Made by a program: the position numbers and the translations under genes | Notes under the pieces: model-generated | The model's database searches: none | Told to the model about the DNA's origin: nothing | What the model saw: the letters and a program-made list of their open reading frames with translations, nothing else | Shown: piece by piece, positions 1 to 64,000 of the stretch | How the letters are laid out: each line of letters begins with the position of its first letter | Numbering within the stretch: position 1 is the stretch's first letter | From: an uncultured Gemmatimonadales bacterium | GTDB taxonomy: Bacteria > Gemmatimonadota > Gemmatimonadetes > Gemmatimonadales > GWC2-71-9 | Length of the DNA: 64,000 nt | Direction of reading: 5' to 3' | NCBI GenBank assembly: GCA_963730185.1 | Contig: CAVSQW010000014.1 | Coordinates: 1-64,000 of the forward strand

Positions 1-37
1 AGGGTGGTCGGGGCGTCGGTGCGGGGCTGGAGCGGGA

Positions 38-1654
38 TCAGAGCGGGAGGACGTCGTTCGCGTCGGCGGTCGCGGTGGTGAGGGGCCCATCCCGAAGAGT
101 CGCTCCACGGTCGCGAGCATCGAGGTGTGGTCGAAGACGTGTGGTCGATGACCCCGCGCTGGGTGTACGGGAGATCACCAGCGCCGGACCCGGACGCCGA
201 GCTGGTCGAACTTGAAGCCGTGCTGGACGTAGAGTCGGCTGAGAGGTCGCCCGGGGGCACGGCCGGCCGCCGGCTCGACGTGGTCGTAGAAGCCGCCGTG
301 CTCGTCGAAGGTGACCATGAGCAGGCTGTCGCTCCCAGTGGGGCGAGTTCCGAATGGCCTCGTAGACGTCCTTGATCAGCCGCTCACCCCGGGTGACGTC
401 GTCGAGCGGATGCATCGAGTTGCCGCAGGTGTAGTCGCCGGGGCCGGTGACGTCGAACTTGTGGGAGCCGTATTGTGGCTCGATGAAGACAAACTTCTCG
501 CGAAGGTCGCCGCGTTCACCTCGTATTGAAGTCCTCGAAGTCGCGCAACCGGCCCTGGAGCCGTTCAGGTTCATGCCCTTCAGCGCGAAGCTCACCGGAA
601 ACTCGTCGCCTGGAAGATCCGCCAGGGGATGCAGTCGGTGTCGAGAGGTCGAAGATGTTGCCGTTCTCGAAGCGATAGCCGTCGACCGTGGTCGAGGAGA
701 CGATGTCGAGCTTGGCCGGGCTCCCGTCCAGGCCACCCGAGGTGCCGGCCAGGCAGGAAGAACGGTTGGGCCAGGTCGGCCCAGGGAGCGATGAGAACCA
801 CTGATCGCAGACGGCGAACTCGCGGCCAGCTGTTCAGCACCGGGAGCTGGCCCGGCGCGAAGCAGCTGCATGATCCGCTCGGGCGTCGCGGAGCCGTGTC
901 GAGGTAGTTGGCCATGAACCCGGAGTTGTCGACGGCCGGGTAGCCGCCCAGCACGGGTCGTAGACGGCGCCGCCGCCGCAGAGGGAGACCAGGGTGTTCT
1001 CGAATTCATGGCCGGGGTCTTCGTCCATGTCCTTGAGCTGGAAGTCGGCCGGCGCGCTGACCGGGACCGGCAGGCCAGTGACCGGGATTGACGTTCTGGT
1101 GGTGGCGGGATCGAAGCCGGCGTTGAACGTGGTCGGATCGCCGAGGGGTCGACGCCGGTGATTCCGCTGAAGCCGAGCATGTGGTCGAAGGAGCGGTTCT
1201 CGAGCATCAGCACGAAGACGTGCTGGATCGCGGCGCGGTCCCGCCGGCCTCGGCCGAGGAGCGCCGGAACAGCGCTTGGCCAGGCTCAGCATCAGGCATC
1301 GAGGGTGTCCCAGGCCACGCAGACGGCCTGGAGGACCCAGGAGAACACGACGCAGAGCGCCTTGACCACCCAGGCGAAGGCCTTGCAGACCCACTTGGCC
1401 ACCCAGTACTAGGCCTTGCAGACCCACTTGGCGACCCAGTAATAGGCCCTGGCAGAAGAACCCGGCGATGCAGTTCCAGGGCGTGTACCAGTGGCACTTC
1501 TCCCAGGAGGTGCACTGCTCGACCCTTCGTCGGCCCAGGCTCGAGCATTCGCTGGAGCCCTCGTCCGCCCAGGAAGTGCACTCGTAGTCGAGCTGGTCGT
1601 CCAGTTCTTACAGGTGATGACGAGCGTGTCGACCCACTTGGTGCAGGTGGACAT
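38..1654 (-). CDS. Phosphoesterase (acid phosphatase / phospholipase C-like) with Cys/Trp-rich N-terminal extension; multiply frameshifted as given
   Basis: Motifs HVFVLMLENRSFDHMLG, DPGHEF, FVFIEPQY, SMHP..DV..GE.LIK.VYEAIRNSP.W spread over several frames; N-terminus MSTCTKW at 1654. Confidence 0.7.
1379..1448. repeat. Two tandem 33-bp units encoding (Y)YWVAKWVCKA on the minus strand
   Basis: ggccttgcagacccacttggccacccagtacta followed by ggccttgcagacccacttggcgacccagtaata. Confidence 0.85.
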
Positions 1655-1664
1655 GGCATTCCCC

Positions 1665-2042
1665 CTAGGGTTCGTACTGGGCTCGGAGGTGGCGATAGAG
1701 GAGGGCGAGGCGGAGCCGGGCGACTCCGACGCCGATGAGCTTGCCGGTGAGGCCGGCCGCGAAGACGAGGGCGGCCCCGAGGAGGAGGCTCCGAGTCAGG
1801 CCGCCCTGGAGGACGACCCCGAAGTGGAGGCGGTCGACGACCAGGGCGAGGAGCGCGATGAGGGCGAAGGCGCCGCCCAGGCTGCAGCCGCACTCGCCGT
1901 GGAGCGCCTTGGCGCGTTGGACGTAGGGGAGGAAGCGCTCCCGCTCGCCGGGCCGGGAGCGCAGCAGCTGGTCGAGGACCGACTCGGTTTGGGACACACC
2001 AGCCCCCAAGTACGGGGAGTCGAGGGTGATCGGCTGGACCAC
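1665..2042 (-). CDS. Hypothetical two-TM membrane protein with ECGC motif
   Basis: 125-aa ORF with two hydrophobic stretches, ending 10 bp before the phosphoesterase start. Confidence 0.55.
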   Translation of the reverse strand: MVQPITLDSPYLGAGVSQTESVLDQLLRSRPGERERFLPYVQRAKALHGECGCSLGGAFALIALLALVVDRLHFGVVLQGGLTRSLLLGAALVFAAGLTGKLIGVGVARLRLALLYRHLRAQYEP

Positions 2043-2139
2043 TTCAAGTTATGGCGAATCCCGGTTCGCGTCGACGGGTGGCGCGCTTTGGGTCACCGAG
2101 GGGGCATGCTGTGCCACATAATTCCTTATCGCCGCGGGG

Positions 2140-2344
2140 GTGCTGCATAAGGAGGTGCTCGCCGTACTTATGCTGCGGGCCCCGCTCGGATGGGTGGCCA
2201 GCGCCGCCTCCGGCGGCCGGCCAGCGAAGGGCCGGAAGTGTCGGTTCGCAAACAGGTTGCGGAGGGTCTGGCCGGCGGTAACCCGCGTGCCCGACGAATT
2301 TGTTATCTTGCGAGCTGGAGTCCACGCAGGTCAAGTAGTTAGGC
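2140..2344 (+). other. Candidate attI-like site at the head of the cassette array
   Basis: GTTAGGC core at 2338-2344 pairs with the end of cassette 1 (GCCGCCTAAC, 3262-3271). No attC hairpin or RYYYAAC partner upstream; GCATAAG/CTTATGC inverted repeat at about 2144-2175. Confidence 0.5.
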
Positions 2345-2363
2345 GGCCAGGTACGGAGACGTG

Positions 2364-2885
2364 ATGAACGAGCCACTGACTGAAGACATCCAGCGAATGG
2401 TCGGCACCGCACGACGCTATTTGGTGGACGCCACGCTCCTTGAGCGCAGCCTCGACGTGTCGTCTGACGGGTCATATCTGCTCCGTCTGACAGCACTTGA
2501 GATACTTCTCAAGGCCCTCCTTCGTTTCCTGGGGAAGGTTCCAGGTCGGCATCATCGGTACCAAGAGCACTTCGCTGCGCTCCCACCGCAGGCTGCCACT
2601 CGGTTGATCCAGGCCGCGGCGCTGCGGATGGGACCTACGGCCGCATACTCCGATACGCCAGCGCTTTTGGCGACTTGGGCAGCCAACTTCGTCGCCCTTC
2701 GGTACCCTTATGAGGCATACAACGGCATGACGGCCGATGAAGTCCACAGGCTGGGCGCAGCTTGGCTTGCTGGTGGTGCCAAGCCTGAGGAAGCCACCTT
2801 TCGGTACCATCCCCTTGAGCTCGATGGCTTCCTGTGCGCGTTGCAGGACTTACTACACACGCCGGGCCACCCGATCGGCGCATGA
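2364..2885 (+). CDS. Cassette 1a: HEPN-like domain protein
   Basis: ALEILLKAL, HH.Y..HF..L and LRYPYE motifs resemble the HEPN ExxLK...H...RYP pattern. Confidence 0.6.
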   Translation: MNEPLTEDIQRMVGTARRYLVDATLLERSLDVSSDGSYLLRLTALEILLKALLRFLGKVPGRHHRYQEHFAALPPQAATRLIQAAALRMGPTAAYSDTPALLATWAANFVALRYPYEAYNGMTADEVHRLGAAWLAGGAKPEEATFRYHPLELDGFLCALQDLLHTPGHPIGA

Positions 2886-2925
2886 GCCTCGAACGCGCCG
2901 ATTGCTCTCACCACACCAGAACTCC

Positions 2926-3270
2926 ATGACCGCGGCGAGCCGGGTCGGACTGAGCCACCTTCTTGACCGCATTTGGACCCTGGTCTGTCTTTTCGGCCTC
3001 GGGCTACTTCCCCTGATCGGGGGTCTTTGCGTCCTTGGCTGGCAAACCGTCCACTACCTGCAAGCCGGCACCTGGGCGCCAGTCTCATTCCTCGACTTCC
3101 TCCACTGGGCGAACGTTCGCCGCTCTTGGATCGAGTCGCCGAGCTCGTGGCTCGGCATCTGGAAGTTCTTCAACTGGCTTCCTGCGTCACTTGCTGGAGT
3201 CGTCTACGGTGGCGCCATATCAGTGATATTCGCCGCCGGCATGAAGGACGACGAATCGAGTGCCGCCTAA
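2926..3270 (+). CDS. Cassette 1b: small Trp-rich membrane protein
   Basis: 114 aa, two hydrophobic helices; its TAA stop lies within the attC GCCTAAC box. Confidence 0.65.
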   Translation: MTAASRVGLSHLLDRIWTLVCLFGLGLLPLIGGLCVLGWQTVHYLQAGTWAPVSFLDFLHWANVRRSWIESPSSWLGIWKFFNWLPASLAGVVYGGAISVIFAAGMKDDESSAA

Positions 3271-3400
3271 CAAGATGCTGCAGCGGACCGGCGCCGAGGC
3301 TCCGCTTCCGAAGGTGCGGCCGCGGCTCCATGTTGCTGCGAGGCCGCCGCGGCCGCTTAGTTCCGACCGGCGCCGGCCGCTGAACATCTGAACGTTAGAC
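3265..3400 (+). repeat. attC site 1 (136 bp)
   Basis: GCCTAAC...GTTAGAC; arms GCTGCAGCGGACCGGCGCCG / CGGCGCCGGCCGCTGAAC with unpaired G and A. Confidence 0.92.
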
Positions 3401-3422
3401 GTCCAAAACCCTACCGTTCCGA

Positions 3423-4148
3423 ATGGCACCTGACCTCCGTGCGGTCGCCCTTGGCGACGAGGTTCTGACCTCGATTCGCCTCATCGAGCATGGCCTTGCA
3501 GCTGTGCAGCGCCTCGGCGCGGCAAACGACTTCTACTACGCGCCGCTCCTCTTGCTTTCCACCGGCCTCGAGCGGCTAATGAAGTGTGTCGTCTGCCTCC
3601 GCGCACTGGAAGCGGGAGGTCAGTACCCAACCCGAAGTAAACTGAAACGCTTCTCTCACGACCTTGCGGCCCTGCGCGATGCGGTCGTTCGCTCCTGTTT
3701 CGACGACGCCTACTGCTCCCGCCAAGCAGCGGCGGCCGACGCTGGCTACTTGACTGACGATGCTCGGGGCCGGCGCTTTCTGGAAATGTTGAGCACGTTC
3801 GCGCAAGCAGCTCGCTACCACAACTTGGACACGGTGTGTGGCGAGGCTCCCGATGTCGCCACTCCGGATCACGCGTGGGCCGCTCTTGAGATGGAGATCC
3901 TCAAGGACTATCCCGACTTGCTCGCATCTCTTCGGTCCGGTGGCCCTTTGGGCGAAGTCTACTCGCGGATCAACACCGAGCTCGTTGGGCATGTCGAGCG
4001 AACAGCCCGAGCACTATGCCGCCTGTTTACACTAGGGCCGCTCGGCGAAAGGGGCCAAATGCTAACTGGCTATATCGGACCCTTCCTGTTCTTGCAGGAC
4101 CGGGATCTGGGAACCAGGGCGTACCCGCTGCGGAGCCCGTCGCGCTGA
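3423..4148 (+). CDS. Cassette 2: hypothetical protein, HEPN-like
   Basis: LSTGLERLMK, FSHDL and ARYHNLD motifs; fills the cassette exactly. Confidence 0.6.
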   Translation: MAPDLRAVALGDEVLTSIRLIEHGLAAVQRLGAANDFYYAPLLLLSTGLERLMKCVVCLRALEAGGQYPTRSKLKRFSHDLAALRDAVVRSCFDDAYCSRQAAAADAGYLTDDARGRRFLEMLSTFAQAARYHNLDTVCGEAPDVATPDHAWAALEMEILKDYPDLLASLRSGGPLGEVYSRINTELVGHVERTARALCRLFTLGPLGERGQMLTGYIGPFLFLQDRDLGTRAYPLRSPSR

Positions 4149-4149
4149 C

Positions 4150-4287
4150 GTCTAACCAAATCTTGAACTGGACGGGCGCCCGGCCCTCCGATTTGCGGAG
4201 TCGCGGCCGCGCCGCCATGTTGGTTGGAGGATGGCGCGGCCGCTCAGTTCTGAGCGGCGCCCGCCAGTTAAGATTGGGCCGTTAGGT
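4150..4287 (+). repeat. attC site 2 (138 bp)
   Basis: GTCTAAC...GTTAGGT; ATCTT[G]AACTGG[A]CGGGCGCC pairs with GGCGCCCGCCAGTTAAGAT. Confidence 0.93.
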
Positions 4288-4329
4288 GGCGTCGGCCCCC
4301 GCCGACCGCCACCAGCCCGAGGTTGGCTT

Positions 4330-5553
4330 ATGACTCGCACGCTGGGTATCGGTTGGCTGGGTATCGGTTGGGCGCTGGCAGCGGCGATGCTACTCGGGTG
4401 CGGCGCCGACCGTGCACCGCTGGTCCATGTCCGCGACAGTGCTGGGACCCGGATCGTGGACAATTTCCGACCGTCAGGCCTGCGGTTTGAGCTGGACTCC
4501 GTGCCAGTGATCGACATTGGGCCCGAGGGAGGGCCAGGCGCCGAGTTCGTCAGCAGCCCGGTATCAGCCTTGCGGCTCCCAGATAAACGGATCATTGCCG
4601 CCGGCTGGGCAATGACCCAGGTCAAAGTGTTCGACTCAGCGGGGCGGTGGTTGCGCGATGTTGGCCGCGCCGGAGCTGGCCCGGGGGAGTTCGTCGGCCT
4701 GGGGTTCGTCTTCCCGCTCTCGGCAGACAGTGTCCTCACGTTCGAGCCAATGAGTCAGCGAGTCCAGCGCTGGACCCCCGCCATGAGCTTCGATCGGTTG
4801 GCCATTCTCACCTCCCCGCCTGATCGACCCACGGCTTGGGTACGGGGCACCTTTGACGACGGATCGCTCCTCCTTGCCACTAGCCTTCCGGACGAGGCGA
4901 CGAGTACCTCGCTCACCACCGGGATGGTCACCACGCTGAGTCGGGCGGCTTCGTCGTCGGCCCCCTGGGACTCGCTAACGGCATTTCCGAGCGCGCCGCG
5001 GCTTCGCCGCCCCAGCCAACCGACGACGACCTATGGTGGCCCCCTATTCGTGCCGGAGCCAAGCTACCATGCTCGTGGCTCGCGGCTCGCGTTTGCCTCC
5101 GGCGCTCGGTTCGAAATCGAGATCCGGACAAAGACCGGTGCTCTGCAGATGATCATTCGCCGTCCATCGACGGTGCAGGAGGTGTCTGACGCCGACTTCG
5201 ACCGCGCGGTAGCGGCGTGGCGGGCGCGATTCCCAGCCGCCCTCCAGGCCGAGCTTGAGCCCGCCCTTCTGAAGGCATCGCCCCGAACCCGCCCCCCGGT
5301 CGCGGAGGTTTGGCTCGCTGGCGACGGCCGCATCTGGGCCGTCTACGGTGATCCGACCATTGGCGAGGCGGCCCGAGCCAGCGTGTTCGATCACGAAGGC
5401 CTGTGGGAAGGCGACATTGAATTGCCAACCGGGCTCCAGATCAACCAGATAGATGCGGACGGCCTCCTCGGCACTTTCGAAGACGCCGACGGCTTCCGTC
5501 ATTTGCGTTTCTATCAGTTCGTCTCCACCAGGGACGCCGCAGGCCACGAATAG
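4330..5553 (+). CDS. Cassette 3: 6-bladed beta-propeller lipoprotein
   Basis: Lipobox-like LLGC, VRDSAG..IV.N, and FDSAG.WLR.VGR.G.GPGEF motif. Confidence 0.8.
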   Translation: MTRTLGIGWLGIGWALAAAMLLGCGADRAPLVHVRDSAGTRIVDNFRPSGLRFELDSVPVIDIGPEGGPGAEFVSSPVSALRLPDKRIIAAGWAMTQVKVFDSAGRWLRDVGRAGAGPGEFVGLGFVFPLSADSVLTFEPMSQRVQRWTPAMSFDRLAILTSPPDRPTAWVRGTFDDGSLLLATSLPDEATSTSLTTGMVTTLSRAASSSAPWDSLTAFPSAPRLRRPSQPTTTYGGPLFVPEPSYHARGSRLAFASGARFEIEIRTKTGALQMIIRRPSTVQEVSDADFDRAVAAWRARFPAALQAELEPALLKASPRTRPPVAEVWLAGDGRIWAVYGDPTIGEAARASVFDHEGLWEGDIELPTGLQINQIDADGLLGTFEDADGFRHLRFYQFVSTRDAAGHE

Positions 5554-5558
5554 CCGCC

Positions 5559-5700
5559 ACCTAACCCGTGCCTGAAGGCTGCCGAGGCCGCCGGGCATCC
5601 AGCCCGGAATGGCCCGGCAGCCGCAGCCGCTCTATACTGTTGGAGGCCGCGGCCGCGGCTGCCCCCAGCGGCCTCGCAGCTTATGCACTATCCGTTAGGC
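5559..5700 (+). repeat. attC site 3 (142 bp)
   Basis: ACCTAAC...GTTAGGC; arms GCTGCCGAGGCCGC / GCGGCCTCGCAGC. Confidence 0.9.
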
Positions 5701-5711
5701 GGCGTCCCGCG

Positions 5712-6680
5712 ATGAGAATACCTCCAGAGCTCCGACCTATGCTCTTCAGCGGCATCCCGTGGTATGAGCAGCTCGCTGAGCGGCCGTCAACGGAGCCGAC
5801 CGCGTGGTTTCTACTCCGTGATCCTGAGCCTGAGTGGTACGTACAGCTTCTGAATGCGACTATTGAGTTCCTTCAGCGGCACAAGCTGGTTCCGCTCTAC
5901 CGGGGCCGGCTACGAGCAATCCGGCCCGGCGACCTTACGCCCGGTCGCGCACAGAGTGAACGTCGCAACGTATCCCAGCCGATCTGGGATGTACTTAACG
6001 AGCCCCTCGTCGGCCTCGTGCTGGAACGCGCGGCCGGCTGGACGCTGCTCCAACCAGATCCGCCGGGGCGGTCGGGTCGCCTGGGCGACTGGCTCTTTCG
6101 GACCCCGTCGGGACGGGATGTCTTTGTTGAAGTGAAGAGCCCCGCTGAAATAGAGGCGACTACCGGGTCGGGTACGAGGTCTGACTACCGGCCTCGAATT
6201 CGCGCGGAAGTGCGCCGAGCGTACGGGCAGCTGCCCTCGGACGGCCGGGCGACGATGATCGTGATTGTCGGCAACGAGATGGTACGGGTGCCGTTCGGGC
6301 TGATGCTCGGCGACCTGTTTCAGGCCATGTTCGGTCAGTATGAAGTACGACTCCGGCCTTTCGAGCAGCCCTCGAGAATCACCTATCAGGGCCCGTCCTG
6401 GAGGGACATGTTGGTCCACGGGACCAAGCACCGCCAGCTGGGTTGTCTATGCGGCTTGTTGAAACGTGGGGTGGACCGGCCATTTCTCGGGTTGTATACC
6501 ATTCACAATCCGTTCGCGGACCCCACGGTTCGCTTGCCGGCCACCGACCTCGGCGGACTACATCAGTTTGCTGTTGATGACGAGCACGTTGGTCGCGAAG
6601 CGGGCGTCGATAATCACGAGGTGTGGGGCCGCCTTCAACTGCCAACCTGGCGACGCGATCCAGCCTCCGACGCCGCCTAA
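5712..6680 (+). CDS. Cassette 4: PD-(D/E)XK nuclease-like protein
   Basis: NE...GDWLF...VFVEVKS arrangement; stop codon inside the attC GCCTAAC. Confidence 0.6.
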   Translation: MRIPPELRPMLFSGIPWYEQLAERPSTEPTAWFLLRDPEPEWYVQLLNATIEFLQRHKLVPLYRGRLRAIRPGDLTPGRAQSERRNVSQPIWDVLNEPLVGLVLERAAGWTLLQPDPPGRSGRLGDWLFRTPSGRDVFVEVKSPAEIEATTGSGTRSDYRPRIRAEVRRAYGQLPSDGRATMIVIVGNEMVRVPFGLMLGDLFQAMFGQYEVRLRPFEQPSRITYQGPSWRDMLVHGTKHRQLGCLCGLLKRGVDRPFLGLYTIHNPFADPTVRLPATDLGGLHQFAVDDEHVGREAGVDNHEVWGRLQLPTWRRDPASDAA

Positions 6681-6812
6681 CACAATCTTGAACTGGACGG
6701 GCGCCAGGCGCTCCGCTTGCAGAGTCGCGGCCGCGCCCCGATGTTGGTTGGAGGATGGCGCGGCCGCTCAGTTCCGAGGCGGCGCCCGCCAGTTAAGATG
6801 TCGCCGTTAGGC
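6675..6812 (+). repeat. attC site 4 (138 bp)
   Basis: GCCTAAC...GTTAGGC; near-identical arms to sites 2 and 5. Confidence 0.93.
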
Positions 6813-6829
6813 GTCCCGTTGAGCTCCAG

Positions 6830-7695
6830 ATGCACAACGTCGTCCTTTACCTAGATACCAACCACGTATCGGAGCTCGCCCGATGCCCTACGGCCACGGA
6901 CCAGGCAGCCGTCCTGGGGCTCCTGCAGTCCGGTCGCGGGCGTCTTGCGATCTCGCTTGTCCATTTCATCGAACTGGCTGCCCCCGACTTCCGAAGCGTC
7001 GACGATGCGCGCGGTTTGCTGAGGGACGTACCGGTAGCTTGGACCGTTAGCACAGAGGAGCTATGGGACGGGGAGATCGCCGTGGCGTGCGCTCGGGCGC
7101 GCGGCCTCGAACGGCAGCCACCGCGCGTGTTCTGCGAGAATTCGCTTGATTGGTCCAGATGGCCCTCGCCAGCGTCGGGAAACGCCGCTGAGTTCCTCGA
7201 CTCGCTGATCGAGCAGCCGGCTCTGCGAGACGGACTCCTCCAGGTGGCCGACGAGTGGGCCCGGGCTTCAATGCTGAAGACCGAGGCCGCCTTGATCAAG
7301 GTACCGGGGCTTCCTCTGGAGTTGGCTGTGGACGCCCACTTGGCGGGATGGCGAGAGCGTAACGCCCACTATGCGGATGGGCTGAACGCCACCGAGATCG
7401 TCCGTGCGGTCGGCGGCTCAGTCGGATTCCCATCGCTGAACATGTTTCATCGAACCATAGAGCAGCGTTTGCGACAAGTCAGCCAGAAGAGTACACGGAA
7501 CGACATATTCGACGACTATCACGCCGCGTACGCCCCATATGCGGCGGTCACTGCGCTGGATCGCGGACTACGGCGCGGGTACGGAGTGCCGGACTTGCCG
7601 AGCTCCACCGGGTGACGGCACGGCTACGCGACGTACCCGACGTCCTGGCACGAGTTGAGAATGGCGAGCTATCGGTCGTACCGTCGACCTTCTAG
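6830..7695 (+). CDS. Cassette 5: PIN-like domain protein (probable frameshift near 7570)
   Basis: N-terminal VLYLDTN and C-terminal NDIFDDYH...ALDR acidic motifs. The ORF stops at 7615 as given, but an alternative frame continues to TAG 7695, next to the attC. Confidence 0.55.
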
Positions 7696-7704
7696 CCAGC
7701 GGAC

Positions 7705-7838
7705 GCCTAACAAAATCTTGAACTGGACGGGCGCCACCCACTCCGGTTTGCGAAGTCGCGGCCGCGCCCCAATCTTTCTAGCAGAATGGCGCGGCCGCTC
7801 AGGTCGGAGCGGCGCCCGCCAGTTAAGATTTGGCCGTT
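7705..7838 (+). repeat. attC site 5, interrupted at its GTT core by the IS110-family element
   Basis: GCCTAAC...GTT, then the IS; the remainder TAGACGGCC resumes at 9362. Confidence 0.92.
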
Positions 7839-7944
7839 GATATGACTGGGCTGCTGTCAAGGATCGTGATCTTCACCCACTCATGACCGTACCCTCCAGT
7901 GTCAGGCGACTGCGGTGAAAGAGACGACGGGCCCGGGGCTGCTT

Positions 7945-8095
7945 CGCCGATCATCCTGCTGATATACGCCGGTCAGCGGGTCCTCTCGCCGGAGCGGCAC
8001 GAAGTGGATGCGTCGGGAGCGACCTCGGTCTAGACACTCGGGTTCCGTTGGGCTGCACACGTACCGGATAACGACCAACGAGGGTTCCCCCCAGA
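7945..8095 (-). ncRNA. Candidate bridge/seek RNA of the IS1111-type element
   Basis: Minus-strand segments UUGGUCGUUA (8078-8069) and GUCUA (8035-8031) match the target halves; ACUUC (8005-8001) and AUAUCAG (7965-7959) match the donor junction halves. Flanked by CCUCG/CGAGG, CAUCC/GGAUG and GCCG/CGGC stems. RNA ends are unknown. Confidence 0.65.
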
Positions 8096-8123
8096 TCGTG
8101 CCCCGGCCACCCGCCGTCTCCTC

Positions 8124-9243
8124 TCAGGCCGCCGCCACCGCGCCGGGCTCGAGGTCCCGCATCACCGCCCAGAGAAAGCCGACCAGCTCGCGGGCGACGG
8201 CGACCGCCGCGATCTTGCGCTCCTTCCGATAGGCGAGGTGCTCAAACAGCCGGTGCAACCGATGCTGCGCTTTCCAGGCATGGGCGATCACGTCGGCCGG
8301 CTGCGACCGTTGGCGAGCCCGGAGCGCGGCCGCCACCTTGGGATAGTGCCGGTAGCTCCACGCCGCCTGCACCAACACGTGCCGGCAATGGCTGTTCCCC
8401 GCCTTGGTGATGGCGCCGAGGCGTTGGCGCGGGCCCGCTGGAGTGCTCGCGGGGCACCAGCCCCAGGAAGGCCATCAGCTGGCCGGCGGTGGCGAACCGG
8501 CGCCAGTCGCCGATCTCGGTCGCGAGCACCATCGCCGAATGGGTCTGCAGGCCGCGGAAGCAGCGGAGGCGGCCGACCGCCGGAGCGAGGTCCGGGCGGG
8601 TCGCCCGCTCGGCGATCTCGCGATCGAGCACCAGGCGGCGGTCCCGTTTGTATTGGAAGAGGGCCAGGTACTCGCGGAAGACCAGGAGGTCGTCCTCCTG
8701 GAGCGGCGACGTCGTCCGGGCCAGGGTCTCGAGCCAGGCGAGATGCCGCGGGCCCCAGTGGGGGCCGTCCCGATAGACGAGGCCCCGGCGGGTCAGGAAC
8801 TTGAGCAGATAGTGCTTCGACTGGAGGAGCTCCCGCTGGAGCGTCTCCCGGCACCGGACCAGGTCGCGGACCTGTTCCTCCGCCGCGCTGGGCACCCGGA
8901 CGGCGGTCAGCTCGCCGGCGCGGAAGAGCCGGACCAGCTGGGTCGCGTCGTACCGGTCGTGCTTGCGCTGGACCCCGGGCTTGGTGGGGATCAACGACGG
9001 GGCGATGACGGTGCAGGCGTGGCCCCAGCTCGTCAGGGCGCGGTAGAGCACGAACCCGGCCCCGCTGGCTTCGTAACAGACCTGGAGCGGCCCCTGGGTC
9101 GCCAGCCGGGCGAGATAGCGCTGGAGGGTCTTGGGCTCGTTGGGCAGGCGGTCCACCCGGGACGGGGTGGGGTCGCCGGCCGCCAGGACGGCCAGGGTGA
9201 TCGATGCCTGGTGCACATCCATCCCGACGTAGATATTGGACAT
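8124..9243 (-). CDS. IS110-family transposase/recombinase (one frameshift near 8435)
   Basis: VGMDVH, CYEAS and KHDRYDA (DEDD), LGLVPREHSSG (catalytic Ser region), ITKAGN, and C-terminal AVARELVGFLWA. Confidence 0.92.
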
Positions 9244-9419
9244 GGGCTGGTTCCTCCGACTGGCTGCGACAGTTGGTCCGGTCGCATGTGGCTCTGGCGA
9301 CTTCGGGGTCCCGAAGGAGCTAACCCACGGCGCTTCGGGGGGCCAGCCCAGTCATAACTTCTAGACGGCCCCGTATTTGGATCCTGGTGCGAATAGACCC
9401 CCTCCGCGGAGCGTCAGCA

Positions 9420-10115
9420 ATGGCTGGAACGTCGTGCACCAGATACCTTGGGCTGCTGCTGGCGGCCTTGCAGCTCGCACCCCTCCTTCAGCTGCGGGCT
9501 CAAGAGGCCCACACCATTGGTCAGGACCACCTTACCGAAGTGGCTTGCGTCGACGTGCCGTCGGGCGAGGCACGACCGGCGTTTGGTTGCTTCAACATCG
9601 GCGTTGTGACCGGACTTCACTTCGGCGACGCATCGGTGTTCTGGCATCTGCGCGCGTTTCCGAGCAGAAAGGCGGCAGAAGCCGCCAAGAGCGCGATGGG
9701 CATCGTGGTCGAGGAAGACGGGCAAGTGTGGCTCTCCGAATTCGGGCCTCGACGCGCCGGTCACGCGGGAGGGAAGGCGATTGCCGTCGTCGGACCGCTG
9801 CTCCTGCCGCCCGCAGCGAGCTACACGGCGGTTCTCTCATACGCTGTCATGCGGCCCGGCGACAACTCACGGGTGCATACACACTCGGGGCCCGAAGGCT
9901 GGTATGTGCTTACGGGAGAGCAATGTCTGGAGACACCGACCGGGGTTCAGCGGGCTCGGGCCGGCGCAACCATGACCGTGCCTTCGCATACCCCTATGGA
10001 ACTGAACGTCACAGGCAAGACGCTCCGCCGGGCGTTTGCCCTGGTCATTCATGATTCAACTCAACCGAGGGGCACCCCGTCCGATTGGAAACCCACCGGC
10101 GGCTGCAGTCATTGA
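9420..10115 (+). CDS. Cassette 6: secreted cupin-domain protein
   Basis: Signal peptide; HTHSGPEGWYVLTGE cupin motif. Confidence 0.8.
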   Translation: MAGTSCTRYLGLLLAALQLAPLLQLRAQEAHTIGQDHLTEVACVDVPSGEARPAFGCFNIGVVTGLHFGDASVFWHLRAFPSRKAAEAAKSAMGIVVEEDGQVWLSEFGPRRAGHAGGKAIAVVGPLLLPPAASYTAVLSYAVMRPGDNSRVHTHSGPEGWYVLTGEQCLETPTGVQRARAGATMTVPSHTPMELNVTGKTLRRAFALVIHDSTQPRGTPSDWKPTGGCSH

Positions 10116-10132
10116 CGATCGTGCGCTCGGCC

Positions 10133-10277
10133 GTCTAACCCGAGCGTGCGGTCTGACGAGGCCGCCGGGCATCCGGGCATTCCCGTGGCGTCGCCGGCCC
10201 GCCCGCTCCATGTCTGTTGAAGGCCGCGGCCGGGCCGGCACGTAGCGGCCTCGCAGCTGACACTCTAGTCGTTAGGC
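10133..10277 (+). repeat. attC site 6 (145 bp)
   Basis: GTCTAAC...GTTAGGC; related to site 3 (GAGGCCGCCGGGCATCC...GCGGCCTCGCAGC). Confidence 0.88.
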
Positions 10278-10389
10278 GGGCCAGTGCGCGGTCTGGCTTA
10301 TGGAGGGATTCGCTATGGCGCTCCCGGTTTGCGAAGGTACCACATGCACGCACGGTCACACACGGCAGCCATGTTCCCAGGGACCTGTC

Positions 10390-10881
10390 ATGACGTTCGT
10401 CTGGGTTCTTGGCCTCAGCATCCTGGCAACGCGGCTCAGCGCGCAGACGTCCGCCGACACGACCGCCATTCGCCAGATTGTGGAAGACGAGATCACGGCT
10501 TGGGATCAGGGAGACGCGACCGCCTACTCGCGTCACTTCGCGGCGAACGGCACGTTCACCAACATTCGAGGTGAGTTCTTCACGGGCTATGCGGGATTTC
10601 TGCGGCAGCACGAGATGATCTTCGAAAGCCTCTTCAAGCACACAAAGTTACAGCAGGATATCGTATCGCTCCGTTTCATCACTCCCGATGTCGCCGTAGT
10701 TGATGTGTTGACCGCGGTCACGGGTGTGGCGCGGCCACCGCCACGGATGACGCTCGATGGGCAAGGGCGACTGCGGACGCGCCTGCTGCAGGTCGTCGCG
10801 AGGCAGGCTGGGGAGTGGAAGATCGTCGCCTATCATAATGTGGACCTGAAGCCTGGGGTCCCGGTCCCGGCGCCACGATAA
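10390..10881 (+). CDS. Cassette 7: SgcJ/EcaC (NTF2-like, DUF4440) protein
   Basis: AW..GDA.AY...F..NGTFTNI.G, LRF.TPDVAVV, WKIVAYHN. Confidence 0.85.
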   Translation: MTFVWVLGLSILATRLSAQTSADTTAIRQIVEDEITAWDQGDATAYSRHFAANGTFTNIRGEFFTGYAGFLRQHEMIFESLFKHTKLQQDIVSLRFITPDVAVVDVLTAVTGVARPPPRMTLDGQGRLRTRLLQVVARQAGEWKIVAYHNVDLKPGVPVPAPR

Positions 10882-10920
10882 TGGCGACCCACGAGTGAGC
10901 GGGGCTGCGCTTGGTGGGCC

Positions 10921-11061
10921 GCCTAACAAGCGCATAAACCTGTCCAGCGCCCTCAGCCTCGGCCTCCTTGCGGCGGGCCCCTGGCGGTGCATACTCAGAG
11001 GAAGTCAGACAATTCGCTGCGGGCGAGGAGTCGCTGGCAGCTTAAGCGCAGGACGTTATAC
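10921..11061 (+). repeat. attC site 7 (141 bp)
   Basis: GCCTAAC...GTTATAC; GCGCATAAACCTGTCCAGCG / CGCTGGCAGCTTAAGCGC. Confidence 0.85.
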
Positions 11062-11139
11062 GGCCCAGCGGGTGTCCCACCTGCCCGCGGGGGCGGAGCT
11101 CCGGCCGGAGACTCCTTTGCGAGCATCAAGGCAGCGTCA

Positions 11140-11331
11140 ATGACATGGACCGCGGAGCAGCGTGCCGAGTTGGCGCGCGAGTATGACCGGATAGGATACG
11201 TAGCTGGCGACCGCTGGCCCGCGCCGCCGCCCGAACTCGGCCCGGAAGAGTTGCTCGCACTTTTGCGCTCCGTGGAGTCCGGTACGGGTCGAGCGGGTTG
11301 GGAGGCGGCGCTGGCCCGGCGAGCCCCGTAA
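11140..11331 (+). CDS. Cassette 8: 63-aa hypothetical protein
   Basis: MTWTAEQRAELAREYDRIG..., plausible amphipathic helices, correct cassette position. Confidence 0.5.
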   Translation: MTWTAEQRAELAREYDRIGYVAGDRWPAPPPELGPEELLALLRSVESGTGRAGWEAALARRAP

Positions 11332-11468
11332 GGCTTGAGCAGTGCACCTCCGCTCGATCCTGGCGGGTCTGTTCATAGGCCTGGTGGCAGGGTCGGGCAC
11401 CCAGGCCGCCGATCCTCAGCCTTCCTCGCCCGTCCTGGCGATCCTTCGGCGAGCCTATTGCCAGTGCC

Positions 11469-11607
11469 GTATAACCCAGTGTTGCAGGCGGACGGGCGCC
11501 CGACCATCCCGTTGCGAAGTCGCTGGCGCGCCCCAATGTTATCGGGGGACGGCGCGGCCGCTCAGCCCCGATGCGGCGCCCGACCGCTGAACACTAAGGC
11601 GTTCGCC
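11469..11607 (+). repeat. attC site 8 (139 bp)
   Basis: GTATAAC...GTTCGCC; AGTGTTGCAGGCGG / CCGCTGAACACT arms; interior related to sites 2, 4 and 5. Confidence 0.82.
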
Positions 11608-11691
11608 TGCGGAATACCATTCCTTGCGATCGTTCTTTGCGAACCATCGGGAATCGCCGCCAACGCCCGTTGAGTCAAGGAGGAGTCGATA

Positions 11692-12717
11692 GTGCACCGA
11701 CCTTTGCTCATGCTTATATGCGTCTTGGGGTTGTCGGGCTTGGCGGGTGTCGTCGGCGTGATGCACAAACCTCGGGCCGAGGCGGCCCAAGCGGCCAGGC
11801 CGACGACATCGGACCGGCAACACCCGGATGTCGGGACGGCCGGCGCGTGGCAGCCGCCTTCGGGATTGAAGCAAGTCCCGATCTGGCCGAACGGTGCGCC
11901 GGACATGGAAGGCGTCTCTCAACCGGCCGAGAGAGTCGAGGTCACGAAAGCCCCGGATCTCGTCGCGGGGCGCCCGTATACCGCGGTCTATGACGTAACG
12001 TCTCCGACCATGACGGTCTTTCCACCCGTGGGCAGGAATACCGGCGCCTCGATGGTGGTCTTCCCCGGCGGCGGATTCAGGCTTCTGGCTATGGACCTTG
12101 AAGGGACTGAAATATGTGACTGGATGACCGCCAAAGGCATCACGTGCGTCTTGCTCAAGTATCGCGTTCCCAAAACCAATCACTACTGGGACAAGGATTG
12201 CCATTGCCACATCACACCCAAGGTCCCCCGCGCACTTCAGGACGCGCAAAGAACGATCAGGCTCGTTCGCGCCAGGGCGAAAGAGTTGAACCTTGGTCCC
12301 AACATGATTGGGGTGATCGGCTTCTCGGCAGGCGGGTATCTGGTCGCGCAGACCAGCAACATATTCGAGCCGACCTACAAGCCGGTGGATGCGGCAGACA
12401 AACTAAGTAGCCGCCCTGACTTCGCCGTCGCGCTTTACCCGGGTCACCTGTGCCGCGATGGTGCCACCCTCGACCCCGGCATACACGTCACAACGCAGAC
12501 GCCGCCGACGTTCCTGTTGCAGGCGTGGGATGACCCCGTGGACGACATCTGCAACAGCACGGTGTACGCGCGCGCCCTTGATGATGCGGGCGTCCCGGCA
12601 GAGGTCCATCTCTTTACCAAGGGCGGGCACGCCTTCGGACTGAGGCGCACAGAACATCCGGTGGCGATGTGGCCTGCGCTTGTAGAGAACTGGCTCAAGG
12701 AGATCGGGATTCTTTAG
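11692..12717 (+). CDS. Cassette 9: secreted alpha/beta hydrolase (acetyl esterase-like)
   Basis: RBS AGGAG; PGGGF, GFSAGG nucleophile motif, DDPVD, GGHAFG. Confidence 0.88.
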   Translation: MHRPLLMLICVLGLSGLAGVVGVMHKPRAEAAQAARPTTSDRQHPDVGTAGAWQPPSGLKQVPIWPNGAPDMEGVSQPAERVEVTKAPDLVAGRPYTAVYDVTSPTMTVFPPVGRNTGASMVVFPGGGFRLLAMDLEGTEICDWMTAKGITCVLLKYRVPKTNHYWDKDCHCHITPKVPRALQDAQRTIRLVRARAKELNLGPNMIGVIGFSAGGYLVAQTSNIFEPTYKPVDAADKLSSRPDFAVALYPGHLCRDGATLDPGIHVTTQTPPTFLLQAWDDPVDDICNSTVYARALDDAGVPAEVHLFTKGGHAFGLRRTEHPVAMWPALVENWLKEIGIL

Positions 12718-12743
12718 TTGTAAGTCCTTACTAAGAGGGCGCA

Positions 12744-12768
12744 GACTAACAACGACATGCACCGGAGC
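12744..12768 (+). repeat. Truncated attC (left arm only)
   Basis: GACTAAC AACGACATGCACCGGAGC resembles an attC start. GCAGACTAAC is 8/10 complementary to the cassette start GTTCGCCTGC; no right arm found. Confidence 0.5.
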
Positions 12769-12821
12769 AATCTCGGGTCGGCTCGTGTCGTCTTTGACGA
12801 TGGAAGGAAGGGAGATGCCGA

Positions 12822-13145
12822 ATGGGTTCTTCTGAGCTGGCGTTCATTGTGAGCATCGTTCTCTTTCGAGTCGCGCCGCTCGTCCTAGTCCCCGTCGGCG
12901 CTTACTACCTGTTCGCGCGGAGCGAGATGGGACGTGCCCTCATCGACCGGTGGCGTCGCGATTCGTCGGAGCTGCCTCCATTGGTCGAGCAGGAGATCCT
13001 GCGTCTTCGCGAGGAACTCATGGAGGTCCACGAACGCCTCGACTTCGCCGAGCGCATGTTGGTGGAATTGCGCAACACTGGACAGCTTCCGCCGGTGGCG
13101 GCCTCGCGTCAGCCCACGCCGCCGGAGAGGACGAAGGCCCGGTAA
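12822..13145 (+). CDS. Hypothetical single-TM coiled-coil protein
   Basis: TM segment followed by LREELMEVHERLDFAERML. Confidence 0.7.
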   Translation: MGSSELAFIVSIVLFRVAPLVLVPVGAYYLFARSEMGRALIDRWRRDSSELPPLVEQEILRLREELMEVHERLDFAERMLVELRNTGQLPPVAASRQPTPPERTKAR

Positions 13146-13295
13146 AGGTTCGGCGTGACTCCGTCCACCGGTTGGCGTGCTGGCCTGCCACCGGCTCGAC
13201 CCCTCGGCTCCCTGGGTCGACCTGGCAGTCCCCGTCGTCGCGGGTTGATCCCTTGAGCGCCACACTGGACGGTGACTCCGACGGGTCAGGTCCGG

Positions 13296-13480
13296 GTGTA
13301 CGGATGGGACAAACTCGTATTACTCAACCACTTGCTGGAACAGGGCCTCTCCAAGACCGCGATCGCTGAGCAGGCGGCCGTGAGCCGGGCCCTGATCTAT
13401 CACCTGCTGCGGACCAGCCAGTTGGACCGGGATCTGACGGCCCCGCGGACCAGCCGGGCCCGGCCGCCCGGCGCGCCTGG
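13296..13480 (+). pseudogene. IS21-family IstA N-terminal fragment
   Basis: YGWDKLVLLNHLLEQGLSKTAIAEQAAVSRALIYHLLRTSQLDRDL, an HTH typical of IstA; rest of the gene absent. Confidence 0.6.
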
Positions 13481-13667
13481 CACCCAAGTGCGCCCGGCTG
13501 CGGACCGCCCTCCATCACAGCCCGGAGCATCGGGCCACGATCGCCGCGATTCGGTCGACCGCGCGCCGCATCCTGTTCCTCGAGGCCGAGGCCGAAAACC
13601 ACGCTTCGGCCATCGAGCTGGTCAAGGGGCCGACGCCGGGCTCGACCAGCAGCCGCGGGGCGACCGG

Positions 13668-13823
13668 CACGACGGCTGGTACCTTGCCCGAACCCGCGGA
13701 AGCCAGCAACAAGTCAAGCACCCGGTGAAGCCGGGCCTTGTCACGGTGGGCGGGCAACCGGGAGACGACGTGGCCCCTGGCACGTTGAATAGCATTCTCA
13801 AGCAGGCGGGGTTGAAAGAGTGA
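13668..13823 (+). pseudogene. hicA: HicA toxin remnant
   Basis: DGWYLARTRGSQQQVKHPVKPGLVTV...DVAPGTLNSILKQAGL; N-terminus missing and GSH is GSQ. Confidence 0.8.
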
Positions 13824-13990
13824 AGATCCTGATCGTTGTCGAGGCCACGAACACAGGTTTCTCCAGCCGCGAGGCGGTCGAGCAGGAGATGCGAGAAGCC
13901 GTCGAGTTTCATCTGGACGGTCTCCGGGACGCAGGGCGAGCTCCTCCCAAGGCGACCAGCTATGCGACAACCATCGAGGTTGCCGCCTAA
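13820..13990 (+). pseudogene. hicB: HicB antitoxin with apparent internal deletion
   Basis: MKILIVVEATNTGFS|SREAVEQEMREAVEFHLDGL...IEVAA; GTGA overlap with hicA; lacks the usual PDLPGC segment. Confidence 0.75.
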
Positions 13991-14071
13991 CAAACAAATG
14001 CAGCAGACGAGCGCGCCGATCTTGCGGCTTTACCGCAAGCGCGCTCGCAGCTGATTTGTAGTGCGCTAGGG
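13985..14071 (+). repeat. Terminal attC (87 bp) with degenerate core (GCTAGGG)
   Basis: GCCTAAC AAACAAATGCAGCAGACGAGCGCG ... CGCGCTCGCAGCTGATTTG TAGTGC GCTAGGG. Confidence 0.8.
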
Positions 14072-14212
14072 CGTCAGGCACGAAGCACATGCGAGGGGGA
14101 GAGTGTCGCACTCCCTGGGGCGAGTGACGCGGGCATTTCGCCAAGGCCTCGATCAGCTGGGCTCTGCTCGCCCCGTGAGCGCTTCGCGGACCTGGCCGCG
14201 ACCGACTGCCTG

Positions 14213-15151
14213 CTATTCGGTTCCGAGGAAGCGCTCGACGATCTCGGGCAGCATCGGCTCGACAGGGATCGTGTAGTGGGTGGTGTTCGGCACGATTGCG
14301 AGCTGGTGGGCGGGCCGCAGCGAGCCATCGATCCCGGCATCGCGCTGGCCGCCTCCCAACGCCTTCCAGAAGTCGACCATGTGTTCGGGCCGGATGGCGT
14401 CAGCGTCGGCAAAGACCAGCAGTGTTCGTGCCTGAAGCTTGGCGACGTCGGCGCTCCAGTCAAAGGGGCGTGTGGTCAGGTCACCGATCTTCCTGAAGAG
14501 GTTTGTCCAATCGACATCGGGATAGGCCTTCCCCAACGGCGATGCCTTGACGCCACCGCCGAACGTGGCAGCGTTGACCTCCAACTGTTTGAAGGCCGCC
14601 ACCCCCTCCGGATAGAAGCCGTCCTGCCTCATCGCCGCGGACACGAGCACGAGCCGGTCGACCACCTGCGGATGGCGGACAGCGGTCTGCAGCGCGACGC
14701 TGGAGCCCAGCGAGTAGCCCATGACGTCGGCCTTGCCGAGGCTCAGGTGGCCGATCAGAGCAGCAATGTCGTCACCCATCGTTTCACTGCGCAGTGGCCT
14801 GTCGGTGTCTGGCGTGCGCCCATGTGCCTGGAGATGGGGGGCGATCACCTGCCGGCCCTTGGCCAGTTCGGCCAGATTGCTCCCGAAGCTGTCTGGGTTG
14901 ATGCCACCGTGGAGAAGAATGAGCGGCTTGCCGGCGCCATGTACGCTGTAATAGATGTGCTGGCCGTTGACGTCGGCAAAGGTCGCATTCGACCCGGCGG
15001 GGGTCTCGTTGGCTTGAACGGGAGGGGTCGAAGGCGTTTTCTGTGAGCCGCTATGGAGCGAACGCATCCTCGCCGCGCTGCCCGCATCGCATCCAATCGC
15101 ACTCAGCACTGCGGTCGCGGTGGCAGTCGTCAGGAAATCGCGCCTCTGCAT
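14213..15151 (-). CDS. Tat-exported alpha/beta hydrolase
   Basis: QRRDFL twin-arginine motif; LLHGG, GYSLG. Confidence 0.85.
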   Translation of the reverse strand: MQRRDFLTTATATAVLSAIGCDAGSAARMRSLHSGSQKTPSTPPVQANETPAGSNATFADVNGQHIYYSVHGAGKPLILLHGGINPDSFGSNLAELAKGRQVIAPHLQAHGRTPDTDRPLRSETMGDDIAALIGHLSLGKADVMGYSLGSSVALQTAVRHPQVVDRLVLVSAAMRQDGFYPEGVAAFKQLEVNAATFGGGVKASPLGKAYPDVDWTNLFRKIGDLTTRPFDWSADVAKLQARTLLVFADADAIRPEHMVDFWKALGGGQRDAGIDGSLRPAHQLAIVPNTTHYTIPVEPMLPEIVERFLGTE

Positions 15152-15158
15152 ATCGTCC

Positions 15159-15689
15159 TCACGTCGCGCCGAGCTGGCGGCTGAGAAGCATGTCGTCGAG
15201 GCGGGCGTAGCTATACTCCATGCCGTCGGTCATGCCGGTGGAGACGGCGCCATCACGCCGTTCCTTCGACCCGTACGTCATATTGCAGACAAGGGTCGTG
15301 ACGCCGTTCTGCTCACTGAGTTCAAGTGACACGATGCAGGGATCGCCAGCGGGCATGGCGCCGCCGATATCGCCCGGGCCGCCGACATCGCCCGGGTCGA
15401 AGTATTCTTCGTGGACAAGCTTCGACGGGCCGTTGACTTCGGTGTACGTGCCGAAGAAGCCGAACTGCTTGCCGCCTTCGCGGCTTCTCCACTGCCACTT
15501 GTACTTGCCGCCGACCCGGACATCCATGTCGCACACCGGCATATCCCAGCCGTCATAGCCGGACTGCCATTTCTGCACGAGCTCGGGCTGGGTATGCGCA
15601 TCCCACACCAATTGGCGGGGCGCGTTGAACGTCCGGGTGACGCGAACTTCGCGATCACTCGGCAAGGTAACTTCTGCGGGCTTAGGCAT
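15159..15689 (-). CDS. SRPBCC/AHSA1 domain protein
   Basis: SDRE..VTRTFNAPRQLVW.A.T.PEL, D.RVGGKY. Confidence 0.88.
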   Translation of the reverse strand: MPKPAEVTLPSDREVRVTRTFNAPRQLVWDAHTQPELVQKWQSGYDGWDMPVCDMDVRVGGKYKWQWRSREGGKQFGFFGTYTEVNGPSKLVHEEYFDPGDVGGPGDIGGAMPAGDPCIVSLELSEQNGVTTLVCNMTYGSKERRDGAVSTGMTDGMEYSYARLDDMLLSRQLGAT

Positions 15690-15737
15690 TGTCTTCTCCT
15701 TGGTGCTTCATCGTGATCGCGCGCCGACATGTCCCCG

Positions 15738-16094
15738 CTATTTCTTTGTTCGCCTGCGCTTGGCCGGTTTGGCTTGGAGCTCTTCGAGCAACGCGTCGAG
15801 GCGCTGGTAGTGTTGTTCGAAGATCTCGCGGTAACGTTCGATCCAATCCACGGCCTCCTCCAAGGCCTTCGGTTCCAGTTTGCGTGGCCGCCGTTGCGCA
15901 TCGACGTCCATCGAGATGAGGCCGGCGCGCTCAAGCACTTTCAGATGTTTGGAAATGGCCGGCTGGCTCATCTCGAACGGCTCGGCGAGTTCCGTCACCG
16001 TGGCCTCCCCCGTCGCCAGCCGCGCCAGGATGGCGCGGCGGGTAGGGTCGGCCAGAGCGGCGAAGGTCAGGTCGAGGGGGTCCGAGGTGCGCAT
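15738..16094 (-). CDS. ArsR/SmtB-family regulator
   Basis: FAALADPTRRAILARL...SQPAISKHLKVLERAGLI. Confidence 0.92.
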   Translation of the reverse strand: MRTSDPLDLTFAALADPTRRAILARLATGEATVTELAEPFEMSQPAISKHLKVLERAGLISMDVDAQRRPRKLEPKALEEAVDWIERYREIFEQHYQRLDALLEELQAKPAKRRRTKK

Positions 16095-16318
16095 AACCGC
16101 CTAGTTCCATAATGGCATGGTTATATACAACGTCAAGGCAGGCCAGTCAAGGCTTTGGGGTCATATTTCCAAGGCGTTCGGGGAAGCCGACCGCTATGCG
16201 ATGTTCGGTTGCTCGACACTCATGGAGAGGCGGCTGAGGCGCGACGAGAGCACGCGGACCGGAAGCTCGGGTGAAACCGTAAGCTCCCCGTCAAGTGAGA
16301 CAGTCCGAAACGAGACTC

Positions 16319-17146
16319 TCAGGCGGCTGTGGCCCTCGGCAGATACGTGAGGGGCGGCACCCGGCCGAGGCTGTCGTGGGGCCGCACTGTGTTGTAGCGT
16401 TGGCGCCAAGCCTCACTGATGGTGCGGACCTCGTCCAGGGAGGCGAAGAGCCACGCGTTGAGGACTTCGTCGCGGTAGGTCCGATTGAACCGCTCAATGA
16501 ACGCGTTCTGATCGGGTTTGCCGGGTTGGATGTAGTGAATGGCGATCCCCCGGGCGGCGCACCACGCCACGAACGGGGCCGCCAAGAACTCGGGCCCATT
16601 GTCGCAGCGCAGCGCCGCCGGAGCCCCATGCACGGTCGCCAGCTCGTCAAGGACGGCGACGACCCGGCCGCTCGGCAGCGCCAAGGCGGGCTCGATCGCC
16701 AGGGCTTCGCGGTTGCCTTCCTCGAGGACGTTGAGCACGCGGAACGGCCGGCCGTCGTACAACCGATCGTGCATGAAATCGAGTGCCCAGGTCCCGTTCA
16801 ACGCCGGCACGACGGCGAACGGGTGGCGCGGACGGCCCGGCACCCGTCGCTTGGTCCGGCGCGGCAAGGTGAGGCGGAGCGCGCAGTAGATCCGGTGGAT
16901 CCGCTTGTGATTCCAGGGATGCCCGAGCGCCCGCAGCCGATCATAGCACTTCCAGAAGCCCCAGCGCGGGTCGGCGGCCACCACGTCCTGGAGCGCCTCG
17001 ATCACAGGGGCATCGCGCGCCGGCGCGGCCGGCGGGGACCGATAGAACGCCGCCCGCGAGAGTCCGACGATCCGGCAGGCCCGTTGCACCGCAAGCCCAT
17101 GGTCGACCAGGATCGTCGCGACCGGTCGTCGCGCGGACGGCGTTAC
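16319..17146 (-). CDS. IS3 OrfB DDE transposase domain
   Basis: WALDFMHD, RCDNGPEF, PGKP.QNAFIERFN; overlaps the orfA end, consistent with -1 frameshift fusion. Confidence 0.92.
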   Translation of the reverse strand, partial: VTPSARRPVATILVDHGLAVQRACRIVGLSRAAFYRSPPAAPARDAPVIEALQDVVAADPRWGFWKCYDRLRALGHPWNHKRIHRIYCALRLTLPRRTKRRVPGRPRHPFAVVPALNGTWALDFMHDRLYDGRPFRVLNVLEEGNREALAIEPALALPSGRVVAVLDELATVHGAPAALRCDNGPEFLAAPFVAWCAARGIAIHYIQPGKPDQNAFIERFNRTYRDEVLNAWLFASLDEVRTISEAWRQRYNTVRPHDSLGRVPPLTYLPRATAA

Positions 17147-17409
17147 AGTTTTCGGCTCAACACGTCCTTGATCGCGGTGTTCTCCAGGGCCAGATCGGCG
17201 TACATCCGCTTGAGTTTGGCGTTTTCCGCCTCGAGCTCCTTCAGCCGCCGCAGCTCCGCCACGCCGGCCCCGCCGTACTTTCGCCGCCAGGTGAAGTACG
17301 TCGCCCGGCTGATCCCGTGTTTCCGGAGCAAATCACTGACCGGGACGCCGGCTTCCGCCTCCTGCAAAATGCTGACGATCTGGGACTCGGTGAATCGGGA
17401 CTTCCTCAT
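17143..17409 (-). CDS. IS3 OrfA
   Basis: MRKSRFTESQIV.IL...HGIS.ATY..W..KYGG...LKELEAEN.KLKRMYADL. Confidence 0.93.
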   Translation of the reverse strand: MRKSRFTESQIVSILQEAEAGVPVSDLLRKHGISRATYFTWRRKYGGAGVAELRRLKELEAENAKLKRMYADLALENTAIKDVLSRKL

Positions 17410-17493
17410 GGACTCCTCCTTCGCCAGAGAAGTCTAGCATCAGACTGTCTACCCGGTGGGGGAGCTTACGAAACGCCGTACGGGCAATGCCGA

Positions 17494-18519
17494 TTAGTTC
17501 GTGCGCTTGGCGGTGAATCGTGACAATCCGTCGCGTCCGCCGTTGGTGTCGTGCAGAAACAGATAGGTGGCCCCTTCGCGAAGGACCTCGAACAGCGGCC
17601 AGATGGTTTGGTTCGTGGCCAGCACGGGGTTCCCCGGGTCCTTGACCCAGCGAATGCCATCGCGGCTCGTCGCGCGCCCCAGCGCCAGCGGCTTCAGGTT
17701 CGCACCGCGTTGCGCGATGGGCCGGTCGTAGCCGACATAGAACAGCTCCCATCCTTCGCCATCGCGGAGCACTGATGCGCTAGTGATCGCGACACCGTCC
17801 CAGTCGCCTGCGGCGCCCACGCTCAGGATCGGTCCGCTGTGAACTTCCCAGTGAAGCAAGTCCATCGACGTGGCCAGGCCATAACCTGGGACCCCCGTCT
17901 TGCCTGGCCGTCCATAGAAATAGAGCCGGTATTGCTGGCCGACGCGAAATAGGTCCAGCGGCATGATCGCTTCGAACCAGGCCTCCGCGGGAGCACGAAG
18001 CACGGGATCGTCGGGCCCAGTCCAGGGGCCTGCAGGCCCGTGCTCCGAGATGGCCAGGTACACGGAACCTGTGGAATAGAAGTCGGGCTGAGGCACCGTG
18101 TAGAGCAGGATCCACTTGCCATCAATGACACTCCAACTGCCCACCGTGGCGCGACGCAGTCGAGGGTGTTGCAGCAACGGCGCGTTGCCCTGCTTCGTCC
18201 AGGTGAGCCCCGCGTCTGTGGAAATGGCGTAACCTAGCCCCATGTTGCGGGTGGGGTCCGCTGGCTCGACCACGCGGTTGCCGGAGTAGAGCAGATGCCA
18301 CGTATCCCCCTGGCGCACGACCGAAGGCCCATAGATCGTGTTCGCGTCCCACGCATGTCCTGCGCCGAGCGGCAGCACGACTACAGGATCGCTGGTCAAT
18401 GCGAACGTTGTCGCGTCGGATTTCTGCGCGAAGAGCGGAGACGCGAGCAGAAGGGTCAGCCCAGCAAACGCTGCCCCGGCGTTCCCGAGTCGCGGGTTGT
18501 CCACGGGTCGGCTGCGCAT
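17494..18519 (-). CDS. Secreted five-bladed beta-propeller glycoside hydrolase-like protein
   Basis: Repeated WD....P.V...W.L.Y.G...G.A.S.DG..W.K..NP blades. Confidence 0.75.
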   Translation of the reverse strand: MRSRPVDNPRLGNAGAAFAGLTLLLASPLFAQKSDATTFALTSDPVVVLPLGAGHAWDANTIYGPSVVRQGDTWHLLYSGNRVVEPADPTRNMGLGYAISTDAGLTWTKQGNAPLLQHPRLRRATVGSWSVIDGKWILLYTVPQPDFYSTGSVYLAISEHGPAGPWTGPDDPVLRAPAEAWFEAIMPLDLFRVGQQYRLYFYGRPGKTGVPGYGLATSMDLLHWEVHSGPILSVGAAGDWDGVAITSASVLRDGEGWELFYVGYDRPIAQRGANLKPLALGRATSRDGIRWVKDPGNPVLATNQTIWPLFEVLREGATYLFLHDTNGGRDGLSRFTAKRTN

Positions 18520-18538
18520 TCGGTTCTCTCGCAGGATA

Positions 18539-19708
18539 TCAGAGGGGCGGGCCGGCCAGGTAGAGGATGCTCGGGGCTTGGGACCGGGCGGCCACGATGT
18601 CGGGCCAGCCGTCCTCGTCGAGGTCGCCCACCGCGAAGCCGTACACCGTGCCGCGATCGTCGCCGAAGGTCACCCGCCGAAAAGGCTGGCCCGGGCCGGC
18701 GTTGAAGAACACCGCCGACGCCGCCTGGATGAATCCGACGACGATGTCGGGCCGGCCGTCGCGGTTCAGGTCGGCCACGGTCAGGGCGTAGGGCTTCTCG
18801 CGGTCGTCGCCCAGGGGCTGCCCCGGGCCGAAGGCGGGACCCGGCCCGCCGAAGTAGATCCGGGTGCCGCTCCGCTCGTCGATCGTCACCAGGTCCAGGC
18901 GGCCGTCGCCGTCGAAGTCGCCGCTCTCGGCCATCCGAATGGTCCCGTCCGGCGGGCCGAACGGAATCGTCCTCGCCCCGTCGAAGCCGCGGTCTCGGTC
19001 GCGCAGGAGCACCAGGCTCTGGCCGCCGTCACGGTGGGGTACGGCCAGGTCGGTCAGCCCGTCGCCGTCGAAGTCACCCGCGGAGATCGTGGTGGCCGAG
19101 TAGGTCGAGACCACCCGACAGGGGGCGTCGAAGCGCCCGCCGCCCCGGTTGAGGCAGAGATAATTCCCGCCTGGGCGGCGGCCGAACCGATTCGCGAGTA
19201 CGATATCAGGGAGGCCGTCGTCGTTCAGGTCGACCACCGCGGCGTTTCTGGTGGGCCAGGTGGAGTCGCCGACCTCCGCCGTCGGGGTGAAATGGCCCTG
19301 GCCGTCGTTGAGGTAGACCCGGGTCGGGTCGGGGCGATCGTTGCTGACCACCAGGTCCAGGTCGCCGTCCCGGTCGAGGTCGATCAGCTGCCCGGTGTAG
19401 CTCCGATCGGCGATCGTTCCCAAGGGGTAGGCGCGGGCAATGCCGCCCTTGCCGTCGCCCAGGAGCACCCGGTCCACCGCCGGCCAATGGCGGCCCTTGG
19501 CCAGGACGATGTCCAGGTGGCCGTCACCGTCGACGTCGCCGATGCTCGCGTTGGCTGAGGTGTCGGGGCGCTGGTCCAGGAGGACGACCCGGTCGTAGCG
19601 GGGCAGGGCGAGGGTGTCGCGGGCCGGGAGAACGGGCTCCCGGGGGCCGGCTGATGCCGCGGCTGCGACGATCAGGGCGAGGCCGGCGGTCAGGGTCGCT
19701 TCGGTCAT
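18539..19708 (-). CDS. FG-GAP/VCBS repeat protein
   Basis: Seven D.D.DG..D.V repeats. Confidence 0.9.
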   Translation of the reverse strand: MTEATLTAGLALIVAAAASAGPREPVLPARDTLALPRYDRVVLLDQRPDTSANASIGDVDGDGHLDIVLAKGRHWPAVDRVLLGDGKGGIARAYPLGTIADRSYTGQLIDLDRDGDLDLVVSNDRPDPTRVYLNDGQGHFTPTAEVGDSTWPTRNAAVVDLNDDGLPDIVLANRFGRRPGGNYLCLNRGGGRFDAPCRVVSTYSATTISAGDFDGDGLTDLAVPHRDGGQSLVLLRDRDRGFDGARTIPFGPPDGTIRMAESGDFDGDGRLDLVTIDERSGTRIYFGGPGPAFGPGQPLGDDREKPYALTVADLNRDGRPDIVVGFIQAASAVFFNAGPGQPFRRVTFGDDRGTVYGFAVGDLDEDGWPDIVAARSQAPSILYLAGPPL

Positions 19709-19820
19709 CCCCAGCTCCTCGGTGGACGTCGACCGGTGAATATGGCTCGATGGATGAGATGCCGCCCGGCCCCCGCGCGTTTCAGGAGAGATTGCCGACC
19801 CGGCCAGCCTGGGAGCGTCG

Positions 19821-20612
19821 ATGACCCCACCCGATCCAGCCCAGATCGCCGCCGCGCGCACCTACGAGGCGATCTTCGTTCCCGCCCTCTTCCGCGAGTG
19901 GGGCCCGCGACTGGTCGCGGCCGCCGGGATCCGACCCGGCGACCGGGTCCTGGATGTGGCCTGCGGGACCGGTGCGCTTACCCGGGCCGTGGCCGGCGCG
20001 GTGGGCTCGGCCGGCAGGGTGACCGGTCTCGACCCGAACCGGGGGATGCTGGCGGTGGCCCGCGAGCTGGCGGCGGCTATCGAGTGGCGCCACGGGGCCG
20101 CCGAGGCCCTGCCGTTTCCTGACGGGACCTTCGACCGGGTGGTGAGCCAGTTCGGCCTGATGTTTTTTTCGGACCGGGCTGGCGCGCTTCGCGAGATGCG
20201 GCGGGTGCTCCGGCCCGGTGGCGGGCTGGCGGTGGCGGTGTGGGCGTCGCTCGACGACACGCCGGCCTACGCGGCGGAGGTCGCCCTGCTCGAGCGGCTC
20301 GCGGGCCCCGAGGCCGGCAACGCGCTCAAGGCGCCGTTCGTTCTCGGCGACCCGGACGAGTTGCTGGCGCTCTTTGCCGAGGCGGGCCTACCGGACGCGA
20401 CGGTCGAGACGATCGTGGGCCGGGGACGGTTTCCCAGCATCCGGGCGCTGGTGGAGACCGATGTCCGGGGCTGGCTCCCGCTGATGGGCGTCCGGCTTTC
20501 CGAGGAGCTGATCGAGCGGATCCTCCACGAGGCGGAAACGGTGCTGGGACCGTTTCGGACGCCGACCGGAGGGGTCGAGTTCGCGTCCCCGGCGCACCTA
20601 GTGTCGGTCTGA
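19821..20612 (+). CDS. Class I SAM-dependent methyltransferase
   Basis: VLDVACGTG, AEALPFPD.TFD, RVLRPGG. Confidence 0.9.
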   Translation: MTPPDPAQIAAARTYEAIFVPALFREWGPRLVAAAGIRPGDRVLDVACGTGALTRAVAGAVGSAGRVTGLDPNRGMLAVARELAAAIEWRHGAAEALPFPDGTFDRVVSQFGLMFFSDRAGALREMRRVLRPGGGLAVAVWASLDDTPAYAAEVALLERLAGPEAGNALKAPFVLGDPDELLALFAEAGLPDATVETIVGRGRFPSIRALVETDVRGWLPLMGVRLSEELIERILHEAETVLGPFRTPTGGVEFASPAHLVSV

Positions 20613-20618
20613 TCCGGG

Positions 20619-21035
20619 GTGACCCTGGTCACAGCGTCGCCCGGGCGGGCACCCCAGCTTTCAGGGGTGAAACCGACCCTGCTGCTGACCCTCCTTGCCC
20701 TTGGATGCGCCCGGGCCGACACCGCCAGCCCAGGGGAGTCGCCGCCGCCGGCCCCGTTCGTCGGGATCGCGTACGTCGCACTCGCGCCGGACCAGGCCGC
20801 CGTGGTGGTGGGCGACACGATCCGAGTCCGGTTGGTCGACACCAACCTCCCACGGCCGGTCAGCGTCGTGTGGTCGGTGTCGGATCGGACCTTGGCCGGC
20901 GTGGACGCGACGGGTCTGGTGACGGCCTTCAGTCCAGGATCCGTGGGAGTGGCGGCGACGGTCTCCGGCGCCCGCGGTACGGCCGCGGGCGCGGTGACCC
21001 TTCGGATCGGTCCGCCGCCGTCGCCGGTCCGTTGA
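20619..21035 (+). CDS. Ig-like (Big_2) domain lipoprotein
   Basis: LALGC lipobox; V.WSVSD..LA.VD.TGLVTA..PG. Confidence 0.7.
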   Translation: MTLVTASPGRAPQLSGVKPTLLLTLLALGCARADTASPGESPPPAPFVGIAYVALAPDQAAVVVGDTIRVRLVDTNLPRPVSVVWSVSDRTLAGVDATGLVTAFSPGSVGVAATVSGARGTAAGAVTLRIGPPPSPVR

Positions 21036-21166
21036 AGGCCGAGCGGCAGCCTGAGACCGAGCGTTTGGCCCGGATCCGGGCGACGGACTACCCTGACGCC
21101 GAGACGTTCGCTACCGTCAGTGGGGCGGCCGGCTCCGCGTCCATTGCTCATCGAAGGGGATCCTCG

Positions 21167-21805
21167 ATGTCCGAACGACGGGTCGCGGGACCGCCGTTCC
21201 TGCTCTGGGCGGCGGTGGCCGCTCCGGTGTGCTACTTCGTGACGCTCACCGCCGCCACCTTGGCCTATCCCGGCTTCGACGAGGTGGTCCAGCTGCCGAG
21301 CGAGCTTGGAGCCCGCGGCGCCCCCCATCCGATGATCTTCAACGTCGGCATGGCGGTCAGCGGCCTGGTCCTGATCCTGGCCGGCCTGGGACTCCGGACC
21401 GCCCTTCGGCGACTCGACGCCTCCCGAGGCGTTGCCGCCACGGCGGCCGTCCTCGCGGCTCTGAGCGGGCTCTACCTGTTGGCCATCGCGGCATTCCCGC
21501 TTCCCGATCCGCGGCACGATATCGTCGCGATCCTTGCCCTGGCGATGCACCCGCTGCCGTTCGTGGTCGCGGCGGCGCTCGGGACGCGGCCCGTCTGGCG
21601 CGGGCTTCGTCGGTTCCTGGTGGTGGCCGGGTTGGCGCTGCTCGCCCTGCTCGTGGCGGTCGTCTTCGCCGGTCCCGAGTCGGTCCGGGCCGGGTTGCTG
21701 AGCCGGCTCTACGCGGCGGTCGCCTTCGGGTGGATGGCGGTCGCGGGGGTGATCCTGGCGCGAAACTGGGTCCTCGGCCTCTCGTCGACGATCTCCTTTG
21801 GCTGA
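21167..21805 (+). CDS. DUF998-like membrane protein
   Basis: YPG....Q..SELGA.GAP...IFN; multiple TM helices. Confidence 0.75.
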   Translation: MSERRVAGPPFLLWAAVAAPVCYFVTLTAATLAYPGFDEVVQLPSELGARGAPHPMIFNVGMAVSGLVLILAGLGLRTALRRLDASRGVAATAAVLAALSGLYLLAIAAFPLPDPRHDIVAILALAMHPLPFVVAAALGTRPVWRGLRRFLVVAGLALLALLVAVVFAGPESVRAGLLSRLYAAVAFGWMAVAGVILARNWVLGLSSTISFG

Positions 21806-21815
21806 GCGCCGGGTC

Positions 21816-22625
21816 ATGGCCGAATCACCGATCGCCCCGGGCGACTCGGCCCTGGCCGAGTCGGCCGTCGCTAACTTCGTCCGGCACGTCAGTTGGGGTC
21901 CGACCCGCACACCGGGGCTGGAAGTGCGGGTCGAGCCCGAGCTGGTGCTGGCCGACTCCGGTCTTCCGTCCGACACCTTCAACTGCGTCTGCCGGGCGCG
22001 CCTTCCGGTCGACCGGGTCGGCGCGGCCATCGCCGCGGTCCTCGACCACTTTGCTCGGGCGGCGCGGCCGTTCTCGTGGTGGGTGAGCCCGGGCGACGAG
22101 CCGGCCGATCTCGGGGCCCGCCTGGTCGCCGCGGGACTGGTCGGCACGGAGGCGGAGCTGGCGATGGCGGTCGGCCTGGACCGGCTGGCGGCGTCGCCGG
22201 CCCCATCGGGTCTCACGGTCCGCCGGGCGTCGACCGCCGCCGAGCTGGGCCACTTTGCCCGGGTCACGGCGGCCAACTGGAGCCCGCCCGACCGGCACGT
22301 GCTCCAGTACTACGCCCTGATCGAGGCCGCTTTGCTCGATCCCGCCTCGCCGCAGCGATACTACGTCGGCTATCTCGACGACCACCCGGTGGCCGTCTCG
22401 GAGATGACCGTCGCCGGCGGGCTGGTGGGCCTCTACAACATCGCGACGATCGCCTCGCATCGGCGCCGGGGCTTCGGGACGGCGCTCACCCTCCATCCCC
22501 TCCTCGAGGCCCGGAACGAGGGGTTTCGGACCGGAGTGTTGCAGGCGGCGGAAGCGGGGATCGGGATGTACCGCCGGATCGGGTTCGAGGCTTTCGGCGA
22601 CATTACCGAGTATCAGCCTCGATGA
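21816..22625 (+). CDS. GNAT acetyltransferase
   Basis: GLYNIAT..SHRRRGFG...LQA...G..MYRRIGF. Confidence 0.88.
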   Translation: MAESPIAPGDSALAESAVANFVRHVSWGPTRTPGLEVRVEPELVLADSGLPSDTFNCVCRARLPVDRVGAAIAAVLDHFARAARPFSWWVSPGDEPADLGARLVAAGLVGTEAELAMAVGLDRLAASPAPSGLTVRRASTAAELGHFARVTAANWSPPDRHVLQYYALIEAALLDPASPQRYYVGYLDDHPVAVSEMTVAGGLVGLYNIATIASHRRRGFGTALTLHPLLEARNEGFRTGVLQAAEAGIGMYRRIGFEAFGDITEYQPR

Positions 22626-22966
22626 CCGGTCCGGAAGCCATCCGGCCGGCCGGTCGTGCCGGAGCGCTGATTGCCACGCTCGGGCTCGCGCCGCACCCCG
22701 AAGGCGGCTACTACCGGGAGATCCACCGGTCGACGGCCCAGGTCGAGCCGGCCGACGGGCGCAGGCTCCGCGCCGGGCTGACCACGATCTATTTCCTCCT
22801 CGCCGCCGGCGCGTGGCAGGCCGCGCAGGCGTCGGGTCAGTACACCCTGGTGAGCTGTTCCGTCGGGCCCGGGTTCGACTTCACGGACTTCGCCCTGCTC
22901 CGCGACGATCCGGCGGCCGTGGAGCGGGTGCGGACGGTGCGACCGGAGCTGCTCGGCCTGGTTTGA
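22622..22966 (+). pseudogene. Cupin_5 (DUF985) protein with internal in-frame deletion
   Basis: L.PHPEGGYYRE, TTIYFLL directly followed by WQAA, C.V.PGFDF.DF; central metal-binding segment missing. Confidence 0.7.
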
Positions 22967-22997
22967 TTGGCACGACCGACGCCTCTCGGGGGTAACC

Positions 22998-23405
22998 ATG
23001 GCGCGCTTCGTCGTGGGATGCGTGATTGGACTCGTGGTTGGTCTGGCGCTGATGGCCGGCGCCCTCGTGCATTACGAGGCGGCGAAGGCGTTGGCCGCAC
23101 CGGTTCCGCTTCCCGGCGGGCCCGCCTCGCGGCTCGCGCTGGTTCCCTACGTGTTGCTGCTCGGGCTCACCGGTGGTGTGGTAGTCCGGGCCCTCTCGAT
23201 CCAGCCGCGAGTCTTGCGTCTGGTGGTGATCGGAGGCCTGCTCGGTGCGGGCGGAGGCGCGTTTCTCGCCGCGTCCGCTTCGTTTCGGCACCCGTGGCTG
23301 ACCTCGCCCTGGTCGGTTCCCGAGCAGACGGTGGTCATCGCCGGCCTGGGTGCGCTGGCGGCCCTGCTCCTGGTCGGGATCGACTGGATCCGGGGCCGGG
23401 AGTAG
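22998..23405 (+). CDS. Hypothetical 4-TM membrane protein
   Basis: 135-aa hydrophobic ORF. Confidence 0.6.
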   Translation: MARFVVGCVIGLVVGLALMAGALVHYEAAKALAAPVPLPGGPASRLALVPYVLLLGLTGGVVVRALSIQPRVLRLVVIGGLLGAGGGAFLAASASFRHPWLTSPWSVPEQTVVIAGLGALAALLLVGIDWIRGRE

Positions 23406-23497
23406 TCCGGCTTGGATGCGGGTCGATCGGGCGATAGCTTGAGAATCGTCACCCGTCAGGCCCCCGAGCGTCACTCACCGCCAACCTCGGCGGCGGC

Positions 23498-24442
23498 ATG
23501 AAACGATTCGTCAAGCTCGGCCTCGTGCTGGCCGTCGCGGTGATCGTGACCTGCGGCGCGTACTACGCTTCCCGGAATCCCGAGCAGGGAACGCTGGACG
23601 ACGCCGCCCGCGCCGCGGTGCCGGGTCAGTACGTGCGCCTCACGGACGGCCTGACCCACTTCGAGCTGTCTGGACCGGAAGAGGGACCTCCCGTGGTGCT
23701 GGTGCACGGCTTCTCGGTGCCGGCCTACATCTGGGACTCGACCGTCGCGCTCTTGAGCGGGGCGGGGTTCCGGGTGCTCCGCTACGACCTCTTCGGCCGG
23801 GGCACCTCCGATCGCCCGGATGTGACCTACGACGCCGACCTGTTCGACCGCCAGTTGGGCGAGCTCCTCGATTCGGCTCGCTGGCAGCGGCCGGTCCACG
23901 TGATGGGGCTTTCGATGGGCGGCTTCGTGACCGCCACCTTCGCGGGCCGGCATCCCGAGCGGGTCCGATCACTCACCCTGATCGATCCGGCCGCCGGCGA
24001 CGCGGAGCCGCTGCCGTGGTACCTCCGGCTTCCCTGGCTGGGTCCGATGATGTGGCAGGCGCTCCTGGTGCCCGGGATGGCGCGGGGCCAGCTGACCGAC
24101 TTCCGGGACCCCGCCCGGTGGCCCGAGTGGCCCGATCTCTACCGGCCCCAGATGCGGTTCCGGGGGTTCGGTCGGGCCCTCTGGTCGAGCGCGATGACTC
24201 TGTCCCGGACCGACCTGGATTCCGTCTATGCCACGGTTGGGCAGCGGTCGATGCCGGTGATGCTGCTCTGGGGCAAGGACGACCACACCGTTCCGATCGA
24301 GAACGCCGATCGGGTCCGCCGGGCGATCCCGCGGGCCGAGTACCATCCGATCGACGGGGCGGCGCACCTCCCGCACATGGAACGGAGCGACACTGTGGGG
24401 CCGCTGATGCTCACCTTCCTGCGCGCGCACCTCGACGACTGA
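23498..24442 (+). CDS. Alpha/beta hydrolase
   Basis: LVHGFS, D.FGRG.SD, GLSMGG, AHLPHME. Confidence 0.9.
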   Translation: MKRFVKLGLVLAVAVIVTCGAYYASRNPEQGTLDDAARAAVPGQYVRLTDGLTHFELSGPEEGPPVVLVHGFSVPAYIWDSTVALLSGAGFRVLRYDLFGRGTSDRPDVTYDADLFDRQLGELLDSARWQRPVHVMGLSMGGFVTATFAGRHPERVRSLTLIDPAAGDAEPLPWYLRLPWLGPMMWQALLVPGMARGQLTDFRDPARWPEWPDLYRPQMRFRGFGRALWSSAMTLSRTDLDSVYATVGQRSMPVMLLWGKDDHTVPIENADRVRRAIPRAEYHPIDGAAHLPHMERSDTVGPLMLTFLRAHLDD

Positions 24443-24544
24443 ACCGGCGCTCGGCTGGGCCGACCGGCGTCACCTCGCCCCATCGCGGCGAGCGTTCCCC
24501 TAGATTGCGACCGGGCGTCTTCGTTCGAGTCTGACGTCCAGGAG

Positions 24545-25279
24545 GTGAGAATGCGACCGCCATGGATCGCGGCGCTGGCCGCGCTGGCTTTGCACCCGGG
24601 GTCGGTAGCCGCCCAGGCCACGATCGTCGGGCGGGTGATCAACGACTCCAGCAAGGCGCCGATCGAAGGGGCCGAGATCGCCCTGGAGCAGGGCGGCCGC
24701 AAGGTCCGCTCGGATGCCGATGGCCGCTTCACCGTCGGCAGCGTTCCGTCCGGGATCGGCTTCGCGGTGATCCGGAAAATCGGCTTTCGTCCAGTCCGCC
24801 TTCGCACCCTGATCTTCGGCGAGGATACCCTCGAGGTCGACGTGCGGCTTCGCCCTTCGGTGGTGGAGCTCGAGCCGATCGAGGTGACGGCCAGCTCGGT
24901 CCCGGCCGGCATGGAGCCGTTCGCGGAGCGGCGGCTCGCCGGGTTCGGCACCTTCATCGACGCCTCGGTGCTTCGCGACGCGGAGGCCCGCCGGCTGAGC
25001 GACCTGCTCCGTGACGTCCGCGGCATCCGGATGAACCGGGTGAACGGGTTCAAGACGGTGGTGACCAACTCCCGGGGCAACTGCCCGATGGCGATCTGGC
25101 TCGACGGCCAGCGGATCTACTACCCGGGCTCGCCGATGGGGACCCTCGACATCGATCAGTTCACCATTCAGAACCTCGAGGCCATCGAGGTGTACGCCGG
25201 CCCGGCCGAAACACCGGGTGAGCTCAGCGGCACCGGCGCCGGCTGCGGGACGCTGGTGCTCTGGTCGCGCCGACCCTGA
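24545..25279 (+). CDS. Carboxypeptidase-regulatory-like plus TonB plug-like secreted protein
   Basis: GRV.ND....PIEGA, SD.DGRF, RKIGF, C..WLDG, EAIEVY.G..P..CG..VLW. Confidence 0.75.
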   Translation: MRMRPPWIAALAALALHPGSVAAQATIVGRVINDSSKAPIEGAEIALEQGGRKVRSDADGRFTVGSVPSGIGFAVIRKIGFRPVRLRTLIFGEDTLEVDVRLRPSVVELEPIEVTASSVPAGMEPFAERRLAGFGTFIDASVLRDAEARRLSDLLRDVRGIRMNRVNGFKTVVTNSRGNCPMAIWLDGQRIYYPGSPMGTLDIDQFTIQNLEAIEVYAGPAETPGELSGTGAGCGTLVLWSRRP

Positions 25280-25282
25280 CGA

Positions 25283-25795
25283 TCAGGGATCGAGCACGGT
25301 TTGGACCCGGTAGACCCGCCAGGCGCCCCGCCTGACCGTCATCCGGGTCAGGTAGGCGGTGGTGAGCCCGTTCGGTGGGGTGGCCACCACCGCCACCCGC
25401 CGCTCGGGGGTGGACCGCGGGTCGCCCACGATCTGCACGATCACCAACGCCTGGCCCTTCTCGCCCCGAGGCAGGGTCTGGAAGCCCGAGCGCACCGAGC
25501 GATGTCGGGCGAGGTGGAGTCGGGCCACGTCGGCCGAGCTCAGCACGGTGGCCACCGGCTGGCCGAGAACCCCAAAGACCTGTAGGCGCGGGGCGACCCG
25601 TACCAGCGAGTCGACGGTCACGGTGCCGCAGCGGCAGAGCTGGCGATAGTCGATCGCCCGGATGGCGCTCAGCGCGCCGGTGGAATCCAGGCGGACCGGA
25701 AGTCCGGGCCTCGCCTGAGCCCGGGCGGCCGGCGCGAGGGCGAGCGCAACGAGGAGTGAAGCGAGGCTCGTGAGCCGCGGACGGGAATCGGTCAT
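25283..25795 (-). CDS. Hypothetical secreted protein
   Basis: Signal peptide LALAPAARAQ. Confidence 0.55.
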   Translation of the reverse strand: MTDSRPRLTSLASLLVALALAPAARAQARPGLPVRLDSTGALSAIRAIDYRQLCRCGTVTVDSLVRVAPRLQVFGVLGQPVATVLSSADVARLHLARHRSVRSGFQTLPRGEKGQALVIVQIVGDPRSTPERRVAVVATPPNGLTTAYLTRMTVRRGAWRVYRVQTVLDP

Positions 25796-25861
25796 GGCGC
25801 ACCCGGCGGACGAAGTGCCGTCCCGTGGCAGCAAGAAGCCCGCCGTCCGGTCGCGCCGGCG

Positions 25862-26365
25862 TCAGGTCTCGGCGGGAAAGGAGAGCTCCAGGGTCTCGCC
25901 GGCGGGGAGGGCGCGCCAGCGCTCGAAGAGCCGGGCCCGATCCGCTCGAATCCGGGCCAGATCGGCGTCGGTCAGCTGGGGTCCCGGCCGCGGGATCCCC
26001 CGCTGGCCGTAGTACCCCTCCGCCTTGTTCCGGAAGTCCTCGGCGGTCCATCGGACTCCGCCGGCCCGCTCCGCGTCCAGGAAGCCGACCAGGAGCTCGG
26101 CGTCGAGCGCCTGATCCGGCAGGGGGCCGCGAGGCCAGGGTTTGCCGAAGTCGCCCAGGTCCCATCCGGCCGCCACCAGGCCGAAGAAGGCCCGGTCGTA
26201 GCCGAGGGCCCCTTCCACGGCGTAATGAGTCAGGTCGTGCCGCGGAAAGAAGGCGCCTTGCTGACCCTGCTGGCGCTGCCAGGTCGTGGTCCCGTCGGGT
26301 CGGACGCAGCTCAGAGCGGCCGAGCCGTCGGTTTTCTTTTTGATCCGGATGACGAGCGGCGGCAT
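25862..26365 (-). CDS. Conserved hypothetical protein
   Basis: C.R.DG..TW, HDL.HY.VE..LG...FFGLVA.GW motif. Confidence 0.65.
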   Translation of the reverse strand: MPPLVIRIKKKTDGSAALSCVRPDGTTTWQRQQGQQGAFFPRHDLTHYAVEGALGYDRAFFGLVAAGWDLGDFGKPWPRGPLPDQALDAELLVGFLDAERAGGVRWTAEDFRNKAEGYYGQRGIPRPGPQLTDADLARIRADRARLFERWRALPAGETLELSFPAET

Positions 26366-26458
26366 GGCTCCAAGTGTCGGCACCCGCACCGGGGAAGGGA
26401 AGGGCCGGCGCCCAGGCCGGCCCGTCGAGCGGCCCTGGGGAGGCGCGGATCCTCCCGC

Positions 26459-26983
26459 TCAGAGGGTGACGACCGCCGCCTTCCACTGGGCGGGGTTGGC
26501 ATCCTCCTTGTACATGGTGACGATGTCGACCACCACGTGATCGCCCTGGCGGGTGATCCCGAGCCGGTCCATGCCTCGCGTGGCCCGACCCGAGATGAAG
26601 GTCCCGTCGGGGCGGTACTTCGAGTGGTGCTTGGGGCACTGGAACCGGCCGTCGTCCGCCTCCCAGCGAAGCGCGGTGTTCTGGTGGGGACAGGAGAGGT
26701 TGAAGGCGTACACGGAGCCCTGCCACCGGACCAGGATCACCTGATTGTCCTTGTCGATCTCGGCCCCGTCTTGGGCCGGGATGGGGTAGGAGACCCCCGT
26801 GAACAGGAGCCGGCCGACGGTCGGACGGATGGTCTCGGCGAGGGCGGCCTGGCGGGTCGCTCCGAGGCTCAGGAGAATGCCCGCGGCGGCGGCCGCGGCG
26901 CGCTGCAAGAACTGCCGGCGATCCGGTGCGACGGCGCAGCCCTCGCAGGCGGCGGGCTCCGGGCGATCGCGATGGTCGGTCAT
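26459..26983 (-). CDS. Tat-exported Rieske 2Fe-2S protein
   Basis: DRRQFL; CPH...CPKHHSKY..DG. Confidence 0.9.
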   Translation of the reverse strand: MTDHRDRPEPAACEGCAVAPDRRQFLQRAAAAAAGILLSLGATRQAALAETIRPTVGRLLFTGVSYPIPAQDGAEIDKDNQVILVRWQGSVYAFNLSCPHQNTALRWEADDGRFQCPKHHSKYRPDGTFISGRATRGMDRLGITRQGDHVVVDIVTMYKEDANPAQWKAAVVTL

Positions 26984-27011
26984 CGGGGAGAGCTCGGTAA
27001 AGGGGTGAGGA

Positions 27012-27524
27012 TCACGCGTTGACCAGCATGGTGCCTACCAGCACCGACGCGGTCCACAGAGCGAGGCTGGCCCACGACACGGCCCGGAGTCGGCGCCAGA
27101 GCCGTTGAACGGTCGGGGTCGGCCCGGCCGGCGACAGGCGACGGAGGGCCTGCTCGGTCTGAACCAGGAAGCCGCCGTTCAGGAGCAGCATGGCCACGAT
27201 CCCGAGTTTGAGCAGGAAGATCGGCGACGCCAGAAACGTCTCGAGATCGGCGGTGGCGAGCGCCAGCCCGCTCACGAAGAGCACGCCGAGGGCGATCAGC
27301 ACCGGCCGGTGTACGCCGTGGAGCTCGGCCAGCGCGTCCTGGAACCCGTCGAGGCGGGGTCGGGCCCGAAGGGTCCGGCGATCGGCGGCGATCGCGAACC
27401 CGCCGCCGAACATCATCGCGGCCAGGTGCAGGAAGGTGACCGACGTCTCGGCGGTTTTCGAGTCGGCATAGAAGCGCTGCCAGGGCGCGAACAGATGCAG
27501 CAGCGCGGAGGGAGCTTCGATCAT
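27012..27524 (-). CDS. Four-TM membrane protein
   Basis: H.AAMM.GGG, F.SGL.L, F..K....LL.NG. Confidence 0.7.
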   Translation of the reverse strand: MIEAPSALLHLFAPWQRFYADSKTAETSVTFLHLAAMMFGGGFAIAADRRTLRARPRLDGFQDALAELHGVHRPVLIALGVLFVSGLALATADLETFLASPIFLLKLGIVAMLLLNGGFLVQTEQALRRLSPAGPTPTVQRLWRRLRAVSWASLALWTASVLVGTMLVNA

Positions 27525-27526
27525 GA

Positions 27527-28258
27527 TCAGTCCTTCCAGAGCCACATCATCAGGGTCGACGCGGTTGCGAGCGAGGCCGAGGCGATGGCGAGGCTCCGAT
27601 GGGTGTTCGTGTTGCTGCCAGAGCCGGTCTGGTTCTGAAACTCGAACCGCTCGTGCTCGGGGCGGACCGATGCGGTCGCGAAGAAGCCGGCATCCGCCAG
27701 GAGCATGCCCACGCTGTGGACCATCCGACGGGTGCGCCCGGCCGGATCCTTCCGGCTCTCCCACAGGTTCCACAGGCCGGTGACGGTGTTGACCCCGAAC
27801 AGAATGCCGAGACCGGCGGCCAGGGTCCGATGGGTGCTGCGGAGCGCGCCCGACGACGGAATGCTGTTCTTCTCGTTGTTGGCCAGCTTTTGCCCCACGA
27901 TCAGCTCGGCCGCGAAGAGCGGCAGCTCGAGGTAGCTCCCGATCTGGTGGATCTTGAGCCGCACGTGGTAGCCGTTGCTGTACTCGATCGCCTTCGGCCG
28001 CTGGCTTCCGGTGCTGTCGTCCGGGCCCTCGGCGGTGAAGTCGTTGGTGACTCCCAAGGCGAGGTTGGCACGCAGCGGGCCGACCAGGGCCTGGGTCGGA
28101 TGGTACGCTTCCAGTCGGCCGGTCGAATCCGGGTGAGCCGGGCCGGCGGGCGAGGCCGAGGCCGCCGCTCCGGGCAGGGCGAGGAGGACGACGGCAAGTC
28201 GAGCAGTCGCGAACGTCATCGGCTGGGCTGTCTCCTGCGTTTCTGAGTTGGTGTTCAT
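27527..28258 (-). CDS. His-containing membrane protein (possible heme binding)
   Basis: Four helices each starting with His (KIH, STH, MVH, NTH). Confidence 0.6.
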   Translation of the reverse strand: MNTNSETQETAQPMTFATARLAVVLLALPGAAASASPAGPAHPDSTGRLEAYHPTQALVGPLRANLALGVTNDFTAEGPDDSTGSQRPKAIEYSNGYHVRLKIHQIGSYLELPLFAAELIVGQKLANNEKNSIPSSGALRSTHRTLAAGLGILFGVNTVTGLWNLWESRKDPAGRTRRMVHSVGMLLADAGFFATASVRPEHERFEFQNQTGSGSNTNTHRSLAIASASLATASTLMMWLWKD

Positions 28259-28486
28259 TCACTGACCGCGAATCGGGCAGGCCGAGCCCATCCCCGCCGC
28301 CTGACCGACACCCGATTTCTGCTTTCCCCTGACCGGGGCGCGACTGAGGCGAGCCGAGTCATCTTGGGTTCATCTAACGGGTTCGCCGGCGAGTTTGGGA
28401 CGGCACCTACCCGCCGGGGGTTCGAAGGACCAGCCACCGGAGTCGAGGGCAACAGCGCGGCGGCCAGTCGGCGGGGCGGCCCCTGC

Positions 28487-28876
28487 CTAACGAGGATGCG
28501 AAGGGGCGCGGTCGAGCCGGTAGCGGATCGCGCCCGGCTCCGATCCTGCGCCGGTCAGGCGGAAGCCCAGCTTCGCCAGCACCCCGATCGAGGGGATGAG
28601 GTCGGGCAACGTCTCGGCCACCACCGCCGATACCGACGGGACCCTGAAGGTGCGCTCGACCAGGGCCCGGGTAGCCTCGGTGGCATAGCCCCGGCGCTGG
28701 TGGTCGGCGACGATCCCGTAGCCCACCTCGACGCATCCCTCGGCGTCAGGTGGTCCCTTGTACCCCGCCACCCCGATCAGGGTCGTCGCCGCCGGCTCCG
28801 GTAGGAGGACGAAGTAGAACCACCAGCCGTCGGCGTTGGGCTGCTCGACCAGGCGGAGCCGAGGGGTAGCGATCAT
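28487..28876 (-). CDS. RimJ/RimL-type GNAT acetyltransferase (short)
   Basis: GYKGPPD.EG.VEVGYGI...QRRGYATEA...S..VL.KLGF. Confidence 0.85.
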   Translation of the reverse strand: MIATPRLRLVEQPNADGWWFYFVLLPEPAATTLIGVAGYKGPPDAEGCVEVGYGIVADHQRRGYATEATRALVERTFRVPSVSAVVAETLPDLIPSIGVLAKLGFRLTGAGSEPGAIRYRLDRAPSHPR

Positions 28877-28885
28877 CTTGCCGGC

Positions 28886-29401
28886 TTATTCGGTGGCGCG
28901 GATCAGGCGGAGGCTGACCAGCTGGCGGATCCAGCGGGCGTGGTGCTGCTCGCCGGCGATCACGATCTGGAGCGGACCATCCTGGTCCGGGAGCGGCTTC
29001 CCGTCCCGGGTCAGCGCGACGATCGCGGGTCGGGCCCCGAACTGATCGTCGAGCTCGGCCAGGCTGTAGACCACCTTGTACCCGTCGGCGGCCTCGGCGA
29101 CGACCACCACCGTCAGGTTGGCGCCCCGGAGGTCCGGCCCGGCCGGGGCGCCGACCAGGGTGAGCACGGCGCGGAGGCCCGGTCCGCGGAACACGTCCAC
29201 GGTGTCGCCCCGGCCGGGCGCTCGGATCTCGAGCTGAGGAAGGGCCCGAAGCCGATCGGCTCGAAGGGTCGTGGCCTGGCCGTCCAGCGCGATCAGGTGG
29301 AGGACGATCGCGGACTGCTGGGCCTCGATTGGAGTGGTGAGGAGGAGCGACAGGGCGACGAGCGGTCCGAAGCGCGCGAGGGCGCGGCGTGAGACGGTCA
29401 T
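28886..29401 (-). CDS. Molybdopterin-dependent oxidoreductase-like periplasmic protein
   Basis: A.DGY.VVYS.AELD, DG.PL...GPL..V, ARWIRQ. Confidence 0.75.
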   Translation of the reverse strand: MTVSRRALARFGPLVALSLLLTTPIEAQQSAIVLHLIALDGQATTLRADRLRALPQLEIRAPGRGDTVDVFRGPGLRAVLTLVGAPAGPDLRGANLTVVVVAEAADGYKVVYSLAELDDQFGARPAIVALTRDGKPLPDQDGPLQIVIAGEQHHARWIRQLVSLRLIRATE

Positions 29402-29427
29402 GGCGAACCCGTGTATGTGAAACGCGC

Positions 29428-30162
29428 TCAGGCTCGTTTCCGGGCCACGAACGCGAGGCGTCGAGGGGCCAGGGGCTGGCTGCCCCAGGCGTTCAGCGTG
29501 CGGACCGTGAAGCCCGCGTGGCGGAGCTCGGCCGCGACGTCGTCGCGCCGATCGACCCGAGCCCAGTGGCGCTCGTCGCTCCGCCGATACGTTGCACCGT
29601 GCTTCCGAAACGCCGTGATGTCCCGTTGCAGGATGCCCCGCGCCGGGTCTTCCATCACGTCCACCAGCACCGCCCAGTCGGGCCCGCGCTGGCACGTCCG
29701 ATACTCCACCGGCCGATGTCCGACCCGGGTCACCAGGTCGAACAGAAACAAGCCGCCGGGCTCGAGGGCCGTCGCCACCCGAGCGAAGAGGCGCCGGTAG
29801 GCGCCCGTGGCGAGCCGGTTGGCGGCCAGATAGCCGATCGACTCGCCGATTGCCGTCACCGCCCGGCAAGCCGGAAAGCGGGTGTCGTGCAGCGACGCGG
29901 TCCGGAAGGTGGCGGCGGGCGCCACCCGCCGGGCCAGGGTGGTCATTGCCGTCGAGGCGTCGATCCCCAGCACCCGATAGCCGGCCTCGGTCAGGTGGCG
30001 CGCGAGAATGCCGCTCCCGGAGCCGAGATCGACCACCAAGCCGTCTTCGATCCCCGCTTCGTCCAGCAGCGCAATGATCCCGGGCGCGGCCCCGGCGGCA
30101 AAGCCGCCGAATCCGACGTGATGGATCCAGGCGAGATCGGCTTGGTACATCTTACCAGTCAT
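29428..30162 (-). CDS. Class I SAM-dependent methyltransferase
   Basis: VVDLGSGSG, L.PGG.F.FD. Confidence 0.88.
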   Translation of the reverse strand: MTGKMYQADLAWIHHVGFGGFAAGAAPGIIALLDEAGIEDGLVVDLGSGSGILARHLTEAGYRVLGIDASTAMTTLARRVAPAATFRTASLHDTRFPACRAVTAIGESIGYLAANRLATGAYRRLFARVATALEPGGLFLFDLVTRVGHRPVEYRTCQRGPDWAVLVDVMEDPARGILQRDITAFRKHGATYRRSDERHWARVDRRDDVAAELRHAGFTVRTLNAWGSQPLAPRRLAFVARKRA

Positions 30163-30643
30163 TCACTGCCCCGCGATGCGTCCGAGCCCCCGTCGGGAGC
30201 CCTCCGGCGCCCAAGGCCGCGAGCGTGCTCCGGCACCAGGCGTCGAGGTCGTCGGCGTATCGGGCCGCCTCCAACGAGCCGAGGTCGGCGATGGTCATGG
30301 GAAAAGTACCGCCGTCCGCCCGATCGGGCAGGGGCGGGACGCCGAACGCCTCGGGCCTGGGATCGCGATGGCGGCGGATTGCCTCCACCAAGCGGGTCGG
30401 ATCGTCACCCACCCGGTACACTCGGTAGAGGATCAGCCAGGACCGCTCCCGGGTGGACCGGTCGAACCGACTCGGATGTTGGAGGGCGTAGACGGCGAAG
30501 GCGAGGCCGTGCCGGGGCCCCCAGGGCTCGCGTCGGGAGTGGTCCAGGGCGATCAGCTGCTCGAAGCGGCTCGTACAGGTCAGTCCCGCGCCGGTGGTGG
30601 GGGCACCGCAGTCGGAACAATGGGCCGCCGGCGCCCCGCTCAC
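30152..30643 (-). CDS. DUF5946-like protein
   Basis: C..CGA...C..F...H....YALQHP motif. Confidence 0.7.
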   Translation of the reverse strand: MSGAPAAHCSDCGAPTTGAGLTCTSRFEQLIALDHSRREPWGPRHGLAFAVYALQHPSRFDRSTRERSWLILYRVYRVGDDPTRLVEAIRRHRDPRPEAFGVPPLPDRADGGTFPMTIADLGSLEAARYADDLDAWCRSTLAALGAGGLPTGARTHRGAVNDW

Positions 30644-30834
30644 GAGCTCCGCCGGCGGCGAGCGGACAGGTAGAGGACCACCAGCGCGATCGGAAAGGCG
30701 AGCGACACCCGGATCCAGTCGACCGACCGAAGCCAGCCGGCCCACACTCCCGCGAGGGAGGCGCCGACCGCGATCAGCACCAGGATCGCGGCCCGGATCA
30801 CGGCGATCCGAAACGCGCCCCGATCGAGCGTCAT
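30640..30834 (-). CDS. Small two-TM protein
   Basis: 64 aa, translationally coupled to the next gene. Confidence 0.5.
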   Translation of the reverse strand: MTLDRGAFRIAVIRAAILVLIAVGASLAGVWAGWLRSVDWIRVSLAFPIALVVLYLSARRRRSS

Positions 30835-30967
30835 CGGGCGCCGACCTTCAAAGGAAGTCGGCCCCGCGAGGCGGCGGCTCTCAGGTAGCTCCCGAGCGGT
30901 GCGAACATGGGGACCAATCTATCATTGACCCGGGGCCGGGCTGTCAACGGAGGAGGCGGGAGACTCG

Positions 30968-31150
30968 ATGCAAACCGAGGCGGAGGTGTTCTGTCCCCAC
31001 TGCGGCGAGGCAGTAGTCATCGGCCTCGATCCCGACGGCGGAGCGGCGCAGGAGTACATCGAGGATTGTCAGGTCTGCTGTCGTCCCTGGGTGGTCCGGG
31101 TTCGCTACGACCGCCGGGGCGACGCGACCGTCACGGTCGATCCTGCCTGA
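30968..31150 (+). CDS. CPXCG-motif cysteine-rich protein
   Basis: CPHCGE...QEYIEDCQVCCRPW; RBS GGAG. Confidence 0.9.
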   Translation: MQTEAEVFCPHCGEAVVIGLDPDGGAAQEYIEDCQVCCRPWVVRVRYDRRGDATVTVDPA

Positions 31151-31700
31151 GGCGGAGGATCGCGCCCCGGAACCGGGCCAGGGCTTCGCGTACCGGGCCG
31201 GCCACGCCGGGGGTCGCCGCGATCGCCGCCTCGTCGAGCCCGGTTCCCAGGAGGGGCACCGTCGCCGAGCCCTCGACGATCACGACGGCGGCCATGGTCC
31301 GGAGGATCTCCGCCAGCGACTCCTGGGCATGGGTCGCCCGGGGTGACGCGTTCAGCAGCGCCACGGGCTTGCCCGCCATCTCCGGACCGCCCACCAGCCA
31401 GTCCAACCCATTCTTGAGGCTGCCGGGAACGCCCCGGGCATATTCCGGGCTCGAGATCAGGAGCCCATCGGCTCCGCCGACGAGCGCTCGGAGCGTCGCG
31501 ACCGGCGGCGGCACCGTGGGTCCGTCGAGGTCCGGATTGAAATGGGGAAGCTCGCCGAGGCCGTCGTAGGCCTCGAGCCGGAGCCCCGCGGGGGCCAGCT
31601 GGGCGGCCGCGCGGAGCAGCCGGCCGTTGGACGACCCCGCTCTGAGGCTGCCCGAGATGGTGAGGATTCGGAGGGCCGGCTGGGCGCGTGGCGTCGTCAT
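31131..31700 (-). CDS. NADPH-dependent FMN reductase
   Basis: ISGSLR.GS.N, SPEY..GVPG.LKN.LDW. Confidence 0.92.
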   Translation of the reverse strand: MTTPRAQPALRILTISGSLRAGSSNGRLLRAAAQLAPAGLRLEAYDGLGELPHFNPDLDGPTVPPPVATLRALVGGADGLLISSPEYARGVPGSLKNGLDWLVGGPEMAGKPVALLNASPRATHAQESLAEILRTMAAVVIVEGSATVPLLGTGLDEAAIAATPGVAGPVREALARFRGAILRLRQDRP

Positions 31701-31763
31701 CGTGTGGCAGGTCCGGTACTTGGGTGGCTTTCCCCTGGCGGGGCGTCAATCTACACTCCGGGT

Positions 31764-32369
31764 ATGAATCCAGTCTTCTTCGCCTCGGCGGGCCGCTGGC
31801 GTCAGTGGCTCTCGCGCCATCACGCCGTTGAGAGCGAAGTCTGGGTCGGGTTCCACAAGGTGGCCAGTGGCAAGCCGAGCATTAGCTGGCCCGAAGCCGT
31901 GGACGAGGCCCTTTGCTTCGGGTGGATCGACGGCGTCCGCCGGTCGATCGACCCGACCTGCTACGTGATTCGGTTTACCCCCCGGCGGCCCGGCAGCAAA
32001 TGGAGCGCCGTGAACGTACAGCGGATCGCGGCGTTGGAGCGGGAGGGCCGGGTGCATCCGGCTGGCCGGACGGCCTTGCAGGCCTGGAAGGGACGCCCCT
32101 CGGGCTACAGCTACGAGGAGCGAGACCAGGCCCGGCTGACGCCGGCCCAGGAGAAGGCGTTCCGGGCCGACCGGCAGGCGTGGAAGTACTTCCAAGATCA
32201 GGCGCCCTGGTATCGCCGGACGGCCACCTTTTGGGTGGTGAGCGCCAAGAAGGAAGCGACCCGGGAGCGGCGCCTGGCCGCCCTGATCGCTGCGTCGGCC
32301 CGGGGCGAGCCGATCAGGCCCCTCAGCCGGAAGAAGCCGGCCTCCGGCCCGGGCCAGCGGTCGCCGTAA
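31764..32369 (+). CDS. YdeI/OmpD-associated family protein
   Basis: EAVDEALCFGWIDG, FTPRR..S.WS.VN, SAKKE.TR.RRL. Confidence 0.9.
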   Translation: MNPVFFASAGRWRQWLSRHHAVESEVWVGFHKVASGKPSISWPEAVDEALCFGWIDGVRRSIDPTCYVIRFTPRRPGSKWSAVNVQRIAALEREGRVHPAGRTALQAWKGRPSGYSYEERDQARLTPAQEKAFRADRQAWKYFQDQAPWYRRTATFWVVSAKKEATRERRLAALIAASARGEPIRPLSRKKPASGPGQRSP

Positions 32370-32427
32370 TTCAACGGGTTATGGGCTCTCGGCCTCAGGC
32401 CGGCCGCCGCCCCACTATCTTTCCTCC

Positions 32428-32910
32428 ATGTCCTGGCCTGCCGACGACGAGCTCGAAGTGCTGGTGGCCCGGTTCCGCGACCGAAGCCTGCCCGAGCTCG
32501 AATGGACCCACCAGGCCCATCTAGCCGTCGGGGCCTGGCACGTCCATCGCCTGGGGCGGCAGGCGATGGACGCGGTTCGCGAAGGGATCCTTCGGCTCAA
32601 CGAGGCCCACGGGACCGCCAACACCGACGACGGTGGCTATCACGAGACGATTACCCGGGCCTACCTCGTTCTGATCGCCGCGCACCGCGCCGGGCTCCGC
32701 GAGGCCGCGACCTCGGGCGAGCTGGCCCGCTCGGTCCTGGCCGGCCACCTCGCCGCGCGGGATGCCCTGCTGACCCACTATACCCGAGCCCGTCTGATGA
32801 GCACGCCGGCGCGACGGGCGTGGCTGGGGCCGGACCTGAGGCCGCTCCCGGCCGAGGCCGGTGTCGACCCGTCCGCCCCCGAGGGGTCAATGGAGCGGAG
32901 CGTGGCGTGA
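32428..32910 (+). CDS. Conserved hypothetical protein
   Basis: WTH.AHL, GYHETIT, AR..W..PDL.PL. Confidence 0.75.
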   Translation: MSWPADDELEVLVARFRDRSLPELEWTHQAHLAVGAWHVHRLGRQAMDAVREGILRLNEAHGTANTDDGGYHETITRAYLVLIAAHRAGLREAATSGELARSVLAGHLAARDALLTHYTRARLMSTPARRAWLGPDLRPLPAEAGVDPSAPEGSMERSVA

Positions 32911-35315
32911 TCGCGGACACTCGCCGTTCGTGGGGCCGTTGGACCATCCCGCTGCTCGCCCTCCTCGCCGCCTCGACGTCGTCCGCTCTCGCCCAGCAGG
33001 CGGGCGAGGTCCGGATCAGCGGCTACGTCCGCTCGGCGGCCTCCGGCGAGGTGGTGCGCTATGCCCAGCTCTGGGCCGATGCCGGGGGCCCCCGGGTGGA
33101 GAGCAACCAGGACGGATTCTTCGTCCTGGCGCTCGCTCCCGGCCTCCACGTCATCCAGATCCGGGCGGTGGGTTTCGACCCGCTCACCGACACCGTCAAC
33201 GTCCGACAGCCGCTGGTTCGCGATTTCCAGCTCACGCCCCGACCGTTCGAGCTCGACGAGGTGACCGTCTCGGGCCGCAAGGACAGCTCGGACATCGATC
33301 CCGGCACGACCGAGATGAGCACCCTCCGGCTCGACATCAAGACGGTCAAGCTGGTACCGGTGGTGCTGGGGGAGCTCGATCCGATTCGCACGCTCACCCT
33401 CCTGCCCGGGGTGAGCACCATCAGCGATTTTTCCACCGGCTTCAGCGTCCGGGGCGGGAGTGCCGACCAGAACCTCATCCTGCTCGACGAATCGACCATC
33501 TACAACCCGTCGCACGTCTTTGGGTTCTTTTCCGTCTTCAACGGCGACGCCGTGGACGACGCCAAGCTCTACAAGGGTGCCATCCCCGCTCGGTTCGGCG
33601 GCCGGCTCTCGTCGGTGCTCGACATCCGGCAGCGGGAGGGGAACGACCGGGAGTTCGTCGGCAACGCCACGATCGGCCTTCTGTCCAGCCGGCTCTCGGC
33701 CGAAGGTCCGTTGCCGGGGCGGCGCGGGTCCTACCTGGTGGCCGGGCGCCGGACCTACGCCGACCTTTTTCTCAAGCTCTCGAGCAACCCGGACCTGAAC
33801 CAGAACACGGCCTACTTCTACGACCTGAACGCCAAGGGCACGCTGAAGCTCGGCTCGACCGGCACCCTGATGGTGTCGGGCTACTTCGGTCGCGACCGGT
33901 TCAAGGTGAAGGACCGGTTCGGTGCCGGCTGGGGCAACAAGTCCGGTACGCTCCGCTGGAACCAGGCCTTCGGCCAGCGGCTGTTCTCGAAGGCCACCCT
34001 GAGCGTCTCCAGCTACGACTACGGACTCGACTTCCTCGGCACCGGGCGAGACCTCTCCTGGACGTCGCGGATCGGGAGCGCCGACTTGAAGATCGGCGAG
34101 GCCTTGCACCTGACCAACACCAGCACCCTGGAGTTCGGGGGCCAGGTCACCAGCCAGGACATCCGTCCGGGGAGCATCCGGCCAGTCGGCGACTCGCCGG
34201 TCAACCCGCTCGACCTCCAGCCCCGGTACGGGCTGGCGCCGGCGCTCTACCTGAGCCACGACGTCGAGCTCTCGCCCCGGATCTCGCTGAGCTACGGGGT
34301 CCGGTTGGCCGGGTTCGTGCGGCGTGGGGCGGCCACGATCTATCGGTACGCCGACGGCGCCCCAATCGTCTACGACCCGGGGCTCGGTCGCTACGAGCGA
34401 GGCCGGATCGTCGACAGCACTCGCTACGGCGCCGGCGAGACCATCACCCCGTCGTTCGGGCTCGAGCCCCGGGCGTCGGTTCGCCTCGGTCTCAGCCGGA
34501 GCTCCAGCCTCAAGGCGAGCTACACCCGGACCCGCCAGTATCTCCACCTGGTCTCCAACACCAACTCGCCCACCCCGGTGGATATCTGGGAGCCGATCGG
34601 TCCCTACCTGAAGCCCCAGGTGGGCGATCAGGTGGCCCTGGGCTACGCGGGGTCCTGGAACGGCGGGGCCTACGAGCTCTCGGTCGAGGCCTACTACAAA
34701 TGGCTCTCCCGCGTCACCGACTTCATCGACGGCGCCGACATCGCGCTCAACGACCGGCTCGAGACCGAGATGCTCCAGGGAACGGGGCGGGCCTACGGGC
34801 TCGAGATCTACGCCCGCAAGCAGACCGGCCGGCTCACCGGATGGCTGAGCTACACGCTGGGCCGGTCGGAGCGCCGCCTCCAGGGCATCGCGCCCGGTGA
34901 CCCGGGCGTGAACGGCGGCCGGTACTATCCCGCGCCCTACGACAAGACCCACGACCTGTCGGTGGTCGGGCTCTATCCGCTGAGCCGGAAGTGGACCCTC
35001 GGTGCCACCTTCGTGCTGACCAGCGGGTTGCCGGCCACCTATCCGGTTTCGCGGTACCGCTACAACGGCTTGGTGGTGGTGGAGTACGGCCCCCGGAACG
35101 CCGCTCGGCTCCCGATCTACCACCGGCTCGACCTGACCTTTACCCGGCACGCCGGCCGGCATCAGTTGCAGGTCGGGGTCTTCAACCTCTACAACCGCTT
35201 CAACGCCCAGTCGATCTCGTTCCAGCAGTCGGACGCCAATCCGCTCCTGGTCGAGGCCGTCCAGACGTCGATCTTCGGGATCGTGCCCAGTGTCAGCTAC
35301 TCCTTCGCCTTCTGA
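32907..35315 (+). CDS. TonB-dependent receptor
   Basis: VRGGSADQNLILLD...YNPSH.FGFFS.FN plug; C-terminal YSFAF. Confidence 0.93.
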   Translation: MIADTRRSWGRWTIPLLALLAASTSSALAQQAGEVRISGYVRSAASGEVVRYAQLWADAGGPRVESNQDGFFVLALAPGLHVIQIRAVGFDPLTDTVNVRQPLVRDFQLTPRPFELDEVTVSGRKDSSDIDPGTTEMSTLRLDIKTVKLVPVVLGELDPIRTLTLLPGVSTISDFSTGFSVRGGSADQNLILLDESTIYNPSHVFGFFSVFNGDAVDDAKLYKGAIPARFGGRLSSVLDIRQREGNDREFVGNATIGLLSSRLSAEGPLPGRRGSYLVAGRRTYADLFLKLSSNPDLNQNTAYFYDLNAKGTLKLGSTGTLMVSGYFGRDRFKVKDRFGAGWGNKSGTLRWNQAFGQRLFSKATLSVSSYDYGLDFLGTGRDLSWTSRIGSADLKIGEALHLTNTSTLEFGGQVTSQDIRPGSIRPVGDSPVNPLDLQPRYGLAPALYLSHDVELSPRISLSYGVRLAGFVRRGAATIYRYADGAPIVYDPGLGRYERGRIVDSTRYGAGETITPSFGLEPRASVRLGLSRSSSLKASYTRTRQYLHLVSNTNSPTPVDIWEPIGPYLKPQVGDQVALGYAGSWNGGAYELSVEAYYKWLSRVTDFIDGADIALNDRLETEMLQGTGRAYGLEIYARKQTGRLTGWLSYTLGRSERRLQGIAPGDPGVNGGRYYPAPYDKTHDLSVVGLYPLSRKWTLGATFVLTSGLPATYPVSRYRYNGLVVVEYGPRNAARLPIYHRLDLTFTRHAGRHQLQVGVFNLYNRFNAQSISFQQSDANPLLVEAVQTSIFGIVPSVSYSFAF

Positions 35316-36168
35316 GCGTCGGCGGCGGATCGCCGGCGCCCTGGCGCTCGGGGCGATCCTCCTGGGGACCGGGTGCACTCGGGTCGTGGACGTCTCGGTC
35401 GACGAAGGCCCGACCCTGCTCGTGGTCGAAGGGCGGATCGAGCTGGGCGATTCCCTGCAGCGGGTCCGACTGACCACCACCGACCTCTTCTCCAGCCCGA
35501 ATCTGCCGCCCGCGGTGACCGATGCCACCGTCCGGGTCACCGACGACGAGGGACTCCGGAGCGGCTTCGCGCCCGATCCCCTCGATCCCGGCGTCTACGT
35601 CTCTCGGCTCCGCCCCCTGCCCGGCGCGACCTATACCCTGACGATCGACTATCACGGCGAGCGCTACCAGGCCGTGAGCACGCTGGTGACCGGTCCACCC
35701 ATCGACTCACTCTATTTCGTGTACCAGGACCAGGGAATCGCCCAGGGCGATTCGGGGTTCCGGGCGGCGATCGACTACACCGACCCGGCCGGGGTGAGCA
35801 ACTACTACCTCTGGGAGCTGTACGTCGACGGGGTCCAGCGGGTCAAGGTCGATCCCGGAAACCGCTTCCGGGTGATCAGCAAGGACGAGTTCTACGACGG
35901 GGGACGGGTGATCGGCTACCAGCCGTTCGACGAGGAGGTCGTCGACCCGGGGCAGCAGGTGCTGCTCCGGCAGGTGGCCATCTCCGAGGACGTCTACCGC
36001 TACCTCTTTGCCCTCTACGAACAGACCCAGGGGGGAGGGCCCTTCTCCACTCCGCCGGCCTCCCTCCGCGGCAACGTGGCCAACCTCACCGACCCATCCC
36101 ACCCGGCGTTGGGATACTTCTACGCCGGGGACGTCTCGGAGCGGACCGCCACGGTGCCGGCCCGCTGA
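35290..36168 (+). CDS. DUF4249-like lipoprotein
   Basis: Lipobox, LVVEG.I, DP....NYY.W, PP..LRGN......LGYF. Confidence 0.8.
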   Translation: MSATPSPSERRRRIAGALALGAILLGTGCTRVVDVSVDEGPTLLVVEGRIELGDSLQRVRLTTTDLFSSPNLPPAVTDATVRVTDDEGLRSGFAPDPLDPGVYVSRLRPLPGATYTLTIDYHGERYQAVSTLVTGPPIDSLYFVYQDQGIAQGDSGFRAAIDYTDPAGVSNYYLWELYVDGVQRVKVDPGNRFRVISKDEFYDGGRVIGYQPFDEEVVDPGQQVLLRQVAISEDVYRYLFALYEQTQGGGPFSTPPASLRGNVANLTDPSHPALGYFYAGDVSERTATVPAR

Positions 36169-36192
36169 GCGCGGACCGGCGCCGAGGCCCGC

Positions 36193-36627
36193 CTAACGCT
36201 CCAACCCGACCAGGACGGTCCGGCCGGTGGTCGCGGCCTGCTCGGCCGCCCGGGCGAAGGCGTCCCGCATTGCCGTCTGGCCTTCGGCCAGCGCCACGTA
36301 GAAGTCGGGCTCGAGCGTCGAGGCACTGGTCCCACTCGCGGCCGCGCAGGTGACCTTGATCGACATCGGGGTGTAGATCCCGAAGGTCAGGAAGCCGACC
36401 AGCCCATTGACGAAGCTCTGCTGGGTCTCGACCCGGGCGATCCCGCCGGGGCACTGTGACGCGGTCGACACGGTTTCGGGCGGAACCAGACCGTAAACCC
36501 AGGCCGACGCAAACGGCTTCTCGATGGTGACCGTGGATGGGGTGGCCCCCGTTTCGATGGTGGCGTGGAAGCACCCGCCGGAGAGAAGAAGGAATCCTGC
36601 CAGGGCCAACCGGGTCGTTGCTGCCAT
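36193..36627 (-). CDS. Bor-family lipoprotein
   Basis: GCFH, W.YGLV.P, C..G.A.VET..SFVNGL..LTFGIYTP...VTC. Confidence 0.8.
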   Translation of the reverse strand: MAATTRLALAGFLLLSGGCFHATIETGATPSTVTIEKPFASAWVYGLVPPETVSTASQCPGGIARVETQQSFVNGLVGFLTFGIYTPMSIKVTCAAASGTSASTLEPDFYVALAEGQTAMRDAFARAAEQAATTGRTVLVGLER

Positions 36628-36827
36628 GTCGCCTCCTGGGTGGGGTCGAGAGCGCCAGATTGGCGTCTTGCGGTGCGATCCGGCCGCCGGCGAGGCAAAT
36701 CCAATGCCATCGCCGGCAACATCCATAAACCGGTGTGGCGTAACCTATCCGCCACCGGGCCGGCTCGCCATCCGGCGGGGGAGTGTCCGACTTCGAGGAC
36801 AGCCTGTCCCCGACGGGAGACATTCCC

Positions 36828-37409
36828 TCAGGCCGCCGGCGGCTCCGTCGAACCGTGGGCCTTGAGGACCTGGTCGTGGGCCGCCGGTCGCTCGAATCGG
36901 GGAGCGGCGTTGTAGGCCTCCGACTGGCCGGGCGGGATGCTCAGGTGTTGCCAGTCACTTCCCCGGCCGGTCTTGGCCAGATACACGATCTGGCCGACGT
37001 GGTAGGCCACGTGGGCCAGCGATCGATGCAGTGCCTCGTGGACCAGGAGCCCCTGCCGGCGGATGGTCACGGTCCTGGTGAGGTCGGCGTCGTCGAGGGT
37101 GGCGAGCGTCCGGAGCAGCACGGCCCAGCCGTGCTCCCACTTCTCCAGCAGCTGGGTTCGGGTCACCGGCCGCGGGGCGAACTCCCCCTCGCGGTGCCGC
37201 CACGGCTTTTCCCCGTCGCTGGTCAGGAAGTCGGTGAACCGCGACGCCAGGTTGCCCGAGAGGTGCCAGACCAGGACCGCGATGGAGTTGGCGGTCGGGA
37301 CCGGCGCCGTCGTCAGGGCGGCGTCGTCGAGTTGGGCCATCGCGGCCTCGCCGAGAGCCCGATAGCGGAGATACTCGGCCCGGATCGAGCCGACGATCGA
37401 GGTGGTCAC
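36828..37409 (-). CDS. DUF1572 / DinB-family protein
   Basis: NSIA..V.HL.GNL.SRFTDFLT.DGEKPWR.R..EF, H.AYHVGQ. Confidence 0.88.
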   Translation of the reverse strand: MTTSIVGSIRAEYLRYRALGEAAMAQLDDAALTTAPVPTANSIAVLVWHLSGNLASRFTDFLTSDGEKPWRHREGEFAPRPVTRTQLLEKWEHGWAVLLRTLATLDDADLTRTVTIRRQGLLVHEALHRSLAHVAYHVGQIVYLAKTGRGSDWQHLSIPPGQSEAYNAAPRFERPAAHDQVLKAHGSTEPPAA

Positions 37410-37412
37410 GCG

Positions 37413-37952
37413 CTACCTCCTTTCGACCAGCGCATGGAGCTTGAGCATGGTGGACCAGTTGCGGCTGGTGACGGCGCTACGAAGGGTCCGCTCCACCGCC
37501 TTGGCGAGCGGACTGTCGGTGATGCTCTCCGGGCACCAGAGGTAGGCCACCCGCCGTCCCAGCGCGATCGCCTCCGGCGACCAGTCCTGGCGGGCCAGCG
37601 GCTCGAGCGCGGCGCGATCGGCGGATCGGGCCGGCACCGCGACCAGGAGCCGGCTGGGATTGGTGGCCACTTTCGCAAGCGGGTTCGCCGCGACCGCGCC
37701 GGCCACGTCGGCCGCCGAGAGGATCGTGACCCGGCTGGATACGCCGAGCCCCTGCTCGATCGCCCGCTCGAGGCGGGCGGCGTGGTCGCCCCCCAGACCG
37801 GCCGGCGCGTCGAACACCACATTGCCGGTGGCGAGCAGGGTCCGGACGTCGGTATAGCCCAAGTTGGTGACGAGCGCTCGGAGGTCGGTCATGCCGATCC
37901 GCTTGGCGCGGCCGACGTTGATGCCGCGGAGGAGGGCCACGTGGCGGCCCAC
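37413..37952 (-). CDS. DUF1697 protein
   Basis: VALLRGINVG, V.T.L..GNVVF, T.RNW.T. Confidence 0.9.
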   Translation of the reverse strand: MGRHVALLRGINVGRAKRIGMTDLRALVTNLGYTDVRTLLATGNVVFDAPAGLGGDHAARLERAIEQGLGVSSRVTILSAADVAGAVAANPLAKVATNPSRLLVAVPARSADRAALEPLARQDWSPEAIALGRRVAYLWCPESITDSPLAKAVERTLRSAVTSRNWSTMLKLHALVERR

Positions 37953-37956
37953 CGGG

Positions 37957-38460
37957 TCAGCCTCCCCCGCCGGCGCCCGGCGATCGCAGCCGGAAGTCGG
38001 TCGTGAGACCGGTGCCGTTCCGATTGCCGGCGCGGGAGCTCAGGGTGTAGGCGGTGTCGGTGACCAGCCGGAGCGCCCGCTGGTCGAACAGGAGCCGTGG
38101 CGTGCGGAGGGTGTCGCCGATCGGGGTGATGGCGGTAACGCCGCCGGAGAGCTGCACCGAATCGCCCCCGATCCGGAGCTCGCCGCGAGGGGCCGTCAGG
38201 GTCGAGACCAGCTGGCCGTCGGCCGAGAACGCGCTCAGCCGGATCTGGCGGAGATCGGCGCTGAGCGTACTCTGCGCGACGAAAACGGAGTCGGCGGTAA
38301 TCACTCCCCGGCGGCCGCCGTCGTGGGTCAGGGCATAGCTGGCGCCGAGGATCACCTGGTCGGCCCGGGCGGCGGTTGGATTGGCCGAATCGACCGGCGC
38401 GCCGACGCAGGCGGCGAGTACGCCGGCCAGCACCATCGACACGCGGCCGGGCGCGGTCAC
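37957..38460 (-). CDS. LptC-like LPS export periplasmic protein
   Basis: ADQV, G...ADS, STLTA..G, GDTL.T..L.FD beta-jellyroll pattern. Confidence 0.6.
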   Translation of the reverse strand: MTAPGRVSMVLAGVLAACVGAPVDSANPTAARADQVILGASYALTHDGGRRGVITADSVFVAQSTLSADLRQIRLSAFSADGQLVSTLTAPRGELRIGGDSVQLSGGVTAITPIGDTLRTPRLLFDQRALRLVTDTAYTLSSRAGNRNGTGLTTDFRLRSPGAGGGG

Positions 38461-38672
38461 CCGCGGGGCTCGGCCGGGGTCGGGGTCGAGGTCGTCCCCA
38501 GGGTGGCGGTTCCCGCTCCGATCTCGATTCGTCGTGGCATTGGCGTGCTCCAGGCTCCGTCCTGGCTGGAAGGTAGAGGTGCCGCGATCCCGCAGCCAGA
38601 GCGCGCGAGCGACGGTCTCGACGGCGGGCAGGTGGGCGAGGCCGAGGACTGCGCTTCGGACCCGGATCGAAT

Positions 38673-39914
38673 TCAGTCGGCCCGGCGGAACACGAGGGCG
38701 GCGTTGATCCCGCCGAACCCGAACGAGTTGCTGAGCATGAACTCGGGGTCCGCGTCGGCGCCCTCGCCGGGCGAGAAGTCGAGGTCGCAGGCGGGGTCGG
38801 GCTCGGCCAGGTTGACCGTCGGCGGGAACCACTGTCGCGACGAGGCCAGGGCGCAGATGGCGGCCTCGAAGGCACCGCTCGCCCCGAGGGCATGCCCGTA
38901 GTACCCCTTGGTGCCGCTGATCCTCACCCGGGTGGCATAGTCCTGGAAGACGGTCTTGATGGCCAGCGTCTCGGTCGGGTCGTTGAGCGAGGTCGACGAT
39001 CCGTGGGCGTTGATGTAGCCCACCTCGGTCGGCCCGAGGTGCGCTCTCCGGAGTGCCATCGCCATGGCGCGGGCCGCCTGCCGCCCGCCGGGCAGCGGAG
39101 CGGCCATGTGGTAGGCGTCGTTGGTCTGGCCATAACCCACCACCTCGGCGTAGATCTTGGCGCCCCGGGCCACGGCCCGGCTCCGCTCTTCCAGCACCAG
39201 CACGGCGCCGCCCTCTCCCATCACGAACCCGTCACGATCGCGGTCGAAGGGGCGGCTGGCGGTGCCGGGGTCGTCGTTCCGGGTGGACATCGCTCGGATC
39301 AGGGCAAAGGCACCGAAGGTGAGCGGCGCCAGCGGCGCCTCCGACCCGCCGGCCAGCATCAGGTCGGCTTCGTCGCGCTGGATGGTCCGGAAGGCCTCGC
39401 CGACCGCGATCGCCCCGGACGCGCAGCTCATGCCGTTGGTCATGTTCGGGCCGGTGATCCCGAAGTCCATCGCCAGGTTGGCGCTCGAGGCGCCGGCGAA
39501 CACGGTCAAGGCCACGCCGGGATCGACGGTCCGAATCCCGCCTTGGAGATAGCGGGTGTGCTGCTCCTCGCCGAGCGCGACGCCTCCCAGGGCGGTCCCC
39601 ATCATCACCCCGACCCGGTCGCGGTCCTCGTGGGTCAGGTCGAGCGCCGCGTCGTCGAGCGCCATGGTGCCGGCGGAGAGCGAGAACTGCGAGCAGCGAT
39701 CGAGGCGCTTGGCCCGCCGAGCACCCAGGAACTCGACCGGATTGAAGTCGTTGACCTCGGCCGCGATCCGGCTCCGGAAGGGCTCGGGGTCGAACCGGGT
39801 GATCGGGCCGACGGTCGACTTCCGGGCGCGAAGTCCCTCCCAGAGGCCCTCGACGCCCACGCCGATCGGCGTCACGGCGCCGATCCCGGTGATCACCACC
39901 CGCCGCTCAGTCAC
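38673..39914 (-). CDS. fabF: Beta-ketoacyl-ACP synthase II family
   Basis: RVVITGIG, SCASG, SRPFD..RDGFVMGEG, NAHGSST, GHALGASG, SNSFGFGG.N. Confidence 0.9.
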   Translation of the reverse strand: MTERRVVITGIGAVTPIGVGVEGLWEGLRARKSTVGPITRFDPEPFRSRIAAEVNDFNPVEFLGARRAKRLDRCSQFSLSAGTMALDDAALDLTHEDRDRVGVMMGTALGGVALGEEQHTRYLQGGIRTVDPGVALTVFAGASSANLAMDFGITGPNMTNGMSCASGAIAVGEAFRTIQRDEADLMLAGGSEAPLAPLTFGAFALIRAMSTRNDDPGTASRPFDRDRDGFVMGEGGAVLVLEERSRAVARGAKIYAEVVGYGQTNDAYHMAAPLPGGRQAARAMAMALRRAHLGPTEVGYINAHGSSTSLNDPTETLAIKTVFQDYATRVRISGTKGYYGHALGASGAFEAAICALASSRQWFPPTVNLAEPDPACDLDFSPGEGADADPEFMLSNSFGFGGINAALVFRRAD

Positions 39915-40371
39915 GGCTCGCCTCCGCGTAGCGCTTGATGCCGGCCAGCGTACGGGACGCAATGCCGTGGACGAAGACCGGGCCGATCACCCACTCCGCC
40001 GCGGGGCGGCGGATCAGCGGCCACGCCGGGCCGTCCCAGTCGTGAATCAGCTCGACGTGGGTTCCCCCGTCGTTCGCGGTGAGCCGCCAGACCACGTCCA
40101 TGCCTCGGGTGACGCCCCGGATGTGCCGGTACCGGACCTCGCGCGCCGGCCGGTCTACGACCATCTCCGACACCCACCAGGTCGGATACCGGACCGGGCC
40201 GAACGGCCGCCAGGCCGCCATCTCGACCACGCCTTCGACCGGGCTGGTACGGTCCAGGATCTTCACCCAGCGATAGTGGGCCAGCAGTGCCGGCCAACGC
40301 TCCACCTCGGCCGCCAGCGGAAAGACCCGCTCCGGCGGCGCGGCGATCTCGATCTCGTCGACAATTCGCAT
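39907..40371 (-). CDS. SRPBCC / polyketide cyclase-like protein
   Basis: I.APPERVF.LA..VERWP..L.HYR; overlaps the fabF start. Confidence 0.8.
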   Translation of the reverse strand: MRIVDEIEIAAPPERVFPLAAEVERWPALLAHYRWVKILDRTSPVEGVVEMAAWRPFGPVRYPTWWVSEMVVDRPAREVRYRHIRGVTRGMDVVWRLTANDGGTHVELIHDWDGPAWPLIRRPAAEWVIGPVFVHGIASRTLAGIKRYAEASRD

Positions 40372-41090
40372 CACCCGTCCGTCCGCCAATAGGCCACGAC
40401 CCGGGCCAGGGGGCGCTTCATGACCGTCGCCTCGATGCCCTGGTGCGCCAGGAGGCGGGCCAGCCCTTCGGCGCGAAAGCCCCGCCGTATGGAGATCACG
40501 CCGTCCTCTCGAGTTGCTCGATCGAACCCAAGGACAATCGAAGCCGCCCGATAGCCCCATGCCGCCGGTTCCGACGGGCGGAGGTCCGCGATGACGACCC
40601 CCAGGCGCGACACCCGCGTTGCCTCGCGGGCCAGGGCGCCGACCCCGTCGGGACAGAGGTGGTGGGCCACTTGGCTCGCCACGGTGACGTCCACGGAGCG
40701 ATCGCGGAGCGGCAGCCGGAGCCCATCCGCGAGCACCGTCCGGAGACCCTGTCCCGACGCGGCGCGGGCGACGACCGGGTGTCGCTCGATGCCGAGCCAG
40801 TCGACCGCGACGCCCCGGGCTCCGAGCCAGGTACGAACCGCGGCCGGGATGTCGCCGAGACCGGGGCCGATGTCCAGGAGGCGGAGCCGGGCCGGCGGCG
40901 GGCACCGGTCCAGGAGCGCTCCGAGCCCGAACCGGACCGCGGCCGTCCCGCCGAAGAGCCGGTTGGCCCGGCCGATGTTCCGGATCGAGCGGAGCACCTG
41001 CGCCGGCGGGGCGTCGAGATCGTCGAGCAGCTCCTGGCCGGGGGGTGGGGGCGCCGTGGTCGGGGAGGGCAGGGATTTCTCGTCGCTCAG
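40371..41090 (-). CDS. SAM-dependent methyltransferase
   Basis: ELLD, N..FGG, LLDIG.G.GD, HHL, DG..S.RRGF. Confidence 0.82.
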   Translation of the reverse strand: MSDEKSLPSPTTAPPPPGQELLDDLDAPPAQVLRSIRNIGRANRLFGGTAAVRFGLGALLDRCPPPARLRLLDIGPGLGDIPAAVRTWLGARGVAVDWLGIERHPVVARAASGQGLRTVLADGLRLPLRDRSVDVTVASQVAHHLCPDGVGALAREATRVSRLGVVIADLRPSEPAAWGYRAASIVLGFDRATREDGVISIRRGFRAEGLARLLAHQGIEATVMKRPLARVVAYWRTDG

Positions 41091-41563
41091 GCGAGGTAGT
41101 GGTAGCCGCCGCGGAAGTAGAGGAGCGGGCGGCCGTCGTGCACGCTGCCGCCCACCACCCGGCCGACGACCACGGTGTGGTCGCCGGCCTCGAACAAGGC
41201 GTGCCGCTCGCATTCCAGGGCGGCGATCACCCCGTCCAGCACGATCCGCCCGCCTTCCGTCCGGCGGTAGCCCACGCCGTCGAATCGCCGACGGGCGGGC
41301 CCGGCGAACCGCCGCGACAGCGCCTCCTGGTTGGTCTCGAGCACGTTGATCGCGAAGGTGTCCGCCTGCGAGATCAGCTCGTGGAACTCGGAGGCGTGGT
41401 CGATGTTGACCGAGACGAGCGGCGGGTCGAGCGACACCGAGGTGAAGCTGTTGGCGGTCATCCCCGCCGGCGAGCCGTCGCCGGCGACGGTGGTGACGAC
41501 CACCACCCCGGTGGCGTAGCGGCCGCAGAGCTGCCGGAACTGGGACGAGTCGACGTCGCTCAT
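41087..41563 (-). CDS. Flavin reductase (HpaC/RutF-like)
   Basis: ATGV.VVT, GMTANSFTSVSLDPPLV, GDH, PLLY.RG.Y. Confidence 0.93.
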   Translation of the reverse strand: MSDVDSSQFRQLCGRYATGVVVVTTVAGDGSPAGMTANSFTSVSLDPPLVSVNIDHASEFHELISQADTFAINVLETNQEALSRRFAGPARRRFDGVGYRRTEGGRIVLDGVIAALECERHALFEAGDHTVVVGRVVGGSVHDGRPLLYFRGGYHYLA

Positions 41564-41576
41564 GAATCCCCGTCGG

Positions 41577-42788
41577 TCAGAGCATCATCGCGGCCAGGAA
41601 CCCCGGCCGGAGGACATGGCTGGCGGGGACGAAGTCGCCCGTCACCCCGATCAGGGTATGGGCCAGACCGCGCCGCTCCAACCGGCCGACCGCCCGGTCG
41701 AAGAGCGCCGGCGCGAGCATGCCGTAGCCGATCATCCGTTCCACCGTCCACTTGCCCAGGAAGGCCCGGCGCCGGGCGGCGGGGTAGCCGTCGAGGCGGA
41801 GCGGACCCCCGCGGCCGGCTCGGAGGGCCTCGTCCGCCAGATCGGACGCCAGGGCGGCACCCCGGAGCGCGGCGCAGATGCCCTCCCCGGTGAAGGGGTC
41901 GAAGAAGTCGGCGGCGTCGCCCACCAAGACCGCGCCGGGGATGATAACCCGTGCCGACCGGGCCGCGAACGGTCCGGTCACCAGCACCCGCCGTACCACC
42001 CGGTCCGGGTCAATCCGGTCGCGGAGCGCAGGGAAGCTCCGGAGGGTCCGGTGGAAGAAACCCGTGGGGTCGCCGCCGGCCGTTCGGGCCAGGTGGGCCG
42101 GTACGATCGCGGCGACGTTGACCAGACCACCCCCGACGGCGTTGAGGCCCACGTATCCGGCGTCGCCCACGTGCATCTCGGCGCTGCTGGTCATGCCCCG
42201 AACGCCGGCCAGATGCGCCACGAAGCCGAACCGGGCCGGGGCGCCGTACCGCCGCCCCCCCACCTCGCGCGCGGCGACCGAGTGGAGTCCGTCCGCTCCC
42301 ACCACCAGCCGGGTCTCGATCCGGTGGGTCCGACCCTCCCGCTCCAGCACCGCGCCCCGAACCGCACCCCGGTCCCGGGTCAGGGTCCGGAGCCGGGTCC
42401 GCTCGACCACCCGAACCCCGGCCGCCCGGGCCGCGTCCACCAGGATCGCGTCGAGCGTGATCCGCCGGAGCGAGAGCCCGGTCGGGCGGAACGGTGTTAC
42501 CCCGGCCCGCGCGAACGTGCCCGTCAGCTCCGAGCCGCGGGGCCCCAGCACGCGGGCTCCGGAGAGCGGCGCGCCCCCCGCCGCCTCGACCGCGGGCAGA
42601 AGCCCCAACTGGTCCAGCTGCCGGAGGGTCTCCGGGCTCATGTACTCCGAGCACGGCTTGTCGCGGGGAAAGGTCGCCCGATCCACGGCCAGCACGTCGT
42701 GGCCTGCCCGCGCCAGACGGATCGCGGTCGCCGCCCCCGCCGGTCCGAGGCCGGCGACGAGCACGCCGGCCCGCGAGGGAAACGTCAT
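41577..42788 (-). CDS. FAD-dependent oxidoreductase (geranylgeranyl reductase-like)
   Basis: G.GPAG, FPRDKPC, GADG..S, VGDAA.F.DPFTGEGI. Confidence 0.9.
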   Translation of the reverse strand: MTFPSRAGVLVAGLGPAGAATAIRLARAGHDVLAVDRATFPRDKPCSEYMSPETLRQLDQLGLLPAVEAAGGAPLSGARVLGPRGSELTGTFARAGVTPFRPTGLSLRRITLDAILVDAARAAGVRVVERTRLRTLTRDRGAVRGAVLEREGRTHRIETRLVVGADGLHSVAAREVGGRRYGAPARFGFVAHLAGVRGMTSSAEMHVGDAGYVGLNAVGGGLVNVAAIVPAHLARTAGGDPTGFFHRTLRSFPALRDRIDPDRVVRRVLVTGPFAARSARVIIPGAVLVGDAADFFDPFTGEGICAALRGAALASDLADEALRAGRGGPLRLDGYPAARRRAFLGKWTVERMIGYGMLAPALFDRAVGRLERRGLAHTLIGVTGDFVPASHVLRPGFLAAMML

Positions 42789-43195
42789 CCGAGCCGGGTG
42801 TAGTCGACACCCTCGAGCGTGAGGGTCGTGTTGCCCGTGTCGGGGAAGCTGTACGGCAGCGACGCCGTGTCCCCGGTATCGGTGTAGGTCACCTCGATCG
42901 AGGACTGCCCGACCGTGTAGGTACAATCGCGGGCGACCGTCTGCGGCACCCCGACCGAGATCGACGTCGTCGTTCGCTGGAAGTGGCAGGTGCCGCCCTG
43001 ATCGAACTGCCAGGTCGTGACCCACTCCTGCACGTCGGTGTCCACGGTCACCACGATGTCGGCCTGCCAGGTGCCGACCACCGGGGTCGGCGCCGAGGAA
43101 TGGCCGGTGGGGTTGTCGCCCGGGGCCGTGAGGTCGATGAAATCGCGGGGCTGCCCGGCACAGGCGCCCAGGAGGAGCGCCGCTACCAAAGCCAC
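42785..43195 (-). CDS. Hypothetical lipoprotein (lipocalin-like)
   Basis: LLGAC lipobox; VVGTW...YTRL. Confidence 0.6.
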   Translation of the reverse strand: MALVAALLLGACAGQPRDFIDLTAPGDNPTGHSSAPTPVVGTWQADIVVTVDTDVQEWVTTWQFDQGGTCHFQRTTTSISVGVPQTVARDCTYTVGQSSIEVTYTDTGDTASLPYSFPDTGNTTLTLEGVDYTRLG

Positions 43196-43956
43196 CAGAC
43201 CGCGGCGAGCGCGGTCATGAGGCTCGTACTGAGCGCGTTGACGCCGTCGTTGTCCAACCATGTTGCACCTCGCTCGTGTTGGGCGGTCGTCCCGCAGCGA
43301 TGAATGCGTCGCTCGGTCGGCACCGCGCATTGCGGGCACCGGTACCGCCCCTGGACGCTGGCCCCGAGCACCGAATCCAGCAGCATCCCGGCGAAGCCGA
43401 GCGCCACCGTGGTGAGATACAGGGACCGACTTCCGCCACCAACGAGGGTCGCGGCGATGGCGACCAGGGCGGCGCCCATGAGCCCGCCACTCGTCCCGAA
43501 CCAGGAGACGCCGCCGCTGGTTCCCGGCGGCACCACCCGGCCTCTGAGGATATCCCGGGGCGGCCTCGGGCTCAAAGCCCCGAGGCTGGTGGCCCACGTA
43601 TCGGCCGACGCCGTGGCCAGCCCGACCGCGACCAGCTTGAGCCCCAACCCCGGCACCAGGGCCTCCGCCAGCGCGCCGAGGGCCGCGGCACCGCCGTTGG
43701 CGAGCACCTGCCAGTGGTCCCGGGTCTCGTCCTTGGGATCGACCGCCGATGGTCGACTGGCCGCCGCCAGCCGCCCCACGGCCGTGCTGGGCCCGAAGAA
43801 GAAGGCCAGCACCAGACCCCCGGGCCAGCCGGTTTGCCAGAGGATCAATGTCCCCACGGCCGTGGCCGCCACGGCGCCCGAGCGGGTGAGGGCGCGGGTC
43901 GCGATCCCGAGCAGCGCGACGAGGGCGGAGACTCCGAGGGCCAGTCCAATCGACAT
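43183..43956 (-). CDS. DUF92 (TMEM19) membrane protein
   Basis: R...QVLANGG, ADTWA..LG, V.PGTSGGVS..G, DS.LGA..Q, LDND.VN. Confidence 0.9.
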   Translation of the reverse strand: MSIGLALGVSALVALLGIATRALTRSGAVAATAVGTLILWQTGWPGGLVLAFFFGPSTAVGRLAAASRPSAVDPKDETRDHWQVLANGGAAALGALAEALVPGLGLKLVAVGLATASADTWATSLGALSPRPPRDILRGRVVPPGTSGGVSWFGTSGGLMGAALVAIAATLVGGGSRSLYLTTVALGFAGMLLDSVLGASVQGRYRCPQCAVPTERRIHRCGTTAQHERGATWLDNDGVNALSTSLMTALAAVWWLW

Positions 43957-44039
43957 GACTCAATCTTAACGCCCTTTGTCTGCCTGATTTCCGTCCTTAA
44001 CTTGCTCGCCGTGTATCCCCATGTCCGGAGGCGCGTGGC

Positions 44040-44660
44040 TTGACCCCGTCCGCGCACGCCATTGTTCCGCTCGCGCTGCTCGAAGCGATCCGGAACCTCG
44101 ATACGCCCATCGACGACGGTCTCGCCGAGTTGGCGGTCGAGACCGTCTCGCGGCGTCTGGGCATGAGCACCACGGTGGCCGCCCAGATCGCGCGCTATCG
44201 CGAGGCGGCGGCCAAGGACGGGTCGGTGGGGGTGGACGAGGCGGTGCAGGTGTTCCGGCTGGTGGGGAGGCGCGGCGACGCCGCCCTGGTGTACGCCGAC
44301 GCGGGCCGGCGGGCCGCCCGCCTCGCCGCCGGACGAAGAAAGCGCCCCGGCGGGCCGCTCGGCTTCCTGCTCCCGCGCGCGTTCCGACGCCGGCTGGGCG
44401 AGCGCCGGGCCGAGCGGATCGCGACCCGGGTGTTCGGTCTGGCCCTGCACCGCGAGGGATCGGCGGTGGCGCTCCGGCTCGACGAGTCCCTCGCGACCCG
44501 GGCCGGGTACGCCGACCCGGGCTGTCTCTTCTATGGCGCGCTGGTGAGCGAGCTGCTCCGCGTCACCAGCGGATTCGAAGGCGCCATGGCCCACGAGCGC
44601 TGCGTCGCCAAGGGCGACCGGGCCTGCGAGTGGCGCGCCGTCGAGGCCGAGCAGTGGTGA
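44040..44660 (+). CDS. Hypothetical protein with V4R-like C-terminus
   Basis: C.FY...H..C...G...CEW. Confidence 0.65.
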   Translation: MTPSAHAIVPLALLEAIRNLDTPIDDGLAELAVETVSRRLGMSTTVAAQIARYREAAAKDGSVGVDEAVQVFRLVGRRGDAALVYADAGRRAARLAAGRRKRPGGPLGFLLPRAFRRRLGERRAERIATRVFGLALHREGSAVALRLDESLATRAGYADPGCLFYGALVSELLRVTSGFEGAMAHERCVAKGDRACEWRAVEAEQW

Positions 44661-44676
44661 ACCACACTCAACCAGG

Positions 44677-45855
44677 GTGGCGACGATGAAGAGCCTGGAC
44701 CGGGCCGGCATCCGTACCGGCCTCGAGGCCGCCGGGGCCGACGGCTGGCTGTTGTTCGACTTCAAGGGCACCAACCCCGTGGCCCTCCGGCTCCTGGGGC
44801 TGGCGCCCGGAACCCGGCGAATCTTCGTGTACGTGCCGCGCGAGGGCGAGGCGGTGGCGATCGCCCATAAGATCGAGCTGGGCTCGGTCGAGGGGTTCGA
44901 GGGGAAAGTGCTGCCGTACGCCCGCTGGGAGGAGCTCGACGCCGCCCTCGCCGCGACGGTCCGCGGCAAGACGGTCGCCATGGAGGTCTCGGCCCGCGAC
45001 GCCGTGCCCTACCTCGACCGGATCCCGAGCGGCGTGGTGCAGCTGGTCGAGGCCGCCGGCGCCACCATCGTCTCGAGCGCGGCCCTGGTCACCCGGCTCA
45101 CCGCCGTCTGGCAGCCGAGCGAAGCTCGCGATCACATCGAGGCCGCCGAGATTCTGGCCCGGGTGGCCAAGCGGATCATGGCCGAGGTGATTCAGGAGGC
45201 CGGGCGGGCGACCGAGGCCGGGGTCCAGGCCCGGGTGATCGAGGCGCTGGAGCGGGACGGCCTGGCGGTCAATCGCGACCACCTGCTGCCGATCGTCGGC
45301 TTCGGGCCCAACGCCGCCAACCCCCATTACGAGCCGGTCGCCGGACGGGACCGGACCCTGGCCCCGAACGAGGTGGTCCTGATCGATCTCTTCGCCGGCA
45401 AGTCTCTCGAGACTGTCTTTGCCGACCAGACCTGGATGGGCTTCAGCGGGTCCCAGCCGCCGGATGAGGTCGCCCGGGTCTGGACCATCGTCCGCGATGC
45501 CCGGGACGCCGCCCTGGATGCCGTGTGGGACGCGGCCCGCGCCGGACGTCCCATAAGAGGGTACGAGATCGATCGGGCGGCCCGGGGCGTCATCGAGGCC
45601 GCTGGCTACGGCGACTACTTCGTCCACCGGACCGGCCACTCGATCGACCTCGACCTCCACGGCTCCGGCCCGCATTGCGACGACTACGAGACCCGGGACG
45701 ACCGCGAAGTCATTCCCGGTGTCGGATTTTCGGTCGAGCCTGGGATCTACTTGCCCGGGCGCTTCGGAGTTCGGAGCGAAGTGAACATTTACTGGGCCCC
45801 GGAGGGCCCACGGGTGACGCCGGCCGAGCCACAGCGGGAGCTCATCCTGCTCTGA
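44677..45855 (+). CDS. M24 (Xaa-Pro) peptidase
   Basis: PHY, ID, AD.T, HRTGHS, FSVEPGIY, GVRSE. Confidence 0.92.
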   Translation: MATMKSLDRAGIRTGLEAAGADGWLLFDFKGTNPVALRLLGLAPGTRRIFVYVPREGEAVAIAHKIELGSVEGFEGKVLPYARWEELDAALAATVRGKTVAMEVSARDAVPYLDRIPSGVVQLVEAAGATIVSSAALVTRLTAVWQPSEARDHIEAAEILARVAKRIMAEVIQEAGRATEAGVQARVIEALERDGLAVNRDHLLPIVGFGPNAANPHYEPVAGRDRTLAPNEVVLIDLFAGKSLETVFADQTWMGFSGSQPPDEVARVWTIVRDARDAALDAVWDAARAGRPIRGYEIDRAARGVIEAAGYGDYFVHRTGHSIDLDLHGSGPHCDDYETRDDREVIPGVGFSVEPGIYLPGRFGVRSEVNIYWAPEGPRVTPAEPQRELILL

Positions 45856-45903
45856 CGGTCGGGGAACATCCCGGCGTCGGATCCGGTCGTCACGAGGAAA
45901 GGG

Positions 45904-47274
45904 ATGCTGGCGGCACTTCTACTCGCCTCGCTGGTCCAAGGTCCGGATACCGCGCTCGCGCTCCGCGCGGTCCGGTTCTATCGGGCCGATCCGACCCAAT
46001 CCAGTGGCCAGACTCACGTCACCGCGATGCTCCGAATTCCCGAGAACCTCCCGGTCCCGGGTGATCGCGGCCAGGTGAGCCTGACCCTGTCGGTCCGGGT
46101 CAAAGGGCAGGACGGGGGCACGCTCTATGAGCAGTCCTGGCAGAAGCGCACCGCCGTTCCCTATCCCCGGGGCGATGCCGACCGGCTCGACGTTTTTCGG
46201 TTCACCCTCGGCCCCGGGTCCTACCGGCTCGAGGCGAGCGTGCTGGACTCCGTGTCGGGTCGCCACTCCGAGGTGTCGGTGCCGATCACCGGCTACGCCG
46301 CCCAGCCCCAGGCCTCCGACCTGTTGCTCAGTCCCTGGGTCCGGAAGGTGGCCCGGATCGACACCGTCCCCCAGCCGGGGGAGTTCCGCCGGGGCGGGCT
46401 GATCGTGGCCATTGCGCCCGACGTGGTGGTCGGCGGGCCAAGCGCGTCGGTGGCCTACATGTTCGAGACCTACTCCGGCACCCCGCTCGAGGGCTCGCTG
46501 TCGGTCAACGTGGTGGACGAAGCGGGGGAGATCCGGCGCCGGACCGGCCCGACCCCGGTCAAGGTGGCCGCCGGGATTGGCCTCTTCACCGGACAGATCG
46601 ACGTTGGGACCCTCGGCGCCGGCGAGTACCAGCTGGTCGCCAACCTCGACCTCGGCGGGCAGGCCGTGACCCGGACCGCCCGCTTCAACCTCGACCCCGC
46701 GGCCGGCTCGACGCCGGCGGCCCTGAGCGACGACGCCTACTTCGCCCAACTCTCCGGGCGGGCCCTCGACGACGCCTTTGCGCCGCTCGAGGTGATCGCG
46801 CCGGCCGGCGTGCTGGCGGCCTGGCCGGTCGACGGCACCGACGCCGCCAAACGCAGGTTCCTGGTCAATTTCTGGAAGCCCCGCGACCCGACGCCGGAGA
46901 ACGGCAACGGGCGCCGGGCCCAGTTCTACGATGGCGTCCGCTACGCCAACACCTTCTACGGCGATCGGGCCCGGCGCCTGGCCGGATGGCAGTCCGATCG
47001 GGGGCGGATCTTCCTCCGCGAAGGGCTGGCCACCCAGGTGCTCCGCCGCGACAAACGGGGGAACGTGCCGGCCTACGAGGTCTGGCGCTATTTCGATCGG
47101 GCAAACCGCTACTACGTGTTCGTCGACCGGGGCGTGTTGGGCGGGGTCGTGCTGGTTCGGTCCAACGATCCGAAGGAAGAGGGTGAGCGGCGCTGGCAGG
47201 AAATGCTCTCGCCGGAAGGACTCCGGGAAGTGGTGGGGATGCTAGGACGTTCGGTGCTGACGCCGGCTCAGTGA
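45904..47274 (+). CDS. GWxTD-domain protein
   Basis: FW..RDPTP, YAN..Y...GWQSDRGRI, YEVW.Y. Confidence 0.85.
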   Translation: MLAALLLASLVQGPDTALALRAVRFYRADPTQSSGQTHVTAMLRIPENLPVPGDRGQVSLTLSVRVKGQDGGTLYEQSWQKRTAVPYPRGDADRLDVFRFTLGPGSYRLEASVLDSVSGRHSEVSVPITGYAAQPQASDLLLSPWVRKVARIDTVPQPGEFRRGGLIVAIAPDVVVGGPSASVAYMFETYSGTPLEGSLSVNVVDEAGEIRRRTGPTPVKVAAGIGLFTGQIDVGTLGAGEYQLVANLDLGGQAVTRTARFNLDPAAGSTPAALSDDAYFAQLSGRALDDAFAPLEVIAPAGVLAAWPVDGTDAAKRRFLVNFWKPRDPTPENGNGRRAQFYDGVRYANTFYGDRARRLAGWQSDRGRIFLREGLATQVLRRDKRGNVPAYEVWRYFDRANRYYVFVDRGVLGGVVLVRSNDPKEEGERRWQEMLSPEGLREVVGMLGRSVLTPAQ

Positions 47275-48242
47275 CCGAGGTGGCTCACCGGGGCGGCCAG
47301 CGGCGCCCCCTGGTCCGGCGCGCCCTGGTCGGCGGCCGAGAGCTGGATCAGCTGCGGCGCGGGCTCGCGGTGGCCGAACGGGAGGGCGTGGTCGATTCCC
47401 ATCGCGACGAACAACAGGGCCAGATAGAGCAGGGAGTACTTGTACATCTTCCAGGCGGTTGGCGTGACGCCCGGCTCCCGCAGCAGGCGCACCGAATACC
47501 AGAGCAGCCGTCCGCCCAGCGCCGCGGCCGCGAAGCCGTAGAAGAGGCCCTGCTGTCCCGAGATGGTCGGGAGCAGCGTCAGCGGCAGCAGGAGCAGCGA
47601 GTAGGCCACCATCTGGAGCTTGGTGTGCCGCTCGCCCTTGACCACCGGGAGCATAGGCACCCCGGCCTTGGCGTATTCGCCCTGCTTGATCAGCGCCAGC
47701 GCCCAGAAATGGGGCGGCGTCCAATAGAAGACGATGGCGAAGAGATAGACCGCCGCCATATCGATCCGACCGGTCATGGCCGCCCAGCCGACCAGGGGCG
47801 GAAACGCGCCCGCCGCGCCGCCGATCACGATGTTCTGGGGCGTGGACCGCTTGAGCCAAAAAGTGTAGATGAAGACATAGAACAGGAGCCCCGCTAAGGC
47901 CAGCCAGGCGGACAGCGGGTTCACCAGGTTCCAGAACAGCGCGAACGACACGCCTCCGAGGCCGATCCCGAAGCAGAGCGCCGCCGCCGGCGTGACCCGC
48001 CCCGACGGCACCGGACGAGTCTTGGTCCGGCCCATGAACTGGTCGATGTCCCGGTCGAACCACATGTTGATGGCGTTCGCGCCGCCGGCCATGAGATAGC
48101 CAGCCAGCGTCACCCAGAGCAGAAGCCCAAGTGAAGGCAGCCCCCGGTCCGTGATGAACATCGGCGCCAGGGTAGTCAGCAGCAGGAGCGAGATGACGCG
48201 CGGTTTCGTGAGCGCGATCAGATCACGGACAATCTTCGCCAT
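47268..48242 (-). CDS. cyoE: Heme o synthase (protoheme IX farnesyltransferase)
   Basis: LTKPRV, DRDID..M.RT..RP, WLKR.TPQNIVIGGAAGA.PPL.GW, WTPPHFWAL. Confidence 0.96.
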   Translation of the reverse strand: MAKIVRDLIALTKPRVISLLLLTTLAPMFITDRGLPSLGLLLWVTLAGYLMAGGANAINMWFDRDIDQFMGRTKTRPVPSGRVTPAAALCFGIGLGGVSFALFWNLVNPLSAWLALAGLLFYVFIYTFWLKRSTPQNIVIGGAAGAFPPLVGWAAMTGRIDMAAVYLFAIVFYWTPPHFWALALIKQGEYAKAGVPMLPVVKGERHTKLQMVAYSLLLLPLTLLPTISGQQGLFYGFAAAALGGRLLWYSVRLLREPGVTPTAWKMYKYSLLYLALLFVAMGIDHALPFGHREPAPQLIQLSAADQGAPDQGAPLAAPVSHLGH

Positions 48243-48361
48243 CGGACCCGGTCGAGTGACATGGAGTGGCGGGCACCCGGCCAAGCCTGGTAGTCCCGCC
48301 GAAGAAAGGTCAATATAATGCCCCGTCGGCCATCCGTCCCCCCGAACCAGCGAGACGCCGC

Positions 48362-49726
48362 GTGACCACCCCGGAGCCGGCCGAACGTCTACCCCGATCC
48401 GTTGGGCTTTTCTCCGCCATCACGGTCATCGTCGGGATCACGATCGGCTCCGGCATCTTCCGGGTCCCGGCCCTGGTCGCCACCAAAGTGACCCAGCCCG
48501 GGGCCATGCTCCTGGTCTGGGCGCTGGGCGGGATGCTGGCCCTGTTCGGGGCCTTGACGCTGGCCGAGCTGGCCGCGATGTACCCCCGCTCAGGTGGGGT
48601 GTTCGCCTACCTGGACGAGGCCTTCGGGCCGATGCCGGCGTTCCTCTTCGGCTGGTCTCAGCTGGCGGTGGTCCGCGCCTCGGCCCTGGGCGGGATCGCG
48701 ACCGTGTTCGCCGAGTACCTGGGGTACTTCACCCACTTCTCGCCCCTCCAGATCCGGATCGCGGCGGCCGCGACCATCCTGGTCGTCGCGGCCATCAACT
48801 ATCTCGGGGTCCGACACGCGGCCCGGGTGGTCGGCGTGGCGACCGTGGCCAAATACGCGGGGATGGTCGGGCTGGTGCTGCTGGCCTTCGCGGTGGGCCA
48901 GGGCAGCTGGGCCAACTTCTCCTCGTCGGCAGGGGCGAGCACCATCGCCACCCCGCCGATGCCGGTGACCTTCTCGGCCATCTTCGCCGCCCTGGTGTCG
49001 GTGATGTGGGCCTACGACGGCTGGGCCGACCTCTCTTACATGGGCGGTGAGCTCAAGAACCCGAGCCGGAACTTTCCCCTGGCCCTGATTGGCGGGACGG
49101 TGGCCATCATCGCCATCTACCTCCTGCTCAACGCGGCCTACATCTATCTGGTGCCCGTGGCCGAGATGGCCCAGCCCAGCTCGGCCATCATCGCCACCCG
49201 GGCCGCGGAGCGCATCCCCCTGCTTGGTGGGGCGGGCGGGGCGGTCATCGCCGCCATCGTCATGGTGTCGTGCTTCGGGACCCTCAACGGCTCGATGCTC
49301 ACCAATCCCCGGATCTTTTTCGCCATGGCGGACCGGGGGCTCTTCTTCAAGGGCGTGGCGCGGGTGTCGCCCCGCTACACGACGCCCTCCGTGGCCATCT
49401 GGCTGGCCGCCATCCTCGGCGTCGCGTACGTGATGTTCAATGACTTCCAGCAGCTGGCCGACCGGTTCGTGCTCGGGATCTGGCCCTTCTACATCCTGGC
49501 GATCCTCGGGGTCTTCGTGCTCCGGAAGCGGGCCCCGAACGCGGAACGGCCGTACCGGACCATCGGCTACCCCGTGGTCCCAATCGTCTTCTTCCTGGCC
49601 GCCACCGCCATGGTCGTCAATGCCCTGATTACCGACCCGGTGAACACCGGCATCACCTTCCTGATCATCGGGGTCGGCATCCCCGTGTACTACGCTGCTT
49701 TTCGGGGCCCCCGGGCGCCCGCCTGA
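48362..49726 (+). CDS. APC-family amino acid permease
   Basis: IGSGIF, AELAAMYP.SGG, WAYDGW, E.KNP.RN.P. Confidence 0.93.
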   Translation: MTTPEPAERLPRSVGLFSAITVIVGITIGSGIFRVPALVATKVTQPGAMLLVWALGGMLALFGALTLAELAAMYPRSGGVFAYLDEAFGPMPAFLFGWSQLAVVRASALGGIATVFAEYLGYFTHFSPLQIRIAAAATILVVAAINYLGVRHAARVVGVATVAKYAGMVGLVLLAFAVGQGSWANFSSSAGASTIATPPMPVTFSAIFAALVSVMWAYDGWADLSYMGGELKNPSRNFPLALIGGTVAIIAIYLLLNAAYIYLVPVAEMAQPSSAIIATRAAERIPLLGGAGGAVIAAIVMVSCFGTLNGSMLTNPRIFFAMADRGLFFKGVARVSPRYTTPSVAIWLAAILGVAYVMFNDFQQLADRFVLGIWPFYILAILGVFVLRKRAPNAERPYRTIGYPVVPIVFFLAATAMVVNALITDPVNTGITFLIIGVGIPVYYAAFRGPRAPA

Positions 49727-49776
49727 TCTCACCGCCCCCCCCGGCCACCGAGGCCCGGGGAAGTCGCCCGAAGGCA

Positions 49777-49805
49777 ACGCGGGGGGCCGGTTGGGCCCCC
49801 CGCGT
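49777..49805. terminator. Hairpin between convergent genes
   Basis: ACGCGGGGGGCC-ggttg-GGCCCCCCGCGT, perfect 12-bp stem. Confidence 0.65.
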
Positions 49806-49826
49806 CGTTGGTCGGAACCGGTCGGA

Positions 49827-52800
49827 TCAGAACGTGTAGCGAGCGCTCAGCAGCAGCTTGTATCGCGAGCTGTTGGCGATCACCCCATTCCGGCTGGTCA
49901 TGTTCATCAGGCTGTACTGGCCCCGATCGTTGGCGACGTCGTACCCGGTCTGATTGAGGATCGCCTGATTCTCGAACCCGGTCGTGGAACGCACCACGCC
50001 CCAGCTCGACTTGAGCAGGTTGGGCAGGTTGAAGACGTCGAGCGAGACCTCCAGCGCCTGTCCCTTCATCGTCGAGAAGAGCGACCCCATCTCGACCACC
50101 TTGGTCAGCCGGGCGTTGATGAAGCTCTGCCAGGGGCCGCGGCAGGCGTTCCGATGGAGGAGCGTGCCGCGCGCCTTGTCGAGACAGGGCTCACTGCTGA
50201 TGTAGTCGTTCAGCGTGGTCCAGTCCGACGGGGTCCGGAGGGTGATGTCCGAGGCGCTGGTTGGGACGTAGATCGGGTCGTTTCCGCTCAGCCCGTCGCC
50301 GTTGGCATCGTTGTTCACGGTGTAGGTGAACGGCGTCGAGGAGGCCCCAACGTACGTCAGCGAGGCCTGGAACCCGAGCGGGATGTTGAAGATCCCGGTG
50401 AGCGCGATCTTGTTCGGCACGTCGAAGCACGAGGTCGCGAGCGGCCGGTCGGCCAGCAGGCCCTCGAGGACCGCGAACCGGAGGTTCGAGTTCGAGATGC
50501 TCGACGTCAGGCACTCCCGGTCCTTGGTGCTCGAGTGGGTGTACCCGGCGTTGAACGAGACGCCCTCGCTGAACCGCTTGTCGAGCTGGAAGGTGGCCGA
50601 GTACGACCGGTCACCGCTCGAGTTCGACTGCCGGATCACGTCGTTGGCCGTGGTGGTGATCCGGGTCGGCCGGATGGTCGACGCGATCCCCGACCCGTTC
50701 GGCGTTCCCGGCGTGCCGTACTGACTCCGCCCGCCCTCGCCCGACTCGGTCCGCTGCACGCCGACCAGATTGACGTCGTTCAGGTAGAACTGGTTCAGGG
50801 TCCGGGTGTAGAGCAGGTCCACCGTGCCGACCATGTTCCAGGGGAGCTTCTTGTCGAAGCCCAGCGAGCCGCGGAGCGTCTGGGGGAACTTGAAGTTGTG
50901 GTCGAAGTACACGATCGACGGGGTGGGCGGATTGGCCGACCCGCCGCCGGCGCACGAGGTCGGCTGGTTGGCCAGCTCCGGCGTGAAGGTCGGGATCGCG
51001 GCGCCGTTGCACGACAGCAGTGCCTGGGTCAGGCCCGAGTTGGCGTACGCGTTCGCGACCCAGACGTAGGGCGGTCGGCCGCTGAAGACGCCCACCCCGC
51101 CGCGGAGCAGGGCCGACTGATCGCCCTTGATGTCGAAGTTGAAGCCGAGTCGGGGCGAGATCAGCCAGGCCGTGCTGAAGTCTGACGTGTTGACCACGTC
51201 GGTCGTCCCGTCGTTGTGGGTGAAGTTGACCGCCGCGAGGTCCGGGTTCGCGTCGGGCTTGGTCGGCAGCAGGGGCTTGTCGACTCGAAGCCCGTAGGTC
51301 ACCGAGAGCTTGTCGGTCACGCTCCAGACGTCCTGGGCGTAGAGGCCGAGCTGGTTCACCTTGAACTCTGCCAGCGGGCCGTTCTCCCGGAGCGGAAGGG
51401 CGATCTCGTAGTGGTTCGGCGTCCCGGCGTAGAGGTCCGCCGCGCTGGCGAAACCCCACACCCCGTAAGAGCCCGGGAAGAACTGATCGTAGAACTTGAA
51501 GAACTCGTTGTGGGTGCCGACGGTGATCAGGTGCGAGCCTCGCCCGAAGGTGAGGTTGTCGGTCAGCTCGTACACGTCCTGCTTCAGCACGTTGCCCTGC
51601 GAGAACCGCTCGGCGCCGATCGCCACGGCGCTCCCGGTGCCCACGAAGATCAGGGGGGTGTTCATCCCCGGATTCCGGAGATCCCGAATCCGCTGGTAGC
51701 CGAGCAGGAGCTCGTTGGTGAAGCCGTTCCCGAGGACCGCGTTGTAGCGGACCCGGGCGGTCCGGGTGGTGTTGTTGATCGTGTAGCCCGCGTTCCCGAG
51801 CTCATAGCCGCTTCGGAAGCCGGAGAACGAGGAGCTTCGGATCAGGCTGCCGTCGCTCGCCTTGACGTCGTTGTAGGAGATCTCGATCTGGCTGCTGGGG
51901 CTCAGCTGCCCGTTGACCTTGACGAAGATGTCGTGGTCCGGCGAGTCGCGGTTGACCTGGCCGGCCGAGCCGGGATCGCCCAGGCCGTTGGCCGTGGCCC
52001 AGTTGGCGACGCTGTCGGCCTGCGCCAGGGTCACGCCGAAGGCGCCCTGGTCGATGGTGTTGTCGCCCTGGAGATACTGCGAGAACGGCGACGACCGGCT
52101 CTTCCAGTCGCCGGCGGCGAAGAACTGGAGCTTGTTCCGGATGATCGGGCCGCTCAGGGTCGCGCCGTACTGATACTCGTGGAAATCGGTCAGGATGTCG
52201 CTCCCCAGCGGGCCCCGGTCCACCGAGTCGCGCTGGAAGCTCTGGTTCTGGCCGAAGAAGAAGGCCGAGCCATGGAAGGTGTTGGTGCCCGACTTGGTGA
52301 TCGCGTTGATGAGGCCGCCGGTGAATCCGCCCTGGCGGACGTCGTACGGCGCGATCAGGAGTTGGAACTCCTTGATCGCCTCGAGTGAGATCGGTCGCTC
52401 GCTGACCTGGCCGCCCGGCGTGCCGGTCGAACCCAAGCCGAAGAGGTCGTTGTTCACCCCGCCGTCGATCTGGATGTTGTTGAACCGGTTGTTCTGTCCG
52501 GCGATCGAGTTGCCGTTGGTCTGGGGCGAGATGCTGAGGAGGTCGGTGAAAGTCCGCGAGAGCGTCGGCAGGCGCCGGATGAATGAATCCGAGACCGCCA
52601 CCGCCGGCCCGGTCCGGGCCCGCGAGAGGAGCGGGTTGCCCTCGGCCGTCACGGTCAGCTCGCTCAGGGTCACCGTCGTCGGCACCATCCGCACGTTCAT
52701 GGTGACGACCTGACCGAGCGTGACCCGGGCGACCGGTTCGGACGCGGGGCGATAGCCGATCGCCCGGACGTCGAGGGTGAAGGGGCCGCCGGGGGTGACG

Positions 52801-53030
52801 TTCTCGATCGCGTACTGGCCGTTGGGTCGCGACGTAACGCGGTACTGGAGGCCGGTCTCGGTGTTGACGAGGGTGACTACCGCCGCCGCGATGCCGTGCC
52901 CGGCGCTATCCGTGACCTGCCCTCGGACGGCGCCGGTGGTGACGCCCTGGGCTCGGGCGCTGGCCGGAAGTACGCCCAGGACGAGCACCACCGCAGACAT
53001 GCGGGCCGCGAATTGCCTCAGTCGCTTCAT
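49827..53030 (-). CDS. Oar-like TonB-dependent receptor
   Basis: QNNRFNNIQIDG..NNDLFG, APYDVRQGGFTGG.INA.TKSGTN; C-terminal RYTF. Confidence 0.93.
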   Translation of the reverse strand: MKRLRQFAARMSAVVLVLGVLPASARAQGVTTGAVRGQVTDSAGHGIAAAVVTLVNTETGLQYRVTSRPNGQYAIENVTPGGPFTLDVRAIGYRPASEPVARVTLGQVVTMNVRMVPTTVTLSELTVTAEGNPLLSRARTGPAVAVSDSFIRRLPTLSRTFTDLLSISPQTNGNSIAGQNNRFNNIQIDGGVNNDLFGLGSTGTPGGQVSERPISLEAIKEFQLLIAPYDVRQGGFTGGLINAITKSGTNTFHGSAFFFGQNQSFQRDSVDRGPLGSDILTDFHEYQYGATLSGPIIRNKLQFFAAGDWKSRSSPFSQYLQGDNTIDQGAFGVTLAQADSVANWATANGLGDPGSAGQVNRDSPDHDIFVKVNGQLSPSSQIEISYNDVKASDGSLIRSSSFSGFRSGYELGNAGYTINNTTRTARVRYNAVLGNGFTNELLLGYQRIRDLRNPGMNTPLIFVGTGSAVAIGAERFSQGNVLKQDVYELTDNLTFGRGSHLITVGTHNEFFKFYDQFFPGSYGVWGFASAADLYAGTPNHYEIALPLRENGPLAEFKVNQLGLYAQDVWSVTDKLSVTYGLRVDKPLLPTKPDANPDLAAVNFTHNDGTTDVVNTSDFSTAWLISPRLGFNFDIKGDQSALLRGGVGVFSGRPPYVWVANAYANSGLTQALLSCNGAAIPTFTPELANQPTSCAGGGSANPPTPSIVYFDHNFKFPQTLRGSLGFDKKLPWNMVGTVDLLYTRTLNQFYLNDVNLVGVQRTESGEGGRSQYGTPGTPNGSGIASTIRPTRITTTANDVIRQSNSSGDRSYSATFQLDKRFSEGVSFNAGYTHSSTKDRECLTSSISNSNLRFAVLEGLLADRPLATSCFDVPNKIALTGIFNIPLGFQASLTYVGASSTPFTYTVNNDANGDGLSGNDPIYVPTSASDITLRTPSDWTTLNDYISSEPCLDKARGTLLHRNACRGPWQSFINARLTKVVEMGSLFSTMKGQALEVSLDVFNLPNLLKSSWGVVRSTTGFENQAILNQTGYDVANDRGQYSLMNMTSRNGVIANSSRYKLLLSARYTF

Positions 53031-53206
53031 CGGTTCTCCTCAAGATCCTCAAATAAATGGGCTGTCGATCCGGGCCAAACCGCCGTCGGATCGGCGTAAA
53101 TGTCGTCCCGGTTCCGGCGGGCCGCAAGCACCAGAACAGGCGACGATCCAAGATCCCGAGGGTCGATCATGAAACGGTCACGTTTGGGACACGAATGGAC
53201 GGTGCC

Positions 53207-54283
53207 TCAGGTCCTCACTCGGGCCAGGAGCCAGATCCCAACCACCCCGAAGAAGAGGTTCGGGATCCAGGCCGACAGCGTGGGGTCGACCAGGCCGGTC
53301 GCGCCGACCGCTTTGGAGAGATTGATCAAGAGCAGGTACAGCACCGTGGTGCCCATGCTGATCGCGATCCCCCAGGCCGCCCCGGCCCGCGGGTTCGACA
53401 CGGCGAGCGGTGCGCCGAACAGGACGATCACGATGCACGCCGCGGGCAGCGCCAGCTTGATGGCGAGATCGACCTGGAGCTTCTTCACGTCGTTGCCGGA
53501 ACGGTCCAGCGTCCGGATGTACTCCGCCAGCTCCGCGTACGCCATCTCTTCGGGGCGCTTGGGCTCGATCAGGAGGGACCGGGGGGGCTCGTCGAACGAG
53601 GCCATCGTCAGCTTGGTGTACGCGAAGGTCTCGGTCTTGGTGCTGTCGCCCAGGAAGTGGCTGGACCCGTTGATCAGCTGCCAGCGGCCGGTCGAGTCGT
53701 TCCACTTGGCGCTGTCCGCCCAGATGGCCAGGTTCGGAAACCCGGCCCGGGCGCTGGGGCGCTCCAGCAGGACCATCTGCGCCGTCTGGCGACGGGTGTC
53801 GAGGAGCCGGATCGAGTACACCCATCCGTCGTCGGCGCGGTAGACGAAGTTGTACCGGGTGGTCTGGTTTCGGGCCACCCGCTCCTTTTCGAGCTCGAGC
53901 TGCCGCGCCGTCGCTTCGGTGGCCACCTCGCTGATCCAGAAGGTCGCCCCGGCGGAGAGCAGGGCGGCCACGAAGAGCGGGAACATGAGCCGGTGGAAGC
54001 TGACGCCGCCCGCCTTGGCGGCGGTAAGCTCCGAGTGGCGGCTCAGGGGCCCCACCGTGAACACCGTCGCGAAGAGCGCGGCGGCCGGAAGCATCTGGGC
54101 CACGTTCCAGGGCAGCGCGAAGACGCCGCTCAAGGCGATCGCTCCCGGGGTCAGGCCCCGGTCGAGCAGCCGGTTGAGCTTGTCGGTGAGGTAGACCAGG
54201 ACCGAGACGACCGGCAGTCCGATCCCTGCCAGCAGGAAGATCTTGAGCCACTGGGTCAGCACGTAGCGGGAGAGAATCCGCAT
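53207..54283 (-). CDS. lptG: LptG permease
   Basis: L.RY, L.R.SELTA.KA.G.S..RL, AW.PN; follows the lptF homologue. Confidence 0.85.
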   Translation of the reverse strand: MRILSRYVLTQWLKIFLLAGIGLPVVSVLVYLTDKLNRLLDRGLTPGAIALSGVFALPWNVAQMLPAAALFATVFTVGPLSRHSELTAAKAGGVSFHRLMFPLFVAALLSAGATFWISEVATEATARQLELEKERVARNQTTRYNFVYRADDGWVYSIRLLDTRRQTAQMVLLERPSARAGFPNLAIWADSAKWNDSTGRWQLINGSSHFLGDSTKTETFAYTKLTMASFDEPPRSLLIEPKRPEEMAYAELAEYIRTLDRSGNDVKKLQVDLAIKLALPAACIVIVLFGAPLAVSNPRAGAAWGIAISMGTTVLYLLLINLSKAVGATGLVDPTLSAWIPNLFFGVVGIWLLARVRT

Positions 54284-54295
54284 CGATCGGCCCGC

Positions 54296-55843
54296 TCAGC
54301 TCCGCGCCCGGCGGCGAAGTCGAAAGAAGGCCTTCACCGACTCGATCAGGTCGGCCGCGTCGCCGCCCCGGGTCGAGCCGAATTCGCGGCGGACCTTGAA
54401 GAGCCCGAAGACGCCCGCCAGGAAGACGACCGCGTTGGGGAACCACATCGCCAGGGCCGGACTGACGAGATCGCGGTCGGCCAGGCTCTCGCCGGCGGTC
54501 AGGCTCACGTAGAAGATCGCGAAAATGGTGAGTCCGCCGCCGATCACCAGGCCCATCCCGCCCCGGGGAAATCGGAGGGCCAGCGGGACGCCGATCAGGA
54601 CGAAGGTGAAGCAGGCCACGCTGATGGTGTACTTCTTGTGAATCTCGACCCGGAACGCGTCCGCAGCCCGCTGGGCGGAGATCGCTTCCTGGCGGGCGGT
54701 CACCACCTCGGTCAGGCTGGACACGATCGCCCCGGGGGCCGGAACGCCGGCGTGGGTCGCCGTGTCGATCACCACCGGCGCCGCGGCCTTCGCCTGGACC
54801 GCGGGCGGGGGGGGCGGGGGTGGTGGTGGCCGCTGGACCGGCCCCTGCGCCTCGGCCACCTCGGGGAGGATCAGGCGCCCGATCGCCCGCTCGAGCTTCC
54901 GGTAGAGGCCGCAGTGCGGCGCCACCGCGCTGTCGGGCTTGACCACGGGCAGCCCGGAGTGCATCAGGCCCATCAGGGCCCGAAGGTCCGTGTCCACCAG
55001 GAGCCGGCGGGTCGCGGCGGCTCGCACCGCGGTACGCTCCGACGCCGTGACCCGGTCCATCATCTCGCAGGTGGTCATCTCACGGTCGCCCCGCTCGAAG
55101 TTCTCGAGGTTCCGGTGGAGGAAGTTCTGGACGTCCCGGACCCGGACCGTGTTCTGGGTGAAGCGGGTCACCTGGATCCGGCCGGGCTCCACCGTCTTGA
55201 ACTCGTTGACCCGGCCGTCGAAGAGTCGGAAGATCAAGTCGGTCTGCTTCTCGTTGAACGCCATGATCCCACTGTCGGCGTAGATCACCCGGCGCCCGTC
55301 GCTGATCCCGAGGTCGTAGACCTGCACGTCGCGGAGCCGCCCCGAGCCCGGGAACACCCGGCTCGCCCAGATGTAATAGGGCTGGAGCTCGTTGATCGCC
55401 TGCTCCCGCATCTGGAAGGCCGGCTTCTTGTGGCCGATGTCGCTCTGGAGGTTCCGGAGTCGGGCGTTGGTCCGGGGCAGGATCTGATCGACGAAGATGA
55501 AGTTGGTCAGGGTGAGCGCGAGGCCGGCCAGGAGCGCGGGCCGGAGCATCTGCGCCACGCTCACCCCGTTGGCCCGCATCGCGGTGATCTCGTTGTCGGC
55601 GCCGAGCTGGCTGTAGCCGTAGAGGACCGCCACCAGCACGGCCATCGGCAGGGTGAGGGCAATGATGAACGGAATGCTCAGGACCAGCACCTCGGCGATG
55701 ACCTGCCAGGGAAGGTCCTTCCCGACCAGGTCGCCGAACCGCTTGGCGAGGGTGTTCATCATCAGGAGGCCGGTCAGCGCCCCAAGCGAGAACAGAAAGG
55801 GGCCGGCGAGCGACCGGAAGATGTGTCGGCGCAGGAGGCGCAT
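54296..55843 (-). CDS. lptF: LptF permease with long Pro-rich insertion
   Basis: TLPMAVL.A.L.....L.ADNEITAMRANG.S, VEIHKK. Confidence 0.85.
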   Translation of the reverse strand: MRLLRRHIFRSLAGPFLFSLGALTGLLMMNTLAKRFGDLVGKDLPWQVIAEVLVLSIPFIIALTLPMAVLVAVLYGYSQLGADNEITAMRANGVSVAQMLRPALLAGLALTLTNFIFVDQILPRTNARLRNLQSDIGHKKPAFQMREQAINELQPYYIWASRVFPGSGRLRDVQVYDLGISDGRRVIYADSGIMAFNEKQTDLIFRLFDGRVNEFKTVEPGRIQVTRFTQNTVRVRDVQNFLHRNLENFERGDREMTTCEMMDRVTASERTAVRAAATRRLLVDTDLRALMGLMHSGLPVVKPDSAVAPHCGLYRKLERAIGRLILPEVAEAQGPVQRPPPPPPPPPAVQAKAAAPVVIDTATHAGVPAPGAIVSSLTEVVTARQEAISAQRAADAFRVEIHKKYTISVACFTFVLIGVPLALRFPRGGMGLVIGGGLTIFAIFYVSLTAGESLADRDLVSPALAMWFPNAVVFLAGVFGLFKVRREFGSTRGGDAADLIESVKAFFRLRRRARS

Positions 55844-55950
55844 CCGGGAAAAAGAGCAGGGCGGGGGAGGGCGGGCAAGGCTGCCGGTGGGCCCGCTCGG
55901 CCCCCCGGCCTCACGTTGCTCCGCCTGAGCGCGGTGCTTACGTTGAGCCG

Positions 55951-56862
55951 ATGACTCTCCGCCTGGCTCTCCTGAGCTCGCTGTTGGTCGGATGCCAAAA
56001 CGCCCCGCCGCCGGCCAAGGAGTTCGACGGCCCAGCCGCCCTCGCCTACGCTCGAACCCAGGTCGACTTCGGTCCCCGGGTGCCCGGCACCCCGGGCCAT
56101 CAGCAGATGACCTTGTGGCTCGACAGTCTGCTCCGGACCCGATCCGATACCGTCGTCGTGCAGCGATGGACCCACCGAACCGAAGACGGTGACTCGCTCC
56201 CGATGGTGAACTTCATCGCCCGGTTCAACCCGAGCGCGACCCAGCGGCTGCTGTTCGTGGCCCACTGGGACACCCGTCCCCGGGCCGACGCCGACACCGG
56301 GGCCAAGGTCCACCGGCCCATCGCCGGCGCCAACGACGGCGCCTCCGGCGTGGCCGTGCTCATCGGGATGGCCGACGCCCTCCGGAAGACCCCTCCCACG
56401 ATCGGCGTCGACCTCCTCTTCGTCGACGGAGAGGACTACGGCTCCTTCGAGGGCGATCAGGCCGACGTGCTGATCGGCGCCAAGTATTACGCCGCTCACC
56501 AGCTCCCCGGACCGAAACCGACGTTCGCCGTGCTGCTCGATATGGTCGGCGGCCGGGCGACCCAGTTCCAGAAAGAAGGTTACTCCGTGGTCGCCGCGCC
56601 CGACGCGGTCGACCTGGTCTGGACCACCGCCGAACGCCTGGGATACGGCAACGTGTTCCTGCCCGAGAACGGCGGCTCGGTGACCGACGACCACATCCCT
56701 CTCCAGAAGGCCGGGATCCGGGCCATCGACATCATTCCCGACATCCCCAATGGCTACCCGCCCTGGCACACCCAGGCCGATACCATCGACAAGCTGTCGG
56801 CGGATGCCCTCAAAGCCGTGGGCGACGTGATGCTCGCCGTGGTCCGGCTTCAGGGACGATAG
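55951..56862 (+). CDS. M28 peptidase / glutaminyl cyclase-like lipoprotein
   Basis: AHWDTR, GANDGASG, DGED.G, LDMVG, DDH, WHT..D. Confidence 0.9.
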   Translation: MTLRLALLSSLLVGCQNAPPPAKEFDGPAALAYARTQVDFGPRVPGTPGHQQMTLWLDSLLRTRSDTVVVQRWTHRTEDGDSLPMVNFIARFNPSATQRLLFVAHWDTRPRADADTGAKVHRPIAGANDGASGVAVLIGMADALRKTPPTIGVDLLFVDGEDYGSFEGDQADVLIGAKYYAAHQLPGPKPTFAVLLDMVGGRATQFQKEGYSVVAAPDAVDLVWTTAERLGYGNVFLPENGGSVTDDHIPLQKAGIRAIDIIPDIPNGYPPWHTQADTIDKLSADALKAVGDVMLAVVRLQGR

Positions 56863-56979
56863 CCGCAAGTACCCACCAAAGAACGACTTATTCTCCGGCC
56901 GCAGTGATTCGCGGAATTCGGATCCTCGCTGCATAAAGCGGGTTCGGTGGCGGGACTGCGGGCGGGCCACCTTGGCACC

Positions 56980-57717
56980 ATGGAAACCCGAGAACGCAAC
57001 GCCCTGCTGCTACTCCTCGGACTCGGGATCGCCGGTCACGGCGTTCGGCTCCTGAGTCCCCGATCCGATGGCCCGCCTGCAGCTCTCGCCGGGCTGGCCG
57101 AGGCACCACCCAACGACCTCGATCGTCATCGGGCCGCCGGCGCTCGGCTGGCCCGCCCGCTAGGCAGGGGCGAACGGGTAGATCTCAACCACGCCTCCGC
57201 CCAGGAGCTCGGCCGACTTCCCCGGGTCGGGCCGGCGCTGGCCCGGGCGATCGTGCGGGCTCGAGACGAGGCGGGGGGCTTCGTCTCCCTGGCGGAGGTC
57301 GATCGGGTTCCGGGTGTCGGACCGGTGCTCCTCCGATCGATCGACAGCCTGGTCACGCTCGGCGATACGATTCGCGCTCGGGCCCGGCGTCCGGCCGCCG
57401 GGCGTGCCGGTCGGGGCCGGAATCGGGCCCCGTCGCCGACCGCCGGGCCGCCCGTTCGGGTGATCGACCGGCGTAATCTGCCGGTCATTCAGGGGAACCC
57501 ACGAGCTGACCGGTCCGGACCCACTCCAATCAACGTCAACTCCGCATCGTTAGAGGAGTTAACGACGCTCAAGGGCATTGGCCAGGCTCGTGCCAGGGCC
57601 ATTGTGGCATATCGCCAAGGCAACGGGCCATTCGCGTCGGTTCAGGACCTGGAAAAAGTGCCCGGTCTGAGTCGCCGTCTGGTACGTCAACTGGCGCCTC
57701 AAGTTACGGTCCGGTGA
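56980..57717 (+). CDS. comEA: ComEA-like helix-hairpin-helix DNA-binding protein
   Basis: Two N.AS..EL..L.G.G...A..IV..R...G.F....L..VPG domains; N-terminal TM. Confidence 0.85.
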   Translation: METRERNALLLLLGLGIAGHGVRLLSPRSDGPPAALAGLAEAPPNDLDRHRAAGARLARPLGRGERVDLNHASAQELGRLPRVGPALARAIVRARDEAGGFVSLAEVDRVPGVGPVLLRSIDSLVTLGDTIRARARRPAAGRAGRGRNRAPSPTAGPPVRVIDRRNLPVIQGNPRADRSGPTPINVNSASLEELTTLKGIGQARARAIVAYRQGNGPFASVQDLEKVPGLSRRLVRQLAPQVTVR

Positions 57718-57840
57718 GCCGATAGCTCGTTTTGGCACCGGTTTGGAAACAGGGGGTCCCGTCCCCCAGGCTGGATCGGCGCAAATCCTTGCAAAGGGGA
57801 CTGATCCTCCGTTTCTGAACGCGGGAGCGCTCGAAACCCG

Positions 57841-59579
57841 ATGGCCAGCGTAGCGGTGACTCCAGGAATTGGCGACCGGCTGGGCGAGATTCTCCTTTCG
57901 GAGAACCTCGTCACGCGGGAGCAGTTGACGCAGGCCCTCACCGAGCAGAAGTCGTCGGGGCATCGCCTGGGCTACGTGCTGATCAAGCTGGGGCTGATCC
58001 CGGAAGTCGAGATCACCAAAGTTCTGGCCCGGCAGCACCGGATGCCGGCGGTCGATCTGACTCGTTTCGAGGTCGACGGCAAGATCCTCAAGCTCGATTC
58101 CGGCCGACGTCGCCCGGAAGCACGTCGTCCTGCCGCTCAAGCGCGAGGGCCGGACCCTGACGGTGGCCATGGCCGATCCGTCGGATAACGGCCTGCTGCA
58201 GGACCTCAAGTTCATCACCCGGTTCGATCTTTTCCCGGTGCTGGCGGGTGAGTACACCCTCCGGAACCTGATCGAGAAGTACTACGACGCGAGCGACCAG
58301 TCGGCTCAGCTCCAGGACATCCTCAAGGACATGGAGGGTCTCGGGCTCACCGACGATCTGGAGCGGTCGACGACGACGAAGACGACGAACAGGTCGGTCA
58401 GGCGGAGATCAACGACGCGCCGGTCGTCAAGCTGATCAACGGCATCCTGACCGATGCCGTGAAGCGGGGCGCCTCCGACATCCACATCGAGTGCTTCGAG
58501 CACGAGATGCGGGTTCGGTACCGCGTGGACGGCGTCCTTCAGGAGGTGATGAAGCCGCCCATCCGGATGAAGGCCGCCTTGATCTCGCGGATCAAGATTC
58601 TCTGCGGCCCTGAACATCGCCGAGCGGCGGGTGCCGCAGGACGGCCGGCTCAAGCTGAAGATGGGTAACCGGGTCATCGACTTCCGAGTGTCGACCCTGC
58701 CCGTGTCTGTTCGGCGAGAAGATCGTGCTCCGAATCCTCGACAAAGGCAATCTGACGCTCGATCTGACCAAGTTCGGTTTCGAGATCAAGGCCGAGGAAG
58801 ATCTGATGCGGGCCATCCTGAACCCGTACGGCATGGTGCTGGTCACCGGCCCGACGGGTTCCGGTAAGACGACGACGCTGTACTCGCGCTTTCAGCCGGA
58901 TCAACACGATCGACACCAACATCATGACCGCGGAAGACCCGGTCGAGTACAACCTGATGGGCATCAACCAGGTCCAGGTGCGCAACGGAGATCGGCCTGA
59001 CCTTCGCCGCCGCGCTGAGGGCGTTCCTCCGGCAGGATCCCAACATCGTCATGATCGGCGAAATCCGGGATCTGGAGACCGGGCAGCATCGCGATCAAGG
59101 CCGCGCTCACGGGCCACCTCGTGCTCTCGACCCTCCACACCAACGACGCGCCCAGCACGATCACCCGAATGATCGACATGGGGATCGAGCCCTTCAACGT
59201 GTCAGCGCCGTCAATCTGGTCGTGGCCCAGCGGCTGGTCCGCCGGATCTGCGCCCACTGCAAGACGACCCACCGGTACAAGGACGACGAGCTCAAGGCCC
59301 TGGGCACGGATCTTGACGCCGCTCGAGCCCTGGTGTTCCAGAAGGGTACCGGCTGCGAAGCGTGCTACTGGCACGGGCTATCGGGGCCGGGCGGGTCTCT
59401 ACGAGGTGATGGCCATGACCCACGAGCTGCGGCGGATGATCCTGCGGGGGGCGTCGGTGGCCGAGTTGCAGGAGCAGGCCGTCAAGGACGGCATGCTCAC
59501 GCTGCGGATGGACGGGCTCAAGAAGATCGAAAAGGGCGTGACCACGCTCGAGGAAGTCGTCAAGGAGACTTCGGCATGA
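57841..59579 (+). CDS. pilB: Type IV pilus assembly ATPase PilB (several frameshifts as given)
   Basis: [46 protein letters not shown]. Confidence 0.92.
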
Positions 59580-60790
59580 CGGATCTCAATCTCGCGACGG
59601 AAACCGGCTCGGTGGTCTCGTCCTCGTCCGACGGCCGGACCCGGCTCAATCTCAGGGCCCTGCTTCAGGAGATGATCGACAAGGAGGCCAGTCCGACCTG
59701 CACGTTACCGCGGGGGAGCGGCCGAAGCTCCGGGTGGACGGCGACATCTGCGACTCGTCGGTGGACCACATTCTGAGCCCGAAGGACACCCTGCAGCTGG
59801 CCTATTCGGTGTTGACCGAGGCGCAGAAGAAGCGCTTCGAGCTGGAGGACGAGCTGGACTTCTCCTTCGGGATCCAGAACCTGGCCCGGTTCCGAGGCAA
59901 CGTATTCAAGCAGCGGGGCTGCGTGGCCATGGTGCTCCGGATGATTCCCTTCAGCGTCCGGACCTTCGACGACCTCGGGCTGCCGGCGATCGTCGCCAAG
60001 CTGGCCGAGCGGCCGCGGGGCCTGATCCTGGTGACCGGTCCGACGGGGTCGGGTAAGTCGACCACCTTGGCCGCGATCATCGACAAGATCAACAAGGAGC
60101 GGCGGAGCCACATCATCACGGTCGAAGACCCGATCGAGTTCATCCACCGCCACCAGAGCTGTATCGTCAATCAGCGGGAGATCGGGACCGACACCAAGAG
60201 CTTCTCCAACGCGCTCAAGTACGCGCTCCGAGAGGATCCGGACGTCATCCTGGTCGGCGAAATGCGGGATCTCGAGACGATCGCCTCGGCGCTCACCATT
60301 GCCGAGACCGGTCACCTGGTCCTCGCCACCCTGCACACCAACTCGGCCGCCGAGTCGATCAACCGGATCATCGACGTCTTCCCGCACAACCAGCAGTCGC
60401 AGGTTCGGGCGCAGCTGGCCTTCGTGCTCGAGGGCGTCGTCACCCAAGGGCTGCTCCAGCGCTCCCGGGGCAAGGGCCGGGTCATGGCCTGCGAGATCAT
60501 GGTCGCGACGCCCGCCATCCGGGCTCTGATCCGCGACGACAAGATCCACCAGATCTATTCCGCGCTCCAGTCGGGCAAGAAATACGGGATGCAGACGATG
60601 GACGACGCGCTCTACCAGCTGTACATGAACCGGGACGTGACCAAGGAAGAGTGCCTCCGGGTCTGCCCCGAACAGAACGAATTCTCCGGATGATCGGCGA
60701 GCGTCCGCTCGACGATAAGCCGATCGGCGAAGTGCCAACGCGAGCGAAACGGATCTCGGCGCTAACGCCGAACGCGAGGTCGGGGAGGCA
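59576..60790 (+). CDS. pilT: Twitching motility ATPase PilT (frameshifts near both ends)
   Basis: [53 protein letters not shown]. Confidence 0.93.
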
Positions 60791-60792
60791 TC

Positions 60793-61997
60793 ATGGCCGT
60801 CTACGAGTACACCGCGAAGAACGCCACCAACGGGCAGATCCTGAAGGGCACGCTCGACGTGCCCACCCGGGACGAGGTGATGGCGTATCTGAAGCGGAAC
60901 CGGATGATCCTGGTAGCGTCCGGGAGCAGCCGAAGCAGTTCTCCTTCAAGCTTCCCGGCAAGGGAATCAAGACCCGCGACCTGGTGATCTTCACCCGACA
61001 GTTCGCGACGATGATCAACGCCGGCCTGCCGCTGGTCCAGTCGCTCAACATCCTGGCCCAGCAGACCGAGAACGCGAGCCTCAAAGAGGTCGTGAAGCAG
61101 GTGGTGTACGACGTCGAGGCCGGTAACACCCTGGCCGACGCGTTCCGGAAGCACCCCGAGGCGTTCCCCGACCTCTACGTGAACATGGTGGCCGCCGGCG
61201 AAGCGGGCGGTATCCTGGACACGATTCTCCTCCGTCTCGCCACCTTCCTCGAGAAGAGCGACGCCCTGATCCGGAAGGTCAAAGGCGCGATGGTCTACCC
61301 GGCCGTGATCATCTCGGTCGCGGTGATCGCCATCGCCGTACTCCTCATCTTCGTGATTCCGACCTTCGAGAGCATGTTCGCCTCGGTGAACATGGATCTC
61401 CCGCTCCCCACCAAGGTGGTGATCGGGGCCTCGAAGCTCCTGATCGAATGGTGGTGGGCGATCCTGCTCGCGATCGGCGCCGGCGCCTTCGGCTTCCGTC
61501 AGTACTATGCCACGAACGACGGCCGGAAACAGATCGACGGCGCCCTGCTCAAGTCACCGGTCCTCGGCGACTTGCTCCGGAAGTCCGCCGTGTCCCGGTT
61601 CACCCGGACGCTCGGCACCCTGATCTCGTCCGGCGTCTCGATCCTCGACGGCCTCGAGATCACGGCCAAGACGGCCGGCAACCGGGTCATCCACGACGCC
61701 GTGATGCAGTCCCGGGCCTCGATCGCCGGCGGTGAAACGATCGCCGGGCCGCTCCAGACCTCGGGCGTGTTCCCGCCCATGGTGATCTCGATGATCGCCG
61801 TCGGCGAGCAGACGGGCGGCCTCGACGAGATGCTGTCGAAGATCGCCGACTTCTATGACGCCGAGGTCGACGTGGCGGTCAGCGCCCTGCTCTCCCTCAT
61901 GGAGCCGATCATGATCGTGGTGCTCGGCGTCATCGTGGGCGGCATGGTGGTCGCGATGTACCTGCCGATCTTCGACATGGTGAACGCGGTCCAGTAG
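60793..61997 (+). CDS. pilC: Type IV pilus inner-membrane platform PilC (frameshift near 60915)
   Basis: FTRQFATMINAGLPL, AGEAGG.LD, A..YP, GEQTG.LD.ML.K.ADFY, AMYLPIF. Confidence 0.93.
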
Positions 61998-62020
61998 GAC
62001 GGACCGACCGCTGGACGGGG

Positions 62021-62057
62021 GACGGACGGGGGGCGCTTCGGCGTCCCCCGTTTCGTC
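62021..62057 (+). terminator. Rho-independent terminator after pilC
   Basis: ACGGGGGGCGC-TTCG-GCGTCCCCCGT followed by TTCGTCTT. Confidence 0.7.
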
Positions 62058-62144
62058 TTCCGGGGCGGCCGGCCGGTTGTGTTGACTTTCGACACAAGCC
62101 GGCGGTATAGTATTGTCGGAAGCCGACACCGTACGGGAGCCGCC

Positions 62145-62480
62145 ATGCCTCAACCGTCCGCCAGCGACGTCCTCCGGGGGACGCTCGATCTCCTGATCCT
62201 CAAGACGCTCGTGGCCCAACCGCTTCACGGGTGGGGCATCAGCCAGCGGATCCAGCAGATCTCCGAGGAGTTCCTCCAGGTCGGGCAGGGGTCGCTCTAT
62301 CCGGCGCTCCAACGGCTCGAGCAGCGGGGGCTGATCGACAGCGAGTGGCTCCGGACCGAGGAGAACCGCCGGGCCCGCTACTACCGCCTCACCGCGGCCG
62401 GTCGGCAGGCCCTTGTCCAGGCGACAGAGGGCTGGCGGCGCTACGTCCGCGCGGTCGAGCTCATTCTGGGCGCCGGCTGA
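62145..62480 (+). CDS. PadR-family regulator
   Basis: GTLDLLILK.L...P.HG.GI, GSLYPAL.RLE, RRARYY.LT..G. Confidence 0.93.
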   Translation: MPQPSASDVLRGTLDLLILKTLVAQPLHGWGISQRIQQISEEFLQVGQGSLYPALQRLEQRGLIDSEWLRTEENRRARYYRLTAAGRQALVQATEGWRRYVRAVELILGAG

Positions 62481-62493
62481 GGACGGGGGCGTC

Positions 62494-64000
62494 ATGGACC
62501 GATTGCGGGGTTGGTGGAGGCGGATCGAAGCGTTCCTCTGGCGGGGACGGGCCGAGGCCGCGATGGAAGACGAGGTCGCCTTTCACCTGGCGATGGAGGA
62601 GGAGCAGCTCGAGGCCCGCGGCCTGAGCCCGGCCGAGGCGCGGCGCGCGGCTCGGCTGGCTTTCGGCGGGGTGGACCGGTTCAAGGAAGGAGTGCGCGAC
62701 GCTCGCGGCTTCCGGTGGATTGACGATCTCGGTCGTGACGTTCGGGATGCCTTCCGAACCCTCCGGCACGCGCCCGGCTTCGCCTTGGCCGCGGTCCTGA
62801 CCCTGGGCCTCGGGATCGGGAGTGCGGTCACGGTCTTCGGCGTCGTCGACGCCGTCCTGGTCCGGCCGCTCGCCTTTCCGGACCCCCAGCGGCTGGTCCA
62901 CGTCTGGGAGACCACTCCGGACGGCGCCGACTTCACGACCTCCGAGCCCAACTTCGTCGACTTCGCCGGCCGGAACCGGAGCTTCGAGGACCTGGCGGCC
63001 TACCGGGTCGATCACCGGAGCCTGACCGGGAAGGGGGAGCCAGAACGGTTGACCGTGCTCGCGGCCAGCCATTCGATCTTCCCGACGCTCCGGGTGGCGC
63101 CGGTCCTGGGCCGGGCGTTTTCGGCCGACGAGGACCGTCCCGGGGGTGACGACGTCGCCCTGCTCGGCCACGCGTTCTGGGTCCGGGCGTTCGGCGGCGA
63201 CTCCGGCGTGCTGGGGACGACGCTCGCGCTCGATGGCGTGCCGTTCACGGTGATCGGCGTGGCGCCGGACCACTTTCCCTTGGTCGACGCCGACCTCTGG
63301 GTGCCGCTGGCACCCCACCCGGCCGGCGACCGGGGCGATCACTGGCTGGACCTGGTCGGCCGGCTCCGCCCGGGCGTCACCCTCGGGCAGGCCACGGCCG
63401 ACCTGGACCGGGTTTCCGCCGAGATCGCCCGGATCGACCCCGCCGTCGCCGGTTGGCGCACCCGGATGGTGGGCCTCACCGAGTGGGCGGTGGGGCCCAA
63501 ATTCCGGCGGGTCGGCGGGCTCCTCTTCGGCGCGGTGGGCTTTCTCCTCCTCATGACCTGCGTCACGGTGGCCACCTTGATGCTGGCGCGGGGCCTGGCC
63601 CGGCGCACCGACCTTGGGGTCCGGGTCGCGCTCGGTGCCGGGCGGCGACGGGTGGTTCGCCAGCTGCTGGTCGAGAGCCTGGTGCTCGCGGCGCTCGGCA
63701 CGGGCCTCGGGCTCCTGGCGACGGGGGCGGCGCTGGCAGCGGTTCGGGCGCTGGGCGTGGGTCTCGTGCCTCGCCTGGCCGAGGTGAGGCTCGACGCACG
63801 GGTGCTCGGGTTCGCACTCGGACTGACCCTGGTGACCAGCCTGCTTTTCGGCCTCCTCCCGGCGGTCCAGTCGTCGCGGGTGGACCTTCGCGAGACCCTG
63901 GGCGGTGCCCGGGCGGGTCCCCCTCGGAGCCATCGCCGCATTCACGAGACCCTCGTCGCGCTCCAGGTGGCGCTGGCGATGGTGTTGCTGGCCGGCGCGG
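62494..64000 (+). CDS. ABC transporter permease (ADOP / MacB-FtsX duplicated), runs off the window
   Basis: Open frame from ATG 62494: E..FHL.ME, ARR.A...FGG....KE, R.PGF..AAVLTL.LGIG, R.ALGAGR.R..RQLL.ESL.L. Confidence 0.88.
   Translation, partial: MDRLRGWWRRIEAFLWRGRAEAAMEDEVAFHLAMEEEQLEARGLSPAEARRAARLAFGGVDRFKEGVRDARGFRWIDDLGRDVRDAFRTLRHAPGFALAAVLTLGLGIGSAVTVFGVVDAVLVRPLAFPDPQRLVHVWETTPDGADFTTSEPNFVDFAGRNRSFEDLAAYRVDHRSLTGKGEPERLTVLAASHSIFPTLRVAPVLGRAFSADEDRPGGDDVALLGHAFWVRAFGGDSGVLGTTLALDGVPFTVIGVAPDHFPLVDADLWVPLAPHPAGDRGDHWLDLVGRLRPGVTLGQATADLDRVSAEIARIDPAVAGWRTRMVGLTEWAVGPKFRRVGGLLFGAVGFLLLMTCVTVATLMLARGLARRTDLGVRVALGAGRRRVVRQLLVESLVLAALGTGLGLLATGAALAAVRALGVGLVPRLAEVRLDARVLGFALGLTLVTSLLFGLLPAVQSSRVDLRETLGGARAGPPRSHRRIHETLVALQVALAMVLLAGA

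Follow-up and report, generated by a model that had tools for sequence, protein, structure and literature searches.

A CALIN in a soil Gemmatimonadota genome: an integron gene-cassette array without an adjoining integrase gene

Positions 2338-14071 of the DNA analyzed here (the window, a 64,000-nt stretch that forms the start of contig C14 of a soil Gemmatimonadota MAG) are a genuine integron gene-cassette array that has no adjoining integrase gene. Nine attC sites lie on the same strand between 3265 and 14071, and intI is absent from both C14:1-64000 and the overlapping contig C16. The array is therefore a CALIN, and a clear but ordinary case of this known element type. We consider it likely, with a probability of about 0.85, that its cassettes are excised and inserted in trans by integrases encoded on two other contigs, C13 and C6, of the same genome (17 contigs, 82% completeness), where the assignment of C6, C13, and C14 to a single cell rests on binning. 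A sequence-only reading had set the limits of the array correctly, from the first crossover base, G2338, to the end of the last, degenerate R′ box (GCTAGGG) at 14071. It was also right in seeing no integrase: TIGR02249 has no match in C14:1-64000, and the nearest match on the contig, at 112964-113785, reaches 55-59 bits (cut-off 265) and belongs to a generic tyrosine recombinase.

The attC sites were located with a covariance model, R1, built from seven of the array's own attC sites, with the IS-interrupted attC5 and the short attC9 left out of the training set. In window positions 1-20000, R1 recovers nine sites in a single orientation with E-values from 1e-8 to 6e-28, and the next-best match has an E-value of 0.087.

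3265-3400, + strand, attC1 (cassette 1)
4150-4287, + strand, attC2 (cassette 2)
5559-5700, + strand, attC3 (cassette 3)
6675-6812, + strand, attC4 (cassette 4)
From 7705, + strand, attC5, cut by the IS after GTT 7836-7838 (110 bits to R1, outside the model)
10133-10277, + strand, attC6 (cassette 6)
10921-11061, + strand, attC7 (cassette 7)
11470-11607, + strand, attC8, mutated R′ GTTCGCC (128 bits to R1)
13985-14071, + strand, attC9, short, degenerate R′ GCTAGGG (49.9 bits, E 1e-8, outside the model)

The sites had been described as long, which holds for eight of them (134-145 nt) but not for the ninth (87 nt). Between 11610 and 13982, R1 detects no significant attC, the best candidate being 12741-12835 (E 1.5), and nothing relevant was found when 1-20000 was scanned against Rfam 15, a release without the IntegronFinder attC model. 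Among the seven aligned sites, compensatory changes occur in 15 of 38 consensus pairs. Folding of the bottom strands into hairpins, on which the sequence-only reading had made its case depend, is predicted for seven of the nine sites (z -3.5 to -9.0 relative to shuffles), with weak predicted folds for attC7 (z -0.7) and attC8 (z -1.9). Across 18 attC sites of the genome, an R-box stem, an asymmetric loop, and at least two single-base bulges confined to the 3′ arm are predicted for 12; three others have mixed bulges, and in three the MFE lies in another fold. Extrahelical bases restricted to one arm of the hairpin are what gives an attC its strand polarity. Five of the window sites fit both the strict R″ (RYYYAAC) and R′ (GTTRRRY) patterns, the inverse core sites that bound an attC and of which the R′ half belongs to the downstream cassette. 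Because the R′ boxes of attC8 and attC9 deviate from GTTRRRY, the distal part of the array may be frozen.

The cassettes bounded by these sites are as follows.

2339-3394, + strand, cassette 1, ORFs 2361-2885 (174 aa) and 2926-3270 (114 aa)
3395-4281, + strand, cassette 2, ORF 3423-4148 (241 aa)
4282-5694, + strand, cassette 3, ORF 4330-5553, beta-propeller-like protein
5695-6806, + strand, cassette 4, ORF 5712-6680
6807-7838, + strand, cassette 5, ORF 6830-7615 (261 aa)
9363-10271 (first two bases at 7837-7838), + strand, cassette 6, ORF 9387-10115, cupin-like
10272-11055, + strand, cassette 7, ORF 10300-10881, DUF4440/SnoaL-like (SgcJ/EcaC family)
11056-11601, + strand, cassette 8, small ORFs 11140-11331 and 11342-11590
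11602-14071, + strand, terminal segment, esterase ORF 11692-12717, ORFs 12822-13145, 13272-13823, and 13820-13990

In all eight cassettes, the first bases are the inverse complement of the last, with 9-13 nt of complementarity; for example, the start of cassette 1, GTTAGGCGGC at 2338, is the inverse complement of its end at 3262. Each of the seven simple word pairs reported earlier is found exactly where it had been placed, and its two words, which match over 9-13 nt, are perfect reverse complements. The eighth also exists, but it is split as GTT (7836-7838), IS, and AGACGGCCC (from 9363) rather than after GT as had been read; its complement, GGGCCGTCTAAC, ends at 10139 (12 nt of complementarity). 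Past GTTA/TAAC, the words match inside each cassette and are unlike among cassettes, and a chance origin of this within-cassette matching is ruled out. The start of the ninth cassette (GTTCGCC at 11601) is a mutated R′ that has no matching end and only 3 nt of complementarity.

The functions of the array cassettes are mostly unassigned by family, and resistance genes are not among them. No Pfam, NCBIfam, or PADLOC family matched cassettes 1, 2, and 4; the ORF of cassette 4 has its stop codon within R″. The cassette 3 ORF matches Pfam DUF5128 (24.1 bits versus a cut-off of 22.9), and a copy that is 74% identical and followed by an attC is present at G014:C113. The cassette 6 ORF scores 24.8 bits with Pfam Cupin_2, which is under the cut-off of 27.2. 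In the terminal segment, Pfam Abhydrolase_3 (the esterase ORF) and HicA_toxin are matched; ORF 13272-13823 has a C-terminal HicA domain, and the adjacent ORF 13820-13990 encodes 56 aa.

A genome-wide search for intI, which the sequence-only reading had proposed, found two integron integrases, on contigs C13 and C6 (415.6 and 360.1 bits, respectively; TIGR02249, cut-off 265). Residues 8-309 of the C13 IntI align with VchIntIA (2A3V; E 1e-77), ungapped over the segment aligned to ...KYPNAPYEFRWHYLFPS... of VchIntIA, which we take to be the IntI-specific domain. The C6 IntI was identified by TIGR02249 and Pfam. R1 has 23 matches genome-wide: nine in the window array, three directly after the C13 intI, nine after the C6 intI, and two singletons. 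All attC sites that follow the two integrase genes are co-oriented with the integrase, and the same arrangement recurs among loci of IntI relatives, where 71 of 72 R1 matches, distributed over 32 of 80 loci, lie 3′ of intI and share its orientation. The integrase orientation in the lineage is the same as that of the cassettes. The presence of this attC family directly 3′ of two intI genes, together with cassettes that recur with GTT-bounded identity, bears out the original interpretation as an integron cassette array. The guess of a Gemmatimonadota host also finds support, because the closest IntI relatives (57-73% identity) come mostly from Gemmatimonadota, Gemmatimonadales, or Gemmatimonadaceae MAGs. 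With two integrases elsewhere in the genome, the orphan array is not necessarily static.

Sequence comparison indicates that cassettes have moved between this array and one of the complete integrons in its genome, with breakpoints at the crossover base. Cassette 7 is 98% identical to C6:186947-187591 plus 188891-189036, and cassette 8 is 97% identical to C6:195699-196249. The two cassettes adjoin one another in the window, whereas in the C6 integron they are about 8 kb apart and have other neighbors. At all four junctions, identity starts and ends at the CGTT crossover, consistent with the G/TT integrase footprint that had been claimed from the cassette ends. Because identity is 97-98% rather than full, the exchange was presumably not very recent, or else the assembly contains errors. 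Cassette 7, the beginning of the terminal segment, and the IS are also present on contigs of two soil metagenomes, which become unlike the window from 11058/11059, 11605, and 9366, all of them crossover or insertion points. A search for sequencing runs found only two, in which 5-6% of the sampled words were present.

The head of the array retains sequences that correspond to the platform of the C13 integron.

2105-2136, + strand, pre-intI block, 32 nt, 29/32 identical to C13:210955-210986
2137-2296, + strand, 160-nt stretch in place of the ~950-nt intI of the C13 integron
2297-2340, + strand, attI-like site with crossover G2338/TT, 35/42 identical to C13:211940-211980

On C13, the counterpart of the first block lies directly upstream of the intI start codon, and the counterpart of the attI-like site lies between the intI stop codon and the GTT of the first cassette. 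Among 100 loci, the 16-mer core of the pre-intI block occurs only in C13, the window, and the end of C16, and the two motifs occur at these loci only. Local alignment of 2137-2296 with the C13 intI gives a score of 12 versus 13.1 ± 1.8 for 200 shuffles, and comparison with the C6 intI likewise reveals no similarity; TIGR02249 has no match in this interval. The intI gene of the array was probably lost, since the flanks match C13 attI and pre-intI sequence while the 160 nt between them have no similarity to intI, and the two flanking blocks, 74 nt in total, are the sole basis for this conclusion.

Based on these observations, we propose that the array was once a complete C13-type integron, with intI, attI, and cassettes all on one strand. 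Deletion or replacement of intI would then have left behind the 32-nt pre-intI block and attI, and the C13 integrase would still recognize the window attI. Cassette transcription would start upstream of attI. A scan of 1900-2500 with a sigma-70 consensus, whose coverage does not extend to the promoter rules of the phylum, found no sigma-70-like promoter, and array expression is therefore unsupported. Quite tentatively, and with considerable doubt, we also entertain the idea that the orphan array still functions as a satellite platform and is not a decaying remnant, such that one integrase serves two attI sites on one chromosome. The loss of intI would have fused the upstream region of the integrase to an intact attI, at which cassettes brought by the paralogous C13 integrase could still dock and be transcribed without an integrase gene between.

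An unlikely alternative is that no integrase was lost and that the array is a piece of a complete integron, such as that on C13, that was split off by rearrangement or by assembly. The C13 contig ends within an attC only 3.3 kb past intI, the window starts contig C14, and the window attC sites are 82-90% identical to those of C13; moreover, rearrangement is listed as one origin of CALINs by Cury et al. 2016 (PMC4889954). However, the array head has its own attI homolog and pre-intI block, whereas a split-off piece would begin with an attC, and to the left of the array are ordinary genes that overlap contig C16, with no cassettes. Less probable still is successive in-trans insertion at a secondary, non-attI site that was never an integron platform. 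Off-target IntI insertion is a documented route to CALINs (PMC8618304, PMC4889954, and the abstract of bioRxiv 10.1101/2022.09.11.507474). Nevertheless, the 42 nt that precede the first GTT share 83% identity with the C13 attI, a second block, 160 nt farther upstream, corresponds to pre-intI sequence with order and orientation preserved, and both motifs are found nowhere else among the 100 loci. The repeats are almost certainly not intergenic palindromes of the REP or MITE kind with no connection to integron recombination: although they are GC-rich imperfect palindromes between genes, of a family abundant across the genus, they all share the orientation of the flanking ORFs, members of the family cluster immediately after intI in this genome and at 31 other IntI-relative loci, identity between paralogous cassettes ends at GTT, the inverse-complement rule is obeyed cassette by cassette, and only two of the 23 genomic matches are solitary.

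Sedentary chromosomal integrons of the Vibrio type have homogeneous long attC sites (VCRs), toxin-antitoxin cassettes, and an intI oriented opposite to the cassettes. The array resembles them in its long homogeneous attC sites, in toxin-antitoxin genes (ParE plus antitoxin cassettes, present twice in the C13 integron, and a HicA remnant here), and in a chromosomal neighborhood common to a relative. In contrast, it is far smaller (nine attC sites), the intI orientation is opposite to that in Vibrio, and the attC sequence is unrelated. A sedentary chromosomal integron is defined by presence in all genomes of the species or by more than 19 attC sites (Cury 2016), to be compared with nine sites here and with comparison genomes that number one per species.

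Like other CALINs recognized by IntegronFinder (Cury et al. 2016), the array coexists with complete integrons in its genome. In that study, an intI pseudogene lies within 10 kb of only 15 of 279 CALINs (PMC4889954). Most published CALINs have no recognizable trace of a platform, whereas here an attI homolog and a pre-intI block are kept and the gene is gone, and the array also differs from most of them in its apparent exchange of cassettes with a complete integron. As in the atypical Treponema chromosomal integrons, in which intI is co-oriented with the cassettes and of which T. phagedenis carries an intI-less remnant (PMC3607928), intI and cassettes are co-oriented in C13 and C6 and the array would have outlasted the loss of its integrase. 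Unlike the T. phagedenis remnant, the array belongs to another phylum and to a genome with two integrases elsewhere. The locus would illustrate how a CALIN arises from a complete integron with attI left behind. It offers a clean, self-contained case of three things usually only inferred, namely CALIN origin, cassette movement, and attC targeting by IS1111 elements, and leaves the accepted view of integron function unchanged.

Integrons are best known from clinical Proteobacteria, and, to our knowledge, the integron biology of Gemmatimonadota has never been bench-tested. Soil phyla including Gemmatimonadota are named as integron carriers in PMC8618304, and among the literature matches listed there is no detailed description of Gemmatimonadota integrons. 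Integron integrases are common in this order, where 26 of 41 genomes have a match above the cut-off, and they point in the same direction as the cassettes. The attC family occurs in all 22 genomes of the genus. Cassette ORFs are almost never common to these relatives and no collinear array was found, which is at odds with the conserved gene order that the sequence-only reading had named as grounds for doubt. In a genome of a different species (G021), seven attC sites with different content lie beside homologous right-flank genes; in another (G017), which also has homologous right-flank genes, no attC is present in the 12.5 kb upstream.

The insertion sequence that interrupts attC5 is itself of a type that targets such sites.

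7839-9362, − strand, IS1111-type insertion sequence, 1524 bp, transposase 9243 to 8242

The element interrupts the R′ box of attC5 at GTT^AGAC. Its transposase matches Pfam DEDD_Tnp_IS110 and Transposase_20 as well as NCBIfam NF033542 (163 bits versus a cut-off of 140), its ends carry 12-bp subterminal inverted repeats (ATGACTGGGCTG) with 3-bp and 7-bp extensions, and a long non-coding region lies 3′ of tnp. A second copy, at C6:198167-199106, occupies a different attC at the same GTT^AGAC position and in the same orientation. Insertion of this IS in attC sites is both site- and orientation-specific. PMC11187229 describes the IS1111-attC group as having a DEDD transposase, 11-13-bp subterminal inverted repeats, 7-bp and 3-bp extensions, a long non-coding region 3′ of tnp, and fixed-orientation insertion at one attC end. 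The present IS is like members of this group (ISPst6, ISKpn4, and ISPa25) in transposase type, repeats, extensions, non-coding region, and attC targeting, and is placed with them by structure and target. Unlike those elements of Pseudomonas and Klebsiella, it resides in Gemmatimonadota, so that attC-targeting IS1111 elements occur outside Proteobacteria. On one of the soil metagenome contigs, the IS end is followed by AGAC and then by sequence unlike that of the window.

Based on its sequence, the array at window positions 2338-14071 is a CALIN (a cluster of attC sites lacking an integrase), and the Gemmatimonadota MAG to which it belongs has two complete integrons as well. The sequence-only reading had already described a cassette array here, in which the first bases of each cassette are the reverse complement of its last bases. 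A scripted check recovered all seven of the simple word pairs at the positions proposed, each word being the exact reverse complement of its partner for 9-13 nt. The eighth pair is real and is split by an insertion sequence (IS), with GTT at 7836-7838 followed by the IS and then by AGACGGCCC from 9363, and its 12-nt complement ends at 10139. The variable portion of the boundary words matches within each cassette and differs from cassette to cassette. Each cassette end (..YTAAC) is separated from the following cassette start (GTTRR..) by an imperfect palindrome of 134-145 nt. A further, 87-nt palindrome brings the total to nine sites, all in one orientation, and the array is confirmed.

Recombination sites of the array (window coordinates)
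3265-3400, attC1
4150-4287, attC2
5559-5700, attC3
6675-6812, attC4
7705-7838, attC5, interrupted by the IS
10133-10277, attC6
10921-11061, attC7
11470-11607, attC8, with a degenerate R' core
13985-14071, attC9, short (87 nt), with a degenerate R' core

These sites were recovered from window 1-20000 in a single orientation (E 1e-8 to 6e-28; next match E 0.087) by R1, a covariance model built from seven of the array's own sites. The two sites left out of training scored 110 and 49.9 bits. Bottom-strand folds computed with DNA parameters reach -42 to -49 kcal/mol in six of the eight long sites and -29.6 in the short one, and z-scores against shuffles fall between -3.5 and -9.0 for seven of the nine. 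The weak folds are those of attC7 (-25.8 kcal/mol, z -0.7) and attC8 (-36.6 kcal/mol, z -1.9). Compensatory changes are present in 15 of 38 consensus pairs among seven aligned sites.

The strand polarity of attC sites is set by one-sided extrahelical bases, as established by work from the Mazel laboratory. When the outer stems of 18 sites from this genome were walked, 12 shared one layout: the R boxes form a terminal stem of 4-8 bp, next comes an asymmetric loop whose 5' arm has about 3 nt, and past the loop only the 3' arm carries single-base bulges, at least two of them, spaced about 6 bp. Three others were mixed, and the remaining three took a different minimum-energy fold. A search with a fixed inner-stem pattern gave a single chance match, located elsewhere. 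An Rfam scan of 1-20000 at E<=1 produced three chance-level matches, none of them to an attC or IS guide-RNA family. The structural case is made by the self-built R1 and our own folds, Rfam 15 being without an attC family, and this modeling indicates that the palindromes are attC sites.

Comparison with related genomes bears on whether the repeats might instead be dispersed in the manner of REP elements. The attC family is present in all 22 genomes of the genus, and no collinear array was found in any of them. Few other pieces of the array are matched: cassette 3 at 74% in genome G014, where an attC follows; the IS; and an HTH/transposase fragment. The hicA region recurs in G017:C139, the contig that also carries the intI of that genome. 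G021 holds seven attCs with different content; they end 1.2 kb away from genes homologous (85% identity) to the AHSA1-like and ArsR-like genes on the right flank of the window. G017 has these flank genes too, and the 12.5 kb upstream contain no attC. Thus, the neighborhood is shared and the content is not, and the repeats do not show REP-like behavior.

The sequence-only reading saw no integrase at the locus, and this holds: a whole-genome TIGR02249 search (cut-off 265 bits) gave no match in the window or on C16, a contig of the same genome whose end overlaps the window start. Two intI genes lie elsewhere.

Integron integrase genes of the genome
C13:210982-211923, intI, TIGR02249 415.6 bits
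C6:184326-185276, intI, TIGR02249 360.1 bits

Residues 8-309 of the C13 IntI align with the Vibrio cholerae integron integrase structure 2A3V (E 1e-77). R1 finds 23 matches genome-wide, nine in the window array, nine after the C6 intI, three directly after the C13 intI and two solitary, and nhmmer gives the same distribution. The C13 array reaches the contig end, where there is a fourth, cut-off attC. The solitary copies (G000:C17:118186-118336 and G000:C14:159870-160015; E ~3e-9 and 8e-9) have no intI nearby, and the latter is oriented opposite to the window array. Two successive cassettes of the C13 integron (locus L007, 8185-9541; G000:C13:213184-214540), nearly duplicates of one another, each contain the genes for an Unstab_antitox/ParE toxin-antitoxin pair.

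In both complete integrons, intI and the cassettes share a strand, with the array past the intI 3' end. The wider clade generally follows this layout: across 80 loci of IntI relatives (54-73% identity, the closest mostly labeled Gemmatimonadota, Gemmatimonadales or Gemmatimonadaceae), 71 of 72 attC-model matches, spread over 32 loci, lie downstream of intI in its own orientation. Published Treponema integrons, too, have this "atypical" orientation (PMC3607928). In the host order, integron integrases are frequent: of 41 genomes searched, 26 have one above cut-off and 33 have one at E<=1e-30, and several of the integrases are fragments.

The head of the array resembles that of the C13 integron. 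In the latter, the crossover GTT of the first cassette lies 46 nt past the intI stop, and because this cassette follows the inverse-complement rule (GTTAGACCGCTCC versus GGAGCGGTCTAAC), those 46 nt hold the attI site. Window 2297-2337, directly 5' of the first GTT (2338), is identical to the C13 attI stretch at 35 of 42 positions, and window 2105-2136 matches 29 of 32 positions of the C13 sequence that stops a few bases short of the intI start codon. Among 100 fetched loci, both core motifs (<=3 mismatches) occur only in C13, the window and the C16 end. The two window blocks are separated by 160 nt, where C13 has ~950 nt of intI. No intI remnant was found in 2137-2296 (similarity score to either intI 12, versus 13.1 +/- 1.8 for shuffles). 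The most economical reading of these 74 nt of homology is that the array was formerly a complete C13-type integron, whose intI would have been deleted or replaced, leaving the attI-like site and the pre-intI block in place.

The last 2.35 kb of C16 overlaps window 1-2337, with 99% identity over the last 1 kb, and carries the same head structure before the contig stops 10 nt past the attI crossover. The head junction is therefore not a single-contig artefact. At the crossover itself, C16 reads AAGTA-CTA-GTTAGGC (then ends), the window AAGTA-GTTAGGC (2333-2345) and C13 AAGTA-ATA-GTTAGAC. This 3-nt difference, together with the C16 break 10 nt later, could represent population variation in the first cassette or read error. 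A scan of window 1900-2500 found no promoters or terminators. Apart from a 70-nt match, the left flank (1300-2340) has no homologue in the 21 other genomes of the genus, so an empty site is not definable.

The window is the initial 64 kb of contig C14, and the MAG (17 contigs, 5.27 Mb, ~70% G+C) is 82% complete. Contig-end noise affects window 1-1650. The first ~1.6 kb is a frameshift-ridden copy of the C16 end (G000:C16:29234-31582; 94.8% identity over 2.3 kb, 43 gap openings), which carries an unbroken 617-aa frame where the window gives a weak phosphoesterase match. This region looks like an unpolished contig-end overlap rather than a pseudogene.

Cassettes 7 (10272-11055) and 8 (11056-11601), adjacent in the window, also occur in the C6 integron, as copies of 98% and 97% identity that lie ~8 kb apart among other cassettes. 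When the copies are aligned side by side, each of the four junctions has its identity boundary precisely at CGTT, past which the sequences are unrelated. Recombination at G|TT would be expected to leave such boundaries, and they indicate that the cassettes have moved at some time. A search of sequencing runs yielded two soil runs with 5-6% of sampled words, kept as contigs, the source sample not being among them. On their contigs, cassette 7, the beginning of the terminal segment and the IS are present, giving way to unlike sequence from 11058/11059, 11605 and 9366. These contigs weakly and independently support cassette movement, and cannot show circular junctions or excision frequencies. Movement, the attC folds and the intI genes of the genome together support the interpretation of the locus as an integron cassette system. 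Two "skip" joints connecting 3384/3391 to 7834/7835 have sides of ~30 nt at 90% likeness; rather than a deletion here, they most likely reflect another organism in which the IS occupies an attC1-like site.

Integrons in Gemmatimonadota (PMC8618304), CALINs with their proposed origins and co-occurrence with complete integrons (PMC4889954), and an array surviving integrase loss (PMC3607928) have already been described. The locus adds unusually clean sequence-level evidence pointing to the loss-of-intI route and to cassette exchange between a CALIN and a complete integron.

The IS in attC5 is as follows.

7839-9362, 1524 bp, IS1111-type element with a DEDD transposase

Its transposase matches Pfam PF01548 and PF02371 and the NCBIfam "IS110 family RNA-guided transposase" (163 bits, cut-off 140). 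The element has perfect 12-bp subterminal inverted repeats, with extensions of 7 bp at the transposase-proximal end and 3 bp at the other, and a long non-coding region downstream of tnp. A DEDD transposase, such repeats and extensions, and a non-coding region in that place are hallmarks of the IS1111 family, in which attC-targeting elements are already described (PMC11187229). The IS is inserted at GTT^AGAC within the attC5 R' box, and a second, internally deleted copy occupies the same position and orientation in another attC of the C6 array. In its behavior it resembles the IS1111-attC group. Within the non-coding region, at 8027-8051, GGTCTAGAC and CCGTTGG echo both sides of GCCGTT|AGAC. 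The matches are just 4-6 nt in length, and the two segments might serve as guides in a seekRNA or bridge RNA. Another IS inside an array, at a position different from the IS1111 target, is the 1.3-kb transposase-bearing insertion in the C6 copy of cassette 7 (G000:C6:187591-188891), just before the attC R'' box, whose minus-strand ORF matches HTH_32, LZ_Tnp_IS481 and, weakly, rve.

The cassette-filling ORFs are all on the plus strand, and several have stop codons within or adjoining R''. Five of the 14 scanned have a Pfam match at E<=0.01.

Pfam matches of cassette ORFs (plus strand)
cassette ORF, beta-propeller DUF5128
cassette ORF, cupin, under cut-off
cassette 7 (10272-11055), DUF4440/SnoaL (SgcJ-like)
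cassette ORF, alpha/beta-hydrolase esterase
13272-13823, HicA domain

A PADLOC scan of the 14 cassette proteins gave no defence matches, and HEPN-like defence proteins in cassettes 1 and 2 are without support. A 56-aa ORF (13820-13990) with a HicB-like look matched no Pfam, NCBIfam or PADLOC family. The terminal segment (11602-14071), the last 2.4 kb, holds several ORFs, and R1 found no further significant attC in 11610-13982 (best E 1.5). Because attC8 and attC9 both have degenerate R' cores, the distal part of the array may be fused and immobile. In the 183-aa product of ORF 13272-13823, the HicA toxin domain is confined to the last 50 residues, and the N-terminal part is like a transposase helix-turn-helix. 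DNA at ~13238-13476 recurs in several genomes of the genus as ~80%-identical copies, which suggests that an IS fragment was inserted into hicA.

An IS3-family element (16295-17437) lies 2.2 kb right of the array, with two minus-strand ORFs matching HTH_Tnp_1 and rve/rve_3. Farther right, a 440-aa FG-GAP repeat protein encoded on the minus strand at 18539-19861 explains the ~150-nt periodic direct repeats.

Follow-up and report, generated by a model that had tools for sequence, protein, structure and literature searches.

A frameshifted IS1111-type insertion sequence in the R' core of an integron attC site, likely placed by a predicted guide RNA from its own tail

Integrons are the main bacterial gene-capture system, and attC sites, at which the integrase crosses over at G|TT (AA^C/G^TT), are their only mobile signal. 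One lineage of insertion sequences (IS) that invades attC sites was known before, its members interrupting the site close to the 5' end. This lineage is the IS1111-attC group, reportedly described by Tetu and Holmes in 2008 and by Post and Hall in 2009, of which ISPst6, ISPa21 and ISKpn4, and also ISPa25, are said to be members. Measured from genomes, the distance between the R'' box and the end of the IS was 4–6 nt in 115 of 120 distinct ISPst6-type flanks; these elements enter the attC between R'' and L'', 11–13 nt in from its R'' (5') end. For IS1111-type elements more generally, subterminal inverted repeats (sTIRs) of 11–13 bp (PMC11187229) or 7–17 bp (PMC11208160) are given, and PMC11187229 adds terminal extensions of 7 (or 6) bp on the left and 3 bp on the right.

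The element analyzed here lies in a 64,000-nt stretch of DNA from an uncultured Gemmatimonadales bacterium (the window), and it occupies the other end of an attC site (Table 1). Its left junction reads ...TTTGGCCGTT(7838)|GATATGACTGGG... and its right junction ...CAGTCATAACTTC(9361)|TAGACGGCC(9370), with one T that can be assigned to either side. The IS splits the R' core as GTT|AGAC, 1–2 nt 3' of the G|TT crossover; on the bottom strand the insertion point is GTCTA^ACGG or GTCT^AACGG, and the textbook integrase cut is 1–2 nt away. The target has the form expected of an integron attC, an imperfect hairpin R''(RYYYAAC)...R'(GTTRRRY) that immediately follows a cassette open reading frame, in an array whose attC hairpins measure 136–145 nt and whose cassette reading frames end at attC starts. 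Once the four R' bases on the far side of the IS are added, the interrupted site is predicted to fold into a 138-nt hairpin (dG -45.4 kcal/mol). Its close paralogues at 4150–4287 and 6675–6812 are uninterrupted and end in ...GGGCCGTTAGGT and ...TCGCCGTTAGGC, respectively. Abutting the flanks of the IS gives GTTAGAC, as expected from these paralogues, which here stand in for a true empty allele, and duplicated bases are absent. Sequencing-run contigs X1–X4 cover only the IS (7835–9366) and none bridges the flanks; the best-matching run contains 0.24 of the sampled words, none of the runs listed is of RNA, and neither an empty allele nor a circle junction was seen in them.

Table 1. Coordinates of the element, its predicted parts and the surrounding integron features in the window
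Feature	Position	Strand	Basis
Upstream-cassette attC, R'' (GCCTAAC, 7705-7711) to GTT of R' (7836-7838)	7705..7838	+	folding and paralogy
Insertion sequence, 1,523 bp (7838-9360 fits equally)	7839..9361	-	junctions, inverted repeats, ends conserved in relatives
Right subterminal inverted repeat, then 2-3 nt outward extension	7841..7853	-	repeat pair and relatives
TTGACA, candidate -35 of circle-junction promoter	7855..7860	-	conserved in alignment 16-17 nt from right terminus
Predicted seekRNA/bridge-RNA scaffold, 3' non-coding region	7953..8102	-	19-sequence alignment
Conserved single-stranded block GTATATCAGCAGGAT, copy of right IS terminus ATATC+A, candidate donor-end guide	7953..7967	-	
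Predicted guide 2, RNA GTCTAGAC, copy of other flank GTCTA and first IS bases GA	8028..8035	-	
Predicted guide 1, RNA TGGTCGTT, complementary to attC-side flank AACGGCCA	8070..8077	-	covaries across relatives
Transposase gene (tnp), C-terminal part, other frame	8127..8447	-	PF02371 profile positions 48-78
tnp, N-terminal frame: DEDD_Tnp_IS110 and first half of Transposase_20	8434..9243	-	PF01548, PF02371
Left subterminal inverted repeat (transposase orientation), then 5-6 nt outward extension	9344..9356	-	repeat pair and relatives
Remainder of R' core, (T)AGAC, the downstream cassette's first bases	9362..9366	+	junction sequence
Downstream-cassette attC; R'' side GGCCGTCTAAC at 10129-10139	10133..10277	+	complementary to bases right of IS

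The original prediction, made from the letters of the window alone, had described an IS1111-type element just 3' of the crossover with GTT intact, both junctions with a single shared T, a 13-bp pair of subterminal repeats, and abutted flanks complementary to the end of the next cassette. Each of these points was confirmed in the sequence, the last of them at the start of the next attC, and the empty allele that had been proposed is what the array predicts, given the uninterrupted paralogous attC ends within it. The architecture is that of the IS1111 type: the sTIRs match at 13 of 13 nt, lie 1,490 nt apart, are conserved in relatives and fall within the IS1111 range; the longer non-coding region is downstream of tnp (about 285 nt on the 3' side, 7839–8123, versus 118 nt on the 5' side, 9244–9361); and the transposase, although its gene is frameshifted, is of the DEDD kind, with DEDD_Tnp_IS110 and Transposase_20 domains. 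The terminal extensions depart from the IS1111 pattern, being 5+3 or 6+2 nt given the attC-derived empty site, asymmetric but shorter. Extensions of 7 and 3 nt were considered and rejected because the empty site would then be without GTT, and a 2-nt TA core as in IS621 was rejected because the right junction has no TA beside the flank.

The only other copy in the genome, on contig C6, has lost an internal segment and occupies the equivalent position in a second attC, with identical junctions. Near-full-length matches occur in 10 more of the 201 genomes that were sampled from the order, and transposase matches at E≤1e-60 in 33 of the 401 genomes sampled in the phylum. Among relatives 24 sampled insertion events were read, 21 with both ends and three with the right end only. 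The ends are shared across the 24 events, and 17 of them are at YCTA|AAC(G), with a right flank that starts with AAC. An attC-hairpin test that combined a constrained fold with a count of arm pairing was passed by 11 of the 17 AAC-type flanks, compared with 18 of 300 random AACG control sites; the six failing flanks were those of L005, L008 (narrowly), L010, L011, L012 and L035. An earlier test, which asked for AAC/GTT pairing in the unconstrained minimum-energy fold, was dropped, as it passed only 4 of 24 events and missed obvious attCs such as that on C6. The flanks predicted for other copies were found both at the second attC of this genome and in relatives from other genomes, and because of this recurrence the junction pattern is not a matter of chance.

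The 3' tail of the element holds a predicted RNA scaffold of 25 predicted pairs, and for 10 of these the 19-sequence alignment shows compensatory changes. Its guide 1 agrees with the element's own flank at 7 of 8 letters, and the one mismatch is G:U-compatible. Because the relatives are kin, permutation figures overstate independence, and it is with this qualification that guide 1 and flank match at 123 of 160 positions in 20 elements (permuted flanks, mean 80.1, sd 6.5; 0 of 20,000 permutations score as high), that the four variable guide-1 letters of the 12 AACG-targeting elements match at 26 of 48 positions (mean 15.4; reached by 59 of 20,000), and that guide 2, with weak covariation in a 9-nt window, scores 91 (mean 84.0; reached by 1,397 of 20,000). 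In retargeted relatives the flank and guide read AGTGT and ACACT, AGTTGAGG and TCAACT, AGGGGGGT and ACCCCCCT, or AGCAGCC and GGCTGCT, and one such relative has the left flank GCATA with a guide that also reads GCATA. The candidate donor-end block follows the terminus in relative G134, where both read ATAGC. Guide 1 of the C6 copy matches its own flank at 5 of 8 letters only. No Rfam family matched at a meaningful score, the one hit, Cgb105 (19.8 bits; gathering score 163), being chance-level and placed over the attC hairpin. Since two loop segments match each element's own flanks, and the altered letters of retargeted relatives fit their new flanks, an RNA guide of the seekRNA/bridge-RNA type is predicted to determine target choice. 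The predicted guide RNA likely explains how this lineage homes to the opposite attC end, separately from the known lineage.

Our preferred reading, to which we assign a probability of roughly 0.8, is that 7839–9361 is a frameshifted IS1111-type IS in the R' core of an attC, likely placed there by a transposase steered by the predicted guide RNA from the element's own tail. Following the mechanism published for this kind of element (PMC11187229; PMC11208160), the tail would be transcribed and would fold into the scaffold with an internal loop, whose 5' side (guide 1) would pair with the target top strand right of the insertion point (TAACGnnn) and whose 3' side (guide 2) would repeat the left target (nnYCTA) and the first IS bases, while a third block of the tail would repeat the right IS terminus. 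By analogy with ISEc11, ISKpn4 and IS621, excision of the element would produce a circle. Both tnp and the RNA would be expressed from a promoter formed at the circle junction, for which TTGACA in the right end is a candidate -35 on the model of ISEc11 (PMC11187229), and the complex of RNA and transposase would integrate the circle with no duplication of the target. As described for the bridge RNA of IS621/IS110 (PMC11208160), the two sides of the internal loop would address two target halves on opposite strands, a separate part would match the donor, and targeting would be programmable, which is a prediction for the window element. The IS621/IS110 RNA, however, is encoded in the left end upstream of tnp and not in the right end, and those elements have short STIRs (2–3 bp) and a defined 2-nt core, whereas the window element has a long sTIR and one shared junction base.

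The position of the IS also bears on which cassette owns it. By the G|TT rule it belongs to the downstream cassette, the one that ends with its own attC, and not to the cassette whose attC body adjoins it. The original prediction had added that the element could hitchhike on integrase-mediated excision, and this is geometrically possible. That it does ride as the downstream cassette's first bases, moved by the integron integrase, is conceivable but doubtful. The insertion has the right geometry, the bases to the right of the IS are complementary to the R'' of the downstream cassette itself, two integron integrases in the genome pass TIGR02249, and PMC5371416 gives only three conserved letters as common to attC cleavage sites. 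Yet the outer four bases of the R' box have been replaced (AGAC by GATA) so that only the AAC/GTT triplet is still paired, the downstream cassettes differ between the genome's two copies, and in relative G182 the IS was co-duplicated with the attC-side cassette and not with the downstream one, in the one co-duplication seen. We are equally hesitant about a more far-reaching proposal, in which a second, independently evolved lineage of RNA-guided IS has its guide programmed against the nearly invariant R' crossover core and its variable letters tuned to the host attC family, and is shuffled or exported by the integrase as a parasite of integron mobility. There the IS would make up the first bases of the downstream cassette because its landing point is 1–2 nt outside the cut, with the folded body of the attC left whole.

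Site choice could also rest mainly with the transposase, if it recognized as DNA either the attC hairpin in its folded form or the conserved core; the resemblance of tail letters to the flanks would then be a by-product. attC sites are indeed structured, most of the AAC-type flanks fold as attC hairpins (see above), and a logic of sequence plus structure is reported for one IS110 element in a 2026 preprint (10.64898/2026.03.19.712850). In addition, the core CTA|A is nearly constant and therefore cannot covary. We nevertheless consider this unlikely, because elements outside attC-like sites (L034, L186 and the f7 family) keep the ends and the scaffold and have guide letters that match their new flanks, a match that recognition of structure alone does not predict.

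The element shares with the IS1111-attC group the general target, an IS1111-type architecture of sTIRs and a 3' non-coding region, a DEDD transposase, and site-specific insertion with tnp antisense to the cassette array (for the group, PMC3001079); the 3' tail RNA with target-matching segments, predicted here, has its counterpart in seekRNAs (PMC11187229). Even so, it is very improbable that the element is simply a member of the group in the ISPst6, ISPa21 and ISKpn4 lineage. Its transposase is 24–28% identical to theirs over about 300 aa, versus 69–86% within the Pseudomonas group, and so lies outside the ISPst6/ISPa21 subset, which is summarized as monophyletic in PMC3001079. The ends differ, and the element sits inside R', at the attC end opposite to the fixed insertion point near R''; the suspicion in the original prediction that the position might differ from that of described elements was well founded. 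The hosts differ as well, the group being found in Pseudomonas and relatives and the window element in Gemmatimonadota. No IS1111-attC members appeared among the matches listed in a tblastn search of plasmids (at least 5,000 records), and a protein atlas returned generic IS110 clusters only.

Among the matches listed, the closest named transposase is instead that of ISSfr2 (38–43% identical), at 42.9% over the N-terminal 270 aa and at 38–41% over the full length of intact relatives of the window element. An annotated ISSfr2-family element has the same tail scaffold (GGCACG...CTCG-guide-AT ... CTAGA...). It differs in its sTIR (10 bp in the copy that was inspected), in its flanks, which are without attC, and in its host, a rhizobial plasmid. 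In supplement 6 of PMC11187229, ISSfr2 is labelled IS1111 (source data of Fig. 8b), and the identity matrix places it at 19–26% to core IS1111 members and at 23.7% to ISPst6. On pairwise identities, then, ISSfr2 is the nearest named relative of the lineage, which stands apart from the IS1111-attC group. Group IIC-attC introns are likewise mobile elements that home to attC antisense to the cassettes, but they are retroelements with a ribozyme and a reverse transcriptase and insert near the attC 5' end (PMC3001079). In the literature on IS1111-attC elements, on attC, IS110 and bridge RNA, and on chromosomal integrons, we found no IS aimed at the R' core, with most subscription papers and ISfinder outside the scope of the search. 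That the element was a cassette inserted by the integron integrase, or that it landed here by chance, can be dismissed: although it lies within two bases of the integrase crossover, integrase would be expected to leave G|TT at both sides and an attC of the element's own where a single T before AGAC, IS ends and no attC are seen, and chance is excluded by identical junctions at both copies here and in 17 of the 24 events in relatives.

By these comparisons the element belongs to a second attC-targeting lineage, in a different phylum, closest to ISSfr2 and at the opposite attC end beside the crossover, which suggests at least two origins of attC targeting, each by guide-RNA reprogramming. The family offers natural retargeting pairs, in which the scaffold is constant and the guide letters vary along with the landing sites, and such pairs should be useful for the still poorly defined guide code of IS1111-type elements. 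It also raises the question of whether an IS just outside the cut blocks cassette exchange or travels with cassettes.

One point that the original prediction had missed is the frameshift in tnp. The two frames meet at a G3C3 run (8431–8436) inside the Transposase_20 domain, the N-terminal frame matching PF01548 (E 4.8e-13) and profile positions 6–48 of PF02371 (E 9.5e-8). One base is missing at 8431 in a related contig from soil, and the frameshift in this run could be an assembly error. With tnp frameshifted and the only other genome copy deleted, the window copy cannot move by itself, and neither copy can now transpose without an intact transposase supplied in trans. The transposase of an intact relative, L011, matches NF033542, 'IS110 family RNA-guided transposase', at 220.5 bits (cut-off 140).

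The insertion sequence (IS) lies directly after the GTT of the attC that starts at 7705, where the original prediction had placed it within the attC core. When the window was read directly on the + strand, the left junction was ...GGCCGTT(7838)/GATATGACTGGG and the right junction ...CAGTCATAACTTC(9361)/TAGACGGCC, the same bases as first written. A perfect 13-nt inverted repeat was likewise found inside the ends (7841-7853, 2 bases inside the left boundary, with its partner at 9344-9356, 5 bases inside the right), and a single T fits equally well on either side. The proposed empty allele, GTT followed directly by AGAC, is a prediction of the array, because the attCs at 4150 and 6675, close paralogues of the interrupted site, end ...CCGTTAGGT and ...CCGTTAGGC, and it agrees with both. 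The head of the next attC reads GGCCGTCTAAC (10129-10139). The same empty site is supported by guide 1, a predicted RNA loop segment in the 3' non-coding tail of the IS, since its complement (...TAACG...) is unbroken in the empty target and absent as such from either junction. The observation of an IS in an attC core is confirmed.

The window begins at a contig end and bears a cassette array in + orientation, with an ORF immediately preceding each of the five attCs found by the scan. The interrupted attC begins GCCTAAC and, with the four bases past the IS added, forms a 138-nt hairpin (dG -45.4). Unpaired RYYYAAC or GTTRRRY boxes were also seen in the simple scan at 10921-10927, 13985-13991 and 2338-2344. 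The array may extend past 10277 and before 3265. Two integron integrases in the genome exceed the TIGR02249 cut-off, both oriented the same way as their own cassettes. At its end, contig C13 carries further attCs like those of the window (C13:212982-213896). The window array is probably the continuation of the C13 integron, the adjacency being our inference.

Features of the cassette array and integron integrases of the genome
Feature	Position	Strand	Remark
attC	3265-3400	+	simple R''/R' hairpin scan
attC	4150-4287	+	simple R''/R' hairpin scan
attC	5559-5700	+	simple R''/R' hairpin scan
attC	6675-6812	+	simple R''/R' hairpin scan
attC	10133-10277	+	simple R''/R' hairpin scan; downstream cassette, ORF end 10115
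Integron integrase	C13:210802-211935		3.3 kb from C13 end, then attCs of the window's type
Integron integrase	C6:184212-185303		above TIGR02249 cut-off

The transposase gene is on the minus strand, with an ATG start at 9243. DEDD_Tnp_IS110 and the initial half of Transposase_20 are matched within its N-terminal 270 residues, and the remainder of Transposase_20 follows in another frame, which runs to a stop at 8124-8126. Because the two frames join at a G3C3 run (8431-8436), and a soil-run contig of roughly 91% identity is one base shorter at 8431, which leaves the frame open, we read the window copy as broken, or mis-assembled, at this homopolymer. In transposase orientation, 118 nt lie 5' of the gene and about 285 nt 3' of it, and a short 5' and long 3' non-coding layout is the IS1111 arrangement in excerpts of PMC11187229 and PMC11208160. 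Domains, inverted repeats and the long 3' region all agree with the IS1111-type identity first assigned.

The sole other copy in the genome (C6:198167-199104) is without the stretch equal to window 8154-8715 and retains the tail and the two ends. Its location is a different attC with the same junctions (...GGGCGTT/GATATG and ...CTTC/TAGAC), in line with the CGT/TAGRC flanks that had been anticipated for further copies. Both copies (2/2) therefore occupy the same attC position, and neither (0/2) encodes a whole transposase; at a rated genome completeness of 81.8%, an intact copy may be missing from the assembly. CTCGAG occurs at 8148-8153 and 8728-8733, flanking the stretch missing from the C6 copy, which suggests deletion via short-repeat slippage. 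Matching contigs from four soil metagenome runs (X1-X4) span only the IS (window 7835-9366), not the adjacent cassettes, and represent relatives 90-99% alike. Three loose contig ends at 7834/7835 resemble other attC arms (...CTGA, ...CGAAA and ...CTAGAG before CGTT), a weak hint that these relatives are also placed in attCs. One joint in X2 and X3 skips 8195-8443 and would be another internally deleted relative.

Near-full-length DNA matches (65-72% identity) were present in 10 other genomes of the 201 sampled from the same order, and further genomes of that set had end fragments at contig edges. By protein search, transposase matches at E<=1e-60 were found in 33 of 401 genomes of the phylum, about 25 of them at >=57% identity. 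Nothing claimed here draws on the unpublished genome G090. Junctions were read for 24 insertion events; both ends were available in 21 elements and just the right end in the remaining 3. In transposase orientation, left flanks end in CTA (17/21), ATA (2), GTA (1) or TCA (1), and right flanks start with AAC in 17/24 (AACG in 16) and AG in the other 7; YCTA/AACG is what the R' core, GTTAGR, reads on the bottom strand. A hairpin test (AAC closed by GTT 45-165 nt off, >=14/22 arm positions paired, dG/length <=-0.2) was passed by 11 of the 17 AAC-type flanks versus 18 of 300 random AACG sites of the window's genome. The six flanks that failed this constrained test were those of L005, L008 (narrowly), L010, L011, L012 and L035.

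ISPst6/ISKpn4-type elements, retrieved by a 20-nt end motif from the non-coding-region table in the PMC11187229 supplement, have GTTA(G/T), the R'' box on the bottom strand, 4-6 nt past the IS end in 115 of 120 distinct right flanks (6 nt in 75, 5 nt in 28, 4 nt in 12), and their left flanks run on into the attC arm. Hence this group inserts 11-13 nt inside the attC 5' end, antisense to the cassettes, in agreement with the summary in PMC3001079. The window family is likewise antisense but lies in the attC 3' core, bearing out the suspicion that its position differs from that of described attC-targeting elements. Transposases of the two groups share 24-28% identity over about 300 residues, the Pseudomonas set being 69-86% identical internally. 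Among the matches listed, the best named relative is ISSfr2 (42.9% over the N-terminal 270 residues), and an annotated ISSfr2 copy on a Sinorhizobium plasmid shows 38-41% full-length identity to intact relatives. Excerpts of PMC11187229 label ISSfr2 as IS1111 in the source data and give its identity as 23.7% to ISPst6, 19-26% to core IS1111 members and 53-60% to ISPye17, ISPye19 and ISMtsp6. Nearness to ISSfr2 and low identity to the ISPst6/ISKpn4 group argue that the window family is an ISSfr2-like branch that came to attC sites independently. The element represents an IS1111-type lineage of its own, directed at the crossover core of attC.

An RNA is predicted to guide the choice of target, with support from covariation only. 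The tails align well across 16, then 21 elements, and RNAalifold on 19 of them gave 25 pairs, 10 with compensatory changes; Rfam has no family for the predicted RNA. The predicted fold comprises an outer stem and a GCUCG/CGAGC stem that closes an internal loop, together with a variable inner hairpin and a second hairpin, after which comes a single-stranded block. Guide 1, eight letters then AU on the 5' side of the loop, is the reverse complement of the right flank of the same element; the window copy's TGGTCGTT fits AACGGCCA at 7/8 positions with a G:U-compatible mismatch. Across 20 elements (L036, a duplicate of L010, removed), 123/160 positions matched versus a mean of 80.1 (sd 6.5) for permuted flanks (0/20,000 permutations reach 123), and the four variable letters of the 12 AACG-targeting elements matched at 26/48 versus a mean of 15.4 (59/20,000 reach 26), figures that overstate independence because the elements are kin. 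Discrete flank/guide changes are more telling: AACGTGTG/CACACGTT in the element of genome G134, AACGAGG/CCTCGTT in that of genome G061, AGTGT/ACACT (L034), AGTTGAGG/TCAACT (L186), AGGGGGGT/ACCCCCCT (L182) and AGCAGCC/GGCTGCT (L177). Guide 2, on the 3' side of the loop, copies the left flank and first IS bases (window GTCTA+GA; G134 GCATA+GAA, flank GCATA; L182 GGTA; L184 CCAACTA), a match that is weak over a 9-nt window (91 versus a mean of 84.0; 1,397/20,000 permutations reach it). The single-stranded third block copies the right terminus ATATC+A, block and terminus both being ATAGC in G134. TTGACA is conserved 16-17 nt from the right terminus (window 7855-7860) and would be a candidate -35 of a circle-junction promoter by analogy with ISEc11, for which one is shown according to part of PMC11187229.

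Relatives with the same scaffold were also seen at non-attC sites: L034 (G070:C24), L186 (G406:C36) and L177/L179/L180/L182/L184. Their right flanks (AGTGTAG, AGTTGAGG and AG(C/G)AG...) are fitted by their guide letters, and some have a different sTIR (ATATGGAAGGGCC). We interpret these as natural retargeting inside one family. The tail of the Sinorhizobium-plasmid ISSfr2 copy has the same scaffold as that of the window family, and its guide letters fit the non-attC flanks of this copy. In this annotated ISSfr2-family element (L199, NZ_CP023065.1 557058-560246) the loop letters are TTTCCACT and AACTAGAC, so the guide layout may hold for the whole ISSfr2 clade.

The attC crossover falls between G and TT, a rule that puts the IS within the downstream cassette by 1-2 nt. 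According to part of PMC5371416, the cleavage sites of attCs have three conserved letters in common, and it is the folded bottom strand that recombines. The interrupted attC body is whole up to GTT. Since other bases stand in for the four outer ones of the R' box, only the AAC/GTT triplet is still paired. R'' of the downstream cassette pairs with the bases on the right side of the IS. Nothing in the data examined shows the proposed hitchhiking on the integrase, which this geometry would allow. The two local copies have different downstream cassettes. In genome G182, L008 (on C1) and L035 (on C8) are 93% identical across the attC, the IS and no less than 1.17 kb of attC-side cassette, and both transposase genes are broken. 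This homology ends precisely at the left end of the IS, which links the IS to the attC-side cassette, not the downstream one, and a unit of cassette, attC and IS seems to have been passively duplicated.

Follow-up and report, generated by a model that had tools for sequence, protein, structure and literature searches.

A predicted bridge RNA of an IS1111-type insertion sequence matches an integron attC site and the element's own joined ends

An insertion sequence within an attC site

The window, by which we mean the whole 64,000-nucleotide stretch of an uncultured Gemmatimonadales genome analysed here, contains a cassette array with attC sites at 3265, 4150, 5559, 6675 and 10135. A further attC of this array is interrupted by an insertion sequence that is flanked on either side by a T, a one-base repeat. 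The element and its target comprise the following features, of which the two element ends and the second part of the target are read directly from the sequence.

7705..7838, plus strand: attC up to its R' triplet (R'' box GCCTAAC at 7705-7711, L'' with an extrahelical G, L', and GTT at 7836-7838; core base T7838)
7839..9361, minus strand: 1,523-bp IS1111-type insertion sequence of an ISSfr2/ISEc45-like lineage, delimited from its ends and flanks and lying antisense to the cassettes
7839..7853, minus strand: right end, a 3-bp extension plus a 12-bp subterminal inverted repeat
7855..7860, minus strand: probable -35 element TTGACA of a circle-junction promoter (conserved TTGAC; presumed activity)
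8124..9243, minus strand: DEDD transposase gene (PF01548, PF02371; D9, E58, D96, D99; SSG at 268-270; frameshift near 8430-8436)
9244..9343, minus strand: conserved 5' leader whose initial bases pair with the stretch directly 5' of the start codon in a consensus fold of 64 leaders
9344..9361, minus strand: left end, a 6-bp extension (7 counting the core) plus a 12-bp subterminal inverted repeat
9362..9366, plus strand: second core T followed by AGAC, the remainder of the R' box and the start of the next cassette

The attC part at 7705-7838, which 9363-9366 completes, is 85% identical to the attC at 6675-6812 and folds into a hairpin, the arms of which were assigned by the extra G. The element is inserted antisense at GTT^AGAC, with junctions TTGGCCGT-T-GATAT (7830-7843) and AACTTC-T-AGAC (9356-9366). 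The next open reading frame (9387-10115) is cupin-like, at a score under the Pfam cut-off. Integron integrases are reported to cut between the G and the TT (PMC2727003, PMC2811028), and the element therefore sits two bases past the crossover. Insertion keeps the GTT and the attC stem and replaces AGAC by GATA, and the interrupted site is predicted to fold without R-box pairing.

IS1111 elements are described as having subterminal inverted repeats of 11-13 bp and extensions of 7 bp on the left and 3 bp on the right (PMC11187229). The present element conforms to this rule, with perfect 12-bp repeats at 7842-7853 and 9344-9355 and extensions of 7 and 3 bp when the left end is given the core. Its non-coding sequence amounts to 285 bp 3' of the transposase gene versus 118 bp 5' of it, a long downstream region like that of the IS1111 group. 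The transposase scores 163 bits for NF033542 (cut-off 140) and belongs by its features to the IS110 superfamily. The frameshift falls downstream of the serine loop, and the two frames are 83% and 79% identical to an intact homologue, L082, which has one unbroken frame of 372 aa. A base is missing at 8430 or 8436 in two related copies (about 89-92% identical, from two contig sets), and no same-strain contig crosses the frameshift in the four contig sets compared with 6600-10400. The window copy is either dead or mis-assembled.

The host genome contains a second, internally deleted copy (C6:198167-199104), which is inserted into a different attC at the identical base. Two integron-type integrase genes are present on contigs other than that of the window (C13:211-215 kb and C6:184-200 kb), each on the same strand as its own cassettes; the C6 integrase gene appears frameshifted, and C13 carries a near-duplicate of a cassette unit of 919 bp. 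The element's nearest relatives among the best 80 of 96 homologous loci are Gemmatimonadota records. Beyond the cassette array, the window also holds at 16295-17409 an element with two open reading frames (17409-17143 and 17089-16319) that we take to be IS3-family-like. At 38-1427 lies a gene, presumably phosphoesterase-like, that is seemingly broken over several frames, a hint of assembly indel errors.

Of 79 relatives among the best-match loci, 76 have TTGAC in the terminal 30 nt of their right end, 71 of them at identical spacing. The accompanying -10 is weak, and a sigma-70 scan of 7600-9500 returned no promoter. Neither an empty site nor a circle junction appears in the four contig sets over 6600-10400, a type of data in which rare forms are lost. 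The consensus fold of the 5' leader has few covarying pairs, and the leader might possibly act as a translational lock.

Guide motifs and fold of the downstream RNA

The preliminary description proposed a bridge or seek RNA on the transposase strand downstream of the gene, with a target-binding loop followed by a donor-binding loop and four short guide motifs. All four motifs are present at the positions it gave, 8078-8069 (TTGGTCGTTA), 8035-8031 (GTCTA), 8005-8001 (ACTTC) and 7965-7959 (ATATCAG), and the corresponding features are as follows.

7935..8105, minus strand: putative scaffold of the bridge/seek RNA, about 170 nt long and delimited approximately from comparative structure, with an outer stem and one loop each for binding target and donor
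8069..8078, minus strand: first target guide, with its covarying part at 8076-8069
8028..8035, minus strand: second target guide GTCTA (8035-8031) and the handshake bases GAC after it
8001..8005, minus strand: left donor guide ACTTC, the weakest of the four guides
7959..7965, minus strand: right donor guide ATATCAG, which follows variants of the element end
7958, minus strand: donor-loop handshake base; by analogy with IS621 (PMC11208158), its partner once strands have been exchanged would be the G in the GTT of the target

When the 253-nt non-coding region was dinucleotide-shuffled 20,000 times, 0 shuffles contained the ordered set of four motifs and 2 contained a loosened version of it. Single motifs are frequent in such shuffles (GTCTA in 3,129 and ACTTC in 2,097 of the 20,000), so the support lies in the ordered set, as had been argued from the start. 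Since the motifs were picked post hoc, tests on homologues weigh more than the shuffles. A 5' bridge RNA of the IS110 type was rejected because all four matches lie in the 3' region. A search of the window with Rfam at the gathering threshold returned nothing.

A 35-pair structure was taken from RNAalifold on the very alignment of 32 selected homologues on which it is scored, and was extended by eye with two further helices. Pairing is seen in 95.2% of its cells and two-sided changes at 16 of its pairs; 0 of 500 shuffles scored as high, and slid controls reached 30-45%. The two helices placed by eye (helices 6 and 7, in the donor loop) are conserved and lack two-sided changes. The stems named at the outset are backed across these 32 homologues (CTCG/CGAG at 8083-8080/8026-8023, ATCC/GGAT at 8009-8006/7956-7953 and GCCG/CGGC at 7998-7995/7971-7968). 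As for the loops, the donor loop also forms when the window RNA is folded as a single sequence; the target loop does not form there and is drawn from the comparison of homologues.

Homologous loci were taken as the best 80 of 96 and the best 80 of 203 from two scans. Searched with an RNA profile, the 160 loci together with both host copies yielded 98 matching sequences, 91 of which were long enough for alignment. Guides were compared with flanks using one representative per 90% RNA cluster (n=43 for the first guide, n=39 for the second), and wrong end calls at L002 and L149 (right) and L116 (left) were excluded before counting. Among these best-match loci, the first guide matched its flank at 259 positions (shuffled mean 150, maximum 185 in 5,000) and the second at 140 (99 and 128), although the shuffle p-values overstate the significance because kin are not independent. 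Guides thus covary with flanks across homologues, and both signals persist at 95, 90 and 85% RNA clustering, with or without four divergent rows. An unbiased column scan placed its strongest signals in the first guide, over a background of signals driven by lineage.

Beyond the core, covariation reaches six bases in the first guide, where the seventh position is marginal and the eighth not significant, and four bases in the second; the bases after the second target guide agree with the left end of the element itself. Covariation with the flank is thus limited to about 8 nt of the first guide (8076-8069), and the 9/10 match originally reported for this guide is partly luck. Several rows fit less well. 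The C6 host copy has the CGTTA match only, plus a second-guide mismatch, the guide match of L166 is 4 nt long, and L112, L019, L023 and L011/L013/L020 have 0 contiguous guide matches in the fixed register. Among same-soil relatives, one 126-nt contig has three of its five differences in the first guide.

Whole-guide and target switches coincide in a REP-like clade (L090-L097, L155) and in L138/L139, L014, L015, L150 and L157. L138/L139 are nested within the attC elements in a transposase tree that ignores five rows in the wrong frame (L005, L017, L022, L054, L143). By comparison across homologues, the two-loop fold is thus shown to be conserved and the guides to change with targets and ends.

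Three groups of relatives deserve separate mention. A sister clade (L090, L091, L094, L095, L097, L155) is retargeted to the repeated palindrome GTCATCCYGA^GCGNAGCGA, which we take to be REP-like, and five of its six members have 8-nt guide matches there. A related element that was not part of the training set is present in three copies (L184, at G039:C4:261000-265600, L185 and L186; 99.7-99.8% identical). Its first guide, ATTTTCTA, matches 8 nt at the left junction of an attC-type element, to which it is complementary. Two of these three copies directly abut an attC-type left end and the third lies at a GAAAAT site; the handshake bases match the element's own left end, and the element is apparently an insertion sequence programmed against another insertion sequence. 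In L158, L159 and L166, three additional bases separate the element end from the attC GTT, possibly a consequence of imprecise insertion.

Target choice, core and strand exchange

To place the target within attC, we assembled 40 distinct loci whose guide reads CGTTA and whose flank covers 150 nt or more, and used host sites reading CGTTA[GT]RC as controls. Among the best-match loci, an attC-like hairpin ends at the element in 30 of these 40 versus 1 of 20 loci with other guides, and one is found at 19 of 261 host control sites. Extrahelical G calls on the 30 hairpin loci assign 25 to R' in antisense orientation, in agreement with the attC core target first proposed, and leave 4 unclear and 1 as a weak R''. 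At about position 4050 of L184, an attC-type element (L184 B) clearly occupies the R'' arm and is oriented in sense, so that both arms of the near-palindromic site can serve as targets. L136 has a family member at the 3' end of a 59-bp attC, behind a membrane-protein cassette; we take this attC to be of the short, class-1-like type. Insertion sequence copies with a common downstream cassette and different upstream attCs, the pattern that shuffling by the integrase would leave, were limited among the best-match loci to L103/L107, whose 7 nt of flank are too short to be informative.

These distributions bear on whether the RNA is the sole determinant of the site. The transposase might in addition read the attC hairpin, as ISPpu10 is reported to read a target stem-loop (bioRxiv 10.64898/2026.03.19.712850). 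In the host genome, where fold-based attC detection over all contigs was too noisy at 70% GC, 60 sites fit the 10-nt target pattern and 4 of them pass the attC-hairpin test. The two host copies and 30 of the 40 relatives nevertheless lie in attC. The enrichment would, however, also arise if insertions into genes were selected against, and L111 and L134 occupy guide-matching sites at which the attC hairpin was not found. We regard this second determinant as a real prospect, although somewhat under an even bet.

An extension of this idea casts the element as an RNA-guided hitch-hiker that reads both hairpin and sequence, becomes the 5' part of the next cassette and is moved by the integron. The GTT triplet and whole attC stem are left in place, and on this account the site would therefore stay recombinogenic. 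The change of AGAC to GATA and the loss of R-box pairing in the predicted fold speak against it, and we consider the proposal rather unlikely.

The core appears to be a single base. Among the best-match loci the first core position varies freely between targets, and 63 of the 65 elements having both ends repeat just one A at the two junctions, from which it follows that one shared base suffices, as the preliminary description had suspected. Numbered as in IS621, the element has a CT donor core and meets a TT target core in attC, so that only one base need be shared. By analogy, we infer that the cuts lie next to this shared T.

The second loop varies with the element's ends and also with the target. 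Where the element end varies to ATAGC, ATACC or ATATT, the right donor guide changes with it. The left one is almost invariant at TTC, and its fourth position alone covaries (30 of 58 versus 20.5). In 38 of 43 RNA clusters from the best-match loci, base 7958, the second after the guide's core A, equals the target base two places from the core (26.4 in shuffles, maximum 35 in 20,000). The donor-loop handshake of IS621 has the same register, its position 166 being reported to meet target position 7 (PMC11208158).

These data weigh on a model in which the target loop alone guides, as in short seekRNAs, the protein reads the ends by way of the subterminal repeats and the matches in the donor loop are mere vestiges. 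An 82-nt ISEc11 seekRNA is reported to be enough for movement (PMC11187229), and covariation of the left donor guide is confined to one position, both as this model would have it. The right donor guide nonetheless tracks three different end changes, and the adjoining base 7958 varies with the target, which implies that the donor loop takes part in strand exchange; we accordingly think the model improbable. Still less credible, and largely refuted by the comparisons, is an origin of the matches by chance or through ancestry that the elements share with attC families of the host. In favour of it, two of the four motifs are frequent singly and the column scan has a lineage-driven background, but the top signals of that scan lie in the first guide, covariation survives 85% clustering and tree-nested guide switches coincide with target switches.

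We therefore favour the reading that the region encodes the bridge (seek) RNA of an IS1111-type element. Guide-flank covariation, structure covariation, the handshake and the location in attC all agree with it, as do the order of the target and donor loops and their strandedness, and we consider it very probable. By comparison across homologues, the first loop spells the insertion site on both strands and the second the joined ends, and the lineage is mostly programmed against attC R'. By analogy with IS621 and ISEc11, the element would excise as a circle, and a promoter formed at the circle junction would drive both transposase and RNA. The ribonucleoprotein would then open target and junction, the catalytic serine would cut beside the shared T ahead of strand exchange, and the handshake bases would pull the reaction toward insertion. 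Despite the frameshifted transposase, the RNA of the window copy could still act in trans.

Relation to known RNA-guided elements

The founding papers on IS1111-attC elements are reportedly those of Tetu and Holmes (2008) and Post and Hall (2009). This group (ISKpn4, ISPst6, ISPa21, ISPa25) is described as a single clade inserting near the 5' end of attC (PMC3001079), and RNA-guided attC targeting has already been published for the seekRNAs of ISKpn4 and ISPst6 (PMC11187229). The window element has in common with it the subterminal repeats, a 3' non-coding RNA, a top-strand match preceding a bottom-strand match and an antisense position in attC. It differs in the end that is used, the window lineage being found mostly at the 3' R' box. 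No ISKpn4-family locus was among the plasmid matches listed (40 top-ranked and 60 spread rows, out of at least 5,000 records), and the comparison of lineages is therefore indirect, running through ISSfr2. Identities of the window protein are 43% with the ISSfr2 family, 37% with the ISEc45 family and 27% with the IS4321 family, whereas ISSfr2 is about 24% identical to ISKpn4/ISPst6/ISPa21 (PMC11187229). In the supplement of that paper the ISKpn4 RNA contains, by eye, TAACAAT and TTGAA, and both agree with the 5' end of the attC of 59 bp that is occupied at its 3' end in L136.

The nearest named transposases are those of the ISSfr2/ISEc45/ISCARN28 subgroup of the IS110 family, and the RNA profile built here matches the ISSfr2 3' region (E 5e-8). 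ISSfr2 is labelled IS1111 in the source data of PMC11187229, at 19-26% identity to core members, and bridge RNAs were predicted earlier for 93% of IS1111 elements, ISCARN28 of this subgroup included (PMC11208160). In the literature searched we found for this subgroup no attC target and no experimental test. In titles and the starts of abstracts of mainly open-access literature, no description of this lineage or of R' insertion was found. Targets 136-146 in the supplement of PMC11208160 are unlabelled and by eye resemble attC 3' ends centred on GT, so another R' IS110 lineage may already be in published data.

What is new here is the separate lineage at the opposite end of attC, the handshake signal and the apparent one-base core, within a mechanism known since 2024. 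The lineage provides a bridge RNA whose four guides and handshake base can all be read, in an ISSfr2-like subgroup of the IS110 family. It also suggests that IS1111-type donor loops work like those of IS621, a role that was raised and left unsettled in the seekRNA peer-review file (PMC11187229). A one-base core would relax target rules in genome engineering. The window lineage would have reached attC independently of ISKpn4/ISPst6, in which case attC has been colonised at least twice by RNA-guided elements, at opposite ends. How such insertions affect cassette shuffling is described as little studied (PMC11616780), and the window lineage makes the question testable.

Group IIC-attC introns, which also are mobile and home to the attC bottom strand, are retroelements with a different chemistry (PMC3001079). 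A further parallel is IS621 (PMC11208160, PMC11208158), with which the window element shares a target loop followed by a donor loop, four guides with equal strand logic on the attC top strand, a donor core CT in register and a donor-loop handshake base that covaries with target position 7. IS621 is described as having its RNA upstream of the gene, short repeats and a required shared CT core, whereas the window element has its RNA downstream of the gene, 12-bp repeats and one shared base. As judged from sequence comparison, the element is IS1111-type by anatomy, bridge/seek-like in its predicted working and outside the IS1111-attC group.
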